From positions 35,453 through 99,452 of the forward strand of contig JAFKHH010000017.1 in assembly GCA_017306865.1 (NCBI GenBank): a stretch of 64,000 bases of DNA, given 5' to 3'. The notes beneath the pieces are model-generated. The model ran no database searches. It saw only the letters and a list, made by a program, of their open reading frames with translations, and was not told where the DNA came from. A program made the position numbers and the translations under genes. Below, piece by piece: positions 1 through 64,000 of the stretch. The DNA comes from Filimonas sp. (lineage in GTDB: Bacteria; Bacteroidota; Bacteroidia; Chitinophagales; Chitinophagaceae). The stretch's first letter is position 1. Every line of letters starts with the position of its first letter.

Positions 1-1
1 A

Positions 2-394
2 GCTGCTGACCAGACTGTAAAAGCAGGTTTAGGTATCAGCACTGCTATCGGCATAGGTGGTGACCCGATCATCGGTACACCTACTGTAGAAGCAGTAAAA
101 CTGTTGATGGAAGATCCTGAAACTGACGGTATCATCATGATAGGTGAGATCGGTGGTAGCATGGAAGCTGATGCTGCACGCTGGATCAAAGACAACCTGA
201 AAAAACCGGTTGTGGGTTTCATTGCTGGCCAGACAGCGCCTCCGGGCCGCCGTATGGGCCACGCTGGCGCAATCATTGGCGGTGCGGAAGATACGGCAGA
301 AGCTAAAATGAAGATTATGGCTGAGTGCGGTATCCACGTAGTAGCAAGCCCGGCTGACATTGGTAAAACAATGGCTGAAGCACTGAAAAAATAA
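2..394 (+). CDS. sucD: succinate--CoA ligase [ADP-forming] alpha subunit, C-terminal part (5-prime end lies outside the window)
   Basis: Frame 2 is open from the window edge. Translation ...[10 protein letters not shown]...MIGEIGGS...[15 protein letters not shown]...[10 protein letters not shown] matches the conserved SucD C-terminal CoA-ligase region. Stop at 392-394. Confidence 0.85.
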
Positions 395-434
395 GTACTA
401 CTGGTTGGTAGCTAATACCAACACATCATATCAA

Positions 435-470
435 AAGCCCGTTAGTATTACTAACGGGCTTTTTCTTTTC
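435..470 (+). terminator. rho-independent terminator after sucD
   Basis: Hairpin aagcccgttag / ctaacgggctt followed by a T-run. Confidence 0.7.
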
Positions 471-595
471 GGGTAATAAGAATGTTAGAATTTTCATAAC
501 TATTACCTGTGGCGTTGACATTTCTGTTTAAAACGCTAATCTTGTGTCAGAATATAATTATACAAAAGGTTGTATTCTATCATTGGGGGTTAAAA

Positions 596-628
596 GAGCC
601 CGTGGTTTTCAACCATGGGCTTTTTTCA
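596..628 (+). terminator. second hairpin with T-tract (tandem terminator, or attenuator upstream of the a2m gene)
   Basis: gagcccgtgg ... ccatgggc followed by tttttt. Confidence 0.5.
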
Positions 629-682
629 TGTATTACATTTGTGTAATTCTAAACAGAAGGGCATCTCTTTTGTTTTGAAACA

Positions 683-3600
683 ATGTATTTTGATCAATAC
701 AAACTATCTCTAATGAAAAGCAAACTACTAGCACTATCCTGTACTGTTCTCTCGTTCACTACATCGTTTGGACAATCGAAAGACACCACGTTCAAAGCTC
801 AATGGAAAGAAATAGATTCCCTGATCTACAAAGCCAGTCTGCCAAAGACAGCAGAAACAAAAATTGATGCCATATATCAGCAGGCGACCGCACGCAAGAT
901 CCAGTCACAGGTCATAAAAGCTGTATGGTATAAAGTAATACTGCGCAGCGGGCTGACGGAGAAAGGAACACGGGCAAGTCTTGACCTGCTGCAAAAAGAG
1001 ATTGACAAAACCACCTCGCCTGTTGCCTTAAGTGTGCTGAAAGTAATGCAGGCGAAAGAGTATAACAAATACTACCAGCAAAACAGGTGGAACCTGGGGA
1101 ACCGCACTAATACAACAGAAAAAAGTGGTGCTGACTTTACTGCATGGACAGAAAATGATTTCCGCAATACGATCAGTAAATTATACAACCAGGCTTTAGC
1201 CAACGAAAGCATACTAAAGCATACGTCCTCCAATGTGTATGGCAGCATTCTTACAGATACCTTCAACCTGCGCAACCGTCCTACTATGTACGACGTAATT
1301 GTTCGTGACAACATAGATTATTACAAGCAGGCATTGGGCTACTACAACAGGACCATCACAGACTCTGTAACACTGGGTACTACACCAGTCTTTCTTGCAA
1401 AAACTTTTTCATTAGACAATGAGAGCCAAACTGCAATTGCAAAATTGCTGCAACAGCTTTTAGCATTTCATGAAAAAGATGCAGACAAAAACATTTTTGC
1501 ACTCACTGATATAGACAGGCTAAGCTGGTTTTACCAGTCTGTTTCTTTTGAAAATAAAGAAATGACTTACAGGGCATCGCTACAATACCTGGCAGAGCAA
1601 TATTCAAATACAGCGGCAGCAGATATGGCTTGGTATCTTATAGCAAGTCGCATGGTAAACGATGGCACATCAAAGTATGACCCGCTTGGCGATACTACGC
1701 ACAGGTACGATCTTGTAAAAGCAAAGCAATTACTGGAGGAAAAAATTGCCAAAGCAAAAGATAGCGATGGCAAACGAAATATGCAGGCGCTCCTTCGCTC
1801 TATACATGAAGAGAACTTACAAACGCAGATTGAAAAAGTTAATGTCCCGAACAAACCTTTTCGTTTATCGCTACAATACAAAAACGTAGACACCTTATTT
1901 ATCCGCATATTTAAAGTCCCTACTGTCTTAAAGGCTGAGGAAGATTATGATGCTACTGCCAATAAAAAAATATTAAAACAGGCTCCGTACAAAACATACT
2001 ATCAAATACTGCCACAAACAGGCGATTACCAAAACCATCGCGTAGAATTAAAAGTGGATGCCTTACCGGCAGGCTCTTATGTGCTAGCCGGATCAAATGG
2101 CAACAAGTTCGACTCTACAAATTTTATTGTACGCCAGAACTTTTCTGTATCTGCAATCAGTTATATACAGAACAACAAAGACTACTTTGTACTTAACCGT
2201 GAAAGTGGCCAGCCGCTGAAGAAAGTAAAAGTAAAAGGCAAACAATCTACCTGGAACGCAGACAAAAACAAATACACTTATTCAGATCTCTTTACAGATG
2301 AAACCGATGATAAAGGTTACTTCAGGGTAAATAATTATACAAATGGCAGGGATGTGATCTTAGGTTTTATAATGCCAGGCGACACATTGCAACTACAGCA
2401 GGTACAATACTATTACACAACAGAAAAAAATACGGCAAAATCTGAATACCAGGACATCTATTTTTATACGGACAGAGGCATTTACCGTCCTGCACAAACT
2501 GTATATTTCAAAGGGATCATCGTAGTCCGGGACAGGAACAACATTGCTGACCCAGCCTTATACAAATCGAAAGACAGCGTTACCGTACTCCTGCAAAATG
2601 CAAACAGGATACAGATTGATTCTATCCGTTGTGCAGTAAATGAATTTGGCGCTATTTCCGGCAAGTTCAAACTGCCAGCAAACACGATGACGGGGTCTTT
2701 TTCTTTGTCAACAAAAACCGCCTATAACAGTACGTTCTTTTCTGTAGAAGAATACAAAAGGCCAACCTATTCCGTATCGTTTGATACGCTTAGCAAACCA
2801 TACAAATTAAACGACAGCATTACAGTTACAGGCAAGCTGATGTCTTATGCACAAGCTGCAGTTAATGGCGCTGATCTAAAATATACAGTTACGCGTAACA
2901 CCCGCTACCCGTACCCCTGGCTTTTCAGGAACGCATACGTTCCTTACAGCCGGAGTGAGCAAGTAGCCGCAGGTACTGCAAAGAGTAATGCGGACGGTAC
3001 GTTTAGCATCAGCTTCAAAGCTATTCCCGATAACGCTGCAGACAAGAAGAATGACCCTGTATTTAATTACAGCATACAACTAACTGCAACAGATGCAAAT
3101 GGCGAAACAAGAGAAGGCAGCATGACTGTAAGGGCCGCATACAAAGCCTTTGAATTAGAAATGAATGTTCCTGCCTGTATAGAGGCACGGGATTTTAAAC
3201 AGATAGCGGTTACTACACAGAATATGGCTGGTAAAAAAGTACCTGCACAGGTTACCATCAGCGTATATCCGCTGGAAATGCCTGCAACATATGTAAGAAC
3301 ACGGCTTTGGCAAAGACCTGACCTGTATATCTTAGATAAGGCGAACTACAAACAATTGTTTCCGCACGATGAGTATGACAACGAAAGCGATGAGAAAACA
3401 TGGCTGCGCAAACCTGCAGTAGTACAAAAGACGATTAACACTGCCAATACAGATTCTGCAGCCCTGGACAAACAACCCGATGCCGGCTATTACATCATTA
3501 CTGCATCTGCAAAAGATGAGAGCGGCGTAGAGATCAGGGATGAGCAACTGGTAAAAGTGTACAACACCAATAGCCCTTTGCTAGACATACCGGCGTACTC

Positions 3601-6600
3601 CTGGAATGATAATTCGTCCAGGCAGGTAACGGATAAAGATTCTGCCAATGTAACCATTGGCTCATCTGCACCTGATGTTTTCATTATCACCAAATTTTCC
3701 AACAGTGATAAATATGAATTTTATACGCTGAACAATAGTAAAAAAACAATTAGCAGGAAGATTCAGCAGAAAGATAAGGGTATAGACCTGCTATATGCGT
3801 TTGTGAAAGACAACCGCCTATATCAGCAGTCAATGTCTTTTAGCAGATCACTTAAAGAAAAGGCATTAGACATTACGTATCATACGTTCAGAAATAAAAC
3901 ACTGCCAGGAGCCAAAGAAACATGGTCGGTAAACATCAAAAACAATAAAGGGGAAAAAGCAAATGCAGAATTGCTGACGGCAATGTACGATGCATCTCTC
4001 GACCAGATAACTGGGATGGAATGGCGCACGCCTTATATATGGAATTACCCTGGCGCCTATGCTTACTGGAACGCTGGCGATAATTTTTCCGCAGGCTATG
4101 GCGCAGTAGAATATAATCCAAACCTGCAATTTTTTAATTTCTCTCACGACATGAACGCTGACGTTGTCGTTGCCGGCTACGCCAGCAAGAACTTGCGATT
4201 AAAAGCAGCCCCTGCACCAACTGTACAAGCTGATAATATAAGTGAAGAGAAAGTAATGGCTCAGGATCTTAACGGATCTGGGTCGAAAGTACTTATAAGA
4301 GGCGCTTCATCACTCTCTGGCGCAGCTCCGCTATATGTAGTAGACGGAGAGCTGCGGACAGATGCCAATGTATCGCCGGATGATATTGCCTCTACTACTG
4401 TTTTGACCGGAGCACAGGCTGTTGCCTTGTATGGCTCCCGTGCCAACAATGGTGTAATTGTAATAACAACCAAAGGAGGCGGAAAAAATGCAACACAAAC
4501 AATTCGTAAAAATTTTAACGAAACTGCATTCTTTTTCCCGGCTGTGCATGCAGATACTGCCGGTAATTATACCATCTCCTTCACCATGCCAGAGGCACTA
4601 ACGCAATGGAAATGGATGTCTCTTGCCCATACAAAAGACCTGGCGTTTGGTTATAACCAAACACTCGTAGTAACACAAAAAGAATTGATGGCACAATTAA
4701 ACCTGCCACGATTCCTGCGCAATGGAGATAAAATAGAATTGAGCGCGAAGATCAGCAACACAGGCAGCAAAGAATACACCGGCCAGGCACACATACAGCT
4801 CATTAACCCGGAAACGAATCAGCCGCTGGATGGATTATTCCAGAATGTATTCCCAGACCAGTATTTCACTGTTGCTGCCGGGCAAAGCAGCGTGGTGAAG
4901 TTCCCTGTTTCTGTTCCGTACAATTTTACACAACCCGTAATTGTGCGTGTAACTGCTGCATCGGGAGATATGAATGACGGAGAAGAATACACATTACCTA
5001 TTCTGTCTAACAGGATATTGGTTACTGAATCGCTTCCATTTCTTGTAAAAGGCGACACCACTGCGCACTTTACTTTTACCAAACTAGCAAACACACAAAG
5101 CGAAACATTAAAAACACAAAACCTTACAGTAGAGTACACGCCTAATCCTGTTTGGTCTGCAATACAGGCATTACCATACTTATCTGAATACCCTTATGAA
5201 TGTGCAGAGCAAACATTCAACAGGTTTTATGCAAATGCACTGGCGTCTTATATAGTGAAGAAAAATCCTGCACTGAAAGCAGTCTTTGATCAGTGGCAGA
5301 AAGATACTACAGCTTTACAAAGCCCACTGGAACAAAATCCGGAGCTGAAACAAATATTATTGCAGGAAACCCCTTGGGTATTGGCAGCAGGCAATGAAAC
5401 ACAGCAACGCAAAAATATAGCCATGCTGTTCGATATTGCAAAGATGTCCGGTAACCTGAAATCTACTATTGACAAGTTGAAAGCGATGCAACTGCCAAGC
5501 GGTGGTTTCCCCTGGTTTAAAGATGGACGTGAAGACAGGTATATTACACAATACATTTTAACAGGCATCGCACGACTGACCAGGTTGAATGCCATACCTG
5601 CGGACCAGGCAAGTGACCTCCAAAATATATCCACAAAAGCATTGCAATATGCAGACAAGGAAATGAATGGAGAATATGACAGGTTGATAAAAAATAAAGC
5701 CGATCTCAAGTCAAATAATCTTAGCTCCTTCCAGGTTCAGTATCTGTACATGCGTAGCTACTTTAGTAACCCGGTACAAGTAAAAACTGCCTACAATTAT
5801 TATTACCAGCAGGCAATGCAATATTGGCAAAGTCAAAGCAGCTATATGAAAGCAATGATCGCATTTGCTTTGCTGAATACAAACCAGGAAACTTTTGCAC
5901 TTTCAAGAGTGATCCCTTCCATAGAAGAGAATGCTGTAGAAACAAAAGATAAAGGCATGTATTGGAAAGATGCACAATATGGCTACTACTGGTACAATGC
6001 ACCTATTGAGCAACAGGCACTGCTGATAGAACTAGCAAAAGCGGCCGTAGCAAAACAAGCGGGTAATAAGTTCGGCAACAAGGCGCAGGACATGTTAACA
6101 TGGCTCATATTGCAAAAGCAAACAAACAATTGGAAAACGACAAAAGCAACTGCTGATGCATGCTATGCTTTGCTGCTAGACAATAAACTATCTGCACAAA
6201 ACAGAACGGCAACTATACAGCTAGGCAACTATACAGTAGCCGGCGCTACAGGAAAACAAACTGCGGGCAGCGGTTATTTTAAAACAACAATCGGCGGTGA
6301 AAAAGTGCAGCCATCTATGGGCAATATTACAGTAACCACTACTGGCGGTGCTAACAATAGTATCTCCTACGGAGCAGTGTACTGGCAATATTTTGAAGAT
6401 ATAGATAAAGTAACGCCTTCATCCTCCCCATTGTCTGTAAAAAAACGTTTGTTTATCGAAGACAACACAGGAAAAGAAAAAGTGCTGAAACCTGTGGCAG
6501 AGAACCAGGAATTGAAAGCCGGAGACAAAATCACAGTGCGTTTGGAATTACGCAGCGATCGTGATATGGAATACATACACCTGAAAGATATGCGCGCTGC

Positions 6601-6847
6601 AAGCATGGAGCCAGTAAACGTACTCAGCAGTTATAAATGGCAGGATGGGCTGGGCTACTATGAGGCAACAAAAGATGCAAGCACCAACTTCTTCTTCAGC
6701 AATATCCGCAAAGGCACGTATGTATTTGACTATTCATTGTATGTAACACATACAGGCACGTTCAGCAGTGGCATTGCAACAGTACAATGTATGTATGCGC
6801 CGGAGTTTACCAGCAATAGTGAATCTATAAAAGTAAATGTGAAGTAG
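683..6847 (+). CDS. alpha-2-macroglobulin family protein (large secreted thioester-type protein). The true start may be the Met at 713.
   Basis: 2054-aa ORF with an N-terminal signal peptide (MKSKLLALSCTVLSF). Thioester-type motif YPYECAEQTF. Overall size and composition fit a bacterial A2M with MG domains. An internal SusC-like TonB-box/plug motif is present: IRGASSLSGAAPLYVVDG...ALYGSRANNGVIVITTKGGG. Confidence 0.8.
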   Translation: MYFDQYKLSLMKSKLLALSCTVLSFTTSFGQSKDTTFKAQWKEIDSLIYKASLPKTAETKIDAIYQQATARKIQSQVIKAVWYKVILRSGLTEKGTRASLDLLQKEIDKTTSPVALSVLKVMQAKEYNKYYQQNRWNLGNRTNTTEKSGADFTAWTENDFRNTISKLYNQALANESILKHTSSNVYGSILTDTFNLRNRPTMYDVIVRDNIDYYKQALGYYNRTITDSVTLGTTPVFLAKTFSLDNESQTAIAKLLQQLLAFHEKDADKNIFALTDIDRLSWFYQSVSFENKEMTYRASLQYLAEQYSNTAAADMAWYLIASRMVNDGTSKYDPLGDTTHRYDLVKAKQLLEEKIAKAKDSDGKRNMQALLRSIHEENLQTQIEKVNVPNKPFRLSLQYKNVDTLFIRIFKVPTVLKAEEDYDATANKKILKQAPYKTYYQILPQTGDYQNHRVELKVDALPAGSYVLAGSNGNKFDSTNFIVRQNFSVSAISYIQNNKDYFVLNRESGQPLKKVKVKGKQSTWNADKNKYTYSDLFTDETDDKGYFRVNNYTNGRDVILGFIMPGDTLQLQQVQYYYTTEKNTAKSEYQDIYFYTDRGIYRPAQTVYFKGIIVVRDRNNIADPALYKSKDSVTVLLQNANRIQIDSIRCAVNEFGAISGKFKLPANTMTGSFSLSTKTAYNSTFFSVEEYKRPTYSVSFDTLSKPYKLNDSITVTGKLMSYAQAAVNGADLKYTVTRNTRYPYPWLFRNAYVPYSRSEQVAAGTAKSNADGTFSISFKAIPDNAADKKNDPVFNYSIQLTATDANGETREGSMTVRAAYKAFELEMNVPACIEARDFKQIAVTTQNMAGKKVPAQVTISVYPLEMPATYVRTRLWQRPDLYILDKANYKQLFPHDEYDNESDEKTWLRKPAVVQKTINTANTDSAALDKQPDAGYYIITASAKDESGVEIRDEQLVKVYNTNSPLLDIPAYSWNDNSSRQVTDKDSANVTIGSSAPDVFIITKFSNSDKYEFYTLNNSKKTISRKIQQKDKGIDLLYAFVKDNRLYQQSMSFSRSLKEKALDITYHTFRNKTLPGAKETWSVNIKNNKGEKANAELLTAMYDASLDQITGMEWRTPYIWNYPGAYAYWNAGDNFSAGYGAVEYNPNLQFFNFSHDMNADVVVAGYASKNLRLKAAPAPTVQADNISEEKVMAQDLNGSGSKVLIRGASSLSGAAPLYVVDGELRTDANVSPDDIASTTVLTGAQAVALYGSRANNGVIVITTKGGGKNATQTIRKNFNETAFFFPAVHADTAGNYTISFTMPEALTQWKWMSLAHTKDLAFGYNQTLVVTQKELMAQLNLPRFLRNGDKIELSAKISNTGSKEYTGQAHIQLINPETNQPLDGLFQNVFPDQYFTVAAGQSSVVKFPVSVPYNFTQPVIVRVTAASGDMNDGEEYTLPILSNRILVTESLPFLVKGDTTAHFTFTKLANTQSETLKTQNLTVEYTPNPVWSAIQALPYLSEYPYECAEQTFNRFYANALASYIVKKNPALKAVFDQWQKDTTALQSPLEQNPELKQILLQETPWVLAAGNETQQRKNIAMLFDIAKMSGNLKSTIDKLKAMQLPSGGFPWFKDGREDRYITQYILTGIARLTRLNAIPADQASDLQNISTKALQYADKEMNGEYDRLIKNKADLKSNNLSSFQVQYLYMRSYFSNPVQVKTAYNYYYQQAMQYWQSQSSYMKAMIAFALLNTNQETFALSRVIPSIEENAVETKDKGMYWKDAQYGYYWYNAPIEQQALLIELAKAAVAKQAGNKFGNKAQDMLTWLILQKQTNNWKTTKATADACYALLLDNKLSAQNRTATIQLGNYTVAGATGKQTAGSGYFKTTIGGEKVQPSMGNITVTTTGGANNSISYGAVYWQYFEDIDKVTPSSSPLSVKKRLFIEDNTGKEKVLKPVAENQELKAGDKITVRLELRSDRDMEYIHLKDMRAASMEPVNVLSSYKWQDGLGYYEATKDASTNFFFSNIRKGTYVFDYSLYVTHTGTFSSGIATVQCMYAPEFTSNSESIKVNVK

Positions 6848-6872
6848 ACTTTAACACATAGGAGCATAAAAT

Positions 6873-6932
6873 ACTTTCAGGGTTTACAAGTTTCAACGTT
6901 TTAAATGAAATTTGTAAACCCTGAAACTTTTG
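6873..6932. repeat. palindromic intergenic element, GTTTCAA-type (family 5). Likely a bidirectional terminator or REP-like element.
   Basis: Inverted repeat tttcagggtttacaa / ttgtaaaccctgaaa. Related gtttcaa(c/t)gtttcaa motifs occur at 25191-25272, 34266-34300 and 34459-34492. Confidence 0.6.
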
Positions 6933-7055
6933 AGATGGATCTCCTGTAGTAACAATTTGACAACTCGCCTATTTAACCTTCTTCTTACCAAATACATTTC
7001 GAAATTTTCAAATTTTAAAATTACTTTGTGGCAGACCATTTTGACCACTGTATTT

Positions 7056-8114
7056 ATGTACGATTATATTATTGTAGGGCAAGGCATTTGCGGCACGTTC
7101 CTGAGCTGGAACCTGGTAAAGGAAGGAAAGAAAGTATTGGTAATAGACGAATCACAACCCTTCTCTTCCACTAAGGTTGCCAGTGGCGTTATTAACCCGG
7201 TTACCGGCAGGCAGGTTGTTACCACATGGATGGCAGACGACCTTTTACCATTTGTATTAAAAGAATGCCACGATATAGGATCTGATATTGGCGTAATGGT
7301 CATCTTTCAAAAAAACATACAGTCGTTTCCTCCTTCGTTGCAGATGCGACAGATGTACGATAAAAAAATAGATGAAAATAATTTTATACAACCCGTACCG
7401 GAAGTAACGCTTACGAAATATCAGCAATACTTCAACTTCATGTACGGCTGCATACAAATAGATCCATGTTATTTTATAGACCTGCACACACTTCTCAAAG
7501 GCTGGCGTCAGCAACTGAAAGATAAGGATGCATTGCTGGAAGAGCGGTTTGACTCTTCAAAACTTACCATCAATGCAAGCAGTGTTGTATATGAAAACCA
7601 TACAGCAGAAAAACTGATCTTCTGCAATGGCATTAACGCATACTCAGAACCTTACTGGAGCAGGCTGCCTTATGTAATGAATAAAGGACAGGCTTTAGTA
7701 GTAGACATACCTGATCTGCCTCAGGATGTAATTTACAAATTTGGCGCTATGACCTTTGTGCCCTGGTACGATAACCTGTGGTGGGTAGGCAGCAGTTATG
7801 AAAATGATTTTGAAAACAGCCTTCCTTCTGAAGGTTTCAGAAAAAATACAGAAACCGCGTTAAAGAATGTATTGAAGCTTCCGTTCACTATATGCGATCA
7901 CATTGCAGGCATCAGACCCGCAACTGTAGAGCGCAGGCCATTTGTCGGACTTCATCCGCAAAAGCCGTCCATCGGCATCTTTGATGGTATGGGAACCAAA
8001 GGCTGCTCGCTAGCTCCTTATTTCGCACACCAGCTTACGCAACATCTCCTGCACGGCACCCCTATCAATGCCGAAGGTGATGTAAGCCGCTTCGCGAAAG
8101 TATTGGCGAGATGA
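7056..8114 (+). CDS. FAD-dependent oxidoreductase (DAO / glycine-oxidase-like)
   Basis: N-terminal dinucleotide-binding motif YDYIIVGQGICGTFLSWNL...VLVIDE. The start was moved in to the Met at 7056 because the upstream part of the ORF is low-complexity. Confidence 0.7.
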   Translation: MYDYIIVGQGICGTFLSWNLVKEGKKVLVIDESQPFSSTKVASGVINPVTGRQVVTTWMADDLLPFVLKECHDIGSDIGVMVIFQKNIQSFPPSLQMRQMYDKKIDENNFIQPVPEVTLTKYQQYFNFMYGCIQIDPCYFIDLHTLLKGWRQQLKDKDALLEERFDSSKLTINASSVVYENHTAEKLIFCNGINAYSEPYWSRLPYVMNKGQALVVDIPDLPQDVIYKFGAMTFVPWYDNLWWVGSSYENDFENSLPSEGFRKNTETALKNVLKLPFTICDHIAGIRPATVERRPFVGLHPQKPSIGIFDGMGTKGCSLAPYFAHQLTQHLLHGTPINAEGDVSRFAKVLAR

Positions 8115-8193
8115 ATTTGAAATTTGAGATTTAATATTTGAGATTGGCTATGCAGCCAAAGATGTTCCATTTCAAATCTCAAATTTCAAATCC
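8113..8193. repeat. palindromic repeat family 1 (GATTTGAAATTTGAGATTT ... AAATCTCAAATTTCAAATC)
   Basis: Inverted-repeat arms flank a 20-nt spacer. The same element is seen at 21603-21688, 39237-39311 and 40085-40258. Confidence 0.7.
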
Positions 8194-8230
8194 GTATTTT
8201 TCTATATTTTCGGCGCACCAAACTACTTAC

Positions 8231-8641
8231 ATGAACAATTCTCCCAACACAGAAAGTGTGTATAAGATACCCCTGCGCTATAGAAAAATGGAGAACCTGC
8301 ACATTGTTTTCTGGCTCTTCAAAGACATCGGCTGGTGCCTCATCTGGAAGCCATTGGGCATAGTCATGATCTTTCCTACCCTCATTATCTCAATCGTGAT
8401 CGCATATCGCACCAGGCAGTTTATGTCTGAGCTTTGCCACAACCTCGCCATTACATTATGGATCACCGCTAACTCCTACTGGATGATCAGCGAGTTCCTG
8501 CACTTCGATGCACAGGTAGTTACCGGAGAGATCACTTATAAACATTTAGCACTTATTCCCTTTGGGTTAGGTGTACTAGTGCTGGCATTCTATTATCTGT
8601 TCTGGAAAAGAAAACATCCGGAAGAATTGGAGACAATGTAA
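8231..8641 (+). CDS. hypothetical small integral membrane protein
   Basis: ORF with about 4 hydrophobic helices. Start chosen downstream of the family-1 repeat; the alternative start is 8288. Confidence 0.45.
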   Translation: MNNSPNTESVYKIPLRYRKMENLHIVFWLFKDIGWCLIWKPLGIVMIFPTLIISIVIAYRTRQFMSELCHNLAITLWITANSYWMISEFLHFDAQVVTGEITYKHLALIPFGLGVLVLAFYYLFWKRKHPEELETM

Positions 8642-8642
8642 T

Positions 8643-8668
8643 GGTGAGTGGTCAGTTGTCAGTTGTGA
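8643..8668. repeat. repeat family 3 (GTGAGTGGTCAGTTGTCAGTTGTGA)
   Basis: Near-identical copy at 30438-30466. Both copies sit immediately after a stop codon. Confidence 0.55.
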
Positions 8669-8735
8669 ATAGCAGTCATTAGGTCAATGGACAATAAGTC
8701 AAAACAATTTAACCATTCAACAATAAAACAATGCC

Positions 8736-9473
8736 CTAGCCAAAGTTCTTCCCCTCTATCGCGCCGAAAAACTGGTCTTTATATGTATCACCGATAGGTA
8801 TTACAACATCGCGGATAAAGATCCTGCTGCGCTCTATACTATCTATATGTTCCAGCGAAACAATGTATGACTTATGCACCCGCAAAAAACGGGGCTTCGG
8901 CAAGCCTTCTTCTATTACTTTCAGGCTTTCCAGCGTAATGATCTTTTCTGAAAGTGTATGTATAGCTATATAGTCTTTCAACCCCTCAATATACCGGATC
9001 TCCGACAGAAGTATTTTTACAATACGGCTATCTGTTTTTACAAATATAAAATCAGGTAACGCATTACCCGTAGCAACAATAGCCTGCGGCACCACTGGCG
9101 CCTGCTGTACAACAGGCGTATCTAAAAGATCTTTTGCCTTAGAAGCCGCTATATAAAAACGGTCAAACGAAATAGGCTTTAGCAGGTAATCTATTACATT
9201 ATGCTCATACCCGTCCAGCGCATATTCACTATACGCTGTTGTAAGGATCACACGCACTTTACCAGAGATGATCTTCATAAACTGTAAACCGGTTATCTCA
9301 GGCATCTGTATATCCAAGAACACAAGATCAACTTTTTCTTGTGGCAGGCGCTGCAATGCTTCTATGGCATTTTCTGTTGCAAACACCAGCTCAAGAAAGG
9401 GAACCTTCTTTATATAATCACTTAGCAATGCCAACGCCCAGGGCTCATCATCAACTACTATACACCTGATCAT
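8736..9473 (-). CDS. two-component response regulator, LytTR family (REC + LytTR DNA-binding domain)
   Basis: N-terminal receiver domain (IVVDDEPWALALL...DLVFLDIQMP) and C-terminal LytTR domain. The start overlaps the kinase stop. Confidence 0.85.
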   Translation of the reverse strand: MIRCIVVDDEPWALALLSDYIKKVPFLELVFATENAIEALQRLPQEKVDLVFLDIQMPEITGLQFMKIISGKVRVILTTAYSEYALDGYEHNVIDYLLKPISFDRFYIAASKAKDLLDTPVVQQAPVVPQAIVATGNALPDFIFVKTDSRIVKILLSEIRYIEGLKDYIAIHTLSEKIITLESLKVIEEGLPKPRFLRVHKSYIVSLEHIDSIERSRIFIRDVVIPIGDTYKDQFFGAIEGKNFG

Positions 9474-9474
9474 C

Positions 9475-10503
9475 TTATAATTTTATAGTAAGGTTACAAA
9501 TATAATATTCACTGTCCTGCTTTATATGCAACGTATGCTTATCCGGGTATAATAAAGCAAGCCGCTTTCTTACATTCTCCAGCCCAATACCACTAGACGT
9601 ATCTTTCTGATGCTGATTAATTTTGTTGTTTGTGTACAACAATAGCTCGCCCCGCTTTACCGTAATAGTAATAATAAAAGGATGTGCTGCGTTTGAAACC
9701 ACACCATGCTTAAACCCATTTTCGATAAAAGGTATCAGCAGTAAAGGCTCAATCATTATACCACCTGTTTCTCCCTCAACAGTTAGCGACACAGAAGCCG
9801 TACCTACTACCCGCAACGACTCCAGCTCTATAAAGCTTTTTATATAAGCAACCTCTTTAGACAATTCTATTTTATCAGCCGAAGACTCCTTCGTCATATA
9901 TCGCATCAACTCACTTAGTTTTAAAATTGCCGGCAATGCCTTTTCCGAAGAATGATATACCAGCGAATAAATATTATTAAGCGTGTTAAATAAAAAATGA
10001 GGATTTACCTGCTGGCGCAGGAAAGATAATTCCGCAGCCTTTTTCTCCTTCACTGCTGCGCTCAGTTGCCGCTTTAGCCCTGCCCAGTTTACAATAGCCC
10101 ATAATACTATGCTCATCATAATATTATTAATGCCATAATAACTATTATCAAAAGCGTAGTAAATAATGCCTACTCCCCTGTTGTAATTAGATATCTTAAA
10201 CCAATAATATAGCAACTGCTCTTCTATTACATATCGCAGACAAACGAAAAACACCAATAACAGGAACCAGCCGATCCATGCCTGCAATATTTTATCCTTC
10301 TTAAAATAACGCGGCATGATAAAAAGATAATTAATGTAAAACGTTCCCATGAATACAATATACTCTGCTACCCACAATGGCTTAAAGAACTTAGCTACAT
10401 TAAAATGATGTGTTGAATCAAATATTGTAAGAGAAATCTCACCCCAGGCATAGTAAAATAACCAATATAAGATGTGCAGTAAGATTTCGTATTTCTTTTT
10501 CAT
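9475..10503 (-). CDS. sensor histidine kinase, LytS/YehU-type (membrane, His_kinase domain)
   Basis: Five to six N-terminal TM helices, then the H-box motif VNPHFLFNTLNNIYSL. Operon with the LytTR regulator. Confidence 0.85.
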   Translation of the reverse strand: MKKKYEILLHILYWLFYYAWGEISLTIFDSTHHFNVAKFFKPLWVAEYIVFMGTFYINYLFIMPRYFKKDKILQAWIGWFLLLVFFVCLRYVIEEQLLYYWFKISNYNRGVGIIYYAFDNSYYGINNIMMSIVLWAIVNWAGLKRQLSAAVKEKKAAELSFLRQQVNPHFLFNTLNNIYSLVYHSSEKALPAILKLSELMRYMTKESSADKIELSKEVAYIKSFIELESLRVVGTASVSLTVEGETGGIMIEPLLLIPFIENGFKHGVVSNAAHPFIITITVKRGELLLYTNNKINQHQKDTSSGIGLENVRKRLALLYPDKHTLHIKQDSEYYICNLTIKL

Positions 10504-10536
10504 TTACCCGGATTAGAACATTTAAAAATAAGGACA

Positions 10537-10611
10537 ACGCCCCGTTTTTCTCTGGTTAAAAGTAGTTTGCCCCCTACCTAACCCCGTTTCTTTTCTACGA
10601 ACGCCCCATTT
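10537..10611. promoter_or_regulatory. direct repeats aacgCCCCGTTT / aaCCCCGTTT / aacgCCCCATTT spaced about 42 and 21 bp apart in the divergent promoter region. Candidate LytTR-regulator binding sites.
   Basis: Three copies seen directly in the sequence between the kinase/regulator operon and the outer-membrane barrel gene. LytTR regulators typically bind imperfect direct repeats at about two-helical-turn spacing. Confidence 0.4.
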
Positions 10612-10770
10612 CGACCGACAACCGCCTTTTTCAGCGTATCAAAACGGGTTTTCGGACATTTTCCGGGGCTGTCGGACGTTTAAAACGGTTGGTCGAATAA
10701 AAAAAAAGCCCGGTAAAAGTCGTTGCATTTTTGAACTGTCAAATTCAAAACACTGCAAAATCAAACAAAG

Positions 10771-13182
10771 ATGAAAACAATTTTCACCCTATTTCTAAGC
10801 CTTGTGTTCTTCGCTTCTTTCGGACAAAAAACTACTGGCAGCATTACAGGCCAGGTAACAGACGACAATGGAAAAGCATTATTCTCCGCATCTATTTCTT
10901 TGTCTACTAAAACCGGCACTGTTGTAAAAGGAACAATTTCAGATTCTACCGGCACATACAAATTTGAAAAACTAAAAGACGGAGAATATTTGTTATCAGC
11001 TACCATGCTTGGCTACTCAAGTGCGAAAAGTGAAGCCATTACTATAACAAACGGCAGTACAGAATCAGCTAAACTACTTGTATTGAATGCCGCTGCGGGA
11101 AGCCTGCATAGTGTAACGGTAACGGCACAAAAGAAGTTGTATGAAATGCAACCGGACAAAATGGTAATGAATATAGAGAACAGTATTCTTGCTACAGGTA
11201 ATACGGCATTTGATGTACTGAAAAAAGCACCCGCTGTTACTACAGATAAAGATGACAACATCTTATTGAAAGGCGCAGCGGTAGCCATCTACATAGACGG
11301 AAAGATCTCTTACCTCTCAGGTGCACAACTATCAGAATATTTAAAAAGCCTGCCTGCTGATGCCATCAGCAAAATAGAGATCATCACCAACCCATCCAGC
11401 AAATATGATGCAGCAGGTAGTGCTGGTATTATTAATATTAAACTAAAGAAAAATACGGCTAACGGCCTGAACGGTACTGCAAGCATTAGCCTTGGTAAAG
11501 GAAGATACCAAAGAGGCAACACGGGCGCTGCATTGAATTACAGGAACAATAAGATCAATATTTTTGGCAGCGGCTACTTTGGCTATAGTGAATCATACAA
11601 CCAACTTACATATAACAGCGTTATCACAAATACCAGCGGCACATCATACCAGGACAGGGAAAACTACTGGCATCCAAAAACACTTTGGGGCAACTTTAAA
11701 ACAGGTGTTGATTATAGCATTACTAAAAACAGCACGATCGGCTTTTTGATCAATGGTAACTCCAGCTCATCTAAAACACGCACAGACAACAGCACCATTT
11801 TTAATGATGCTGCGCACACGCCTGAAAGCTCTATCATAACAGAATCTTTCGATACTGGCCGCTACAACAATATTACATACAACGTAAACTACAAGGCTAC
11901 ATTAGATACTGCAGGTAGCGAACTAAACATTGATGCAGATTATGCTCAATACAAAAACAGGACATATACAGAGAACACCAATAGGTTTTGGGGAACCAAA
12001 AATGAAATTGCACGCGATCCGTATATCTTCCGTACTATTCAGCCAGCGGACATTAAAGTAAAATCATTCAAAGCAGATTACACGTACTACTTCAAAAACA
12101 AACTAAAAATGGAAGTAGGCGGCAAAATAAGTTTTGTAGAAACTGATAACAATATGACTGCAGACTCTCTGTTAAGCGGCAAATGGACAACAGACTATAA
12201 CAGGTCAAACAGGTTTATCTACAAGGAGAATATCAATGCAGCGTATGTAACACTATCAAAAGCATTCGGCAATACAAACATACAGGCCGGCCTGCGTGCA
12301 GAACAAACGAATAGCACAGGTAACTCCATAACACTTAACCGAATAGACAAACGCAACTATCTCGATTTCTTCCCTACATTATTCATCACACAAAAGTTAA
12401 ACGACAAAAACGAGATCAACTTTAGCTATACACGCCGCATCAGGCGCCCGGGTTATCAAAGCCTGAATCCTTTTGTAAGCTACATGGACCCATATACTTA
12501 CTTTGAAGGCAACCCATTCTTAAAACCATCTTACACTAACTCAGTAGAAGTAAAATATGGTTTCAAACAATTCTTATTCTTCAGCCTTAGCTACAGGCAT
12601 GCTACAGATGTTATGACTTCTGTTATCAGGCAAAACCAGGTTACAGGCGTAACAACAAACACTACAGAAAATGCAAACAGCTCTGATGATATCCGTTTAA
12701 ACGTTACAGCATCTATGCCATTAACAAAATGGTGGAATAGTGATAACAACTTGTCCATAGCTTATGGCAAAGAAAAATCTGCGATCAAAGATTTCGAATA
12801 CGACCAGAAAGCATTTGGCGCAGGCATCAACAGCAGCAACACATTCACTTTAGTAAAAGGATTTCGCTTACAGGCAGATGTGTATTACTATACACCATCT
12901 CGCGATGGATTAACAAAAACAAAAAGTTCATACAGTGTAGACCTGGGTGTACAGAAACAAATAATGAACAAAAAAGCTACAATAAAATTTACTGCATCAA
13001 ATGTCATTGGCCCAAGCGCATACCGTGCGCAGATCCAGAGCGACATGCTTAACACCAATTGGGTAAACAAATGGGAAGGCCGTCGCTACACTTTATCATT
13101 CAGCTACAAGTTTGGCAACAAAAATGTAAAAGCAAACCGTAGCAGAAGCACAGCTTCACAAGACGAAAAGAACAGGCTGTAA
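10771..13182 (+). CDS. outer-membrane beta-barrel protein with N-terminal carboxypeptidase-regulatory-like domain (TonB-dependent receptor-like)
   Basis: Signal peptide, CarbopepD_reg-like stretch (GSITGQVTDDNGKAL...), plug-like segment and a long beta-barrel region. It is divergent from the LytTR two-component system. Confidence 0.8.
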   Translation: MKTIFTLFLSLVFFASFGQKTTGSITGQVTDDNGKALFSASISLSTKTGTVVKGTISDSTGTYKFEKLKDGEYLLSATMLGYSSAKSEAITITNGSTESAKLLVLNAAAGSLHSVTVTAQKKLYEMQPDKMVMNIENSILATGNTAFDVLKKAPAVTTDKDDNILLKGAAVAIYIDGKISYLSGAQLSEYLKSLPADAISKIEIITNPSSKYDAAGSAGIINIKLKKNTANGLNGTASISLGKGRYQRGNTGAALNYRNNKINIFGSGYFGYSESYNQLTYNSVITNTSGTSYQDRENYWHPKTLWGNFKTGVDYSITKNSTIGFLINGNSSSSKTRTDNSTIFNDAAHTPESSIITESFDTGRYNNITYNVNYKATLDTAGSELNIDADYAQYKNRTYTENTNRFWGTKNEIARDPYIFRTIQPADIKVKSFKADYTYYFKNKLKMEVGGKISFVETDNNMTADSLLSGKWTTDYNRSNRFIYKENINAAYVTLSKAFGNTNIQAGLRAEQTNSTGNSITLNRIDKRNYLDFFPTLFITQKLNDKNEINFSYTRRIRRPGYQSLNPFVSYMDPYTYFEGNPFLKPSYTNSVEVKYGFKQFLFFSLSYRHATDVMTSVIRQNQVTGVTTNTTENANSSDDIRLNVTASMPLTKWWNSDNNLSIAYGKEKSAIKDFEYDQKAFGAGINSSNTFTLVKGFRLQADVYYYTPSRDGLTKTKSSYSVDLGVQKQIMNKKATIKFTASNVIGPSAYRAQIQSDMLNTNWVNKWEGRRYTLSFSYKFGNKNVKANRSRSTASQDEKNRL

Positions 13183-13211
13183 AAAGAAGTTTTCATCTTT
13201 GACAAAAAGAA

Positions 13212-13247
13212 GCGGTAGTCCGGAAGGGCTACCGTTTTCTTTTGCAA
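13212..13247 (+). terminator. rho-independent terminator
   Basis: cggtag...ctaccg hairpin followed by ttttcttttg. Confidence 0.55.
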
Positions 13248-13895
13248 TAAGGTGTCAAAATTCAATGTAGCTACAGCAAACAAACGTTCGCGTAAAACCG
13301 TTTATCCCCCAGATACGCAGAAAATACCCCATATTTACCGTTCATCACACATACTTATCCGTTCTTCCCTACGCAAGTCCCGCTGCTCACTAAAACACAT
13401 ACAGGCAGATTGTTTCCTCCTATATCTTTACATCATCAAACAAACAGGGAGCCAGTCTCCTTACTATTATGAACCACATTATTGCGTCTTTGCTCGCAAA
13501 CTTTCGCCAAAGAGTTAAACCGCCAGCCATATTCCGCTTATAACACTGCGATCTATATGTAGCGTTCCTTTTTGCAACCAGGCAAACTGAGGCAGTTTAA
13601 TCTACCATTTTCCAAACAACAGTTCAGAACAAACTAATTGACTTTGCGATGAAACCATTGATAATGGTCATTGTGCTTGCAGGCATAGCTATGTCTGTAT
13701 TCCGTAAACATATTTGCCAGAAAGGTCTTTCTGTTACCAGGCAGGTAAGAAAAATAAAAAAACTTATCCCTGCACAGCAAGACTCGCAACCATCCCGTCA
13801 TTCCATTTTCTTCAAAGAAATATGGTAATGCAAATAGATGCAGGCATTTGAACGTTTTATACAATCAACTATAATTTTTTAATCAAAAGAAAACT

Positions 13896-15806
13896 ATGAA
13901 CATGACAACCCTTTTCACTAGTTACTGGTGGGTAGCTGTTTTATTGCTATCACTGCTGTTGTACAAATTTATCCTGCGAATGTTCTTCGGTATGGTGATC
14001 GTACCGGAAAACAGGATAGGATTGGTCACTAAAAAATTCGTGCTCGTTGGTTCAAACCGCGGGTTGCCTGATGGCCGCATCATTGCGACAAAAGGTGAAG
14101 CAGGTTTCCAGGCACAGACATTGGCTCCCGGTTTGTATTGGGGCATGTGGCCATGGCAGTATGGAGTAGAAATGCAGCCATTCATTGTAATACCCGAAGG
14201 CAAGATCGGTCTTGTGCTTGCAAACGACGGTGCCATGTTGCCAACAGGTAATATACTCGGCCGTAAAGTAGAGTGCGACAACTTCCAGGACACGCAAAAA
14301 TTCCTGGAAAACAGCGGGCAGAAAGGTAGACAAACAGCTTTACTTACCGCAGGTACTTATCGTATCAACTCGTATGCTTTTACAATTACGATCACAGACA
14401 TGACCATCATTAATGAAAACATGGTGGGCATTGTAACCACGCTGGATGGTCAGCCGGTAAGAGCCGGACAGATAGCAGGTGAGCATATAGATGGTCATAA
14501 CAACTTCCAGGACATTGACAGCTTCCTGGCAAATGGAGGTAACCGAGGTCTGCAGCCGCAGGTGATGCTGGCAGGTAGCTATTTCATAAACCAATGGGCA
14601 GTGCAGATAGAAGAGATCCCAATGACAGAAGTACCGATTGGTAATGTAGGTGTGGTGATCTCCTTTATTGGGGAAGATGGTAAAGACCTGTCGGGCGACA
14701 GCTTCAAACATGGCAACATTGTAAGCAAGGGCCATCGCGGTGTATGGATGGAACCTTTGGGACCGGGCAAATACCCGATCAATAAATATACGATGAAGGT
14801 AGAGCTGGTGCCAACTACAAACCTTGTGCTGAACTGGGCAAATGCACGCAGCGAAGCGCATGCGCTGGACAAAAATCTGAGTACGATCACTGTTCGTTCC
14901 AAGGACGGTTTCCCTTTCAACCTGGACGTTTCGCAGATCATACACATCCCTGCGAATGAAGCGCCTAAAGTGATTGCGCGATTTGGTAGTATGAACAACC
15001 TGGTATCACAGGTACTGGAACCTACCATCGGTAACTACTTCCGTAACAGTGCGCAGGATAGTGATGTGATCAGCTTCTTGTCTACCCGTAAAGAAAGACA
15101 ACAGGCAGCGAAAGAGCACATCAAAGCTGTGCTTGATGAATACAACGTTAACGCTGTGGATACGTTGATCGGTGACATCGTACCACCTGAAGCATTGATG
15201 AAAACATTAACGGACAGGAAGATTGCGCAGGAGGAAGAAAAAACCTACGAAACGCAACGAATGGCACAGGAGAAAAGACAAGGCGTAGAGAAAGAAACGG
15301 CTATCGCAGATATGCAGAAAGAGATCGTAAAAGCGCAACAAAGCGTAGAGATCGCACAACGCACTGCAGATGCTGCGGTGAAAAAAGCCGAAGGTGATGC
15401 GACCAGCCTGAAACTGCAAGTGAATGCAGAAGCTGAGGCAACGAAGATGCGTGCAAGCGCAGAAGCCGAAGCTACTAAAGCAAGAGCTGCTGCCGGCGCA
15501 GAAGCCACCAAATTAAATGCCGTTGCTGACGCTGAAAAAATTGCTAAAACTGGTCTGGCCGAAGCTGAAAAGATCATGGCGATCGGTAAGTCTACCGCAG
15601 AGGCTTACGAGCTGCAGGTAAAAGCGATGGGCGGTGACAACTTTACCAAATTCAAGATCACGGAAGAGATCGGTAAAGGCAACATTAAGATCATACCTGA
15701 CCTGGTCGTTAGCGGAAGCAATGGTAGTGAAGGTAGCCTGAGCGGCCTGATGGGCTTACAACTATTAGATATGTTGAAAGATAAGAAAGACAACCCTAAA
15801 TCCTAA
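13896..15806 (+). CDS. flotillin-family SPFH/band-7 protein with a long Ala/Glu-rich coiled-coil tail
   Basis: N-terminal TM helix, SPFH domain, and C-terminal repeats AEAEATKMRASAEAEATKARAAAGAEATKLNAVADAEKIAK typical of flotillin/YqiK proteins. Confidence 0.8.
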   Translation: MNMTTLFTSYWWVAVLLLSLLLYKFILRMFFGMVIVPENRIGLVTKKFVLVGSNRGLPDGRIIATKGEAGFQAQTLAPGLYWGMWPWQYGVEMQPFIVIPEGKIGLVLANDGAMLPTGNILGRKVECDNFQDTQKFLENSGQKGRQTALLTAGTYRINSYAFTITITDMTIINENMVGIVTTLDGQPVRAGQIAGEHIDGHNNFQDIDSFLANGGNRGLQPQVMLAGSYFINQWAVQIEEIPMTEVPIGNVGVVISFIGEDGKDLSGDSFKHGNIVSKGHRGVWMEPLGPGKYPINKYTMKVELVPTTNLVLNWANARSEAHALDKNLSTITVRSKDGFPFNLDVSQIIHIPANEAPKVIARFGSMNNLVSQVLEPTIGNYFRNSAQDSDVISFLSTRKERQQAAKEHIKAVLDEYNVNAVDTLIGDIVPPEALMKTLTDRKIAQEEEKTYETQRMAQEKRQGVEKETAIADMQKEIVKAQQSVEIAQRTADAAVKKAEGDATSLKLQVNAEAEATKMRASAEAEATKARAAAGAEATKLNAVADAEKIAKTGLAEAEKIMAIGKSTAEAYELQVKAMGGDNFTKFKITEEIGKGNIKIIPDLVVSGSNGSEGSLSGLMGLQLLDMLKDKKDNPKS

Positions 15807-15871
15807 CCTTTCGAAGACTTGACCCTTAACCCTGGCGCCGGTGTGCTTTTGCACCCGGCGTCTTTTTTTGA

Positions 15872-16333
15872 TTACAGGTACACTTCCATTTTTATATCTG
15901 CACGTTCATACGGCGTCTCAGCCATTGGTATTTCCTTAAAGCCAAGTTTGAGATACAGGTTTATTGCAGGCGTTAATATACGGTTCGATTCCAACCATAC
16001 ATAAGTAGCGCCTTCGTCTTTTGCTTTTCGCAAGGCAGCACGACCTAATTGATCTCCAATTTTTTTTCCCTGGGCCGACGGATCAACAGCCATCTTCACT
16101 AATTCAAAAGCATCTTCCCCTGTTTTTACCAATGCACAAACACCTACCACGTTCTCATCCAGTTTTGCTACCAGTATATGACCTCCTTTTGAAATAATAT
16201 ACCCATCCGGATCACTCAACTGCTCCAGGTCATGCTCTTCCACTTTAAAATATTTCTCAATCCAGGCCACATTCAGCCTTTTGAAATCTTCCGCATATTG
16301 CGGGTTGTAATCAACTATTGTAACGTTTTCCAT
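15872..16333 (-). CDS. GNAT family N-acetyltransferase
   Basis: 153-aa ORF with an acetyl-CoA binding motif (QGKKIGDQLGRAAL). Confidence 0.75.
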   Translation of the reverse strand: MENVTIVDYNPQYAEDFKRLNVAWIEKYFKVEEHDLEQLSDPDGYIISKGGHILVAKLDENVVGVCALVKTGEDAFELVKMAVDPSAQGKKIGDQLGRAALRKAKDEGATYVWLESNRILTPAINLYLKLGFKEIPMAETPYERADIKMEVYL

Positions 16334-16338
16334 AAATC

Positions 16339-16370
16339 AATGTACGATGTTAGATGTACGATGTAGTGAT
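16339..16370. repeat. solo copy of repeat family 2 terminal sequence (ATGTACGATGTTAGATGTACGATGT)
   Basis: Same 25-mer as the terminal inverted repeats of the elements at 22862-22977 and 35761-35877. Confidence 0.6.
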
Positions 16371-16471
16371 GTATTGTCATATTGCTGAATGGTTGAATTG
16401 TTGGGGCGTATCCTGCTTTCCCATCGATTCAACAATGTAGCCATATAACAATTCAACAATTTGCAGCTCAT

Positions 16472-16960
16472 TCACGATTGACGATTCGCTTCTGTAAATC
16501 TTTTATAATACGGTTTCTCTTCCAACATAGCCTCCATTTCTTCCAGCGCACGCAACAAATGATTTTCCTGCATACGCATCAGCTTCTTATTTAGTTTATC
16601 AATCTTCGTCCAGATCTCCTGGAATTCAGGCAACGACGCTTTTCCTTTTTTAGACAACGTCAGCAATCGTTTTCTATTGTCATCCGGTGATTTCACAGAC
16701 ATTATATATCCCTTCTTCTCCAGGTCTTTAGCCAGGTGTATAATAGCAGGATGTGTCAGGCTCAACTCTTCAGCAGCCTCCATAATACCTATTTGTCCCC
16801 GCTCACTGATCAGGTAGAATAAGGTGAAATACTTCGGGTCAAAATCCAGGTTATGATCTGTATAAATACGAACCACGTCTCTTGACAACAGGTCATACAA
16901 CCTGCGCATTCTTGCACCTATAGCCAGCTCACCCAGTTCATTAATAATATTATCTGCCAT
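16472..16960 (-). CDS. MarR family transcriptional regulator
   Basis: Winged-helix MarR signature (...LTHPAIIHLAKDLEKKGYIMSVKSPDDNRKRLLTLSKKG...). Start trimmed to the Met at 16960. Confidence 0.8.
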   Translation of the reverse strand: MADNIINELGELAIGARMRRLYDLLSRDVVRIYTDHNLDFDPKYFTLFYLISERGQIGIMEAAEELSLTHPAIIHLAKDLEKKGYIMSVKSPDDNRKRLLTLSKKGKASLPEFQEIWTKIDKLNKKLMRMQENHLLRALEEMEAMLEEKPYYKRFTEANRQS

Positions 16961-17056
16961 AATAGGTAAATAAATACGTAAATGTTTACGTAAAATTAAA
17001 AACCCTGAATTACATAGCCAAATTTTTTCCCGTTTTACATTTCGTATCTTCAACGC

Positions 17057-17569
17057 ATGAGTATCCAGGTAGTTAAAGGAGACATTACAAAACAACAGGT
17101 AGACGCAATTGTAAACGCAGCAAATTCATCTTTGCTTGGCGGAGGTGGTGTAGACGGTGCCATTCACCGGGCTGCGGGAGCAGCTTTGCTGGAGGCATGC
17201 AGGGCTATCCGAAATAAACAGGGCAGTTGCAAAACCGGCGAAGCCGTTATAACCATTGCAGGCAATCTTTCTGCAAAGTTTGTAATCCACACAGTTGGCC
17301 CTGTCTGGAATGGAGGTAAAAGCAACGAGGAAACATTATTGAAAAATGCTTATCAAAATAGTTTGCAATTAGCTATAGACAATAATTGCACATCTATCGC
17401 CTTTCCCAATATCAGTACAGGGATCTACCATTTTCCAAAAGACAAAGCAGCGGCTATTGCGGTGCAGATTGTAAAAGATTTTGCAGCAACACATCCATCG
17501 CTGGAAGTTCGTTTTGTTTGCTATGATGAGGAGAATTACACGCTTTATCAACAGCTACTCGTGAATTAA
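17057..17569 (+). CDS. macro-domain protein (O-acetyl-ADP-ribose deacetylase, YmdB-like)
   Basis: [37 protein letters not shown] is the canonical macro-domain motif. Confidence 0.85.
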
Positions 17570-17573
17570 GCCT

Positions 17574-17690
17574 TTGCTCGCGGAAAACACAGAATGCGCG
17601 GAAAGGATACCAGATATTCCATATCTGCAAGAGCCGGTTATCAATGCGCTTTTAAGTGATATATGGAATATCTTTCACGAACAAGCACAG
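17574..17690. repeat. repeat family 4 (CTCGCGGAAAAC(A/G)CAGAAA...TTCTGCGTTTTC...CTGCGAG palindromic element with a CCAGATATTCCATATCTGCAAGAGCCGG core)
   Basis: Seven copies in the window: 17574, 18453, 19457, 36815, 55769, 60700 and 61759. Confidence 0.7.
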
Positions 17691-17707
17691 AATAACTTTA
17701 ATCAAAA

Positions 17708-18418
17708 TCAGTCTTCTTCCTGCTCATACCAGCTAGCAGGAAAACGCCAGTTAAATACCCTTGCGCAGAAGAGCACGATCAATATTAATGCACCAAAGAA
17801 ATAAGGGCTGTTCGTCCAGTCATTGTTTGGGTCTTTTTCATATTCTTCACGGATCATTTGACGGCGCACTTCCGGTGGAAGATATTTCACCATACTATCA
17901 GATGATCGCATAGCCATAGCACTATCTGCACTCTTTACTTTATTGTACGCCTCCGCAATATGAAACAATGAACCCACAGCAGCATTGAATCCCTTATAGT
18001 ACTTTCCTACACGGAACGCAGTATCTATACTAAACTTCACTATCGCTTCCATTGATTCCTGCGACGCAAAAAATGACAGATCACTTCCGGCTACAATCGC
18101 GGCTTCCTGCTTTTTTCCTGCAACAAGAATAAGCATACCATTGTGCTTACCGCTTTCTCCCAAACCCCAGGCATCAAGCAACACTTTTGCATAGGCCTCT
18201 ACCGATTCACCTTCAAACTGGGGAATAGTAACAATACTCAATTGAATGGCAGTTGTATCCGCAAATTTTTGCAGCCGTTTTTTTAATAGTTGATATTCGT
18301 TTGCAGACAATAAACGCGCGTTATCAGTCAGCAGGCCTTCAGGTTTTCTTAAAATATCCTGCGAAAAAGATGTGATTGTAAATACAAACAGGACAAGGGT
18401 AAAGACAATTTGTTTCAT
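17708..18418 (-). CDS. TPM-domain protein (YgcG/TLP18.3-like), secreted with a C-terminal TM anchor
   Basis: Signal peptide, TPM-domain core (AIQLSIVTIPQFEGESVEAYAKVLLDAWGLGESGKHNGMLILV), C-terminal hydrophobic helix. Confidence 0.75.
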   Translation of the reverse strand: MKQIVFTLVLFVFTITSFSQDILRKPEGLLTDNARLLSANEYQLLKKRLQKFADTTAIQLSIVTIPQFEGESVEAYAKVLLDAWGLGESGKHNGMLILVAGKKQEAAIVAGSDLSFFASQESMEAIVKFSIDTAFRVGKYYKGFNAAVGSLFHIAEAYNKVKSADSAMAMRSSDSMVKYLPPEVRRQMIREEYEKDPNNDWTNSPYFFGALILIVLFCARVFNWRFPASWYEQEED

Positions 18419-18452
18419 TTGGTTTAGGTCTTACCAAATGTAGCGTTATTTT

Positions 18453-18590
18453 TCTCCCGGAGAACGCAGAAAACACGAAAATCTGGCCAGATATTCCATA
18501 TTTGCAAGAGCCGGTTATCAATAATCTCTTAAGTGGGATATGAAGATCTTTCACGAAATTTTTCTGCGTATTCCGTGTTTTCTGCGAGCT
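18453..18590. repeat. repeat family 4 copy, upstream of the TPM gene
   Basis: Sequence identity to the copies at 17574 and 19457. Confidence 0.7.
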
Positions 18591-18593
18591 ATC

Positions 18594-19424
18594 TTACCAT
18601 GTATCACTAGCTCCTGATCCACCGCTGTCACCACCACCAAAATCACTACTATAGTCCGAATCGGAGGATGAAGAAGAGGAAGAATCGTTATGTGAAAAAG
18701 AATTGTCGGTGTTGTAATAAGAACTGTCACGCATATACTGATGCTGCCCATAATTCCAGCCACCGGGAAAAATCAATTTGCTTATCCATGAAATAGCAAC
18801 CAACAATGAAAGAAAGACGGCAAAAATAAACCCGCCAATCCCCCACTTCATTCCGGCGCTTACCTCTGGCTTATTAAAATCGGGAGAGAACGCAGGCGGT
18901 GTACTCATCTTCATTTGCAATGCTTGCTCTGCCTCAGCCTTTACACTTGGAAGCGATTCATTGCACAATGCTGTTGATGCTTTCAGCAATCCCAGGTAAT
19001 GTTGATTCTTTTTAAAGAAAGGAACAATATTATTTTTGATAATTGCTGCAGCTACATCATTCGTTACATACCGTTCAAGACCAAACCCAACCTCTATCCG
19101 GACTTTTCTTTCTTTAGCTGCAACCAAAATCAACAGACCGTTGTTTTTATCTTTCTGCCCTATACCCCAGGTATTGAATAGCTTCAAGGCATACGATTCT
19201 AAATCTACGCCATTTAACGAAGGGATAGTTACAATAGCTACTTGAATAGTAGTAGAGTCTGCAAAAGCATCGAGCCTTCGCTCAAGATCTTCAACCTGTA
19301 TTGAGGATAGCAGTTTTGCTTTATCAGTTACCAATCGCGTGGGCACGGGCTTAGGTAATACATCCTGCGCAAAGGAGGAAAATCTGGTAATCAGCAATAA
19401 CGCTAAAAAGAGAAATCGTTTCAT
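18594..19424 (-). CDS. TPM-domain protein, tandem paralog with a Ser/Gly/Asp-rich C-terminal tail
   Basis: Same architecture as the first TPM protein (VAIVTIPSLNGVDLESYALKLFNTWGIGQKDKNNGLLILV). Tail is SSSSSSDSDYSSDFGGGDSGGSG. Confidence 0.75.
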   Translation of the reverse strand: MKRFLFLALLLITRFSSFAQDVLPKPVPTRLVTDKAKLLSSIQVEDLERRLDAFADSTTIQVAIVTIPSLNGVDLESYALKLFNTWGIGQKDKNNGLLILVAAKERKVRIEVGFGLERYVTNDVAAAIIKNNIVPFFKKNQHYLGLLKASTALCNESLPSVKAEAEQALQMKMSTPPAFSPDFNKPEVSAGMKWGIGGFIFAVFLSLLVAISWISKLIFPGGWNYGQHQYMRDSSYYNTDNSFSHNDSSSSSSSDSDYSSDFGGGDSGGSGASDTW

Positions 19425-19456
19425 TTGGTTTAGGTCTTACCAAATGTAACGTTATT

Positions 19457-19580
19457 TTTCTCCCGGAGAGTGCAGAAAATGCGAAAATCCGGCCAGATAT
19501 TCCATATCTGCAAGACCCGGATATCAACAATCTTTAAAATGAGATATGGAATATCTTTCATGCCCCTGTTTTCTGCGAGC
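19457..19580. repeat. repeat family 4 copy, upstream of the second TPM gene
   Basis: Near-identical to 18453-18590, including the flanking ggtttaggtcttaccaaatgt. Confidence 0.7.
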
Positions 19581-19709
19581 CCGTTCTTAATTCTTAAGCC
19601 TGCTAAAAAAGAAAGCTCCATACCTTATGGTACAGAGCCTCTTATTTTACAGATGGTCGTTGGGGTTAATATTTTTATTGAACCTGCGAATCCCTATTTA
19701 CGATTCACG

Positions 19710-20174
19710 TTAATATCTAGCAAACCTATAACGCACCACATAGTTGTTGTTATGATACGTAGTTACCATACGGTTATTTGTAAAGCCCACGTCATTAAAA
19801 TACAAGTCCATTGTAGCACCGGTATAACTATCTACCAGGTGTAACTCCAATTCATCGTGAATGTCATTGTAATAGTTACCAAACTCATCATAATAGCCGC
19901 CGCTTACACGGCGCATATACCAGTCACCACGCATACTATTCCGGGCATCGCGATAAGTAATCGTGCCGCTGGAATAAAAATTGAATACACCATTTTCCAA
20001 TCCTGTATAAATAGATTGCCAGCCATAATAACCACCCTGCGCAGCATCAGTCAAAACCCAGGAACCAACTACAGGATTGTAATAGCCATCATCATAACGA
20101 CTGCGTGTGCAGGACGATAAAAAGATAATTACGGAAGCAACCAATGTTAAGCGTAAAAGTGTTTTCATAACCAA
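19710..20174 (-). CDS. hypothetical Tyr/Gly/Asn-rich lipoprotein
   Basis: Signal peptide with lipobox (LSSC). No recognisable domain. Confidence 0.5.
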   Translation of the reverse strand: MVMKTLLRLTLVASVIIFLSSCTRSRYDDGYYNPVVGSWVLTDAAQGGYYGWQSIYTGLENGVFNFYSSGTITYRDARNSMRGDWYMRRVSGGYYDEFGNYYNDIHDELELHLVDSYTGATMDLYFNDVGFTNNRMVTTYHNNNYVVRYRFARY

Positions 20175-20413
20175 TCATTTTTTGTGTGACAAGAAGGATT
20201 TGCACACAGCAATGCAACTTTGCTTCCACAATGCCAGAAATGCTTACCAGTGGTAGTATTTAGAAAATCTTTAACGAGGTAGTCGTAAAATGTGAATCGG
20301 TAATAGAGAATGAGATGCGGGTTGCTACGTTGTTATATGGCTACATTGTTGAATCGATGCGAAAGCTGAATACGTCAAAACAATACAACCATTAACCCAT
20401 AGAACAATTTCCA

Positions 20414-21583
20414 TCACAACTTCATTCTTCCTGCCAGGTATGTTACTGCAAGACCGATCAGTGATACAATTGCGAAAGACCATTTCAGGTCACTTACCTG
20501 CGCAATGTATCCGATAACAGGCGGGCCTAATAAAAATCCGATATAGCCAATAGTAGAAATAGATGCGAGCGCAGCGCCTGTAGCCATTTTGGAAGATTTA
20601 CCTGCTACGCTAAACACCAGCGGCACTATACAGGATACTCCAAGGCCAACCATCAGGCTACCAAGAATACCGGTTATTACATAAGGAAAGAATACAATAG
20701 TTAATAATCCTGACGTAATCAGCAGGCCGCACAATTCCAACACACGTTTTGTACCCAGTCGCGCACGCACCCAATCGCCGGTAAAACGACCGATCGCCAT
20801 TGCACACATGTAAGAAGTATAACCTGCATTGATAAAAGAAGGTGAGGCATGCACTTCCTTTTTAAAATAAACACCACACCAGTCGTACATAGTACCCTCA
20901 CACGCCATACTGGCAAACGCCATAAAGCCTAGCTTCAGCAACCCTCTGTCTGGTTTTACAAACAGCGGCTTCTTTGTTGCAATTGCTCCGTCATGCTTAA
21001 ACGTAGTGGGAAAGTAAATAGCTGTCGCAATCATAGTAGCTGCACCAATAATGGCAAAGTGTGTTGCAGTAGGTACATGCTTAGAGAGCATAAAACTACC
21101 GATCAGTGCACCTGCAAGCCCTGCTACACTCCATATACCATGAAACGTAGACATGATCGGCTTTTTATATAATCCTTCCACACCAACCGCTTGTGTATTC
21201 GCTGCAATATTTAATAAGTTGCGGGACGATCCGAAGAAAAAAAGCACCGTTACCAGTTGCCACATTTTAGTAACGAAGCCGAGCAGGCATAAGAATAAAG
21301 TATAAACGACGGAACCAATCAGCATCACATAGCGGCTACCGGTCTTACTCACCAGGTAACCAGACACTGGCAATGTCATTATTAACCCTAATGGCAACGC
21401 AAACAGTACCGTGCCCAGCATGGCCTCATTCAAATGCAGTTCCTGCTGAATGGTCGGTATGCGTGAAGCCCAACTGGCGTAACTGATGCCCGAGATAAAA
21501 AAGAAAACACTAACGGCTAACCTCGTCTTTTTCAAATCTGCCGAAATAGGATCGCTCATATTGTAATAATTCCCGTGAGGCAA
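20414..21583 (-). CDS. MFS transporter
   Basis: 12-TM profile with MFS signatures. Paralog of the next gene. Confidence 0.8.
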   Translation of the reverse strand: MPHGNYYNMSDPISADLKKTRLAVSVFFFISGISYASWASRIPTIQQELHLNEAMLGTVLFALPLGLIMTLPVSGYLVSKTGSRYVMLIGSVVYTLFLCLLGFVTKMWQLVTVLFFFGSSRNLLNIAANTQAVGVEGLYKKPIMSTFHGIWSVAGLAGALIGSFMLSKHVPTATHFAIIGAATMIATAIYFPTTFKHDGAIATKKPLFVKPDRGLLKLGFMAFASMACEGTMYDWCGVYFKKEVHASPSFINAGYTSYMCAMAIGRFTGDWVRARLGTKRVLELCGLLITSGLLTIVFFPYVITGILGSLMVGLGVSCIVPLVFSVAGKSSKMATGAALASISTIGYIGFLLGPPVIGYIAQVSDLKWSFAIVSLIGLAVTYLAGRMKL

Positions 21584-21602
21584 AGTTGCAGTATTTCAGG
21601 GG

Positions 21603-21688
21603 GATTTGAAATTTGAGATTTAATATTTGAGATGAATCTACAAGACCGAGGTGTTCATTTGAAATTTCAAATCTCAAATTTCAAATCC
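21603..21688. repeat. repeat family 1 copy between the two MFS paralogs
   Basis: gatttgaaatttgagatttaatatttgagat ... atttgaaatttcaaatctcaaatttcaaatc. Confidence 0.7.
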
Positions 21689-21691
21689 GTC

Positions 21692-22837
21692 TTATATTTT
21701 CAACGACTTCTTACTTGCCATCAACGTTGTACAGAATCCCAACACTGCTATAAGCGCGAGTGACCATCTCAGGTTTGCCGCTTGTGCAATGAAGCCGATT
21801 AATGGGGGGCCGAATAAAAATCCGAAATAGCCAATAGTAGATACTGCGGCAAGTGCAAGGCCCGGGGCCATGGTTCCCGACCTGCCTGCAACGCTATATA
21901 CAACAGGCACTACCGATGATACGCCAAAGCCTACCAGCAGGAAGCCAATAGTTGCCGTAACGAGATAGGGAAAGATGATCGCGAGCAGTAGGCCGCACGC
22001 TATCACTATACCACTCACTTGCAGCACACGCCTTGCGCCTAGTCTTGTTACGAGCGCATCACTAATAAATCGACCGGTTGCCATAGAGGCCATAAATGCC
22101 ACATAACCGAGGGTAGATAACTTACCCACATTCACTACTTCTTTCCTGAAATAGACACCACTCCAGTCAAACATGCTTCCTTCACAGATCATACAGCACA
22201 AGGCAATAATGCCAAGCTGCAACAACACTTTATCCGGTTTTACAAACAATGGCTGGCTCGTATCGTGCGGCAGATCATGGGCGCTCACTTTATGCTGAAA
22301 CAGTAGCACAGTAGCAATTACCAGCGCGGCTACTATTAAGTAATGATACAATGGAATAATGTGCAAGACTATCATTCCCGATCCGATAGATGCGCCGACA
22401 AAACCGGCAAGGCTCCATACGCCGTGAAATGATGCCATGATAGAGCGGCCATATTCCGCCTCTACACTTACTGCTTGTGTATTCACTGCTATATTCAAGA
22501 GATTACTTGCCAGCCCAAAGAAGACTAATACTATAACCAACTGCCATGTGTATGCAGTAAGACCAATGCAGCACAACATCAACGGATAGGTAATGCCGCC
22601 AACAAGGAGTATGCGTTTGCTGCCAAACTTTGTTACCAGCCAGCCGGAAACAGGCAGGCTTGCCATTAAACCAACTGGCAGTGCGAATAACACACTACCT
22701 AACCCGGCATCACTCAGTTTCAGCTTTGCCTGTATATCTGGTATGCGCGAGGCCCAGGAAGCAAAACATAATCCTGCCACAAAAAAGAAAACACTCGTTG
22801 CTATACGATGCACACGATGTTGGGGGAATGAAGACAT
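21692..22837 (-). CDS. MFS transporter (tandem paralog)
   Basis: Shared motifs with the preceding MFS (ASWASRIP, FALPVGL, FVKPD). Confidence 0.8.
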   Translation of the reverse strand: MSSFPQHRVHRIATSVFFFVAGLCFASWASRIPDIQAKLKLSDAGLGSVLFALPVGLMASLPVSGWLVTKFGSKRILLVGGITYPLMLCCIGLTAYTWQLVIVLVFFGLASNLLNIAVNTQAVSVEAEYGRSIMASFHGVWSLAGFVGASIGSGMIVLHIIPLYHYLIVAALVIATVLLFQHKVSAHDLPHDTSQPLFVKPDKVLLQLGIIALCCMICEGSMFDWSGVYFRKEVVNVGKLSTLGYVAFMASMATGRFISDALVTRLGARRVLQVSGIVIACGLLLAIIFPYLVTATIGFLLVGFGVSSVVPVVYSVAGRSGTMAPGLALAAVSTIGYFGFLFGPPLIGFIAQAANLRWSLALIAVLGFCTTLMASKKSLKI

Positions 22838-22861
22838 TTCTATAATTTATAAATTAAAAAA

Positions 22862-22977
22862 TGTACGATGTTAGATGTACGATGTGTTTGAATTGTTTTA
22901 TTGTTAAATGGTTGAATTGTTTTGACTTATTGACTATTCACCACTCACTTCTACATCGTACATCTAACATCGTACAT
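22862..22977. mobile_element. MITE-like element, 116 bp with perfect 25-bp terminal inverted repeats (family 2)
   Basis: atgtacgatgttagatgtacgatgt ... acatcgtacatctaacatcgtacat. No coding capacity. Confidence 0.65.
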
Positions 22978-22978
22978 A

Positions 22979-23722
22979 CTACAGCACTTGTATTCCTCTT
23001 TCCTTATACGGTTTAAACATCTGGTCTGCTGCATCTATTTCCGTTACGATTGTATGCAGTGCATTGATGGGGCACACTTTGTAAGGCTCTGCTGTACCGA
23101 TCTTGTCGTGCATGGTTACAGCAACTATGCGGTCAGCCGCACCGATCATTGCACGCTTCATGTCGCTTTCCAGGTAGTTTACACTACTCACACCTATTTC
23201 ATGGTGCAGGCTACAGATACCGATGAAGCACATATCTACATGCACCTGCTGCAACATGCGTACGGCCTCACTACCTGCAGTTGCCTGGCAGTCCGGGAGT
23301 ATGCGTCCGCCTGTCAGCACCACTTCCATATCTTTTCTCCCTGCCAGCAATGCTGCTGCCGGCACATTATTCGTAATCACCGTTAGCGGCATATCCAGCA
23401 GGCCGGCCAGTGTATAAGTAGTAGTACCACCATCCAGCATAATCGTGTCGCCAGGACGGATCAGCGACAAGGCTTTATTGGCAATGATCAGCTTGTCTGC
23501 CTCAGATACATTTATGCGTTCTTTAAAATTGTGCGAGTTTGGCGAATGTGGTATCGCACCACCCCGCACTTTCGTCAGCAAGCCATTTTTTGCCAGCAAT
23601 TCTATGTCTCTCCGCACGGTGTCTTCAGAAACTTGCAAGGCTTCGCTAAGCTCAGCCAACTTAACTGACTGGCTGGATTTCAACTGGTTAATAATAAAAT
23701 CCAACCTTTCTTCTTTCAACAT
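22979..23722 (-). CDS. DeoR/GlpR family transcriptional regulator
   Basis: N-terminal HTH (LAELSEALQVSEDTVRRDIELL) and C-terminal sugar-phosphate sensor domain. Confidence 0.85.
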   Translation of the reverse strand: MLKEERLDFIINQLKSSQSVKLAELSEALQVSEDTVRRDIELLAKNGLLTKVRGGAIPHSPNSHNFKERINVSEADKLIIANKALSLIRPGDTIMLDGGTTTYTLAGLLDMPLTVITNNVPAAALLAGRKDMEVVLTGGRILPDCQATAGSEAVRMLQQVHVDMCFIGICSLHHEIGVSSVNYLESDMKRAMIGAADRIVAVTMHDKIGTAEPYKVCPINALHTIVTEIDAADQMFKPYKERGIQVL

Positions 23723-23804
23723 ATTGCGACATTTTACTGCAAATTAACACAAAACATGAATATTATTGCAATATTTCGCATTAAATTGCAACAAATCGCA
23801 AAAT

Positions 23805-24380
23805 ATGGAAAGAAAGAGAATTTTGATAGACATGGACGAAGTGATGGCTGATATCACACAGCATTTTATTAACTGGTACAAAGAGAAAACAGGTGTTGCA
23901 GTTCCTTATGAGCAACTGGTTGGCAAACACATTACTGATGCATTTCCTGAAGGCCACCTGATCAGGGAGTTTTTGTATACACCCGGTTTCTTCCGCACAG
24001 CCCCGCTTATGGAAGGTGCAGTAGAGGTGGTGGAAGAACTGAATAAGCATTACGAAGTATTCATCGTATCCGCAGCAATGGAGTTTCCGCAATCATTAAT
24101 AGAAAAATATGAATGGCTGCAAGAACATTTCCCTTTCATACACTGGCAACAGATTATGCTTTGCGGTTCTAAAAAACCAGTATCAGGTGATTATATGATA
24201 GATGATCATTTGAAGAACCTGGATTTTTTCCAGGGACATAAGATCATTTTCACTGCCCCGCACAATGCCAATATTGTTGGTGGCTATACAAGAGTAAACA
24301 GTTGGGCAGATGTGAAAGCGTTTTTGTTAAGCGAAGAGAAGATTCAACATAAACAGGCCGTTGCTGAAGGAGTTTCATAG
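23805..24380 (+). CDS. 5-prime(3-prime)-deoxyribonucleotidase (HAD superfamily)
   Basis: DMDEVMAD catalytic motif near the N-terminus. Length and composition fit the YjjG/dNT family. Confidence 0.7.
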   Translation: MERKRILIDMDEVMADITQHFINWYKEKTGVAVPYEQLVGKHITDAFPEGHLIREFLYTPGFFRTAPLMEGAVEVVEELNKHYEVFIVSAAMEFPQSLIEKYEWLQEHFPFIHWQQIMLCGSKKPVSGDYMIDDHLKNLDFFQGHKIIFTAPHNANIVGGYTRVNSWADVKAFLLSEEKIQHKQAVAEGVS

Positions 24381-24653
24381 TTTACGCGTTTCAATGTTTC
24401 CTATTGCTGAAGGACGAACAGAAGTACAAGAGTGCGACGCAAGCAAAGCTTAATAGTAATTCTATTGCCGGGCCAATAAACTGAAACAATGAAACAAGCG
24501 AAGCGCTGAAACCTATAAAACCAACTTAAAACTAATATTCATTTGTTAAAGAAAATTGACATAATCTGTTAATTAATTGTGTGTTATACATAGCGGTTAT
24601 TGATTTGCCGTTACATTTATCCGGCAAACAATTCTATAACCCAATTTAAACAC

Positions 24654-25094
24654 ATGATTCAAAAACCGTCTGCTGCATTTGTTGCTGCATCCTGGAGCGC
24701 ATTACTTATCGGCATTGCCGGCTACATTGTTGGCCTTTGGAACGCTAATATGCCACTAAACGAAAAAGGTTATTATTTCACCGTACTTATGTTCGGACTT
24801 TTCGCCGCCATATCCGTACAAAAGTCTGTGCGGGACCGCCTCGAGGGCATTCCTGTTACAGACCTCTACTATGGGCTAAGCTGGTTTTGCACATTGCTGG
24901 CCATACTATTGCTTATTATAGGTTTATGGAATGCGACAACACTACAGCCAAGTGAGAAAGGTTTCTATGCCTTTGCATTTCTGCTCAGCATTTTTGCCGC
25001 TATCGCAGTGCAGAAAAACACGAGGGACTCGCTGGCAGCTAAAGACCCAAACGAGAAGAAACCGGAAGACAAAAACGCGACATTTAATATCTAA
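24654..25094 (+). CDS. YiaA/YiaB-family inner membrane protein (two tandem two-helix YiaAB repeats)
   Basis: Internal duplication GLWNANMPLNEKGYYFTVLMFGLFAAISVQKSVRDR / GLWNATTLQPSEKGFYAFAFLLSIFAAIAVQKNTRDS. Confidence 0.7.
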   Translation: MIQKPSAAFVAASWSALLIGIAGYIVGLWNANMPLNEKGYYFTVLMFGLFAAISVQKSVRDRLEGIPVTDLYYGLSWFCTLLAILLLIIGLWNATTLQPSEKGFYAFAFLLSIFAAIAVQKNTRDSLAAKDPNEKKPEDKNATFNI

Positions 25095-25190
25095 TTTACT
25101 CAAACACACAGGCTTCTTTCCAAAAAGAAGCCTTTTTTTATTAATGCTTCTCCCCTCCTCCTTGTACAATATTCAATTATCTTTGCTCCC

Positions 25191-25272
25191 CGTTGAAATA
25201 CTGGGTTTCAGATGTTTCAACGTTTCAATGTTTCAAAAGCTGAAACCGTAAACTTTGAAACATTGAAACTAA
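25191..25272. repeat. repeat family 5 cluster (gtttcaacgtttcaatgtttcaa ... ttgaaacattgaaac)
   Basis: Direct and inverted copies seen directly in the sequence. Confidence 0.6.
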
Positions 25273-25304
25273 CACGCCCGCAACTTTGATTTAAATAATT
25301 AAAC

Positions 25305-27137
25305 ATGTATCGTTCGCACACTTGTGGTGAATTAAGATTGACCGACGTAACCAAGGAAGTAACACTGGCCGGATGGGTTCAGACTGTTAGAAAATTAGGC
25401 GCAGCTATCACTTTCGTAGACCTGCGTGACCGTTATGGCATTACACAATTACTATTGGATGAAAAACTAAACGCACAGTTGGATAATACGCCGCTGGGCC
25501 GCGAGTTTGTGATCCAGGCTACAGGTATTGTAAACGAACGTACGAGCAAGAATGCGAACATACCTACAGGTGACATAGAAATAGCTGTTACCTCTTTCAA
25601 AATACTGAACAAATCTGCAGTGCCTCCGTTCACCATTACTGATGAGACAGATGGTGGCGACGACCTGCGTATGAAATACCGCTACCTGGACCTTCGCCGT
25701 AATGCAGTGAAGAAAAACCTGGAGCTGCGCTATAGCGTGAACCGCTCTGCACGTAACTACCTCCATGAAAATAGCTTCATGGATATAGAAACGCCTTTCC
25801 TGATCAAGTCTACTCCTGAAGGTGCAAGAGATTTCGTTGTACCATCGCGTATGAACCCGGGACAATTCTATGCACTGCCACAGTCTCCGCAAACATTTAA
25901 ACAACTATTAATGGTAAGTGGTTACGACCGCTACTACCAGGTAGTAAAATGTTTTCGCGATGAGGACTTGCGTGCAGACCGCCAGCCTGAGTTTACACAG
26001 ATTGACTGTGAAATGTCTTTTGTAGAGCAGGAAGATATCCTGAACATGTTTGAAGGATTGATAAAACGCATTTTCAAAGATGTAAAAGACATTGACTATA
26101 CGGAGAAGGTGGAGCGCATGACATGGGAAGATGCCATGTGGAATTTTGGCAATGATAAACCAGATATCCGCTTTGGCATGAAAATATTGAACCTGAAATC
26201 TGCTTTCCTGAAAGGTGGCAGCATACAGGCATCTGGCGACCTGATCAACGGCGCAAACTTTGCGGTATTTGATAATGCAGAAACAGTATTGGCAATAGCA
26301 GCGCCGGGCTGCAGCGAATATACGCGTAAGCAAACAGATGAACTGACTGACTGGGTAAAACGCCCGCAGATAGGTATGCAGGGCCTGGCCTTTATCAAAT
26401 ACAATACAGACGGCACACTGAAGAGCAGCATAGATAAGTTCTACAGCGAAGAAAAGCTGAAAGCAATTGCTGAAGCAACGAATGCAAAACCAGGTGACCT
26501 TATTTTAATACTTGCAGGCCGCGAAGAACGTACACGTAAGGCGATGAGTGAGCTGCGTCTTGAAATGGGTAAACGTCTTGGCTTTAGAAAAGATGATGAG
26601 TTTAAACTACTATGGGTGCTTGACTTCCCGCTGTTTGAATATGCAGAGGATGACAATCGCTGGGTAGCGCGTCACCATCCGTTCACTTCGCCTAAGCCAT
26701 CGGATATTGCAACAATGATCGACAACAACCCGGTTATTGAAAATGCAGATAAATACCTGGAACATCCTTACTCCAACATTAAAGCAAACGCTTACGATAT
26801 GGTGCTGAACGGCAATGAAATCGGCGGCGGCTCTATCCGTATTTTCCAGCGTGAATTGCAGGAAAAAATGTTTGCAGCATTGGGTATGTCTGAAGAAGAA
26901 GCGCAACACAAATTTGGCTTCCTCTTAGGCGCGTTTGAATACGGCGCACCACCACATGGTGGTATCGCATTCGGCTTCGACCGTTTGTGCGCATTGCTTG
27001 GTGGTAGCGAAAGTATCCGTGACTTCATCGCATTCCCTAAAAACAATAGCGGTCGTGATGTAATGCTGGACGCACCTGCCGCGATAGATCAAAAGCAATT
27101 TGATGAGTTACAGATCAAGTTGGATTTGAAAGATTAA
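25305..27137 (+). CDS. aspS: aspartate--tRNA ligase
   Basis: Class II aaRS motifs ([31 protein letters not shown]). Length 610 aa. Confidence 0.9.
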
Positions 27138-27165
27138 TTGTTGAATTGACAAATGGTTGAATTGA

Positions 27166-27212
27166 TAAAAAAAGCGTGGTCCACTTTTGAAAAGTGGACC
27201 ACGCTTTTTTTA
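27166..27212 (+). terminator. rho-independent terminator of aspS
   Basis: agcgtggtccactttt / aaaagtggaccacgct with flanking T and A runs. Symmetric, so potentially bidirectional. Confidence 0.75.
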
Positions 27213-27225
27213 TCAATTACTCGCT

Positions 27226-27268
27226 ATATAAACCTATAAGGTTTTGAAAACCTTATAGGTTTTTCTAA
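27226..27268. terminator. second palindromic hairpin (aacctataaggtttt / aaaaccttataggttt), likely terminator for the Crp/Fnr gene
   Basis: Perfect inverted repeat. A related hairpin occurs at 39325-39362. Confidence 0.55.
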
Positions 27269-27293
27269 ATTTTCCCAAACTGCAGATAAATTT

Positions 27294-27869
27294 TTAACGT
27301 GCAGAGATCCGCTTCCGTATGCGGCTCAGGCTTTCCGGAATAACGCCCAGCATAGACGCAATGTACTTAAGCGGCGCGCGATTTATAAGATCAGGGTTTG
27401 TTTCCAACAGGTTAAGATACCGCTCTTCAGGCGTAGTGGTCAACAATCGAAAACTATCCTGAATAGTTTGAATACAATGCTCTTCAGCCATTCTTCTTCC
27501 AAATCGTTCAAACACTTTTGCCTTATCATACGCCTCTTGCACTACATCATAATTCAACATAAACAATTCGCTATCCTCCAATGCCTCTATCGCAAATGCG
27601 GAAGGTTTTTTTGAAAGAAACGAAGCATAATCGCTTACCCACATGTCTTCTACAAAAAAATAGGTGGTCTTTTCTACGTTGTCAAAAGTGTGGTAATACC
27701 GAAGCAGCCCTTTATTCAGATAGCTAACATGACGACAGACTTCTCCTTCGCGAAACACCATCTCATTTTTCTTTATCTGCCGGGGTTCTATAAGGGATAG
27801 AATGTAAAGGATTTCTTTTTCTGTGAAGAGGACGTAACGACTTATGTTACGAATGAAATTATTATACAT
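27294..27869 (-). CDS. Crp/Fnr family transcriptional regulator
   Basis: cNMP-binding domain followed by a C-terminal HTH (ASMLGVIPESLSRIRKRI). Confidence 0.8.
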   Translation of the reverse strand: MYNNFIRNISRYVLFTEKEILYILSLIEPRQIKKNEMVFREGEVCRHVSYLNKGLLRYYHTFDNVEKTTYFFVEDMWVSDYASFLSKKPSAFAIEALEDSELFMLNYDVVQEAYDKAKVFERFGRRMAEEHCIQTIQDSFRLLTTTPEERYLNLLETNPDLINRAPLKYIASMLGVIPESLSRIRKRISAR

Positions 27870-28209
27870 AGGTTATTTTTATGTTGACAACCTAAAAGTA
27901 CAATAGATAATTTAGACCACTAAACACTTGAGCCCAAAACCAATAATAACCTCATTAAAATATCTCTACGTGTCATCTGCACACCCAAAAATTTGCACTC
28001 AAAGTATTTAAGGAATGTATTTTTTTGCTCGTTGCAAATATTTTTTTATCTCTCTTTTGTTACACTACAATCATCATTTTTTCATTGACAAAAAGCGTAT
28101 TTTATACAACACTAAGTCTTGTTGTTTTTATCATCGCACAAAAAAATATTTTGAAAAATATTTGGTGACATCGAAAAATTATTTCTTTCTTTGCATTGCA
28201 AATTAATTA

Positions 28210-28362
28210 ACAACACATGCAACGAATAGGATTACATATAGAACTAATGAATGAGTTTAGCCCGAAAGGCTACACAAATTCCGGGGCATGTATTGCTGCA
28301 GTTTAGTGAATAACGAAAATCGCTGAAATATACGCCCCGCCTGCAAAGCGGGGCTTTTTATT
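28210..28362 (+). ncRNA. candidate small RNA or leader (about 150 nt) ending in a strong intrinsic terminator
   Basis: No ORF. Terminator gccccgcctgcaaagcggggc + ttttta at 28332-28362. Lies in an AT-rich 960-nt non-coding region. Confidence 0.25.
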
Positions 28363-28369
28363 TGCTTTC

Positions 28370-28672
28370 ATGTTAAAATCATTTCGTCTGCACAACAACG
28401 GCAGACGAAGTAAACAACAAACAAAAAATAAAATTGCAACAGCAGTTACAACATAAACGATTTACGATGACAACAGTGAATAATAAATCATTCTTCTCTG
28501 AACGCTATTGGTATGCGCAGCCGACAATGCATCTGCTGCCGATAGGACAGGAGAATAAAGGTGATCATCAACGACCGGAATATATTTGGCAGTACGCCTG
28601 TGTATAATCACACAAGCAAATGCGAAACAAAAAGCCCGGTCGAAATAAAACGACCGGGCTTTTTGTTTTTAG
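28370..28672 (+). ncRNA. candidate non-coding transcript (about 300 nt) ending in an intrinsic terminator, immediately upstream of the tRNA array
   Basis: Internal hairpin tcgtctgc...gcagacga. Terminator aagcccggtcg...cgaccgggctttttgtttt at 28632-28672. No plausible ORF. Confidence 0.25.
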
Positions 28673-28845
28673 TATGATGACAAGGCATAAAAATATTGTT
28701 GCAGAAAAGGAGGGAAATAAGTTATCCCCGTGAGATGCAGCGGGGCAACTTTCCTAAAACCAAAAGTCACTAAACAAAAGTCATTGAGACAATAGTCAGT
28801 AAGTCAATAAACGAAAAATTCGTTTAAGAAGTTCTTTGAAAAAAT

Positions 28846-28918
28846 ATAGCAGCATTCCAATTGGTTGGATACTCCATTTGGATTGGAGAGGATGCAGGTT
28901 CGAGTCCTGCCTGCTATA
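28846..28918 (+). tRNA. tRNA-Pro (anticodon TGG)
   Basis: Cloverleaf parsed by hand: acceptor atagcag/ctgctat, anticodon stem ctcca/tggag with loop tttggat, T-arm gcagg-ttcgagt-cctgc. Confidence 0.7.
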
Positions 28919-28923
28919 CAACA

Positions 28924-28995
28924 AGTCTGTTCATCTAATGGTCAGGATATCAAGCTTTCTACTTGAAGATGCCGGTTCGAATCCGGTACAGACTG
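28924..28995 (+). tRNA. tRNA-Glu (anticodon TTC)
   Basis: Acceptor agtctgt/acagact, anticodon stem tcaag/cttga with loop ctttcta, T-arm gccgg-ttcgaat-ccggt. Confidence 0.65.
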
Positions 28996-29043
28996 CAAAA
29001 CATGTTACTGGTTCCCTGCTAACCGGATAAACAGTAACAAACC
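28996..29043 (+). repeat. conserved palindromic inter-tRNA spacer (tgttactgg...ctaaccggataa...cagtaaca). Paralogous spacers at 29267-29317, 29391-29445, 29682-29724 and 29814-29854.
   Basis: Stem tgttactg/cagtaaca. Spacer 5 contains a perfect 20-bp palindrome gttaccagttaactggtaac. Confidence 0.6.
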
Positions 29044-29115
29044 TGGCTTATAGTTTAATGGATAGAACACTTCACTACGGATGAAGGAATACAAGTTCGA
29101 CTCTTGTTAAGCCAA
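29044..29115 (+). tRNA. tRNA-Arg (anticodon ACG)
   Basis: Acceptor tggctta/taagcca, anticodon stem cttca/tgaag with loop ctacgga, T-arm acaag-ttcgact-cttgt. Confidence 0.7.
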
Positions 29116-29116
29116 C

Positions 29117-29189
29117 TATCGGATAGTGCAATTGGTAAGCATTTCAGAATTTGACTCTGAAGGTGTTGGTTCAAGTCCAGCTCCGATAA
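29117..29189 (+). tRNA. tRNA-Gln (anticodon TTG)
   Basis: Acceptor tatcgga/tccgata, anticodon stem tcaga/tctga with loop atttgac, T-arm gttgg-ttcaagt-ccagc. Only 1 nt separates it from the preceding tRNA. Confidence 0.7.
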
Positions 29190-29193
29190 CTAT

Positions 29194-29266
29194 CGACCTG
29201 TAGCTTAATGGTAAGAGCAGGAACCTTATACGTTCAAGGTTAACAGTTCAAATCTGTTCAGGTCGA
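29194..29266 (+). tRNA. tRNA with anticodon TAT (Ile-like, UAU). Assignment is tentative.
   Basis: Acceptor cgacctg/caggtcg, D-stem gctt/gagc, anticodon stem ggaac/gttca (one mismatch) with loop cttatac, T-arm aacag-ttcaaat-ctgtt. Confidence 0.5.
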
Positions 29267-29317
29267 CGTAAACTTTATGTTACTGGCTACTTGCTAACCG
29301 GATAACCGGTAACAAAT

Positions 29318-29390
29318 GTTGGCTTTAGCTTAACTGGTAAAGTGCCACACTGTGAATGTGGAGAACAGGGTTCGAGTCCCGGAGTCAACC
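29318..29390 (+). tRNA. tRNA-His (anticodon GTG)
   Basis: Acceptor gttggct/agtcaac, anticodon stem ccaca/tgtgg with loop ctgtgaa, discriminator C. Position -1 is T, so no G-1 is encoded. Confidence 0.6.
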
Positions 29391-29445
29391 AGCATTAGTT
29401 ACAAGTTACAGGTCACTAGCTAACCGGTTATCCTGTAACAACTAT

Positions 29446-29518
29446 TGGTTCGTAGCTCAATGGCGAGAGTATCCGGCTTTTAACCGGAGGGTTGTGAGTT
29501 CGAGTCTCACCGGGCCAA
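29446..29518 (+). tRNA. tRNA-Lys (anticodon TTT)
   Basis: Acceptor tggttcg/cgggcca (two G-U pairs), anticodon stem tccgg/ccgga with loop cttttaa, T-arm gtgag-ttcgagt-ctcac. Confidence 0.65.
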
Positions 29519-29521
29519 CAG

Positions 29522-29593
29522 GGATGAATAGCTCAGCGGCAGAGCAACGGTTTGTTAAACCGATGGTCGAAAGTTCGAATCTTTCTTCATCCG
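29522..29593 (+). tRNA. tRNA-Asn (anticodon GTT)
   Basis: Acceptor ggatgaa/ttcatcc, D-arm gctc-agcggc-agagc, anticodon loop ttgttaa, T-arm gaaag-ttcgaat-ctttc. Confidence 0.6.
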
Positions 29594-29599
29594 CAATAA

Positions 29600-29681
29600 G
29601 TGAGTGCGCCAACGCGGGAGAGTTGGTCTTGTCTGTAAAACAGGTGCCTTCGGGTTGAATAAGTTCGAATCTTATCACTCA
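29600..29681 (+). tRNA. tRNA-Tyr (anticodon GTA), with long variable arm
   Basis: Acceptor gtgagtg/cactcac, anticodon stem cttgt/acagg with loop ctgtaaa, variable-arm hairpin gcc-ttcg-ggt, T-arm ataag-ttcgaat-cttat. Confidence 0.65.
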
Positions 29682-29724
29682 CACAATACCGGTTTCCAGT
29701 CATATGGTTAACCAGTAATAAAAC

Positions 29725-29813
29725 GGAGAGTTGACAGAGGTGGTAATGTGCGGGTTTGCTACACCCAGGCTATCGCTTAATGCGGTACAAAGGTTCAACT
29801 CCTTTACTCTCCG
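29725..29813 (+). tRNA. tRNA-Ser (anticodon GCT), with long variable arm
   Basis: Acceptor ggagagt/actctcc, anticodon loop ttgctac, T-arm aaagg-ttcaact-ccttt. Length 89 nt. Confidence 0.55.
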
Positions 29814-29854
29814 CGAATAGATGAGACAAGTTACCAGTTAACTGGTAACTACCA

Positions 29855-29927
29855 GGTGTTTTGGCAGAGATGGTCTATGCACCGGACTGAAAATCCGGCA
29901 AAGAAGGTTCGAATCCTTTGGACACCA
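29855..29927 (+). tRNA. tRNA-Phe (anticodon GAA)
   Basis: Acceptor ggtgttt/ggacacc (two G-U pairs), anticodon stem ccgga/tccgg with loop ctgaaaa, T-arm gaagg-ttcgaat-ccttt. Confidence 0.65.
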
Positions 29928-29955
29928 CTATGCAGAATTATAAAACATAAATGCT

Positions 29956-30438
29956 ATGGAACAGCAACAATGGAGAAAACTGAATGGTGAAAGAATTCAC
30001 ATTCCTATTACCGAAGAGATCAGTAATACATTGGCACATGAAATAAGCATGGGCCATTCATTAAAAGTTTGTATAGGCACTGACAGTCAGGTGAAAGGAA
30101 GAGAAACTGAATTTGCAACCGTTATTGTTTTCATCCGCAAAGGCAAAGGAGGTTTTATGTACATACGCAATGAAACCTCTAAACAGAAGATGCACATCAA
30201 ACAAAGGATGTTGATAGAAGTAAGCAAAAGCATAGAGGTATCTTATGCGCTGTGCAACATATTCTCACGCTATGGTGTGGATATGGAGGTGCATGCTGAC
30301 ATCAACACCAACCCCAACTTTAAAAGCAACGATGCGTTGAAAGAGGCTATGGGATTTATTGTGGGAATGGGCTTCGCCTTCAAAGCAAAACCAGAAGCAT
30401 TTGCAAGCTCAAGCTGCGCAAATAAGGTGGTGCAATAG
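29956..30438 (+). CDS. hypothetical protein, possibly RNase H-like fold (YkuK/DUF458-like). Only 28 nt downstream of tRNA-Phe with no terminator between, so probably co-transcribed with the tRNA array.
   Basis: 160-aa ORF. KVCIGTDSQ followed by a beta-hairpin (ETEFATVIVFIRKGKGGFMYI) and a later EVHADIN segment resemble an RNase H-like catalytic core. The family assignment is from memory and is uncertain. Confidence 0.5.
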   Translation: MEQQQWRKLNGERIHIPITEEISNTLAHEISMGHSLKVCIGTDSQVKGRETEFATVIVFIRKGKGGFMYIRNETSKQKMHIKQRMLIEVSKSIEVSYALCNIFSRYGVDMEVHADINTNPNFKSNDALKEAMGFIVGMGFAFKAKPEAFASSSCANKVVQ

Positions 30439-30466
30439 TGAGTGGTGAGGTGTCAGTTGTGAGTAC
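30438..30466. repeat. repeat family 3 copy
   Basis: agtgagtggtgaggtgtcagttgtgagta, compared with 8643-8668. Confidence 0.55.
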
Positions 30467-30985
30467 AGTAAAATAATTTGAACAATATTTTTACTACGCA
30501 AGTATGCTGCGCACTTTGTTTTGAGGTTTGCATTATCAAATTAAAAAAAGAAGTTCTTTTAAAATACTACAACAACCTGAAAGGATATAGCCATCAAGCT
30601 AACCGGTGAGTGAAGAAGATCGAAGCAATATTTTTCACCACATAGAAGCATAAGGTACATAGGCACATAGGATAAGTTGATGTCCATTAATAATGGCAAT
30701 GACCGATTCACTCAAGAGAACATAGATCACATAGGAGACCGCTTTTCGATCTCTGCGTCTTCTTTGCGGTCTCTGCGATACCAGGTTCGCCTGGGGCAAA
30801 TGAAATATCTGAAGTTGCTGGTTATGCCCTGAAAGGTTTAGTTCAAAAGCTTGCTTGACGGCAAGATGGAATTTGTCACATTATCAGCAAACCGGATGTG
30901 TGTTTTTAAAAGCACCATAGTGCAGCGGTAGTAACTGGCTGTATGCTGTTGCGGCAGTGTGAAATTTCCACCATAGGATCTGTGG

Positions 30986-31013
30986 GTCGGGGGTTCAATT
31001 CCCTCATGGGCCG
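30986..31013 (+). other. isolated tRNA 3-prime-half-like fragment (T-arm ggggg-ttcaatt-ccctc plus acceptor 3-prime strand atgggcc). No matching 5-prime half.
   Basis: No canonical D-arm, anticodon arm or acceptor partner could be found upstream. Confidence 0.35.
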
Positions 31014-31016
31014 GAT

Positions 31017-31080
31017 GGCTCATTAGCTCAGTTGGTAGAGCAACAGATTTGTCTTGTAGGTTCGAGTCCTACTTCTTCAC
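31017..31080 (+). pseudogene. degenerate tRNA-like sequence (Lys/Thr-like 5-prime half ggctcattagctcagttggtagagc plus T-arm gtagg-ttcgagt-cctac). The anticodon arm is truncated by about 8 nt and the acceptor does not close.
   Basis: The 5-prime acceptor ggctcat would pair with the atgggcc located upstream at 31006-31012 rather than with its own 3-prime end. Confidence 0.35.
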
Positions 31081-31450
31081 CAAAGGAAGAATGGCGTAAA
31101 TGGTAAACGCAAAGCACTTGTAATGCTTCGACTGAAAATCGAAAGAAGTCGTCTCTTCTATAAAAAAGGCACCTAAACCTTAGAGAAAGGGTTGCTTTTT
31201 AGCACAAAGCATATTTCTTAATAGATATTCTATTAACCAATGTGTGGCGTGCAGCTTATTCGCGGCTAGCATATTATCATTCTTGCTAAGCAGTCATTCA
31301 CTTTTCCCTGCCAAGATCAGCAATGATCAAAGTAAGACTAAACTGAATCTCTCAATAGCAACAAACATAATATCCGCAGCGGGTAAGTAAAAAGCAACCC
31401 ACCCTTTAAGCAACCAACAACTATTATAATACAGATGTAAAAACACAACA

Positions 31451-32551
31451 ATGAAAAACGTAAGAATAAACGCATACCAGGCTGGCCTGGTATTTAAAAA
31501 CGGCGTTTATCAGCGAATGCTGAAAGAAGGTAAATACTGGTTTTGGGGAAATGAGACAGTGCAACTGTACGATGTTACCAAACCGTTTGTACCTACAATT
31601 GAATTAAACATTTTATTGAAAGATAGCGAGCTTGCTGAGGCGTTGCAGGTAGTGGATATAAAGGACAACGAGATCGTATTACAATACGAAAATGGTTTAC
31701 TGAAACAGGTATTGACTGCCGGAAGATATGCTTACTGGAAAGGCATAATACAATATGGCTTTGTACGCGCTGACCTTGGCAAGATAGAGATTACCGAACC
31801 AATAGACCGCAATACTTTGCTGAGCAAGTGGGTTGCACCGTTTGTAAGAAGCGTAAGCGTTGCTGAATACGAAAAAGCCATCTTATTTATTGACGGCAAG
31901 TACAACGGTGTATTAGAAAACGGCATTTACTACTGGTGGAAAAACAACACTACAGTACATGTGGGCAAAGCAGATATGCGTCAGCAGCAACTGGAAATAA
32001 ATGGCCAGGAGATACTGACCAAAGACAAAGCTGCATTGCGTATTAATGCCTGGGCACAATACAAAGTAACTGATATAGAAAAAGCATTGTTGCAAAACAA
32101 AGAGTATGACAAACAGTTGTATGTAGCTTTTCAGTTGGCGTTGCGTGAGTACATTGCAGGTTTTGGTTTTGATGAATTACTGGAAAAGAAAGATGCCATT
32201 GCGCCATTTGTATTACAACATGTGCTGCAAACAGCAACCATGTTAGGCGTAGAAGTATTGGGCTTTGGCATCAGGGATATTATTTTGCCAGGTGATGTAA
32301 AGGAGATAATGAACCAGGTACTGGTAGCAGAGAAAAAAGCACAGGCAAATACTATTATGCGCCGGGAGGAAACTGCTAGCACCCGTAGCTTGCTGAACAC
32401 TGCCAAACTGATGGAAGAAAATTCTATGTTATGGAAATTGAAAGAAATGGAATACGTGGAAAAAATAGCTGATAAGATCAGCAACATCAGCGTAAGCGGC
32501 AACGGAATGTTAATAGAACAGTTAAAAGACATCTTCATTCCTAAGAGATAA
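31451..32551 (+). CDS. SPFH/band-7 (stomatin/slipin-like) protein with an extra N-terminal domain
   Basis: SPFH core (ILTKDKAALRINAWAQYKVTD...VLGFGIRDIILPGDVKEIMNQVLVAEKKAQAN). Confidence 0.75.
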   Translation: MKNVRINAYQAGLVFKNGVYQRMLKEGKYWFWGNETVQLYDVTKPFVPTIELNILLKDSELAEALQVVDIKDNEIVLQYENGLLKQVLTAGRYAYWKGIIQYGFVRADLGKIEITEPIDRNTLLSKWVAPFVRSVSVAEYEKAILFIDGKYNGVLENGIYYWWKNNTTVHVGKADMRQQQLEINGQEILTKDKAALRINAWAQYKVTDIEKALLQNKEYDKQLYVAFQLALREYIAGFGFDELLEKKDAIAPFVLQHVLQTATMLGVEVLGFGIRDIILPGDVKEIMNQVLVAEKKAQANTIMRREETASTRSLLNTAKLMEENSMLWKLKEMEYVEKIADKISNISVSGNGMLIEQLKDIFIPKR

Positions 32552-32653
32552 CCTATAGAAAACAACCGGGATGGGCGTTTGCGCGCTCATCCTTTTTTAT
32601 TGATCTGTTTGAATGTTCCGATTTTTGTGCAAATTGCACTACAATTTCGATTT

Positions 32654-33130
32654 ATGCGTGGTTTGTTTGTATATAGGCTCCTTTCTATTGTAGTGAATAT
32701 GTTCAGTGCTTTCTTTGCATTTTTTCTGCCTTTAGGCCTTTTTGCGCTATTTATGAACCCATCTATGGGCATCACCATCTTCATTATGCTTTGCTTTGTA
32801 TTGTATGCCTGGTTTGCCAACCGCTTCTTAAGGCAGGTGATCATTAACCAGGAGACATTTACAAAAAGAAATAAAGACTGGTTACAGGTAAATGCGATCG
32901 TTGCATTTCTTGTTTCCGTGTTTTCCATTTGTTCCTCGGCATATCACATTACACATCCGGCCTCTCTGAAAGACCTGACGGATATGCTTACTGAAAATAA
33001 TATTCAGCAGTCAGCTCAACTGATCCGCAATTCCCTGATCATTTCTATCTGCATCAGCGCTGTTTTTGTCATCCATATTGTATGGACAATTGTGCTTGTA
33101 CGCTCTCACAAGGATCATATTATAGACTAG
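32654..33130 (+). CDS. hypothetical polytopic membrane protein downstream of the SPFH gene
   Basis: Four to five hydrophobic helices. Start trimmed to 32654. Confidence 0.5.
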   Translation: MRGLFVYRLLSIVVNMFSAFFAFFLPLGLFALFMNPSMGITIFIMLCFVLYAWFANRFLRQVIINQETFTKRNKDWLQVNAIVAFLVSVFSICSSAYHITHPASLKDLTDMLTENNIQQSAQLIRNSLIISICISAVFVIHIVWTIVLVRSHKDHIID

Positions 33131-33834
33131 GCAGCAAATGCGTTAGGATAGCGCTCTCGTGCCTGCGTATAAGTTGCTTTCCAGTAATGATACCCGGTTA
33201 ATTTAAATAGCAGAAAGAGTACAAATGATGCGCTTAGCAAATAATAATCTGTGAGCGAGAGCCTGTATTTCGGCTCAAGCCCTCCCATGAAAAAGACATA
33301 TAAATTGAAGAGTTGAAAAGAAAAGACCGGCGCTACAAAATAACTGCCACTCAACATTAGTAAGTTTTTAACCGGTTTTTTAAACAACTTGCGCGAACGA
33401 AGCGCCAGTATGCTCTCCGCTATTACAGCTAAAGCAAATACGATTATAATGCAACTGTTCAATTTTTCTAAGGGGAAGATGTTGCCTACCGTATAGATGA
33501 GTAAGGCTGCCACGCATACAATAAGCGCTTTGGGCCAGGTGAAATAAGAGAAAAACAACCGGCGGCGTGCGCGCATACCCCCTTTCATTACTTCCTGTGT
33601 TTTTGTTTTTACTACCTGTGCAAAGCCATTGTATCCGAAACCTATATATACCTGTTGCAACGCTTTTTCAAAAGACAATGAAGGGTCAGCCGTCAACTTA
33701 GCTTCTATCGCTTCCGCTAGATGGTCTACCAACTCACACTGCACATCGTAATCATGTACATAATGTTTTGCGCAAAACTTAAATAATGCGTTGATCTCTT
33801 CATTGTTCAATACATATGCCTGTGGCTTCAACAT
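33127..33834 (-). CDS. hypothetical membrane protein, partner of the PadR regulator
   Basis: Co-oriented immediately downstream of PadR. Several TM helices. Confidence 0.55.
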   Translation of the reverse strand: MLKPQAYVLNNEEINALFKFCAKHYVHDYDVQCELVDHLAEAIEAKLTADPSLSFEKALQQVYIGFGYNGFAQVVKTKTQEVMKGGMRARRRLFFSYFTWPKALIVCVAALLIYTVGNIFPLEKLNSCIIIVFALAVIAESILALRSRKLFKKPVKNLLMLSGSYFVAPVFSFQLFNLYVFFMGGLEPKYRLSLTDYYLLSASFVLFLLFKLTGYHYWKATYTQARERYPNAFAA

Positions 33835-33837
33835 AAT

Positions 33838-34215
33838 TTAAGCAGTTTTAGGTTTTAACAGCAGTTGCATTGTTTCCAGGAAAGTATTCAGTTCTTCTGC
33901 AGCAATTGCAGTTTGTTTCTTCCCGGCCTTGGTCAGCTTATAGTACTTACGCACCCGGTTCCCGATGTTTTCCATTTCCACTTCCAATGTGCCGGACGCC
34001 TCCAGTTTGTGCAGCAGCGGGTACAACGCGCCTTCCGTTATGTTCAGCTCTCCTTTTGTCAGCTCCTTCACTTTCTGTGTGATCTCATAACCATACATAC
34101 GGTTGTTGTCCTGCAGCAGTTGTAAAATGACCGGCTCCAAACATCCTTTATATAGTGATCGTTTGTCCATAGAACGAATATACCTAAATAAATTATGTAT
34201 CGATAAATTAGGCAT
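33838..34215 (-). CDS. PadR family transcriptional regulator
   Basis: LYKGCLEPVILQLL...MYGYEITQKVKELTKGELNITEGALYPLLHKLEASG is the PadR winged helix. Confidence 0.85.
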   Translation of the reverse strand: MPNLSIHNLFRYIRSMDKRSLYKGCLEPVILQLLQDNNRMYGYEITQKVKELTKGELNITEGALYPLLHKLEASGTLEVEMENIGNRVRKYYKLTKAGKKQTAIAAEELNTFLETMQLLLKPKTA

Positions 34216-34501
34216 AAAATTATTTGCCTAAATGGCCTTAGTTTTGCTAAATAAATTGGCAAAAAAGTTTCAAGGGTTTACAGGTTTCATTGTTTCAAAA
34301 ATGGGCAAGCTGAAAAGGGATATTTCAAATTTCCGCTTTGGTAAAAGCTCAATAGACATTCTATAGATGAACGGAGCGTCGCAACTACAGCTCAATCAAT
34401 GTTGTTATGTCCGCATCCGAGGGATTATCTTTTGAGCAAGCTACAACTGAGCAATGTCAAATGAAACAAGTTAAACCATTGAAACATTTAAACTTGATCT
34501 T

Positions 34502-35758
34502 ATGCAACCATTAGCAGAGCGTATGCGTCCTACCACGCTGGACGAATTGGTAGGCCAGGAACATTTGACGGGCAAGGGCAGCATACTTCGCAATGCAATT
34601 GACCAGGGTAATATCCCTTCCATGATCTTGTGGGGGCCGCCGGGCGTAGGCAAAACAACTATTGCCAATATTATTGCACATACACTACACACGCCTTTTT
34701 ACCAACTGAGTGCCATTAGCAGCGGCGTGAAGGAGGTGCGTGAGGTGATAGAGATAGCCAAACAACAATCACGCGCTATTTTATTTATAGATGAGATACA
34801 CCGCTTCAACAAAAGCCAGCAGGATGCATTGCTAGGAGCAGTAGAGAAAGGAACCATCACGCTGATAGGCGCTACTACCGAAAATCCATCGTTTGAGGTA
34901 AACGCAGCCTTACTTAGCCGTAGCCAGGTATATGTACTAAAGGCTTTAGCCCCGGAAAATTTAGTACAGTTACTACAGCAGGCAATAGAGAAAGATGAGT
35001 GGTTGCAGCAATTCGATATTGAGCTAAAGGAAACCAGTGCATTGATCAATATTTCCGGTGGTGATGCGAGAAAATTACTGAACTTATTTGAACTGGTGAT
35101 AACAGCAACTGGCACGTCTGAAATAGTGATTACAGATGACCTTGTAATGAATGTTGCACAGAAGCGGATTGCGCTGTATGATAAGCAGGGGGAACAACAT
35201 TATGATATTATTTCTGCATTTATTAAAAGTATGCGCGGCAGCGACCCTAATGGTGCAGTGTATTGGCTGGCAAGAATGATAGAGGGCGGAGAGGATGTAA
35301 AGTTCATTGCGCGCCGTATGCTCATTTTTGCAAGCGAGGACGTAGGCAACGCCAATCCCAATGCTTTGCTACTGGCCAATGCTACATTTGATGCAGTGGC
35401 AAAGATCGGCTACCCGGAGTCGCGCATTATATTATCCCAATGCGCTGTTTATCTTGCCACGAGCATTAAGAGCAATGCCTCGTATGCAGCAATTAATGAA
35501 GCTATTGCTGCTGTCAATAAATTGGGTGACCAGCCTGTGCCTTTACATATCCGCAACGCTCCTACCGGCCTGATGAAAAAGCTGGATTATGGCAAGGGTT
35601 ATAAATATGCACACTCTTTTGAAGGCAATTTTGCAGAACAGGAATACTTACCGGAAAAGCTTTCCGGCACTAAGTTCTACGATCCTGGGCAGAATGCACG
35701 TGAAGATGAGATCAGGAAATTTTTGAAGACGAGATGGAAGGATAAATATGGCTATTAA
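34502..35758 (+). CDS. rarA: replication-associated recombination protein A (AAA+ ATPase, MgsA/RarA)
   Basis: Walker A motif [13 protein letters not shown], plus MgsA C-terminal domains. Confidence 0.9.
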
Positions 35759-35760
35759 TT

Positions 35761-35877
35761 ATGTACGATGTTAGATGTGTGATGTAATGCATTGTTACAG
35801 GTTACCAGCTAGCTAATAACCTGCAACTTTTAATAAACCGCTTTGAATATTTACGTCGTACATCTAACATCTTACAT
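35761..35877. mobile_element. MITE-like element, 117 bp with 25-bp terminal inverted repeats (family 2). The interior carries a gttacagg...cctgcaac motif related to the tRNA-array spacers.
   Basis: atgtacgatgttagatgtgtgatgt ... acgtcgtacatctaacatcttacat. Confidence 0.6.
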
Positions 35878-35917
35878 AAATCTGGCTTCCTTTTTGCCTA
35901 TTCCCACATAAAACCTC

Positions 35918-36670
35918 ATGAACAATTCTACTATGAAACGATTCAAAGTATTTGCCGTTGCTGCAACGGTCTTGTTTTTAACGGCCTGTAGCACATTGCA
36001 GCAGGTAGCTTCTGTTTTAGTTCCTTCCCAGTATGAAATGGCGGGCGGCCTGAAGGATGCACTTTCACAAGGTGTATTCAGGGGCATTGATGCATTTGCG
36101 GACCCGAATGGCAATCCACTTGTCCGGTTTGCTTTGCCCGGCGATGCTGCGAAAATTGAAAATGCGTTACAACAATGGGGATTAGACAAAACATTTAAGC
36201 AGGTAACACAAAAATATACCAATGCGATGGCTACGGCTGTAGTTGCGGCAAAGCCGATCTTTTTGAACTCTATCAAGAGCATGAGCATTAAAGATGCAGC
36301 GGGCATTTTGATTACAGACAATACGCACGCGGCTACAGATTATTTTAAAAATACAACAACAAGCAACCTGATGACAGCCTTCCGCCCTATTGTAGACAGT
36401 ACGGTGAAACTGCAAGGCGCAGACAAGGATTGGAAAAAGATCACATCCGTGTACAATGCTATTCCTTTTATCAGCAAACCATTGGAAGATAACTTAACGG
36501 ACTTTGTTGCAGCGCGTGCTATCGATGCTATGTTTGTAAGCATTGCCAATGAAGAAAAAAACATTCGGACCAATCTTTCTTTCCGTAAAACGGATATGAT
36601 GAAGAAGGTATTTGCATATGCTGATGACCAGATGAAGAAGAAAAATGTGCAGTATAATTTGAGTAAGTAA
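35918..36670 (+). CDS. secreted lipoprotein, DUF4197-like
   Basis: Signal peptide with lipobox (LTACS). The family assignment is from memory of DUF4197 proteins. Confidence 0.5.
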   Translation: MNNSTMKRFKVFAVAATVLFLTACSTLQQVASVLVPSQYEMAGGLKDALSQGVFRGIDAFADPNGNPLVRFALPGDAAKIENALQQWGLDKTFKQVTQKYTNAMATAVVAAKPIFLNSIKSMSIKDAAGILITDNTHAATDYFKNTTTSNLMTAFRPIVDSTVKLQGADKDWKKITSVYNAIPFISKPLEDNLTDFVAARAIDAMFVSIANEEKNIRTNLSFRKTDMMKKVFAYADDQMKKKNVQYNLSK

Positions 36671-36814
36671 ATTATTGGAATGGTTTAATTGTTGGGCTGT
36701 ACAATTGCAAAGCCTTTCATTATAGCGAAGAGGTTTAGTTTTTCAGATCGCTTTGAAATACTAAACCTCTTGCTTTTTGTTCCCGCAGCATTTCTCATTG
36801 TTACACGCTGCATT

Positions 36815-36900
36815 GTATCGCAAAGACCACAAAGAATACGCAGAGGGCGCAAAGAAAAACCATTCATATTACTTCCGCGATTTCCGTGTTTTCCACGAGC
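36815..36900. repeat. repeat family 4 copy (partial)
   Basis: tatcgcaaagaccacaaagaatacgcagagggcgcaaag...ccgcgatttccgtgttttccacgagc, compared with 60700-60812. Confidence 0.55.
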
Positions 36901-36935
36901 AAAACAATTCAACAATTGATCAAGTAAACAATGTA

Positions 36936-37784
36936 TCAATTCGCCACTACACTTTTCCTGTAATCAGAAGGATTTACGCCCTTATGTTTTTTGAACATCC
37001 TGTTCAGGTGGCTTTCATCCGTAAAATTCAGCTCATACGCGATTTCGCTTATGCGCATACTGCTGTGTTGCAGGCGCGTCTCTACCAGTCGCATTTTATA
37101 ATTGGTAATATACTGTTGCAATGTCTCACCGGTATGCTTTTTAAAGTATTCGCTCAGGTAGTTTAGCGAAATGCCAAATGTGTTACAGATTTGCTCTGCT
37201 CGCAACATATCAGGATTATAAATATGCTGATGCAGATAGCTTACCATTTTCAACGCAGTCTCATCTGTTCCTTTCTTCTTCAGCTTGTCAGGCACATTCC
37301 CGGCTATATTACGCGCCACAATAGTCAGCAGTGTATTTACTAACTGCTGTACCAGCTCATTGTGAAAAATAGCCTCATTCTCCTTTTCACGCAAAAGACT
37401 TTCTACAATGGAGTGAACCAATAATTTATCTGAATTGTTCTTCAGGATACAACCAGGTAAATGGCTGGCGTTGTGAAAGATAAATTCAAGCCGTTGTATC
37501 CAGTTGTAATTATCCTTTTCCCTCAGCGATTTCAGATACACATCATGAAAGCGAAGAAAAAAGAAAGAAGTTCTTGCCTCTATCTCGAACGAATGGCAAT
37601 CTTGTGGTGTTAGCAGGAAAAAATGGCCTTTATGGTAATCAAATTTATTCTTGTTAATACATTGCTTGCCTGTACCGTCCATTATATACGCCAGTTCAAA
37701 AAAGTTATGCTGATGTGCGCTGGGACAAGTGTCCGCTTCTTTATATACGATTTCGAACGGCTGATAAAGATTTTGTATGACCAT
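36936..37784 (-). CDS. AraC family transcriptional regulator (cupin-type sensor + HTH)
   Basis: C-terminal AraC HTH (ISEIAYELNFTDESHLNRMFKKHKGVNPSDYR). Confidence 0.85.
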   Translation of the reverse strand: MVIQNLYQPFEIVYKEADTCPSAHQHNFFELAYIMDGTGKQCINKNKFDYHKGHFFLLTPQDCHSFEIEARTSFFFLRFHDVYLKSLREKDNYNWIQRLEFIFHNASHLPGCILKNNSDKLLVHSIVESLLREKENEAIFHNELVQQLVNTLLTIVARNIAGNVPDKLKKKGTDETALKMVSYLHQHIYNPDMLRAEQICNTFGISLNYLSEYFKKHTGETLQQYITNYKMRLVETRLQHSSMRISEIAYELNFTDESHLNRMFKKHKGVNPSDYRKSVVAN

Positions 37785-37873
37785 CCAATAAAATTACAGA
37801 ACAAACCCAAAATAGTACAAGTACCGTTCCGCTGAAGAGCGCCAACTTTGTCATATTAACAAATTATACTTAA

Positions 37874-38815
37874 ATGAAAGCAATTATAACACGCGAATTT
37901 GGCACCGCGGACAGCCTGGAATTGACTACGTTACCCATACCATCCATTAAAGAAGACGAAGTACTGGTACAGGTAAAAGCTATCAGTATTAACCCGGTAG
38001 ATATAAAAACGGCAATTGGCAAAGGCATGTCCGGCCGCATTAAGGAATTTTTACCGGTAGTACTCGGATGGGACATTTCCGGTGTAGTTACGGAAGTGGG
38101 AAAAAATGTAACGGCCTTCAAAAAAGGGGATGCGGTTTTTGGTATGGTTAACTTCCCGGGACTGGGAAATGCCTATGCAGAATACGTGGCTGCCCCTGCC
38201 GGGCATTTAGCACTTAAGCCTTCCAACATTTCCCATGAAGCAGCAGCGGCGGCAACACTTGCAGCCCTGACTGCGTGGCAGGCATTTACGCAACAGGTGC
38301 AAGTAAAGGCCGGGCAAAAGATACTGATCCATGCAGCGGCAGGTGGTGTAGGGCATTATGCTGTACAGATTGCCAAGCATTTAGGCGCGTATGTAATAGG
38401 CACTTCTTCCGCAAAAAACAAGGACCTGGTACTTTCATTAGGTGCTGATGAACATATCGACTATACATCTGTTCACTTTGAAGATGCAGTAAAAGATGTA
38501 GATATCGTACTAGATGCAATTGGCGGAGAAAATGCAGCGCGCTCTGTAGATGTGGTAAAGCAAGGTGGAACCATTATCAGCATTCCTTCCGGTGTACCGG
38601 CAACAGGTGCAGATAAGGCGAAAGAAAAGGATGTCCATTTATTCTTCTTTCTCGTTTCATCCAGCGGCAAGGATATGCAGGAGATTGCAACACTGTTGGA
38701 ACAAGGAAAGCTGCGCTCGCATGTTTCCAGGATATTTCCATTTGAAGAAATGAAAGCAGCGCACGAGGTAATAGCGTCAGGAAGGGCACAAGGCAAAATC
38801 ATCATAACCATATAA
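37874..38815 (+). CDS. NADPH:quinone oxidoreductase / zinc-binding alcohol dehydrogenase family (MDR)
   Basis: GroES-like N-terminal domain and Rossmann motif (AAGGVGHYAVQIAKHLGA). Confidence 0.85.
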   Translation: MKAIITREFGTADSLELTTLPIPSIKEDEVLVQVKAISINPVDIKTAIGKGMSGRIKEFLPVVLGWDISGVVTEVGKNVTAFKKGDAVFGMVNFPGLGNAYAEYVAAPAGHLALKPSNISHEAAAAATLAALTAWQAFTQQVQVKAGQKILIHAAAGGVGHYAVQIAKHLGAYVIGTSSAKNKDLVLSLGADEHIDYTSVHFEDAVKDVDIVLDAIGGENAARSVDVVKQGGTIISIPSGVPATGADKAKEKDVHLFFFLVSSSGKDMQEIATLLEQGKLRSHVSRIFPFEEMKAAHEVIASGRAQGKIIITI

Positions 38816-38824
38816 ACCTTTTAC

Positions 38825-39232
38825 ATGAACCAAAATCAAAAGATCACTGCATTTTTATTAGCAAGGCTGGCTGCTGGCGTTAGCATGCTCGGTCACGGAT
38901 TAGTACGCCTTCCTAAGCTCACAGGCTTTAGCCAATGGATGCAGGATGTATTTAAAGACAGTATGCTCCCGGCGGTATTAGTTACGCCATTCAGTTATGC
39001 GTTGCCCATAATAGAGTTCATTTCCGGCCTGCTGCTCGTGCTTGGCTTATTTACCAGGTTTGCAGCCGTGTTGGGTGCAGCAGCTATGATAGCTTTATTG
39101 TTTGGCTCGTGTATGGTAGAGAAGTGGGATTGGATACCTCCACAACTGATCCATGTTGCTTTCTTTTGTACGCTGATCATTTATGAAAAAGAATACAACA
39201 GCTATGCATTGGACAAAGTAGTGAAGAAATAA
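38825..39232 (+). CDS. DoxX family membrane protein
   Basis: Four TM helices and the DoxX N-terminal signature (ARLAAGVSMLGHGLVRL). Confidence 0.75.
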   Translation: MNQNQKITAFLLARLAAGVSMLGHGLVRLPKLTGFSQWMQDVFKDSMLPAVLVTPFSYALPIIEFISGLLLVLGLFTRFAAVLGAAAMIALLFGSCMVEKWDWIPPQLIHVAFFCTLIIYEKEYNSYALDKVVKK

Positions 39233-39236
39233 TTGG

Positions 39237-39311
39237 AGATTTGAAATTTAAGATTTGAGATGGATTTAAGCGAACGTCGCAATAACCATTTCAAAGCCAA
39301 ATTTCAAATCA
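39237..39311. repeat. repeat family 1 copy
   Basis: gagatttgaaatttaagatttgagatgg ... catttcaaagccaaatttcaaatc. Confidence 0.6.
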
Positions 39312-39489
39312 CAATAAATAGTAAGACCTATAAGGTTTTTTAAACCTTATAGGTCTATGTTGATATTTTCAATCTCAATTATTAAATATTAACCAATTGT
39401 AGAGTGGACCACTTTTAAAGTAAATATTTCTTTAAAAGCTTACTTGCTGAAAGTGGTCCATTCTACAATTAAATCTCAAATCAACATAT

Positions 39490-40086
39490 ATGAAAATAGT
39501 CATCATAGGAGGCACAGGCACCATTGGTAAAAAAGTGAGCGCCTTGCTGGAAAAGGACCATGAAATAATAAGAGCGGGCTCCAAAAGTGGAGATGTGCAG
39601 GTAGACATTACGTCCGAAGCTTCTATTGAAGCATTCTTTAAAAAAACAGGCACATTCGATGCATTGATAAGTACAGTCGGCAATGGTCATTTTGGCCCAT
39701 TGGCAACCACCACTGTGGAAGATTTTAAAAAGGGATTATTAAATAAGTTGTTAGGCCAGGTGAGCCTTGTACTGATCGGGCAGAAATATATTAATCCCAA
39801 GGGTTCGTTTACGCTTACATCCGGTATTCTTTCAGATGATCCTATCCGCAGCGGCACCAACTTAGCTACCATTAATGGTGCTTTGAACTCGTTCGTTTTG
39901 TCTGCAGCTATAGAACTAGAAAACAGTGTGCGTATAAATGTAGTAAGCCCAGGATTGGTGGAAGATTCATTGGACCTGCTTCCTGCATTTCCCGGACATA
40001 TTCCTGTTGCTATGGACAAGGTTGCAAATGCCTATGCAAAGAGCGTATTGGGTGCATTGACAGGACAAGTGATAAAGGTGTATTGA
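39490..40086 (+). CDS. NAD(P)-binding short-chain dehydrogenase-like protein (atypical SDR)
   Basis: KIVIIGGTGTIGKKV Rossmann motif. 198 aa. Confidence 0.7.
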   Translation: MKIVIIGGTGTIGKKVSALLEKDHEIIRAGSKSGDVQVDITSEASIEAFFKKTGTFDALISTVGNGHFGPLATTTVEDFKKGLLNKLLGQVSLVLIGQKYINPKGSFTLTSGILSDDPIRSGTNLATINGALNSFVLSAAIELENSVRINVVSPGLVEDSLDLLPAFPGHIPVAMDKVANAYAKSVLGALTGQVIKVY

Positions 40087-40258
40087 TTTGAAATTTGAGA
40101 TTTATGATTTGAGATTGTTTCTCCCAAGAAACATTTCTCTACATATCAAATAATAACCATAGTGATCATAGTATAGCCATTGTGATCATTGTGGTTTAAC
40201 TGTCTCTCATTTTTTACTCATCTGCCAATTTCAAATATCAAATTTCAAATCTTAATCT
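40085..40258. mobile_element. about 175-bp MITE-like element bounded by family-1 inverted repeats. The interior contains direct repeats atagtgatcat / attgtgatcat.
   Basis: tgatttgaaatttgagatttatgatttgagat ... caatttcaaatatcaaatttcaaatc. Confidence 0.55.
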
Positions 40259-40263
40259 ATCTT

Positions 40264-41058
40264 ATGAACTTACAACTAGAAGGCAAGATAGCATTGGTTA
40301 CCGGCTCTACAGCGGGCATCGGCTTTGCTACAGCCAAACAATTATTGCAAGAGGGCGCTACGGTTTATATTAACGGCAGAACAGAACAACGCATACAGGA
40401 AGCAATTGCAAAATTGCAATCACTTGTACCCGGCGCAAAAGTACATGGCATAGCGGCAGACTTTTTAAATGTAGCCGATGTAAACAAGCTATTGCAGGCA
40501 TTACCGGAGGTAGACATTCTCATCAACAATGCCGGCATTTTTGAGCCCAAACCATTCGAGGAAATAACAGATGCGGACTGGCTTCGTTTTTATGAAATGA
40601 ATGTATTAAGCGGTGTCCGGCTCTCGCGCCAATACTTACCAGCTATGTTGAAGAAGAACTGGGGCAGGATTATTTTTATCTCCAGCGAATCAGCTATACT
40701 TATACCGGAAGAAATGATCCATTATGGCATGACTAAAACCGCACAACTGGCATTGAGCAGGGGTTTAGCAGAACTGACAAAGGGAACAGGTGTAACGGTG
40801 AATGCAGTATTGCCCGGGCCAACAAAATCTGAAGGTGTGGAAGATTTTATAGGAAGCATGGCGCAGCAGCAACAACAGACGAGGGAAAGTATAGAGAAAG
40901 ATTTTTTTACCACTGCACGCCCCAGCTCTTTAATACAACGATTTGCGACTACAGAGGAAGTAGCAAATCTTATTACGTATGTAGCAAGCCAGCTATCGTC
41001 TGCCACAAATGGTGCGGCGCTACGTGTAGATGGAGGTGTTGTAAAAACAATTATCTAG
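40264..41058 (+). CDS. SDR family oxidoreductase (classical)
   Basis: TGSTAGIGFATAKQL glycine motif and YGMTK catalytic YxxxK. Confidence 0.85.
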   Translation: MNLQLEGKIALVTGSTAGIGFATAKQLLQEGATVYINGRTEQRIQEAIAKLQSLVPGAKVHGIAADFLNVADVNKLLQALPEVDILINNAGIFEPKPFEEITDADWLRFYEMNVLSGVRLSRQYLPAMLKKNWGRIIFISSESAILIPEEMIHYGMTKTAQLALSRGLAELTKGTGVTVNAVLPGPTKSEGVEDFIGSMAQQQQQTRESIEKDFFTTARPSSLIQRFATTEEVANLITYVASQLSSATNGAALRVDGGVVKTII

Positions 41059-41086
41059 TCGTATCTACATAAAAAAATCACTGCCC

Positions 41087-41140
41087 GGAACTCCATCCCC
41101 TTATTGGAGGCCGGGCAATAATTTTTGTTTACCGGTGAAA
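41087..41140 (+). terminator. rho-independent terminator
   Basis: gcccgg...ccgggc hairpin followed by aataatttttgttt. Confidence 0.6.
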
Positions 41141-41281
41141 GTTTATTTTCTTCCGGCACCAGTTTCTTCCGTTACCGTAAAAAACCATTTCATCTAAGAC
41201 ACTGGTGAAGCAACCCTTCCGCCAATATTTAAAAAATATTTTTATTGTTGAACATCATCGTTTGCAAGCTGTTTCTTAACT

Positions 41282-42340
41282 GTGAATCATACGTCTATCA
41301 CAGTGCATAAGAATCGTCTTTATATCACTCTTTCCATATTTTTTTTCGTCATCTCCTGCACAAAGGGATTAGGACAGATGCAGGATTCCGTATTCCTGTA
41401 TAATGGGCAAATACTCATCGGTTCTATTAAAGGTGTAAGCCTGGGTGTACTCTCCTTCGACGATAAGGATCTAAAGATCGTAAACGTAAAATTGTATAAG
41501 ATAAAAAGACTGCGGGCAGATAATAATATTTTCAGAATTGAAACAATAGCCAACGATGTATATTATGGCACGATACAACCTTCAGACAAGAATGGCTATA
41601 TATCCATTGTAACGCCAGAAAAAAAAGCACGCATAGAGCTAACAGCTATTAATGTACTGATCTCGATGGATAAACATTTTTTCAAGCGGCTGAATGGTTC
41701 TGTGTCCTTAGGTTTTAGTTATACCAAATCAAGCCAGATAGGACAACTCAACCTAAGCGGCCAGGTCGGTTATGCCACCAGGCATATTGAAAACGAATTG
41801 TCGGTATCATCACTAAGTTCTATCGACACCTCTACGTTTTCGCGTACCAATGAGAATGTCGCTTTATTTTCAAACTACAACATTACGCCTGTATGGTTTG
41901 TAGCTGGCCAGCTAAACTACCAGCGCAACCTGGAATTGTCTATAAAGAAAAGATGGCAGCAGATCGCCGGTGGCGGTAAAAAACTGATCGTAACTAAGAA
42001 CATGACCTTACTTGCTATGTCCGGCCTTGCGTTTACACAGGAAACCAGTACAGACGATGTCAATAGCGGTTTATTGCTTGAGGTGCCGCTCATACTTCGT
42101 TATAATTTTTTCCAGTTCCAACACCCTAATTTACAGATATCTGCTAATCAGACCACGTACTTTGGCATTACCCAATCCGGGCGTATCCGCATGGACCTGA
42201 ACACCAGTTTTTCCTGGGAGCTGGTACGATACTTTTACCTGACTATGTCGCCGTACATGTCTTTTGATAACCGGCCGCCGGTAGGCACCGCGAGCAACGT
42301 AGACTACGGCCTGGTATTCGGCATATCGTATAAATTCTGA
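41282..42340 (+). CDS. hypothetical outer-membrane beta-barrel protein
   Basis: Signal peptide, alternating amphipathic beta-strand pattern, C-terminal ...YGLVFGISYKF with a terminal aromatic residue. Confidence 0.55.
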   Translation: MNHTSITVHKNRLYITLSIFFFVISCTKGLGQMQDSVFLYNGQILIGSIKGVSLGVLSFDDKDLKIVNVKLYKIKRLRADNNIFRIETIANDVYYGTIQPSDKNGYISIVTPEKKARIELTAINVLISMDKHFFKRLNGSVSLGFSYTKSSQIGQLNLSGQVGYATRHIENELSVSSLSSIDTSTFSRTNENVALFSNYNITPVWFVAGQLNYQRNLELSIKKRWQQIAGGGKKLIVTKNMTLLAMSGLAFTQETSTDDVNSGLLLEVPLILRYNFFQFQHPNLQISANQTTYFGITQSGRIRMDLNTSFSWELVRYFYLTMSPYMSFDNRPPVGTASNVDYGLVFGISYKF

Positions 42341-42464
42341 TGTAGCAGGTATGCGCTTTATTATCCCCCAACTTTGGGGTGTCTAAAAATTTCATCCTGC
42401 CGAAACTATTCAGCGCTATCATTTTTCAACTAAATTGCTGCCGTATTTAAACCAAAACAACCCT

Positions 42465-42818
42465 ATGCAATATTTGCCGGGCAAGCATATAATAGCAACC
42501 CTAGAGACTTCTGACCAAAAACGCATTGCCACTTACGCTGATTTTCAACAGGCCGTTGATCAGCTTATTCTGCAATATCAATTAAAAAAGCTGGGAGAAA
42601 TATATCATAATTTTTCACCCGCCGGTTTTACAGCGGTCATCTGTTTGAGTGAAAGCCATATCTCCATTCATACCTGGCCGGAACACAACAAGATAAACGT
42701 GGACATTTATCTTAGTAATTTTCAGCGTAATAACGATGGTACTGTACGTGCCATTTACGAATCGGTTGTTGCTTTTTTTGATGCAGCTATTACTCATGAA
42801 CAAACCATTACCCGTTAA
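42465..42818 (+). CDS. speH: S-adenosylmethionine decarboxylase proenzyme (pyruvoyl-dependent, SpeH/class-1 type)
   Basis: Self-processing motif LSESHISIHTWPEH. Length about 117 aa. Confidence 0.8.
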   Translation: MQYLPGKHIIATLETSDQKRIATYADFQQAVDQLILQYQLKKLGEIYHNFSPAGFTAVICLSESHISIHTWPEHNKINVDIYLSNFQRNNDGTVRAIYESVVAFFDAAITHEQTITR

Positions 42819-42821
42819 CAC

Positions 42822-44717
42822 ATGAGAGCAACAGGACTATACGCATGCCCCGACTGTGGCAAAACCATTACTTACAGGAATAATGAAACAAGGCTGAATG
42901 TCTGTACCTGCGGCACAATCGTAAACAGGCTGGAAAGCGATGACCTTGTTAAGAAATATTATTATTTAATACAAGAACATACTGATCTTATACAGGTTGG
43001 CACTACCGGTAAATACGACGGCAGGAAATTCGAAGTGCTGGGCCGCTTTCGCATGTGGTTTGAGGATAGTGCGTATAACTACTGGACTATTGTATTTGAA
43101 GATAACTCACTTGCCTATCTTGCAGAAGGCTATGGCCTCTATGCCATTTTACGCAGAACTACGTTCCTGCCGGTGAAGACAGCCGCCCTTCTTGCACTCA
43201 AGGCGGGTGATAGCATTCAACTGAAAACCCAGGCGCCGGATTACCTATTACAACGTAAAGATTTTTGTAAGCGGCTGGATGTACAGGGGGAGATCTGGAT
43301 GCCGGAGTGTAATGACCAGATCAGCCTCTTTGAGTTAGCCAGTATAACGGGCTTCCGTGCTGCAATATTTGAATTTCTGCCAGGCTATCTTGCCGGGTAT
43401 GATGTTGCTTATACTTCCTTCGACGATCTGCACCTGGCTCATATAAACGAGGAACCGTTACAAGGAAAAGACTTCAATTGTCCTAAATGTAAAGAAGCGA
43501 TCCGCGTAAAAACGTTTCCTTATGCACAGAGCTGTGGCTGCGTGAAATGCGGCACAAGGTTTAGTCTCGTTAATACAACTACGTTTCAAACATCCGGCAA
43601 GGATAAGAACAACAAGAATGACCTGGATATACCACTCGGTGTTACAGGCAAGATAAAGGGCATTGAATATGAAGTGATCGGTTATGCGTTGAAGAAAGAC
43701 CCCGAAGGTTACTTATGGAAAGAATACACCTTGCATAATAAGCGGGAAGGTTACGCTTTCCTGAGCGAGTTCAACGGCAACTGGATATATGTGCGGGAGA
43801 AAGGAGAAGCGCCTGTATTAAGCGACCTGCAAACAAATGACTTTACTTACGGCAAAGAACCATTTAAGTTATACAACCGCTACAGCATCTCGCTGGTAGA
43901 TGTTGCCGGAGAATTTCCGTATAACATATTTGACGCTGTAGAAACAAAGTCAGCAGAATTTATATCGCCGCCGGAAGTATGGATATATGAAAAAACGAAA
44001 GGCAATATCTGCTGGTTCTTAGGCGAGCACATCACCCCAAAAGATGTGGAAAAGGCTTACCCATTTCCTTTACCGTATAAGAACGGCACAGGCATGGTAG
44101 AGCCTACAGGCTATGTTAATCCCAATACGCTTATCTCTATAACCATTGTTGCCGTACTCATTATGATAGCTGTGCATCTGGGCATCAACATGACGCACGA
44201 TCCTAAAACTATCGTTAACTCGTCCTATCAGCTTACTGATACAACTACGGCTTCTTCTTTTGTAACAGAACCATTTACGCTCACAAAATGGCGGAGTAAC
44301 CTTGAGTTTGAAATAAGTGCCGACGTCGACAACTCGTGGTTCGAAATGTCTGCATCGCTGGTCAATGCAAAAACAAATGAAGAGTTTTCACTGGAACAGG
44401 GTGTAGAATACTATCATGGTTATGAAGATGGGGAGACCTGGAGCGAGGGCGGCCGTGTAGAGCGTGCTTACCTCAGCAGCATTCCTGCAGGCACGTATTT
44501 CCTGCGGATCGAGGGCTCAAGAGATACAAACCCGATGAACAAGATCAGCTCTTTCTTTGTAACCATCACCAACGATGTGGCAATGGACAGGAACCTGCTC
44601 ATTTTTATTATACCACTACTTATCTGGCCTGCGTTTAAATTATTCAGGATGAACCAGTCAGAACGAAGCAGGTGGTCTAACAGTAATTTTTCACCTTTTA
44701 CCCATAACGATGATTAA
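42822..44717 (+). CDS. Zn-ribbon / DUF4178 domain membrane protein (two CxxC...CxC ribbons, two DUF4178-like repeats, one TM helix, about 150-aa C-terminal domain)
   Basis: CPDCG...CTCG and CPKCK...CGCVKCG. Repeated YEVIGY/FEVLGR cores. TM helix ISITIVAVLIMIAVHLGI. The start is 4 nt after the speH stop. Confidence 0.65.
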   Translation: MRATGLYACPDCGKTITYRNNETRLNVCTCGTIVNRLESDDLVKKYYYLIQEHTDLIQVGTTGKYDGRKFEVLGRFRMWFEDSAYNYWTIVFEDNSLAYLAEGYGLYAILRRTTFLPVKTAALLALKAGDSIQLKTQAPDYLLQRKDFCKRLDVQGEIWMPECNDQISLFELASITGFRAAIFEFLPGYLAGYDVAYTSFDDLHLAHINEEPLQGKDFNCPKCKEAIRVKTFPYAQSCGCVKCGTRFSLVNTTTFQTSGKDKNNKNDLDIPLGVTGKIKGIEYEVIGYALKKDPEGYLWKEYTLHNKREGYAFLSEFNGNWIYVREKGEAPVLSDLQTNDFTYGKEPFKLYNRYSISLVDVAGEFPYNIFDAVETKSAEFISPPEVWIYEKTKGNICWFLGEHITPKDVEKAYPFPLPYKNGTGMVEPTGYVNPNTLISITIVAVLIMIAVHLGINMTHDPKTIVNSSYQLTDTTTASSFVTEPFTLTKWRSNLEFEISADVDNSWFEMSASLVNAKTNEEFSLEQGVEYYHGYEDGETWSEGGRVERAYLSSIPAGTYFLRIEGSRDTNPMNKISSFFVTITNDVAMDRNLLIFIIPLLIWPAFKLFRMNQSERSRWSNSNFSPFTHNDD

Positions 44718-44900
44718 CCCGTTTAACGTACGCTCAGGAATGCATCCATACAGGTGGTACCTGCTTTTTGTTGCCGGTGTAGCTATGCTAATGGCTTATG
44801 CCGACTATACAGGATGGCGCGTGCTCACTTTTAACCAACAGCAACACTGGAGCGCATCCGGCCCTTCAGGACATAAATAATAAAAACCAATACTACTCAT

Positions 44901-45107
44901 ATGGCACACTACATTTTTAACTCCGTTATTTTCTCCCTTATTGGCATTGCCATTCTCTTTGTAACATTTGCACTGATCGAATGGCTGACTCCGCGTCACA
45001 ATATCAGGAAGGAGATACTGGAAAAGAACAATATTGCTTTAGCAATACTGGCTGGCTTTTTTATGCTGGCTGTTGCGATCATTATAGCGTCTGCTATTCA
45101 CGGATAG
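44901..45107 (+). CDS. DUF350 small membrane protein (two TM helices)
   Basis: 68-aa ORF with two hydrophobic helices. Its stop is 7 nt before the aminopropyltransferase start. Confidence 0.6.
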   Translation: MAHYIFNSVIFSLIGIAILFVTFALIEWLTPRHNIRKEILEKNNIALAILAGFFMLAVAIIIASAIHG

Positions 45108-45113
45108 AATTAT

Positions 45114-46640
45114 ATGGAACAAAAAAAATCAAATGAGCAGTGGCTGTTGCTGACAGCAGTATTTATTATAGCCACATGCGGCCTTATTTATGAACTGGTA
45201 GCGGGTACACTTGCCAGCTATGTGTTAGGTGACAGTGTTACACAGTTCAGTACCATCATAGGTGTCTATCTTTTTTCGATGGGCGTTGGTTCCTTCCTGT
45301 CCAAGTATTTCAACAAGCATTTGCTTACCTGGTTCATACAAATAGAATTACTGGTTGGTTTGATAGGCGGCTTCAGCTCTATTATCTTGTTCCTGACCTT
45401 TCCTGTTGCAGCGTCGTTCAGGCTTATCTTATATGCGGTAGTGTTTTTCACCGGCATGTTAGTCGGCCTGGAAATACCTATCCTGATGCGCATACTGAAA
45501 GACAAAGTAGAATTTAAGGACCTCGTAAGTAAGGTATTCACATTTGACTATATTGGTGCTTTGCTTGCTTCGCTGATCTTTCCATTGCTACTGGTTCCCT
45601 ATTTAGGATTGATGCGCACCTCACTTTTCTTTGGCATTATGAATGTCTTGGTAGGCATGTACCTGCTGCAAAAATTCAAAACCGAGATCGTGCGTAACAC
45701 TGCGCTCAAAGTTGCTGCGGTATTGTTCCTGCTGGCAGAACTTGTAGCGTTTGTGCTGTCAGATAAAATCATGCACTTTAGCGAGAGTCTTGTATTCAAT
45801 GACCCGATTATTTACTCCACTTCTACCCCATACCAGCGTATAGCGATCACACGCAACAAAAAAGAATTGAAACTTTTCTTAAACGGCAACCTGCAATTCT
45901 CTTCTTTTGATGAATACCGGTACCACGAAGCATTGGTACATCCGCCTATGCTGGCAGCGCACAACCCAAAGAAAATATTGGTAATGGGTGGTGGCGACGG
46001 GCTGGCTGTAAGAGAAATATTGAAATACCCATCCGTAGAGAGTGTAACGCTGGTAGACCTGGATGCTGCTATGACAAAACTATTCAGCACGCAACCAGTC
46101 TTATTAAATATTAACCACTCTTCTTTCCTTAACCCGAAAGTAAAAATATACAACCAGGATGCTTTTATCTGGTTACGCAACAATCATGACGTGTACGATT
46201 GCGCTATTATAGATTTCCCTGACCCTTCTAACTTTTCTATTGGCAAACTATATAGCTATTCCTTTTATCAATTGCTGGGCCGTGCACTGTCGCCAAACGG
46301 AACAGCAGTAATACAAAGTACTTCACCTTATGTAGCGCCCAAAAGTTTCTGGTGTGTAGATGAAACACTGAAGGCTGCGGGGTTCGTTACCGTTCCTTAT
46401 CACAATTATGTTCCCTCCTTTGGTGAGTGGGGTTATATTATGGCCATGAAACAACCCGGCTACCAGGCTCCCGATAGTTTCCCTGCAGGTATGCGCTTTA
46501 TCAACAAAGAAACAATGCAGCAGATGCTAAACTTTCCGGAAGATATGAAGACGCACCAAAAGCTGGCGATCAACAGGCTGAACAATCAATCCTTGGTAGA
46601 ATATTTTGAGCAGGAATGGGGCAATTATCTTGATCAGTAA
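45114..46640 (+). CDS. speE: polyamine aminopropyltransferase (spermidine-synthase family) with an N-terminal multi-TM domain
   Basis: Six to seven TM helices, then the SpeE catalytic core (HPPMLAAHNPKKILVMGGGDGLAVREILKYPSVESVTLVDLD...IIDFPDPS). Confidence 0.85.
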   Translation: MEQKKSNEQWLLLTAVFIIATCGLIYELVAGTLASYVLGDSVTQFSTIIGVYLFSMGVGSFLSKYFNKHLLTWFIQIELLVGLIGGFSSIILFLTFPVAASFRLILYAVVFFTGMLVGLEIPILMRILKDKVEFKDLVSKVFTFDYIGALLASLIFPLLLVPYLGLMRTSLFFGIMNVLVGMYLLQKFKTEIVRNTALKVAAVLFLLAELVAFVLSDKIMHFSESLVFNDPIIYSTSTPYQRIAITRNKKELKLFLNGNLQFSSFDEYRYHEALVHPPMLAAHNPKKILVMGGGDGLAVREILKYPSVESVTLVDLDAAMTKLFSTQPVLLNINHSSFLNPKVKIYNQDAFIWLRNNHDVYDCAIIDFPDPSNFSIGKLYSYSFYQLLGRALSPNGTAVIQSTSPYVAPKSFWCVDETLKAAGFVTVPYHNYVPSFGEWGYIMAMKQPGYQAPDSFPAGMRFINKETMQQMLNFPEDMKTHQKLAINRLNNQSLVEYFEQEWGNYLDQ

Positions 46641-46645
46641 TTTGT

Positions 46646-48247
46646 ATGAAGAGAAGAAAATTTATTCAACTAGGTAGCGCGCTTGCAGGTTATGGCCTGC
46701 TGGCTACGTCGTGCAGCAATCATACAAAAAGAAAAATTGCAGGGGAGATTATAGGTGCATCTTCTCAAACCGGGCACTTGCTGCGCGATAAGCAATTTGA
46801 AACGCCGCCAATCAGTGAGCAAAAAGAGGTAGTGATTGTTGGAGGTGGTATCAGTGGTTTGTCGGCCGCAAGATGGCTGCACCGGAATGGACAAACGGAT
46901 TTTCTTTTATTGGACCTGGAAAAACATACAGGCGGCAATGCGTCCAGCGGTACAAATGCAGTATCTGCCTATCCGTGGGGTGCGCACTATATTCCCATTC
47001 CCAACAATGACTTGCCGGAGTACACAGACTTCTTAACGGAGTGCAATGTAATTACAGGGCGTGATGAGAAAGGCTTACCTGTTTATAATGAATACCATCT
47101 TTGCAGCGATCCGCAGGAACGTTTATTTATTAATGGTAACTGGCAGGATGGGCTGATCCCACAATATGGTTTATCGCCAGAAGAGAAGAGTGAAGTAAAA
47201 CGCTTCCTGCAACAGATGCAAACTTTCCGCGAAGCAAAGGGCAATGATGGTAAAGATGCTTTTGCCATTCCGGTAGACAGTTCCAGTAACGATCCATTAT
47301 ATACTTCGCTGGATAATATAACGATGGCTGCATGGTTGCAACAGGAGAACTATCACAGCAAATATGTGCAATGGTATGCGAACTATTGCACACGCGATGA
47401 CTTTGGTACACGTAGCGATGTGATCAGCGCATGGACGGGCATTCATTACTTTGCTGCGCGAAAGGGAAATGGCGCCAATGCCAAACATGATGATGTGCTT
47501 ACCTGGCCGCAGGGCAATGGATGGCTGGCAGAACAGTTAAGTTCACCATTGCAACCGTACATCCGTACGAATGCACTGGCAGTTAAGATCATTCCTGGTG
47601 ACAAGCAGGCAACAGTTGTCTACTACGATATAAACACGCATACGTTAAAAGCAGTGGCTGCGAAGCAATGTATTTTGGCTACACCGCAATTTATAAACAA
47701 TCGTTTGCTGGATAATAAAGTACGTACAGCATTGGTAGACGCACACTTACACTATGCACCGTGGATGGTGGCTAACTTAACGGTGTCTCAACTAAAGGAA
47801 CGTGATGGCGCACCACTTAGCTGGGACAATGTGTTGTATGAAAGTTTCGGACTTGGTTATGTAGATGCTACGCATCAGCAATTGCAACAGCTAAAACCGA
47901 AAAGAGTATTGACTTACTACCTGCCACTATCAACTAACACGCCGAAAGAAGAACGATTGGCAGCTTATAAGCGCTCACACGAGGACTGGATAAACATTTT
48001 ATTGGGAGATCTAAAGAAGGTACACCCGGACATTGAAGAAAAAATAGAACGTGCAGATGTTATGGTCTGGGGGCACGCTATGGCGCAGCCGCTTCCCGGG
48101 CTGATGCATGGCGATACCCGGCGAAGATTGCAGGAGTCTATCAATAATCAAATACATTTTGCACATACTGATCTTGCGGGCATCAGCATATTTGAAGAGG
48201 CCTTTTATCAGGGTATTGGTGCAGCAAAAAAAGTAATAGGATCATGA
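46646..48247 (+). CDS. Tat-signal FAD-dependent amine-oxidase-like oxidoreductase (possible lipoprotein)
   Basis: Twin-arginine motif RRKFIQLGSALAGYGLLATSC, then dinucleotide-binding VVIVGGGISGLSAARWL...LLDLE. Start is 6 nt after the speE stop. Confidence 0.75.
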   Translation: MKRRKFIQLGSALAGYGLLATSCSNHTKRKIAGEIIGASSQTGHLLRDKQFETPPISEQKEVVIVGGGISGLSAARWLHRNGQTDFLLLDLEKHTGGNASSGTNAVSAYPWGAHYIPIPNNDLPEYTDFLTECNVITGRDEKGLPVYNEYHLCSDPQERLFINGNWQDGLIPQYGLSPEEKSEVKRFLQQMQTFREAKGNDGKDAFAIPVDSSSNDPLYTSLDNITMAAWLQQENYHSKYVQWYANYCTRDDFGTRSDVISAWTGIHYFAARKGNGANAKHDDVLTWPQGNGWLAEQLSSPLQPYIRTNALAVKIIPGDKQATVVYYDINTHTLKAVAAKQCILATPQFINNRLLDNKVRTALVDAHLHYAPWMVANLTVSQLKERDGAPLSWDNVLYESFGLGYVDATHQQLQQLKPKRVLTYYLPLSTNTPKEERLAAYKRSHEDWINILLGDLKKVHPDIEEKIERADVMVWGHAMAQPLPGLMHGDTRRRLQESINNQIHFAHTDLAGISIFEEAFYQGIGAAKKVIGS

Positions 48248-49317
48248 GCGCCGCAACTACACAACAGCCCTGGCTTGGCAAGGCATGGACGGATATTGTA
48301 TTTATACTTCTTCCACCTTTTGCCTGTTTGTTATTTATCACGCTCTTCCCATCCTTATTTCAGAACAATAATAATATACCGGATGCATGGTGGGTTATAC
48401 TGATCTTACTGGTAGACGTGGCGCATGTGTACAGCACTTTGTATCGCACTTACTTTGATAAAAATTATTTGCAGCAGGAACGTAGCCTATTACTAACAAT
48501 CCCGTTTGTGGCATTTATTGCCGGAGTATTATTGTACACTATTAATGACATGTTGTTCTGGCGTCTGCTGGCATACTTAGCAGTCTTTCATTTTATACGC
48601 CAGCAGTATGGTTTTATGCGGCTTTATAGTAGGAAGGAACATGCGCCCGCCTGGTGCAAGCGTATTGATACGTTTACTATTTATTACGCCACTATTTACC
48701 CGCTACTTTACTGGCACTTTACAGGACAGAAAAATTTCAACTGGTTTGTTGAAAATGATTTCTATTATTTATCAGCCAGTAATTTACTCACTTGCTTCAA
48801 GTGGTTGTATTACATATTACTCCTTATTTATTTTATAAAAGAATGCTGGCTGGCCCTGATAACAAAGACTATTAACTTTCCACGCATAGCAGTTATTGCC
48901 GGCACTATTGCTTCCTGGTATTTTGGCATTGTTTATTTCAATGGCGATATGGCTTTTACTTTATTGAATGTCATTAGCCATGGCATACCTTATATGGCTT
49001 TGATGTGGCTATATGGCAAAAGAAACTACAGCACTTCGGCAAGAGCAGGCAAGCTACTGCGCTATGTCTTCAGCACATATGGCATCCTGCTTTTCCTCGG
49101 TATTATTTTTCTTCTGGCGTATATAGAAGAGGGGCTGTGGGACCTAACCCTTTGGAAAGAACACGCTTCTTTGTTTTCCATCTTCCGTCAAACGAACGTA
49201 TCATTCAGTCAAATATGGCTACAATTTCTCGTACCATTACTCGCATTACCGCAAATCACGCATTATGTGATCGATGGATTTATCTGGCGAATAAAAAAGG
49301 GTGAAGTGAAAGTGTAA
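48244..49317 (+). CDS. hypothetical polytopic membrane protein (8-9 TM), translationally coupled by an ATGA overlap to the oxidase gene
   Basis: ORF start overlaps the upstream stop. Highly hydrophobic and Trp/Tyr-rich. No recognisable family. Confidence 0.6.
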   Translation: MSAATTQQPWLGKAWTDIVFILLPPFACLLFITLFPSLFQNNNNIPDAWWVILILLVDVAHVYSTLYRTYFDKNYLQQERSLLLTIPFVAFIAGVLLYTINDMLFWRLLAYLAVFHFIRQQYGFMRLYSRKEHAPAWCKRIDTFTIYYATIYPLLYWHFTGQKNFNWFVENDFYYLSASNLLTCFKWLYYILLLIYFIKECWLALITKTINFPRIAVIAGTIASWYFGIVYFNGDMAFTLLNVISHGIPYMALMWLYGKRNYSTSARAGKLLRYVFSTYGILLFLGIIFLLAYIEEGLWDLTLWKEHASLFSIFRQTNVSFSQIWLQFLVPLLALPQITHYVIDGFIWRIKKGEVKV

Positions 49318-49319
49318 TG

Positions 49320-49870
49320 TTTATCATCCCAGTCTCCGACTGGGATGCCTTGGCTTTTCGACTCCGTCGAATAGATTCTATACTGGCGCAGGCCTCCCGG
49401 CCTGTGTCTGCTTATTACTACAACATAATAACGAAAAGCCTACTGCCTGCAGTAAGATGATTAGTGACAACAAAGCACAGGCCGGGAGGCCTGCGCCAGT
49501 ATAAGCCCCGGCGTGTGTCTTCACGCGCCGGTTGGTAGCTGGTTCGTGGGGACACGAACCAGGGCGAAAAGTCCTAGAGGGACGCCAGATTGGTAGTTTA
49601 ATAATTCACACAAGTAGTTGAGCTCCGGAGGAGCGACAGAATGAATCGTTTTGCAAGGGAATAATTCTGTCGCCGCGCTGCGGCTCTGATTGGTGTGGGA
49701 TATATCTTTCTACCATTCTATCGAGCCTCCGGCTCTCTGTCATAGCAAGTACACGCAATATTTTTTGCTGAGATTATATAGCAACGTCTTTCGAACACCT
49801 ATAGCCGGGAGGCCTGCGCCAGTAAAAAAACGATGTGGGTATAAAGTAGGTCAGGAGACCAGAACATGAT
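49320..49870. repeat. structured non-coding region. 26-bp perfect inverted repeat (tactggcgcaggcctcccggcctgtg, 49381-49406 and 49477-49502) with a third copy at 49800-49826, plus several additional hairpins.
   Basis: Seen directly in sequence. No ORFs. GC-rich relative to its surroundings. Confidence 0.6.
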
Positions 49871-49875
49871 TGCAT

Positions 49876-49910
49876 ATAAATAAAAAAGCCTGCTTAAGCA
49901 GGCTTATAAC
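49876..49910. terminator. bidirectional terminator hairpin (aaaaaagcctgcttaagcaggcttat) downstream of mqo
   Basis: Perfect palindrome flanked by an A-run on one side and a T-rich stretch on the other. Confidence 0.7.
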
Positions 49911-49947
49911 AATTTAACAATGTAACTATTGAACAATGTATCTCTCA

Positions 49948-51432
49948 CTATTTTATTCCCAGCACGTCACTAGACCATTTGCGCATGTCGCGGCATAGTT
50001 CTGCTTCAGACGCGAGTGACTTACCATAAGAAGGGATCATTTGTTGTAATCTTACTTTCCACCCTGCTGCTTCTTTTTTGAAGCAACGCTCTACGAGGCC
50101 AAGCATAATAGCAACTGCGGTAGAGGCTCCTGGTGATGCGCCCAGCAATGCTGCGATAGAGCCATCTGCTGCGCTTACTACTTCGGTACCAAACTCCAAT
50201 ACGCCACCTTCTTCTTCATCTTTCTTGATCACCTGTACACGTTGCCCTGCTATTTCCAGCTCCCAGTCTTCCATTTTCGCATTCGGCATAAACTCTCTTA
50301 GTGCTTCCAGCCTGTCTTCAGGAGATTGGCGAACCTGGTTGATGAGGTATTTTGTAAGTGGAATGTTATTGTAACCTGCTGCCATCATAGGACGGATGTT
50401 GCTCACTTTTACAGAGCGGAACAGATCGAGATAAGAACCGTTTTTCAGAAACTTAGTAGAGAAGCCTGCATACGGCCCAAACAACAATGCTTTCTGTCCG
50501 TTGATCACGCGTGTATCCAGGTGAGGCACAGACATTGGCGGCGCGCCTACAGAGGCTTTGCCATATACTTTTGCATTGTGCTTTTCTATAATGTCGGGGT
50601 TAGTACATTTAAGCCACTGACCACTCACAGGGAAACCACCAAACCCTTTTCCTTCCGGTATATCTGATTTAAGCAGCAATGGCAATGAACCACCACCAGC
50701 TCCTATGAATACAAACTTTGTATTGACAATACGTTTCTCCCCGGTCGCCATGTCTTTCACCTTCAGGTCCCACGTACCATCATCTTCACGGTCTATGTCG
50801 CGCACTTCATGGTTAAAGTACATGGAAACGCCGTCTTGTTTTTTCAGGTAGTTAAACATACTGCGTGTAAGCGCACCGAAGTTTACATCGGTTCCAGTTT
50901 CCATACGTGTAGCAGCCAGCTTCTGATCACCTGTGCGTCCTTCCATTACAACCGGCATCCACTCTGACAATTTTGTATTGTCTTCCGAATATTCCATACC
51001 CTCGAAAAGATGACTTTTTGTAAGTGCATCGTGCCTTTTCTTCAGGTAAGAAACATTATCATCACCCCACACAAAACTCATGTGTGGAATGCTGCGTATA
51101 AATGATTGTGGATTATCTAAGATGCGTTGCTGTACAAGATATGCCCAGAACTGCCTCGACAGATCGAATGATTCTGCAATCTTGATGGCCTTGCTAATAT
51201 CTACCGAGCCGTTCTTCTCAGGTGTGTAGTTAAGTTCACAAAAAGCGGCGTGACCTGTGCCGGCATTGTTCCATGCATCGGAACTTTCTGCTGCCGCTAC
51301 ATCCAGCCTTTCAAAAACTTCAATTGTCCAATCTGGTTGCAACTGTTTTAAAAGTACGCCTAACGTTGCGCTCATAATGCCTGCCCCTATCAGTACCACA
51401 TCCGGCCCTTTCTTAATATCACTAGTGCTCAT
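49948..51432 (-). CDS. mqo: malate:quinone oxidoreductase
   Basis: N-terminus [44 protein letters not shown] and a 494-aa length match Mqo. Confidence 0.9.
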
Positions 51433-51737
51433 TAGAAAAAATTAGAAGGAGAAAAAACGATTTTTTAAACGGTGTGCGAAGATACTAACAGAACAGCAGA
51501 AAACTTTGATAAAATGCAATCACAAGGCAGGTTTGACAGATATTTTGCAATGCTTACAAGTGTTCTGTATCAGTCCGTTATCCATGAAAACTATATGGGA
51601 CAATCACTTACGAGAAATACCGGATTTCGGAAACGTTTGCATAAAGATTTTCAAAATATATTATATTTTTAAAAATATCTGTCCGTACAATACTTTCTAT
51701 AAGTAGGCGTTTAAGGAAACAACCACCTTAAAGAACC

Positions 51738-52286
51738 ATGGCCACGCTTATCAAACTGGTAAGAGGTAAACACATTGTGGAATTCGACACGGGAAAATTC
51801 GACAATTGGTGTGTCTTTCTTACCAGGGAAAACCAATATCGCTATGCCCCCAAAGACCTGGAATATTATGCTTTGCTAAAAGCACTTGCGCGCACGCACG
51901 GGCATGAGAAGATCTATAACGACTTCCTGGCGCTTTATGAATGCACCGGCAGTAATATTGACGCTGCAGTATCTGAGCAGATCACAACACTTGCCAACAC
52001 ATATACTACCGACGCAGAAGAGGCTGACACATGGTTTACCATTATCTATGGCAACATGGTTGCGGAAGAGAATAAACCGCGTGCTATGCTGAAGAAGAAA
52101 ATAAAACGGTTAGCCATGCACTTGTTGCTGATAGAAGATACAGCCCCGCAGGATGTGGTGAACTTCTGTAAAGGAAAATCGTGGAGGGAGCTACAACATA
52201 TTATGCAAGAAAAGGGGTTGCTGGCTTTACTTTTCATAATTGGATACGAGGAGTTCAAATATCTCACCCCGTTTGGATGGAACTGA
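51738..52286 (+). CDS. hypothetical protein (182 aa), convergent with the Dam gene and overlapping its 3-prime end by 60 nt
   Basis: Protein-like composition. No family recognised. Confidence 0.45.
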   Translation: MATLIKLVRGKHIVEFDTGKFDNWCVFLTRENQYRYAPKDLEYYALLKALARTHGHEKIYNDFLALYECTGSNIDAAVSEQITTLANTYTTDAEEADTWFTIIYGNMVAEENKPRAMLKKKIKRLAMHLLLIEDTAPQDVVNFCKGKSWRELQHIMQEKGLLALLFIIGYEEFKYLTPFGWN

Positions 52287-53138
52287 ATTGATGGCACGCT
52301 TAGCCCTCACCCTGTCTATGTACATATTTTCCTGGGAGAATAGCTCATCAAAGAAGTTGTCCTCCGGGTCTATATTCTTCGGATCAGAATTACTGAGCAG
52401 CCATTTTGCATCCGCACCGGTAAGGTCGTTACAGAAATCCCGCAGGCGTATTTGTTCCGTATCATCAAACACACTATTTGCATACGCATTGAAAGAAGCC
52501 GTCTTGCTGATAGGCTTATATGGCGGATCAAGATAGTAGAAACAATTTCCATCTGCATACGCAAGCGTTTGCGCGTAGTCACCCTGGAAGACAGTCACTT
52601 TTCTAAGCACTTTATGCACTGCCAGTATCTTTCGCGTATCGCAGATGTTGGGCTTGATATACCGGCCAAAAGGTACATTAAAAACATTCTGGCTGTTTAC
52701 ACGATACAGGCCATTGAAACATGTCTTATTCAAAAAGATGAAATGCGCAGTCCTTACAAGCGTATCCATCGGCGTAAAATTATAGGCGTCCCTTTTTTCA
52801 AGATAAAGCGACAAGCGCTGCTCATTGGAGCGGCACGCATAATAAGCCTCATGAAAGCCTGATAAGATCTTCAGTAAATTTTCCGGCTCTGCTTTTATAA
52901 CAGCATATGCATTGATAAGATCTGTATTTACATCACTAATAACGGCGCTCTTTACTGAAGGGAATTGCTGCAGGAACCAAAACATAACAGCGCCACTTCC
53001 AATAAAAGGCTCTACATAAATCAGATCGGAATTACTGCACACTATGCCAGGTAATGCAGTGTGTATAGAAGAGATAAGTTGCCCTTTGCCCCCAGCCCAC
53101 TTCAGAAAAGGTTTAGCTTTCGTTGCTGTCGCGTACAT
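52227..53138 (-). CDS. dam: DNA adenine methyltransferase (Dam / D12 class N6-adenine MTase), orphan
   Basis: N-terminal FLKWAGGKGQL motif I and catalytic DPPY (YYLDPPYKP). No cognate endonuclease gene seen. Confidence 0.85.
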   Translation of the reverse strand: MYATATKAKPFLKWAGGKGQLISSIHTALPGIVCSNSDLIYVEPFIGSGAVMFWFLQQFPSVKSAVISDVNTDLINAYAVIKAEPENLLKILSGFHEAYYACRSNEQRLSLYLEKRDAYNFTPMDTLVRTAHFIFLNKTCFNGLYRVNSQNVFNVPFGRYIKPNICDTRKILAVHKVLRKVTVFQGDYAQTLAYADGNCFYYLDPPYKPISKTASFNAYANSVFDDTEQIRLRDFCNDLTGADAKWLLSNSDPKNIDPEDNFFDELFSQENMYIDRVRAKRAINSVPSKRGEIFELLVSNYEK

Positions 53139-53239
53139 TCTTGATAAGCAGTATGTGTTTACAATTTTAGGTATTCGCATGCGAATAAAAAAAATTGCTT
53201 TCAGATCGAAACGCAAGCTGGGCGCGGATTCTGATCAAA

Positions 53240-53276
53240 AACGAAAGCGGCTCCCCTATGAAGAGAGCCGCTTTTG
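53240..53276 (-). terminator. terminator hairpin (agcggctc...gagccgct) after the SRPBCC gene
   Basis: Stem-loop followed by a T-run on the minus strand. Confidence 0.55.
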
Positions 53277-53294
53277 TAGTATTATTTTTACAAA

Positions 53295-53690
53295 CTAATC
53301 TTCGCTGTAAAATTCGTCCAAAGCAGCCATATAAGAGTGCGTCCAGCCCTCTGTAATATCATCATACTCACTATCAGGAATATTTGTATGACGAATTTCT
53401 ACTGAAGTGCCGTTTTTATGCTCATGCAGCTTAATGGTAACGATAGAAGGCTCTTCCTGGTCAAAATACCATTGCTGGGTAATTTTTTTCCCACTTTCAA
53501 ATTCAATATTTTTTCCAACAATACTTCCATCCCACAAGGAAAACTCGCTTCCGGGCACTTCGGACATTTCTGCGGCCTCACCCGTCCATAGCTGTATGGT
53601 TGCAGGATTAGTCAATGCAGTGTACACTTCTGCCGGCGTAACTGGAAGGATGTAATACTTTTTGAAGTCTTTCATAACGCAAATGTACAA
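53295..53690 (-). CDS. SRPBCC family protein (AHSA1 / activator-of-Hsp90-ATPase-like)
   Basis: 131-aa protein with ...TIQLWTGEAAEM...TQQWYFDQEEPSIVTIKLHEH. Confidence 0.7.
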   Translation of the reverse strand: MYICVMKDFKKYYILPVTPAEVYTALTNPATIQLWTGEAAEMSEVPGSEFSLWDGSIVGKNIEFESGKKITQQWYFDQEEPSIVTIKLHEHKNGTSVEIRHTNIPDSEYDDITEGWTHSYMAALDEFYSED

Positions 53691-53780
53691 TTGCTATACT
53701 TGTTATATGATATAATTACAGCTATAAATCATACCTGCCGTTGAAATATTTTACGACTTTTATGCAAACAAAACCTTACT

Positions 53781-54272
53781 ATGAGCGCTAAGAGAAAAAT
53801 TACATGGGCGATCATTATCGTTCTGATCGTAATCCAATTTATAAGGCCGTCAAAAAACAAGGCGGAAACACCTTCAGTAAATGACATATCCCATAAATAC
53901 TCCCAGACCCCGTACATACAGAAAATTCTGCAAACAGCTTGTCTTGATTGTCATAGCAACAACACGCATTACCCCTGGTACACCAATATTCAACCCGTTG
54001 GCTGGTGGATGCAAAAACATGTAAACGATGGAAAACGCCATCTTAATTTTTCCGAATTCCTTAGCTATGACCCTAAAAAAGCAAATCATAAAATGGCAGA
54101 AGTTGCTGAAACGTTGGATGAAGGTTCAATGCCATTAAATTCTTACCTCTGGATACATAAAGATGCAAAACTTTCTGCTGAAGAAAAGGACTCTGTGATT
54201 GCCTGGGCAAAACAGGTTCAGCTTGAAATACAGCAGGCTAACCCCGGCGTAAATTATAACAATACAAAATGA
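53781..54272 (+). CDS. haem-binding domain protein (Haem_bd-like, CxxCH-type motif)
   Basis: N-terminal TM helix and CLDCHSN...HYPWYTNIQPVGWWMQKHVNDGKRHLNFSEF. Confidence 0.7.
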   Translation: MSAKRKITWAIIIVLIVIQFIRPSKNKAETPSVNDISHKYSQTPYIQKILQTACLDCHSNNTHYPWYTNIQPVGWWMQKHVNDGKRHLNFSEFLSYDPKKANHKMAEVAETLDEGSMPLNSYLWIHKDAKLSAEEKDSVIAWAKQVQLEIQQANPGVNYNNTK

Positions 54273-54280
54273 TTATAGAA

Positions 54281-54322
54281 GAACGGTGCATCTGACATGC
54301 ACCGTTCTTCTATACAGCAAAG
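54281..54322. terminator. bidirectional terminator (agaagaacggtgcat ctga catgcaccgttcttct)
   Basis: 15-bp perfect inverted repeat between convergent genes. Confidence 0.7.
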
Positions 54323-54349
54323 TTTAATATCTTCTTTGTCACTCACCTC

Positions 54350-55738
54350 CTACCAGCTATCTGTTCTGAACGGGTAGGCAGGCAAGCCTTCTGTGTTATA
54401 CAGGTTACCCGGCGCATAATCTTTAAATCCATAGCGAACAGCAACAGGTGTTTTCACCTGCTCGCTTAGTAAGACAATTCCTTTACCTGTTATATTGGCT
54501 TTTGCAGGATAGAATATTTTATCTGCGCCAGCTACTTCAAATGATATAAGCTCTTTGCCAAAGGCAGTATAACCAAACGTGGCGTTATCAAACGCAACGG
54601 TAACAGTATCTTTATTTACCTGCATCGTTTTATAGACCGGCCCTTTATAAGCAATTCCTTTTTTACCATAATCATTTGCAAGTGCCCAATACAGCAAACG
54701 CCTGGCAACAGTTGTTTTGTCTGATGGATGAATTGTCTTACTGCTACCTATATCAATCGTAGCAGCCATGCCACTGTTTGGTATTAACGCCATGGATGCA
54801 AATTGTTTTTCCTGCAATACAGGCACAAGCTCTTTACTATCCGCATAGTTAAACGGTGCTATTTGCACATAGTAAAAAGGCCAGTTGCCGGCATCCCACA
54901 GCTTACGCCATATAGACACCAGCGCTTCCATTTTCTTATCGTAGGCAAATGGGTTCTTGCGATTGTTCTCTCCCTGGTACCAAAGCGTGCCTTTAATAGT
55001 GTAACCAACTATGGGGTTTATCATGGCATTGAACAACACTTGCGGATCATTCTTACCGATCTTTGCCGTATCAGCAGGGCGCTTAAAATCATTAAACGGT
55101 TGCAGGCTTGTTGTTGTCATCCATGCTTCTATATCTGTACCGCCGTATGCGGATTGGATCACGCCTACTGGTACGTTTAATTTTTCCTGTAGCATACGGG
55201 CAAACTGGTAACCAACTGCACTAAACTCTTTTACATTAGCAGCATTTGCTTCTTCCCATTTACTATCCATTTTTGTCAATGGAGTTTTGGACATATTCTT
55301 TTCTATCCGGAATAGTCTTATGCCTGGCTTATCTGCATCCAGTAATATATCGTTTGAATTCAGGATAGGCTGATTACTGAATCCGCGTACCGGCATTTCC
55401 ATATTGGACTGTCCTGAACATAACCACACTTCACCGATCAATACGTTTCCAAGTACTTTCTTTTCGCCATCGTTAAATGTGATTTTGTAAGGGCCACCGG
55501 CTACTGGCGTTTGCACGCGCGTTTTGAAATTACCTTCAGCAGTTGTTTTAATCGTGTACGTTTTATTATTCCACGAAGTGGTAATAGTCATCGATGCATT
55601 CTTTTTTGCATTCCCCCACAGCAATACTTGCGATTGCTGCTGCAATACCATATTATCGCTGATAACAGCAGGCAGTTCTACGTTTGCAAAAGAGATACAG
55701 GTTATAAAAAGAAGCAAGAAGGATAGGCTATATTTCAT
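54350..55738 (-). CDS. sialate O-acetylesterase (SASA/SGNH family)
   Basis: Signal peptide. LCSGQSNM catalytic Ser motif and DxxH-like C-terminal block. Located in the sialic-acid locus. Confidence 0.8.
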   Translation of the reverse strand: MKYSLSFLLLFITCISFANVELPAVISDNMVLQQQSQVLLWGNAKKNASMTITTSWNNKTYTIKTTAEGNFKTRVQTPVAGGPYKITFNDGEKKVLGNVLIGEVWLCSGQSNMEMPVRGFSNQPILNSNDILLDADKPGIRLFRIEKNMSKTPLTKMDSKWEEANAANVKEFSAVGYQFARMLQEKLNVPVGVIQSAYGGTDIEAWMTTTSLQPFNDFKRPADTAKIGKNDPQVLFNAMINPIVGYTIKGTLWYQGENNRKNPFAYDKKMEALVSIWRKLWDAGNWPFYYVQIAPFNYADSKELVPVLQEKQFASMALIPNSGMAATIDIGSSKTIHPSDKTTVARRLLYWALANDYGKKGIAYKGPVYKTMQVNKDTVTVAFDNATFGYTAFGKELISFEVAGADKIFYPAKANITGKGIVLLSEQVKTPVAVRYGFKDYAPGNLYNTEGLPAYPFRTDSW

Positions 55739-55768
55739 AAAAGTTATTTCATTTATTTAAAAAATATA

Positions 55769-55850
55769 TTGCTCGCGGAAAACGCAGAAACCGCGGAATT
55801 AGTTTCTGCGTTTTCCGTGTTTTCTGCGAGAGAAATATCGCAAAGAATGC
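55769..55850. repeat. repeat family 4 copy immediately upstream of the esterase start
   Basis: ttgctcgcggaaaacgcagaaaccgcggaatt agtttctgcgttttccgtgttttctgcgag. Confidence 0.7.
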
Positions 55851-55887
55851 GGATTAACAATTCAACCATTAAACAATTCAACAATCC

Positions 55888-58461
55888 TCAAATTTTCAAA
55901 TTCTCTTTCTTCCCCACTAAGCTCACCACATACGCCACTACCACACAAATTACAATCGCAAATACAGGATATAAAAAGAAACTTACGTTGGTTGCGGATT
56001 GTATGAAGTAAAGGCTAATTGCGCTGACAAAAAATCCTGTAAGCACACCTACACTGTTTATGCGGGGAAAGAAGATGCCCGCAACAAACATTCCTGCAAG
56101 GCAACCACCAAACAACCCGATTATTTTCAGATACTGATCCCAGATAGAAGCATTGCTTAGATACACCAGGTAGATGGCGATGCAGCATCCCAGCAAGCCA
56201 AGCACAAAAGTTGTCCATCGCGCAAAACGGAACCGCTGCTGATCGGTGCTTTGTGGCTTTACTGATTGATAAAAATCTGTAGTCACCACCGTTGCTATGG
56301 AGTTCATGCTGGAACTGATCGTAGACATAGTAGCTGCGAATAACCCGGCAATGACCAGCCCGGCTAACCCTGCGGGCAACTGCTGTGAAATGAACCAGGG
56401 AAAAATATCATCCGTATGCCCATGCGGATCAAGTTGCGCGGGATTGTGCCTGAAGTACACCCACAAGGCTGTGCCTACGCTAAAGAAGATGAGTGAGGCT
56501 GGTATAACCAATATTGCATTTGTATAAATGGATTGTCTTGCTTCTTTTTCTGTAGCTGTTGTAAGGTAACGTTGTACTACTACCTGGTCTGAAGAATAGG
56601 TTACGAGCTGGGTAAGAAACCCGCCAACAAACACAACCCACAACACCGGCTGTGTAAAACTCCATCCGAGTGTAGCCACACGCAATTTATCATGCGACAC
56701 GGCTTCTGAGAAAAGTGTACCCCAGCCGCCATTAATGGAGTGCGCAATAAAGAACAGGCTCAGCAATGCACCACCCAGCAATACCCCTACCTGCATTACT
56801 TCTGTCCAGATCACGGCTTCTATACCACCGGACACGCTATACGCTGTAGTAATTAAACTAGTTCCTATAATGCAGACAAATATATTGATACCGGTAACTG
56901 TACTTAGTACCAATGCAGGTAAATAAATAACAATACCCAGGCGGCTAACCTGGAACAATACAAAATTCACGCTGCCCAATAATTTCACTTTCGCATTGAA
57001 ACGTATATGTAAGTATTCGTAAACGCTGGTAAGCTTTAACTTCCTGAAGTAGGGCAGGTAAAAATAAACGATGATAGGCGCGACTGCAACGATCATCATA
57101 TTGCTTAAAAAATAAACCCAATTGGTAGCATACGCTTTTGCAGGAATAGCAATGAAGGTTAGCGCGCTAAGCTTGGAACCGAAAATACTTAAACCCGCAG
57201 CCCACCACGGTATCTTGCCACCACCCAAAAAGAAATCGCTTGTTGTACTTTTCATTTTGCGCGACACATACACACTAATACTTACGAGTAATACAAAGTA
57301 GAGTGCAAGCACAGACCAGTCAAGCCATTTGAATGCGCCTCCCGGGTGTACAGGTGTAGCCATTAGCACACGCGGGGTACGTGTTGCGGGCCTTGCTTCG
57401 CCTGAAGGAATTACTACATTACCATTCCATACGACTAGTGGTGTGGTGACGGGGGACCAGGTACTTGCAACAGGATTATCTGCGGCATCGCTTTTCCTGT
57501 CTGTAAATACACGCCCCATATCCGCCCATGATTCAGTAATGGTATTGAATGCATAGATCGTAGCAGAAAAACCGGGATGACTATTCTTTAAAGAATCATT
57601 TTGCAAAAAATATTGCCCGTTGTCTCCACCGAAAATGAGCAACTGCGATTGCCCTGCATTGTACGCAGGTGTAGGGGCAGCCGTTACTGGTTGCGGCAGA
57701 TCCGGCAGCCTGCTCCAACCAGTAACAGGAGAATATTTGTAAGCATCTTTTAAATATTCCCGTTGTATTTTCCCCTGTGCATCTGTGTGTAGATGCGCAC
57801 CGCTGAATAAATAAAAATTACCATCCTGCACGCCTGTAATGCTCAGCATACGTGATGGCCCGGGCCATGATGGCAGTGTATTCCAGGCACGTGTGACTTT
57901 CGGCGTAATAAGATTGAGCGATAAAAAATAATTATGTGCAGTATCTGTTGCAGACTGTACGCCTCCCGCTATGTATAATGTATTGCCTGCAATAGCACCG
58001 GACGCATTTGCTAAAGGAAATGGCAGTTCGGGCAATTCTTCTGTTGTGATTTTCCCTTGCTGATAGCGAAGTATAAAAGCAGCGCTATAATATTTTTCCG
58101 CATCGTTGCCGCCAATACAGATTACGCCATCTTGCCAGGTAAGCGATATACCATAAGCCAGTGGATGTGGCAACATACCAGCTTGTTTCCACTGTGCCTG
58201 TGCATTTTCCAATACATATATGTCACTATAGTATGTTTTAGTGCCGCCTGTCCATGGCGCACCGGCAGGAAAGTTGGCGCCTCCGGCAAAAAGCAATGCA
58301 CTATTGCTCACACCGGCAAATCCACCGGCGAACCCAACATTGCCAGGTAGTGGTGGCAGTTGCGTCCATTTAAAATATTGCGGAAGGGAGTCGTTGGCAA
58401 ATGTGGTATTTGCTGCAACAAGTGTGTATAAGGTAATGAGGAAAAACAAATACTTTTTCAA
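55888..58461 (-). CDS. fusion protein: N-terminal NanM-like (Kelch-repeat) N-acetylneuraminate mutarotase plus C-terminal sodium:solute symporter (SSS family, sialic acid transporter-like)
   Basis: Signal peptide and Kelch-type repeats (LLFAGG, ICIGG, LYIAGG, YLFSG, LLIFGG) for about 390 aa, then 13-14 TM helices with SSS-type motifs. Confidence 0.75.
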   Translation of the reverse strand: MKKYLFFLITLYTLVAANTTFANDSLPQYFKWTQLPPLPGNVGFAGGFAGVSNSALLFAGGANFPAGAPWTGGTKTYYSDIYVLENAQAQWKQAGMLPHPLAYGISLTWQDGVICIGGNDAEKYYSAAFILRYQQGKITTEELPELPFPLANASGAIAGNTLYIAGGVQSATDTAHNYFLSLNLITPKVTRAWNTLPSWPGPSRMLSITGVQDGNFYLFSGAHLHTDAQGKIQREYLKDAYKYSPVTGWSRLPDLPQPVTAAPTPAYNAGQSQLLIFGGDNGQYFLQNDSLKNSHPGFSATIYAFNTITESWADMGRVFTDRKSDAADNPVASTWSPVTTPLVVWNGNVVIPSGEARPATRTPRVLMATPVHPGGAFKWLDWSVLALYFVLLVSISVYVSRKMKSTTSDFFLGGGKIPWWAAGLSIFGSKLSALTFIAIPAKAYATNWVYFLSNMMIVAVAPIIVYFYLPYFRKLKLTSVYEYLHIRFNAKVKLLGSVNFVLFQVSRLGIVIYLPALVLSTVTGINIFVCIIGTSLITTAYSVSGGIEAVIWTEVMQVGVLLGGALLSLFFIAHSINGGWGTLFSEAVSHDKLRVATLGWSFTQPVLWVVFVGGFLTQLVTYSSDQVVVQRYLTTATEKEARQSIYTNAILVIPASLIFFSVGTALWVYFRHNPAQLDPHGHTDDIFPWFISQQLPAGLAGLVIAGLFAATMSTISSSMNSIATVVTTDFYQSVKPQSTDQQRFRFARWTTFVLGLLGCCIAIYLVYLSNASIWDQYLKIIGLFGGCLAGMFVAGIFFPRINSVGVLTGFFVSAISLYFIQSATNVSFFLYPVFAIVICVVVAYVVSLVGKKENLKI

Positions 58462-58470
58462 GCTAAAACT

Positions 58471-59418
58471 TTAGTGCGTTTGAAGAGTGGTTTTCTTTAT
58501 CTCATGCCTGCATTTATCTACTATACTAAAGAAGTGAACCTGCTCAAGCATACTTTGTAATTTATTCGAGTCCGCCTCACTCAGGCTTTGCAACGGCAGG
58601 CGACATGCGCCAAGATCAAACCCGATCATTTTCATTATTGCGCGTTGCGCAGGTATGGGCGAGAACTTTACGAGACACCGTACCATTTCTACAGAAGCTA
58701 ACTGCATCTTTCTTGCTTCTTCATGTTCATCATTATTATAATGCGCTATTACCTGCTGGTATAATGGTGCGGCGAAGGTATAGGTACTGCCGATAGCGCC
58801 TTTTGCGCCTACAGCCAATGCGCTTAACAACAGCTCGTCATAACCAAAGAGAATATCGTACTTACCGTTTTTGTAATTAAGACATGCCTGGTATTCATGA
58901 ATAGTAGCGGCGGTATATTTAATACCCGCCAGGTTAGGTATTTTCTCTTCAGCCAATTGCAGAAACTCTACCATATCCATAGCCACATTTGTTAGCGCCG
59001 GAATGTGATAATAGTAAAAAGGCATAGACGGCGCAGCCGATGCAATTTGTGCAATACTATCTACGAGGTTCTGCACAGATGATGGCTTAAAGTAAAATGC
59101 AGCAACAGAGGAAATAGCATCTGCACCAATTCTTACCGCATGTGCGGCAAGCCGTTGAGACTCGTGTATAGAAGTATGCCCTACATGTACAAATACAAGC
59201 AATCTTTTATTTGCTGCTTTTACATAGGCTTCTGCTACCGTCATTCTTTCTTCCACAGTCAGGTTCGGCCCTTCACCATTGGTGCCACAGATAAAAACGC
59301 CTGCCAGTTTATCTTCCACTAGCTTGTTTACAATACCGGGTATTGCATCCAGGTCCAGCGAACCATCTTTTTTAAACGCGGCGAACGTAGCCGCAACTAA
59401 TCCTTCAATCTTTATCAT
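58471..59418 (-). CDS. nanA: N-acetylneuraminate lyase (DHDPS/NAL family)
   Basis: GVFICGTNGEGPNLTVEER schiff-base-enzyme N-terminal motif. Located in the sialic-acid locus. Confidence 0.75.
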   Translation of the reverse strand: MIKIEGLVAATFAAFKKDGSLDLDAIPGIVNKLVEDKLAGVFICGTNGEGPNLTVEERMTVAEAYVKAANKRLLVFVHVGHTSIHESQRLAAHAVRIGADAISSVAAFYFKPSSVQNLVDSIAQIASAAPSMPFYYYHIPALTNVAMDMVEFLQLAEEKIPNLAGIKYTAATIHEYQACLNYKNGKYDILFGYDELLLSALAVGAKGAIGSTYTFAAPLYQQVIAHYNNDEHEEARKMQLASVEMVRCLVKFSPIPAQRAIMKMIGFDLGACRLPLQSLSEADSNKLQSMLEQVHFFSIVDKCRHEIKKTTLQTH

Positions 59419-59550
59419 TGTTCACTCTTTATATTTAAAATCCTGTAAGCATTAAAATTGTTATATGGTTCTATTGTTTAATTGTTATGATCGCAACAGA
59501 AGAAAAACCATTTAACAATTTGACCATGCAGCCATGTATTGCTTCGTGAT

Positions 59551-60687
59551 TTATTTAAATAAATTCTCCTTCCTAAATCTTTTCAACATCAACGTATAAT
59601 TCCAGTCTTTGCCGTCGTTGGTTTCGTAGAGGCAATAGATCGTACCATCGGGCGCAACAGTTACATCAGAGTACCCGGCGGCTCCGGCAGCTAATACTTT
59701 CTGCACAGGCCATGTTTTACCTTCGTCATAACTAAGTTTTGCCACAAGGTTCCTGCGCGGATTTTTAGGAATATCCCTGCTATCAGGATTGATGAAGAGT
59801 AATGCGTTCTTATTATTTTTCAGCGGCACTTTAATAATGCTTGCCATACAAACCGGGTCAAACAATGCAGTATCATACACGGGCTTCGACCAGTTGCTAA
59901 TGCCATCGGGACTGTACAGTATGCCACGCCTATGTACTGGTGAACCTGTACGTATATTCAGCATAACACTACCGTCGTTTAATTGTACCGCCATGTTCTC
60001 ATTCGGATTTTTAAACTCGGGTGTGTTGTCTGCTGCGATCACACCGTTGTTCCATGTCTTTCCATTGTCATCACTATAGATGGTTGCTATAGCGCTGGGG
60101 CCGTGGCTACGACGCGGCTGTAACTTATCCGAATCAGCTAACCAAACAGAAGCAAGCAGTCGGCCGTTTTTCAATTGTATAGCATGCCCCGGGCCTGTTG
60201 CTAACACCTTCCAATTATAGGTGGGTTTGAATCTGTCAAACGTCGCAGTAATGTCTTCTGCTACAGACCACGTAAGTCCGTCATCTGTCGATTGTGTGTG
60301 ATAGGCGCGCGCATAATCCCGCTGATAGAGCAAATGGATTGTACCATCTGCCGCAACTACCGGCGCAGGGTTACCGGCAGGCTCGCCTGCTTTCTTTGCT
60401 GCAATAATTTGATATTCGCCCCATGTCTTACCACCATCTTCACTTCTTCGTAGCAAGAGGTTCATATCGCCCCAATCGCTGGCATTGTTGATACGGCCTT
60501 CGCAGAAGGCAAGCAATGTCCCTTTCTTTGAGATAACCAATGCGGGTATGCGCATAGAGGCATATTCACCGGCTTTAGGTGCAAAGACAATAGTGCTGTC
60601 AACATTTGTTACTGTTGCAGACTGCTTTGTTGTTTTACAACCGAATAGAGAAAGAATAATTCCTATAAATATTATTTGCTTCATCAT
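59551..60687 (-). CDS. exo-alpha-sialidase (BNR/Asp-box repeats), lipoprotein
   Basis: Lipobox LFGCK. Asp-boxes SEDGGKTW, STDDGLTW, SDDNGKTW, YDEGKTW. Start trimmed to the MMKQ at 60687. Confidence 0.8.
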   Translation of the reverse strand: MMKQIIFIGIILSLFGCKTTKQSATVTNVDSTIVFAPKAGEYASMRIPALVISKKGTLLAFCEGRINNASDWGDMNLLLRRSEDGGKTWGEYQIIAAKKAGEPAGNPAPVVAADGTIHLLYQRDYARAYHTQSTDDGLTWSVAEDITATFDRFKPTYNWKVLATGPGHAIQLKNGRLLASVWLADSDKLQPRRSHGPSAIATIYSDDNGKTWNNGVIAADNTPEFKNPNENMAVQLNDGSVMLNIRTGSPVHRRGILYSPDGISNWSKPVYDTALFDPVCMASIIKVPLKNNKNALLFINPDSRDIPKNPRRNLVAKLSYDEGKTWPVQKVLAAGAAGYSDVTVAPDGTIYCLYETNDGKDWNYTLMLKRFRKENLFK

Positions 60688-60699
60688 ATTATATGTTTC

Positions 60700-60812
60700 A
60701 CGCAAAGGTGGAAAGTATCGCAAAGGCCGCAAAGAAAACTGGGAAATGGCGCTCGCGGAAAGCGCGAAAAACGCGGAATTATTTTTCTGCGTATTCTGTG
60801 TTTTCAGCGAGC
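60700..60812. repeat. repeat family 4 copy immediately upstream of the sialidase start
   Basis: tatcgcaaaggccgcaaag...gctcgcggaaagcgcgaaaaacgcggaatt atttttctgcgtattctgtgttttcagcgagc. Confidence 0.7.
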
Positions 60813-61744
60813 ATATTTTTTCCAAAAAATTCCGGTAATATTTCTCTTGCCTTATGCCTCACACCTTCTATATTCTCTTCACCAATGCTTTTATACGGCC
60901 ATCTTAATCGCGGTGAGACAGTTGCCCATCCGCCTACGGCAGCCATAAATTTATCTACAGCCTGGTTCGCATATCCCTGCTGTACTATGTAAGGTACGAT
61001 ACATGCATGCATGAATTGCTGAATGCGGCTTTGCAGTTCCAACGCTTTTTCCATGTCGCATTGCATCAGATCATACCAGCGCTGTGCGGCCAGCGGATGT
61101 AAGCAGGCAACATTGGAATAGGCACCATGTGCCCCATACTGATACCCTGTTGCTAAATGATGCCCTGGTATAAACACAGACAATTGCGAAAACAAAGGTT
61201 GCATATCTTCATACCATTGCTGATCGCCTCCTGCTACTTTGCACCCAACCAGTTTTACATGTTTCATTATTTCACAAAAATCTTCCGGCTGCAATTTTAC
61301 TTTTGCATGTGGTGGATTGTACAAGACCAATCCTATATCTCCTGCCGCATCCTGTATGCGTTGCAGGTAATCTATGATCTCCGGCATGGTTGGCGGAAAC
61401 CAATCGGGCAGAATTATTTGCATGGCACCTGGCTCCAATTGTTTTATCCTGCGCACGCGCTCCAGGGACACAATGGGACTGGTGTGGTTGCATCCAACTT
61501 GAAAAGGCATATTTGCCGCATTACACTTTTCTGCAAGTAACTGGCTTACGTGATCAAACTCCTGTTCTGTCTGGTTGTAAAACTCCCCTGCTGTTCCGTT
61601 GGAGTAAATACCATTTACCTTATACGCAATCAGTATGTCGATCTCATCGGACAATGCTTTGTAATCGATGCTATCATTTGGATTAATGGGCAACAGGAGC
61701 GTTGCCCAATTTCCATATATCTGGCTGCTTGTAAGCGATTTCAT
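60779..61744 (-). CDS. second DHDPS-family (dihydrodipicolinate synthase / NAL-like) aldolase. The predicted C-terminus runs into the repeat element, so the true stop may lie further upstream.
   Basis: YGNWATLLLPINPNDSIDYKALSDEIDILIAYKVNGIYSNGTAGEF is the DHDPS-family N-terminal signature. Confidence 0.65.
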   Translation of the reverse strand: MKSLTSSQIYGNWATLLLPINPNDSIDYKALSDEIDILIAYKVNGIYSNGTAGEFYNQTEQEFDHVSQLLAEKCNAANMPFQVGCNHTSPIVSLERVRRIKQLEPGAMQIILPDWFPPTMPEIIDYLQRIQDAAGDIGLVLYNPPHAKVKLQPEDFCEIMKHVKLVGCKVAGGDQQWYEDMQPLFSQLSVFIPGHHLATGYQYGAHGAYSNVACLHPLAAQRWYDLMQCDMEKALELQSRIQQFMHACIVPYIVQQGYANQAVDKFMAAVGGWATVSPRLRWPYKSIGEENIEGVRHKAREILPEFFGKNMLAENTEYAEK

Positions 61745-61758
61745 ATTTATAGTTTATA

Positions 61759-61790
61759 TCTCGCGGATGCCGCAGAAAACGCAGCACTTT
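61759..61790. repeat. repeat family 4, partial copy
   Basis: tctcgcggatgccgcagaaaacgcagc. Confidence 0.5.
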
Positions 61791-62981
61791 TTACTTAAAG
61801 TAGTTAAGGGAATAACTTTCGAAACGGATCAGTTCATACGGGTTTACCTGGCCTGTTTCGTAAGTAATACCAATAAGTGTATCAGAAACTATTGCTATAT
61901 CGGAATAGGCTGACTGACCTGTGTTTACCACAAATCGTTTAGCCCATGTTTTGCCGTTGTCTTTACTGGTAGAGATCGACATGTTTACACGTGTGGTACT
62001 GGCATCGTTGGAGAAGAACAGCAGGTAATTGTTGTTATAATTCGCTCCCAGCAAACTGCCTTGGGATACCGGGTCTACCAGTGCGTATTCTCCTTGCACC
62101 GTAGCCCATGTAACGCCCCCATCTGCACTCAGAGAGGATACACGAAAGCTTTTACCGGAGCAACGGCTATTGAGCAGTAGCTTTCCGTCAGACAGTTCTA
62201 CTACTGTTGATTCATTGGGTGTAAATGCACCGGGGTCGGCAACGTTGCCCATTTGCCATGTAGCACCATGATCGTCGGAGTAGATCATATAAGCAGATTG
62301 TTTTCTCTTAGTTGCATCTTTATTTGCTTCTATAAAGCAGGATGGCACTACTAATCTTCCTGCATTCGTTCCTTTAGTTAGTTGTATGCCGTGGCATGGG
62401 CCTGTCGAGATCCAGCCCCACTCAGGTTTAGTAGTAGTGGCAGATACATTTGTTGGCGTTGCCCATGTAACGCCGTCGTCAGAAGAGCGTGTTACATATA
62501 CTCTGCGTGGCACGCCTGTACCGTTGTTAATAGCGCCTATATCATCCGAACCGCGATTCCATGACATCACTAATATAATATCGCCTGTACTTTGGTCTAC
62601 AATTGGCACCGGGTTGCCACAGGTGTTCGTTCCATCATCCCATACCTTAATCGTCTTGCCCCATGTAACGCCATTATCGGTTGATCTTTTTACTACAAGG
62701 TCTATATCTCCATTATCCGCACAGCTATTTTTTCTTGCTTCTGCAAAAGCCAGCAATGTTCCGGTCTTTGTTTTCACAATAGCAGGTATTCTGAAACAGC
62801 TATAGCCTTCGGTGCTTTTTGTAAAGATGTTTACCTTCTGTGTTGCGGGCTGATCTGGTGGCGCAGCAGTTGGTGGTGGCGGAGGCGGCGGGCCTTCTAT
62901 ACTTGGTTTGCAGGAGCAGATGATCACACTTGCAGCCATTGCAAGCGACACGATGTTTATAATAAATGATTTTTGTTTCAT
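61791..62981 (-). CDS. BNR-repeat exo-alpha-sialidase-like glycosidase, lipoprotein with a Pro-rich linker
   Basis: Lipobox (IICSC), linker PPPPPPPTAAPP, Asp-boxes STDNGVTW, SSDDGVTW, SDDHGATW, SADGGVTW, SKDNGKTW. Confidence 0.75.
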   Translation of the reverse strand: MKQKSFIINIVSLAMAASVIICSCKPSIEGPPPPPPPTAAPPDQPATQKVNIFTKSTEGYSCFRIPAIVKTKTGTLLAFAEARKNSCADNGDIDLVVKRSTDNGVTWGKTIKVWDDGTNTCGNPVPIVDQSTGDIILVMSWNRGSDDIGAINNGTGVPRRVYVTRSSDDGVTWATPTNVSATTTKPEWGWISTGPCHGIQLTKGTNAGRLVVPSCFIEANKDATKRKQSAYMIYSDDHGATWQMGNVADPGAFTPNESTVVELSDGKLLLNSRCSGKSFRVSSLSADGGVTWATVQGEYALVDPVSQGSLLGANYNNNYLLFFSNDASTTRVNMSISTSKDNGKTWAKRFVVNTGQSAYSDIAIVSDTLIGITYETGQVNPYELIRFESYSLNYFK

Positions 62982-63004
62982 ACTATACTATTCATTTTCG
63001 TGGA

Positions 63005-64000
63005 TCAGAATTGCGGGTAACCTTGTGTTTGTTTAAGATTTGCATTCAGGCTGTACATAGAGCGGCTGATCGGGAAATAGAGCGGAATAGTTTTCCCTCT
63101 CAGGTTAGGTACTTCTGTATAGGCATCGATCGTACCGGCACTATGAAAGCGGACTATATCAGGCCAGCGCTTTAATTCTGCATACAATTCGCGAAAGCGT
63201 TCGTCAAATATTTCACGCTCTACAGATTGCTTATCGGCTGCACCGGTATATTTACCCGTACCTGCTCTTGCTCTTATTTTTTCCAGTTCTATAACAGCAT
63301 CTGCCGGTTGGTTAAGGGCAGCTAACGCTTCGGCACGTAGCAAGATCAGTTCGCCCAGCCGGTAAAGAATAATGTCGCAGTCAAATGCACGTCCATCGTT
63401 GTATAAAGTTCCTTTTAGTTTATTGTCAAATACACCTACGATAGAACCATCTGCCCGTACGCCTTTGATAATGGAAGCATTTTTACGTACATCAGCAGCA
63501 TTCACATTAAAGGTTGCTTCCAGCTTTGCGCTTGGCGAATACTGGCTGCGTGCTGCGGTTTCTGCATAAGGAATGCTTGCCTTATTCACCGCGTCATTTA
63601 CAAGTGGCCCGTTTGGTTTGAGGTAATAACCGTAGCTGTTGTTGTATTCATCTTTTTGAAAATAGATCGACATCACTACTTCACTATTGTTACGGTTGTC
63701 TGTTGCATAGATTCTGTTGAAGTCTGACTGTAGTGAAACAGACGGAATAGCTTTATCCAATGCGGCTATGGCATCTTGCAGATCGGTAGCGTTTCCCTTC
63801 TGCACTTTTGCTTTCCAGATCAGCGCATCTGCTTTCAATGCATACGCTGCCGGTTTGGATGCGCGGCTTTTATTTACAAAGCCTGTCTCTGGAAAAAGGT
63901 CGATTGCGGCGTTTACATCTTTTATTACCTGCGCCATTACTTCACTTGCTGTTGAGCGTGGCAGCAAAGGCTGATCGTCAGATTCTGTAGGTTGTAATAC
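63005..64000 (-). CDS. SusD/RagB family nutrient-binding outer-membrane lipoprotein (C-terminal part; the gene continues beyond the window)
   Basis: C-terminal SusD-like signature (...LILLRAEALAALNQPADAVIELEKIRARAG...) ending ...KQTQGYPQF. Its position in the sialic-acid locus also fits. Confidence 0.75.
   Translation of the reverse strand, partial: VLQPTESDDQPLLPRSTASEVMAQVIKDVNAAIDLFPETGFVNKSRASKPAAYALKADALIWKAKVQKGNATDLQDAIAALDKAIPSVSLQSDFNRIYATDNRNNSEVVMSIYFQKDEYNNSYGYYLKPNGPLVNDAVNKASIPYAETAARSQYSPSAKLEATFNVNAADVRKNASIIKGVRADGSIVGVFDNKLKGTLYNDGRAFDCDIILYRLGELILLRAEALAALNQPADAVIELEKIRARAGTGKYTGAADKQSVEREIFDERFRELYAELKRWPDIVRFHSAGTIDAYTEVPNLRGKTIPLYFPISRSMYSLNANLKQTQGYPQF

Follow-up and report, generated by a model that had tools for sequence, protein, structure and literature searches.

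The window analysed here, a 64-kb stretch of a Filimonas (Chitinophagaceae) chromosome, contains seven copies of a palindromic element, placed as in the original prediction and where chance would provide none: allowing at most three mismatches, the arm motif CTCGCGGAAAACGCAGAAA matches nine times (at 17577, 18454, 55772, 60752 and 61760, and on the minus strand at 36881, 55803/55812 and 60793) against zero matches in 100 shuffles. Each 27-nt arm is made of three tandem 9-nt units (NNCGCRGAA, with a unit core CRCRGA(A/T); consensus in the window CTCGCRGAA-NNCRCRGAA-NNCGCRGAA), and two inverted arms form a hairpin of 59-60 nt or, when they surround a nested core, a longer one. The elements measure 59-135 nt and have defined termini (CTCGCRGAA...TTCYGCGAG). 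The inverted pair is complete in copies 2, 5 and 6 and partial in copy 3; copies 1 and 7 have one arm each, and copy 4 is a degenerate case. The loops of the short hairpins range from 4 to ~60 nt and have no common sequence, conservation being confined to the arms. The extra core announced for three copies, CCAGATATTCCATATCTGCAAGAGCCGG, is indeed present at 17610, 18487 and 19493 (0 expected), and the copy at 19457 has degenerate arms, yet ~105 nt of it can be aligned with copies 1 and 2. The two complete short hairpins fold at -36.9 kcal/mol (55772-55830, z-score -7.3) and -35.0 kcal/mol (60752-60811, z-score -5.8). The features are listed below, without strand for the palindromes; E values refer to R1, a profile derived exclusively from GxxExxY-flanking arms of other organisms (L149, L152, L172, L175 and L185).

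17577-17680, no strand: copy 1; left arm 17577-17604 (R1 E = 3.9e-5), then a nested inner palindrome with the core at 17610-17677, which is also matched; right arm not recognisable; 8 nt past the stop of a Macro-domain gene (Pfam) convergent with TPM1
18419-18453, minus strand: 35-nt leader of TPM1, with a near-exact counterpart at 19425-19456 (D3)
18454-18589, no strand: copy 2; degenerate left arm 18454-18481, core 18487-18554, right arm 18561-18588 (R1 E = 2.5e-6); between the TPM1 start (18418) and the TPM2 stop (18594)
19457-19580, no strand: copy 3; degenerate left arm, core 19493-19560, truncated right arm 19568-19579; upstream of the TPM2 start (19424); recognised by repeat family D1/D3 and alignment A4, its R1 matches being weak
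36815-36900, no strand: copy 4; a degenerate purine-rich arm-like stretch, TATCGCAAAGACCACAAAGAATACGCAGAGGGCGCAAAGAA, then a good right-type arm at 36872-36899 (R1 E = 1e-4); between convergent DUF4197 and AraC-family genes
55772-55830, no strand: copy 5; complete 59-nt hairpin with 27-nt arms (R1 E = 4e-8 and 2.3e-7) and a 4-5 nt loop, followed by an arm-like fragment (55833-55856) and then by another repeat family; 58 nt past the NANM/SSF stop and 34 nt ahead of the SASA esterase ATG
60700-60811, no strand: copy 6; complete 60-nt hairpin 60752-60811 (R1 E = 1.7e-6 and 1.4e-4), preceded at 60700-60745 by a purine-rich stretch that resembles an arm; upstream of the BNR sialidase start
61760-61790, no strand: copy 7; solo left arm (R1 E = 0.003) filling the 46-nt spacer from the DHDPS-like start (61744) to the sialidase stop (61791)

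Two copies were said to lie at convergent 3' ends and five upstream of minus-strand genes, and this is what we find: the former separate Macro from TPM1 and DUF4197 from AraC, and the latter precede TPM1, TPM2, the SASA esterase, the BNR sialidase and the DHDPS-like gene, with the closest arm 16-57 nt from the ATG. These five "upstream" copies also lie 1-58 nt past the stop codon of the preceding gene, one of them overlapping it. This proximity escaped the original prediction: the copies are as near to a stop as to the next start. The spacers that hold them consist almost wholly of inserted palindromes. At the two TPM copies, and at no other copy, the palindrome is joined to the 35-nt leader, which on the minus strand carries TACATTTG, a -7-like box, 24 nt ahead of the ATG and outside the palindrome; the proteins encoded by TPM1 and TPM2 share just 33% identity. 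Elements of this kind were also suspected of producing spurious peptides, rightly so: the DHDPS-like ORF terminates within the element in ...GKNMLAENTEYAEK and a stop, the copy 6 hairpin supplying its last 11 codons and stop codon, and an ORF beginning LLAENAETAE... starts in the copy at 55769. Through such spurious ORFs and wrongly extended C-termini (MLAENTE...) the hairpins affect the annotation of Bacteroidota and many other genomes, and the arm model would allow annotators to mask them.

The NANM/SSF-SASA spacer of the window is 149 nt long, element included. The orthologous element is present in a relative of 87% identity (L135), and it is absent from a relative of 77% identity (L133) and from L134, where the spacer is 22 nt. 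Insertion polymorphism at an orthologous site is what is expected of a MITE, and since an element-free relative has the same genes at a distance of 22 nt, this gene order does not depend on the element. No target-site duplication could be delimited: the flanks, T-rich (5') and A-rich (3'), merely prolong the palindrome, and the empty site of L133 is too diverged for junction mapping.

These same arms occur in other genomes on either side of a gene encoding a GxxExxY protein of ~125 amino acids (TIGR04256, PF13366). When the ORFs near arm matches in the fetched loci were clustered, one small protein recurred between inverted arms (L149, L152, L175, L060, L089 and, 5'-truncated, L110), every instance of it being a TIGR04256 GxxExxY protein (E from 1e-16 to 1e-42). 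Eight independent lookups, blind to the arms and with the gene as their starting point, gave the same picture: all eight GxxExxY genes, from five phyla, lie between inverted 3 x 9-nt arms (P0165, P0199, P0176 and P0211 in Bacteroidota; P0304 in Deltaproteobacteria, P0337 in Actomonas aquatica, P0312 in Planctomycetota and P0300 in Hydrogenedentes). Inverted stretches with 17 or more of 22 bases matching lie no further than 130 nt from the gene ends in seven of these eight cases vs three of 62 control genes (Fisher p = 7.7e-7), and the eighth gene has its inverted arms ~120 nt downstream. A protein-based viral scan added a ninth arm-flanked case (L178). Profile R1 in turn matches eight arms in the window (E from 4e-8 to 3e-3); judged by sequence, the window arms and the GxxExxY-flanking arms are one family.

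In these loci the upstream arm frequently adjoins the start codon, and the stop codon of several lineages is part of the downstream arm (CGTAG). Arm sequence follows the gene lineage (CGCRGAA, CACAGAT, CCAGATGAA or CACGAAA). The protein models as a minimal Cas4/RecB-like PD-(D/E)xK nuclease, with its predicted catalytic motifs intact. Seven of the eight cassettes have the orientation of the upstream host gene, and one (L202) sits between ABC ATPase and permease genes. Some gene-bearing cassettes occupy one and the same site, upstream of a fadB-like gene, in more than one species (L149, L152, L172, L175 and L187), and these argue for long residence rather than frequent movement. Among loci found through their arms, in metagenomes, ~10% carry the GxxExxY gene; a crude census of arm-first loci, in which 5' and 3' preferences are not separated, counts 28 tandem, 3 convergent and 4 divergent ones. 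In archaea (Methanosarcina), the matches obtained concern the arms only. A six-frame search of the 64-kb window gave no GxxExxY gene, and the element loops hold no remnant of one even at E <= 100; the window copies are therefore gene-less forms.

We thus propose, with a probability of about 0.6, that the window elements are gene-less members, non-autonomous or relic, of this palindromic cassette family. The full cassette would comprise a purine-rich 3 x 9-nt arm, a promoter-less GxxExxY gene of ~125 codons and an inverted arm, and would settle directly behind a host gene, usually co-oriented with it, a position from which it would presumably be expressed by read-through. On the Filimonas chromosome only the arms would be left, paired in 59-60-nt hairpins, standing alone or enclosing a nested palindrome. 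The copies in the window would have inserted at 3' ends and in very short intergenic spacers of operons, and it is because these spacers are so short that the elements look "placed" 15-40 nt before start codons. The short forms may derive from the gene-bearing form or have been mobilised by it, possibly through a nuclease acting on the arms, whose target could be a cruciform, a hairpin or the 9-nt repeats. Effects on the neighbours, such as an RNA hairpin or the changed C-terminus of the DHDPS-like protein, are most likely incidental. A point against this reading is that inverted arms alone cannot explain a precise loss of the ORF. It is tempting to go further, and more tentatively, to an undescribed class of selfish cassettes, analogous to REP/RAYT and spread across phyla and possibly domains, in which the GxxExxY nuclease would recognise its own arms and catalyse their spread or maintenance. 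PF13366/TIGR04256 is a large family of unknown function, and its constant pairing with cognate arrays of inverted 9-mers offers a concrete candidate substrate for such a nuclease. If true, the proposal would give a role to the GxxExxY/PDDEXK_3 family and explain common intergenic repeats of Bacteroidota, the PVC phyla, Acidobacteriota and perhaps Methanosarcina; were the nuclease to mobilise the arms, this would be a second, independent REP/RAYT-like lifestyle based on another enzyme, with horizontal transfer over at least five phyla. We found no description of the link between palindromic cassettes and GxxExxY in the literature.

Two alternatives would give the hairpins a function for the host. 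The original prediction favoured a dispersed promoter or operator module, or a MITE bringing a promoter with it, rather than a neutral repeat, and the MITE part stands: the elements have defined termini, are dispersed, are present or absent at an orthologous site and have relatives that bear a nuclease gene. A module driving or regulating the gene just downstream is improbable. It would account for five of seven copies lying 16-57 nt ahead of a start codon, and inverted pairs of 3 x 9-nt direct repeats do resemble protein-binding sites, but a Bacteroidota promoter (a -7 box TAnnTTTG with a -33 TTTG ~19-21 nt upstream, inside the element) is not seen: the three copies of the sialic-acid locus (5-7) show no TAnnTTTG in the palindrome or up to the ATG, and a sigma-70 consensus scan stays at background. 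The -7-like box of the TPM copies lies outside the palindrome without a -33 partner at 17-23 nt; these copies being joined to the TACATTTG leader, a promoter may travel with the TPM sub-variant. Moreover, the copies at convergent 3' ends need no promoter, a relative has the same genes without any element, and five phyla have a selfish-looking gene between these same arms. The elements should not be credited with regulating the sialic-acid genes. Selection by the host for an RNA element that adjusts expression within operons, whether as a partial terminator, as a stabiliser of 3' ends or as an RNase III site, is unlikely too, though less so. The hairpins are strong (-30 to -37 kcal/mol, z-scores -6 to -7), no copy is more than ~60 nt past a stop codon and such action is reported for E. 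coli REPs; against it, the sense strand shows no U-tract after the hairpin, and a terminator scan gave 6 matches where 6.8 +/- 3.0 are expected, the two inside elements both being antisense. For the two complete hairpins the sense folds are the weaker ones (-29.9 vs -36.9 and -23.2 vs -35.0 kcal/mol). Of the mismatches between arms, 71% are transitions, G.U and A.C are equally frequent (30:30), and on the sense strand G.U does not exceed A.C (9 vs 15), a pattern that does not point to selection for a sense-strand RNA hairpin. Arm sequence is conserved across phyla, not pairing alone; the orthologous operon of a relative lacks the element; and Rfam gives no match on the elements at E <= 1, tRNAs being the only matches in the window at the gathering threshold.

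The other two alternatives concern the origin of the repeats. Short hairpins might be the primary elements, or preferred landing sites, with GxxExxY genes as guests of their loops and the window copies as empty sites. The variable loops would fit, as would the excess of gene-less copies (seven to none in the window, and some nine-tenths of the metagenomic loci found by their arms), and IS elements are known to target REPs (PMC1525189). We consider this unlikely, albeit the least so of the four alternatives: in several phyla an arm adjoins the ATG and the stop codon falls within an arm, so that gene and arms form one integrated unit; arm sequence varies with gene lineage; and a truncated gene inside intact arms (L110) looks like a decay intermediate. 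A classical REP/REPIN family mobilised by a RAYT, an HUH Y1 transposase, is very improbable in spite of the resemblance. Like REP/REPIN-RAYT of Pseudomonas and E. coli, the elements are short imperfect palindromes, extragenic, multi-copy, dispersed in intergenic spacers, mostly gene-less and able to form doublet hairpins; they cluster locally in tandem (L190 and L170), and they have a coding relative between two inverted copies whose sequence type follows the gene lineage, a gene within inverted repeats being the REP-RAYT hallmark (PMC3116915, PMC3333891). REPs are, however, imperfect palindromes of 20-40 nt with a GTAG or CGTC tag at one end (PMC3733652), whereas a single arm here, three 9-nt direct repeats, is not palindromic and has no such tag beside it (flanks ...TTG|CTCGCGG, ...GCG|CTCGCGG and ...TAT|CTCGCGG). 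Pfam finds no Y1 transposase domain among 40 scanned window proteins, and the gene flanked in relatives encodes a predicted ~125-aa Cas4/RecB-like PD-(D/E)xK nuclease instead, is promoter-less, adjoins its arms and occurs in many phyla with recognisably similar arms.

The window elements also invite comparison with other known systems. They share with MITEs such as the Correia elements of Neisseria a length of 60-135 bp, terminal inverted repeats, insertion at gene ends, polymorphism between relatives and, here, a changed C-terminus in a neighbouring ORF. Promoter activity has been reported for Correia elements, reports that the original suspicion echoes. Unlike MITEs, the elements have no conserved interior and no promoter motif, no parent with a DDE transposase is known, and the one relative found to bear a gene codes for a protein of nuclease fold that is not a known transposase. 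The seg and mob homing-endonuclease genes of T4 and the ORFs of 23S rRNA IVS hairpins offer an analogy, as small selfish-looking nuclease genes between host genes; they too lack a promoter of their own, and a long stem can occlude their translation start. Unlike homing-endonuclease genes, the cassettes show no evident conserved target gene or site and have many gene-less copies. Lastly, the elements resemble the long simple-sequence and heptamer repeats of Bacteroidota and Cyanobacteria (PMC4679880): both are intergenic tandem arrays of 7-9-nt units, often before start codons, with a patchy distribution that suggests horizontal transfer and with shorter, repeat-free spacers in relatives. The elements described here differ from them in having about exactly three units per arm, inverted pairs that form hairpins and a specific associated gene.

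The seven copies of the palindromic family-4 element claimed in the original prediction were recovered: the arm CTCGCGGAAAACGCAGAAA, at up to 3 mismatches, matches nine times in the window and never in 100 dinucleotide-preserving shuffles. The extra core noticed in three copies likewise held up, as a 28-nt inner core found three times in the window and in none of 100 such shuffles. At all seven sites the arm can be read as three tandem 9-nt units, NNCGCRGAA, and the copies take the following forms:

17577, copy 1: second palindrome nested between the arms
18454, copy 2: second palindrome nested between the arms
19457, copy 3: second palindrome nested between the arms
36815-36900, copy 4: degenerate on one side
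55772-55830, copy 5: clean hairpin, 59-60 nt, fold -36.9 kcal/mol, z-score -7.3
60752-60811, copy 6: clean hairpin, 59-60 nt, fold -35.0 kcal/mol, z-score -5.8
61760, copy 7: solo arm

Rfam gave no match on the elements at the gathering threshold or at E <= 1, and no target-site duplication was found in their flanks, the empty site of L133 (a relative's esterase locus) being too diverged to map the junction. An integron attC site was discarded (no match to the R''/R' consensus by eye, no integrase near the elements), and likenesses to DnaA boxes, parS and NBS were judged by eye to be superficial. Copies 1-3 do not stem from a recent tandem duplication: identity is 33% between TPM1 and TPM2 vs 72-88% between the elements; the two sialidases are also old paralogues (35% identity), as are the two DHDPS-family genes (24%).

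The window is ordinary chromosome of a Chitinophagaceae MAG: its SASA esterase matches a protein titled 'MAG: Filimonas sp.' at 100% identity, its genes by Pfam serve housekeeping and sugar utilisation, and no transposase was found among the genes scanned with Pfam. As predicted, two of the copies are enclosed by convergent 3' ends and five lie 5' of minus-strand start codons, 16-57 nt before the next ATG and between co-directional minus-strand neighbours; these five are equally near the preceding stop codon (1-58 nt), and divergent spacers hold none of the seven copies. The prediction was also right that the element is translated as MLAENTE... and that a gene is extended through it: the DHDPS-like ORF (60779-61744) runs into the copy 6 hairpin and ends in ...MLAENTEYAEK*. 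Since its last 11 codons and stop (60779-60811) are element sequence, the original C-terminus or stop was probably lost to the insertion. TPM1 and TPM2 share an almost identical 35-nt leader and first codons, contiguous with the element (18401-18453, 19407-19459), despite their low protein identity, suggesting joint copying or conversion of leader and element from one of the two paralogues into its partner.

Such a placement had been read as a promoter or operator module, or else as a MITE bringing a promoter along; the MITE-like part of this reading stands and the promoter part does not. Compared with the Bacteroidota -33/-7 consensus, the three sialic-locus copies have no strict -7 box (TAnnTTTG), a motif that just 6 of 51 genes carry in their 150-nt upstream region. 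TPM1 and TPM2 carry TACATTTG at -24, in the 35-nt leader outside the palindrome, with no -33 partner. Scans for sigma-70-type promoters and for terminators stayed at shuffle background, the two terminator-like matches inside elements being on the antisense strand. The element is, moreover, dispensable for this gene order: in L133/L134 (esterase 77% identical) the DHDPS, BNR, NANM/SSF and SASA genes are tightly packed and the NANM/SSF-SASA spacer is 22 nt long without an element. The closer relative L135 (87% identity) does carry the element in the corresponding spacer, flanked by the same modules as in the window; the two copies differ by six transitions and one indel. This comparison demonstrates a presence/absence polymorphism, and the element is thus an insertion/deletion within the operon rather than a required regulatory part. 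The mismatches between arms also argue against selection for an mRNA hairpin: G.U and A.C stand at 30:30 overall and 9:15 on the sense strand, where G.U is not in excess, and 71% of mismatches are transitions. A G.U strand asymmetry, considered as a pointer to the transcribed strand, was present in two complete window hairpins and disappeared in the larger sample. As far as the window goes, the element is ordinary selfish DNA.

The arms are physically associated with a gene in other organisms. When the ORFs lying up to 3 kb from arm matches were compared all against all, one recurrent small protein emerged apart from ABC ATPases, and its gene lies between inverted arms at every locus found: L149, L152 and L175 (soil Bacteroidota), L060, L089 (Kiritimatiellia) and, as a 5'-truncated copy that is a decay intermediate, L110 (Armatimonadota). 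The ABC-ATPase cluster was rejected as an associated gene, being a trivial ubiquitous family. All the recurrent small proteins are TIGR04256 'GxxExxY protein', corresponding to Pfam PF13366 (PDDEXK_3). As a guard against ascertainment bias, eight GxxExxY homologues were picked from two protein searches regardless of their flanks, covering four Bacteroidota lineages, Deltaproteobacteria, Verrucomicrobiota (Actomonas aquatica), Planctomycetota and Hydrogenedentes. Each of the eight has, in its flanks, arrays of three 9-nt units in inverted orientation (examples: CTCGCAGAAGGCGCGGAAGACGCGGAA/TTCCGCGGCTTCCGCGCCTTCTGCGAG, CTCACAGATACCTCAGATTAACACAGAA/TTCTGTGGCAATCTGTGGTATCCGTGAG and AACCACGAAACACACGAAATACACGAAAGGG/CCCTTTCGTGTATTTCGTGTGTTTCGTGGTT). 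An inverted match of at least 17/22 between the 130-nt flanks was found for 7/8 GxxExxY genes vs 3/62 control genes (Fisher p = 7.7e-7), and the three scoring controls are themselves flanked by palindromic elements; for the eighth gene the inverted arms are found ~120 nt downstream, as part of a tandem run of three gene-less hairpins. A protein-based viral scan added a further gene-arm case, L178, whose arms are of a new type; three distant homologues carried by phages lacked arms.

Gene lineage and arm sequence change together. The ATG often adjoins the end of the upstream arm, the stop codon falls inside the downstream arm in three lineages, and the cassette of arm, gene and inverted arm has the same orientation as the host gene upstream of it in 7/8; a cruder census of flanking-gene orientation, limited by its ORF calls, gave 28 tandem, 3 convergent and 4 divergent. 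In L202 the cassette is bordered by the ATPase gene of an ABC transporter on one side and by its permease gene on the other. Some cassettes occupy the same site upstream of a fadB-like gene across species (L149, L152, L172, L175, L187), which implies a slow turnover, and gene-less hairpins have multiplied locally in tandem (L190, L170).

The window arms belong to this same family: the arm profile A3/R1, made only from arms flanking GxxExxY genes in other organisms, finds eight of them (E from 4e-8 to 3e-3) and gives weak scores to four more degenerate segments. Neither a GxxExxY gene in the 64-kb window nor a remnant in the element loops was found, so the window copies are the gene-less form of the family. 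The inner core, which did not occur beyond the window among the loci compared, was also considered as a decayed GxxExxY gene and rejected when the search gave no signal.

PDB sequence search returned no solved relative of the GxxExxY protein; PADLOC gave a faint Cas4 similarity (E about 0.005), and neither a PADLOC defence-system family nor a PHROGs phage family matched. We propose that the cassette would be a selfish unit expressed by read-through, that its nuclease may act on its own arms, and that the short hairpins could either be left over from deletions or be copies that were mobilised in trans. The closest analogue of cassette and gene-less hairpins is REP/REPIN with RAYT (PMC3116915, PMC3333891). 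However, the GTAG/CGTC tag that defines REPs (PMC3733652) is absent from the family-4 element, a REP is a palindrome whereas the single family-4 arm is not, and no Y1 transposase, the RAYT enzyme, was found among the window proteins scanned. In the literature searched, no paper linked the repeats to the GxxExxY gene (an intrastrand-triplex paper and a Minerva preprint proved unrelated), and the connection of palindromic arms to these nucleases thus appears undescribed there and worth following up.

The arms are widespread. A one-arm 21-nt pattern, scanned against one genome per species, matched more than 114 stretches; those listed come from strikingly varied taxa, among them Bacteroidota, Lentisphaeria, Kiritimatiellia, Planctomycetota, Acidobacteriota, Caulobacterales, Anaerolineae and several Methanosarcina. 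An inverted arm lies within 160 nt in at least 27 of the 118 matches listed, the rest being partly coding or random matches. A stricter Bacteroidota-type 27-nt pattern matched 42 metagenome stretches, many of them complete hairpins with termini CTCGCRGAA...TTCYGCGAG and loops of 4-60 nt without common sequence, so the arm sequence itself is conserved, beyond pairing. On viral contigs, the 17 matches to one 18-nt arm were all coding or chance, with no hairpin. Methanosarcina and other Methanosarcinaceae carry numerous hairpins whose arms are almost the same (AACCRCGGAAAACRCGGAAAGCGCGGAA ... inverted; arm type AACCRCGGAAAAC), at L031, L037, L049, L050, L065, L067, L070, L072, L092, L115, L117, L124 and L132; no GxxExxY gene was found near them within the fetched 8-kb stretches. 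On Bacteroidales contigs (L169/L177, L166, L174, L142/L145/L160) several arm types of CRCRGA design, e.g. CACGGATAGCACAGATAGCACAGAT, CACACAGAAATCACAGAAATC, CACGGATGACACGGATAC and CACGAAAAACACGAAT, are strung together, interspersed with small palindromes such as GCAAGCTAAAGCTTG, and complex mosaics of such modules seem common.

Other palindromic repeat families, unrelated to the family-4 element, crowd the window, which also holds a tRNA array:

8109-8203, 21593-21697, 39232-39310, 40086-40262: heptamer palindromic family (ATTTGAA / ATTTGAG ... TCAAATC)
16332-16366, 22853-22977, 35753-35879: family ATGTACGATGTTAGATGTACGATGT and its inverse
8682-8732, 16373-16487, 20294-20408, 22887-22942, 27132-27168: AATTGTTGAATGG-type 7-8-mers (TTGAATTG / TTGAATGG)
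36893-36938, 49908-49957, 55846-55885, 59456-59555: further AATTGTTGAATGG-type sites
27160-27218, 27228-27267, 39319-39358, 39395-39470: perfect or near-perfect palindromes AAAAAGCGTGGTCCACTTTT / AAAAGTGGACCACGCTTTTT and ACCTATAAGGTTTT..AACCTTATAGGT
49318-49947: convergent spacer of 630 nt, extreme predicted structure (-255 kcal/mol)
28846-29928: 10 tRNA genes in ~1.1 kb (Pro, Glu, Arg, Gln, Ile(TAT), His, Lys, Asn, Ser, Phe)

A hairpin of the ATTTGAA heptamer family encloses a CGCAGAAAA-type hairpin in metagenome locus L147, and the two families therefore co-occur in other Bacteroidota. The ATGTACGATGTTAGATGTACGATGT family forms 25-29-bp stems around other repeats, the arms 22861-22885 and 22953-22977 being 100% complementary. 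Repeats of the AATTGTTGAATGG type are often found right next to family-4 copies; one such case is the stretch from the NANM/SSF stop to copy 5, and L135 likewise has the repeat at the orthologous site. The AAAAAGCGTGGTCCACTTTT/AAAAGTGGACCACGCTTTTT and ACCTATAAGGTTTT..AACCTTATAGGT palindromes make an adjacent hairpin pair at two distant window sites, and the convergent spacer contains a 42-nt inverted repeat (TATACTGGCGCAGGCCTCCCGGCCTGTG...) with a third arm copy at 49804-49834. The tRNA array, in which the tRNA-Ile with anticodon TAT is unusual, is preceded by a 976-nt gene-free stretch and followed by an RNaseH_like (PF04308) gene at 29956-30438, with a further weak tRNA match at 31085-31160.
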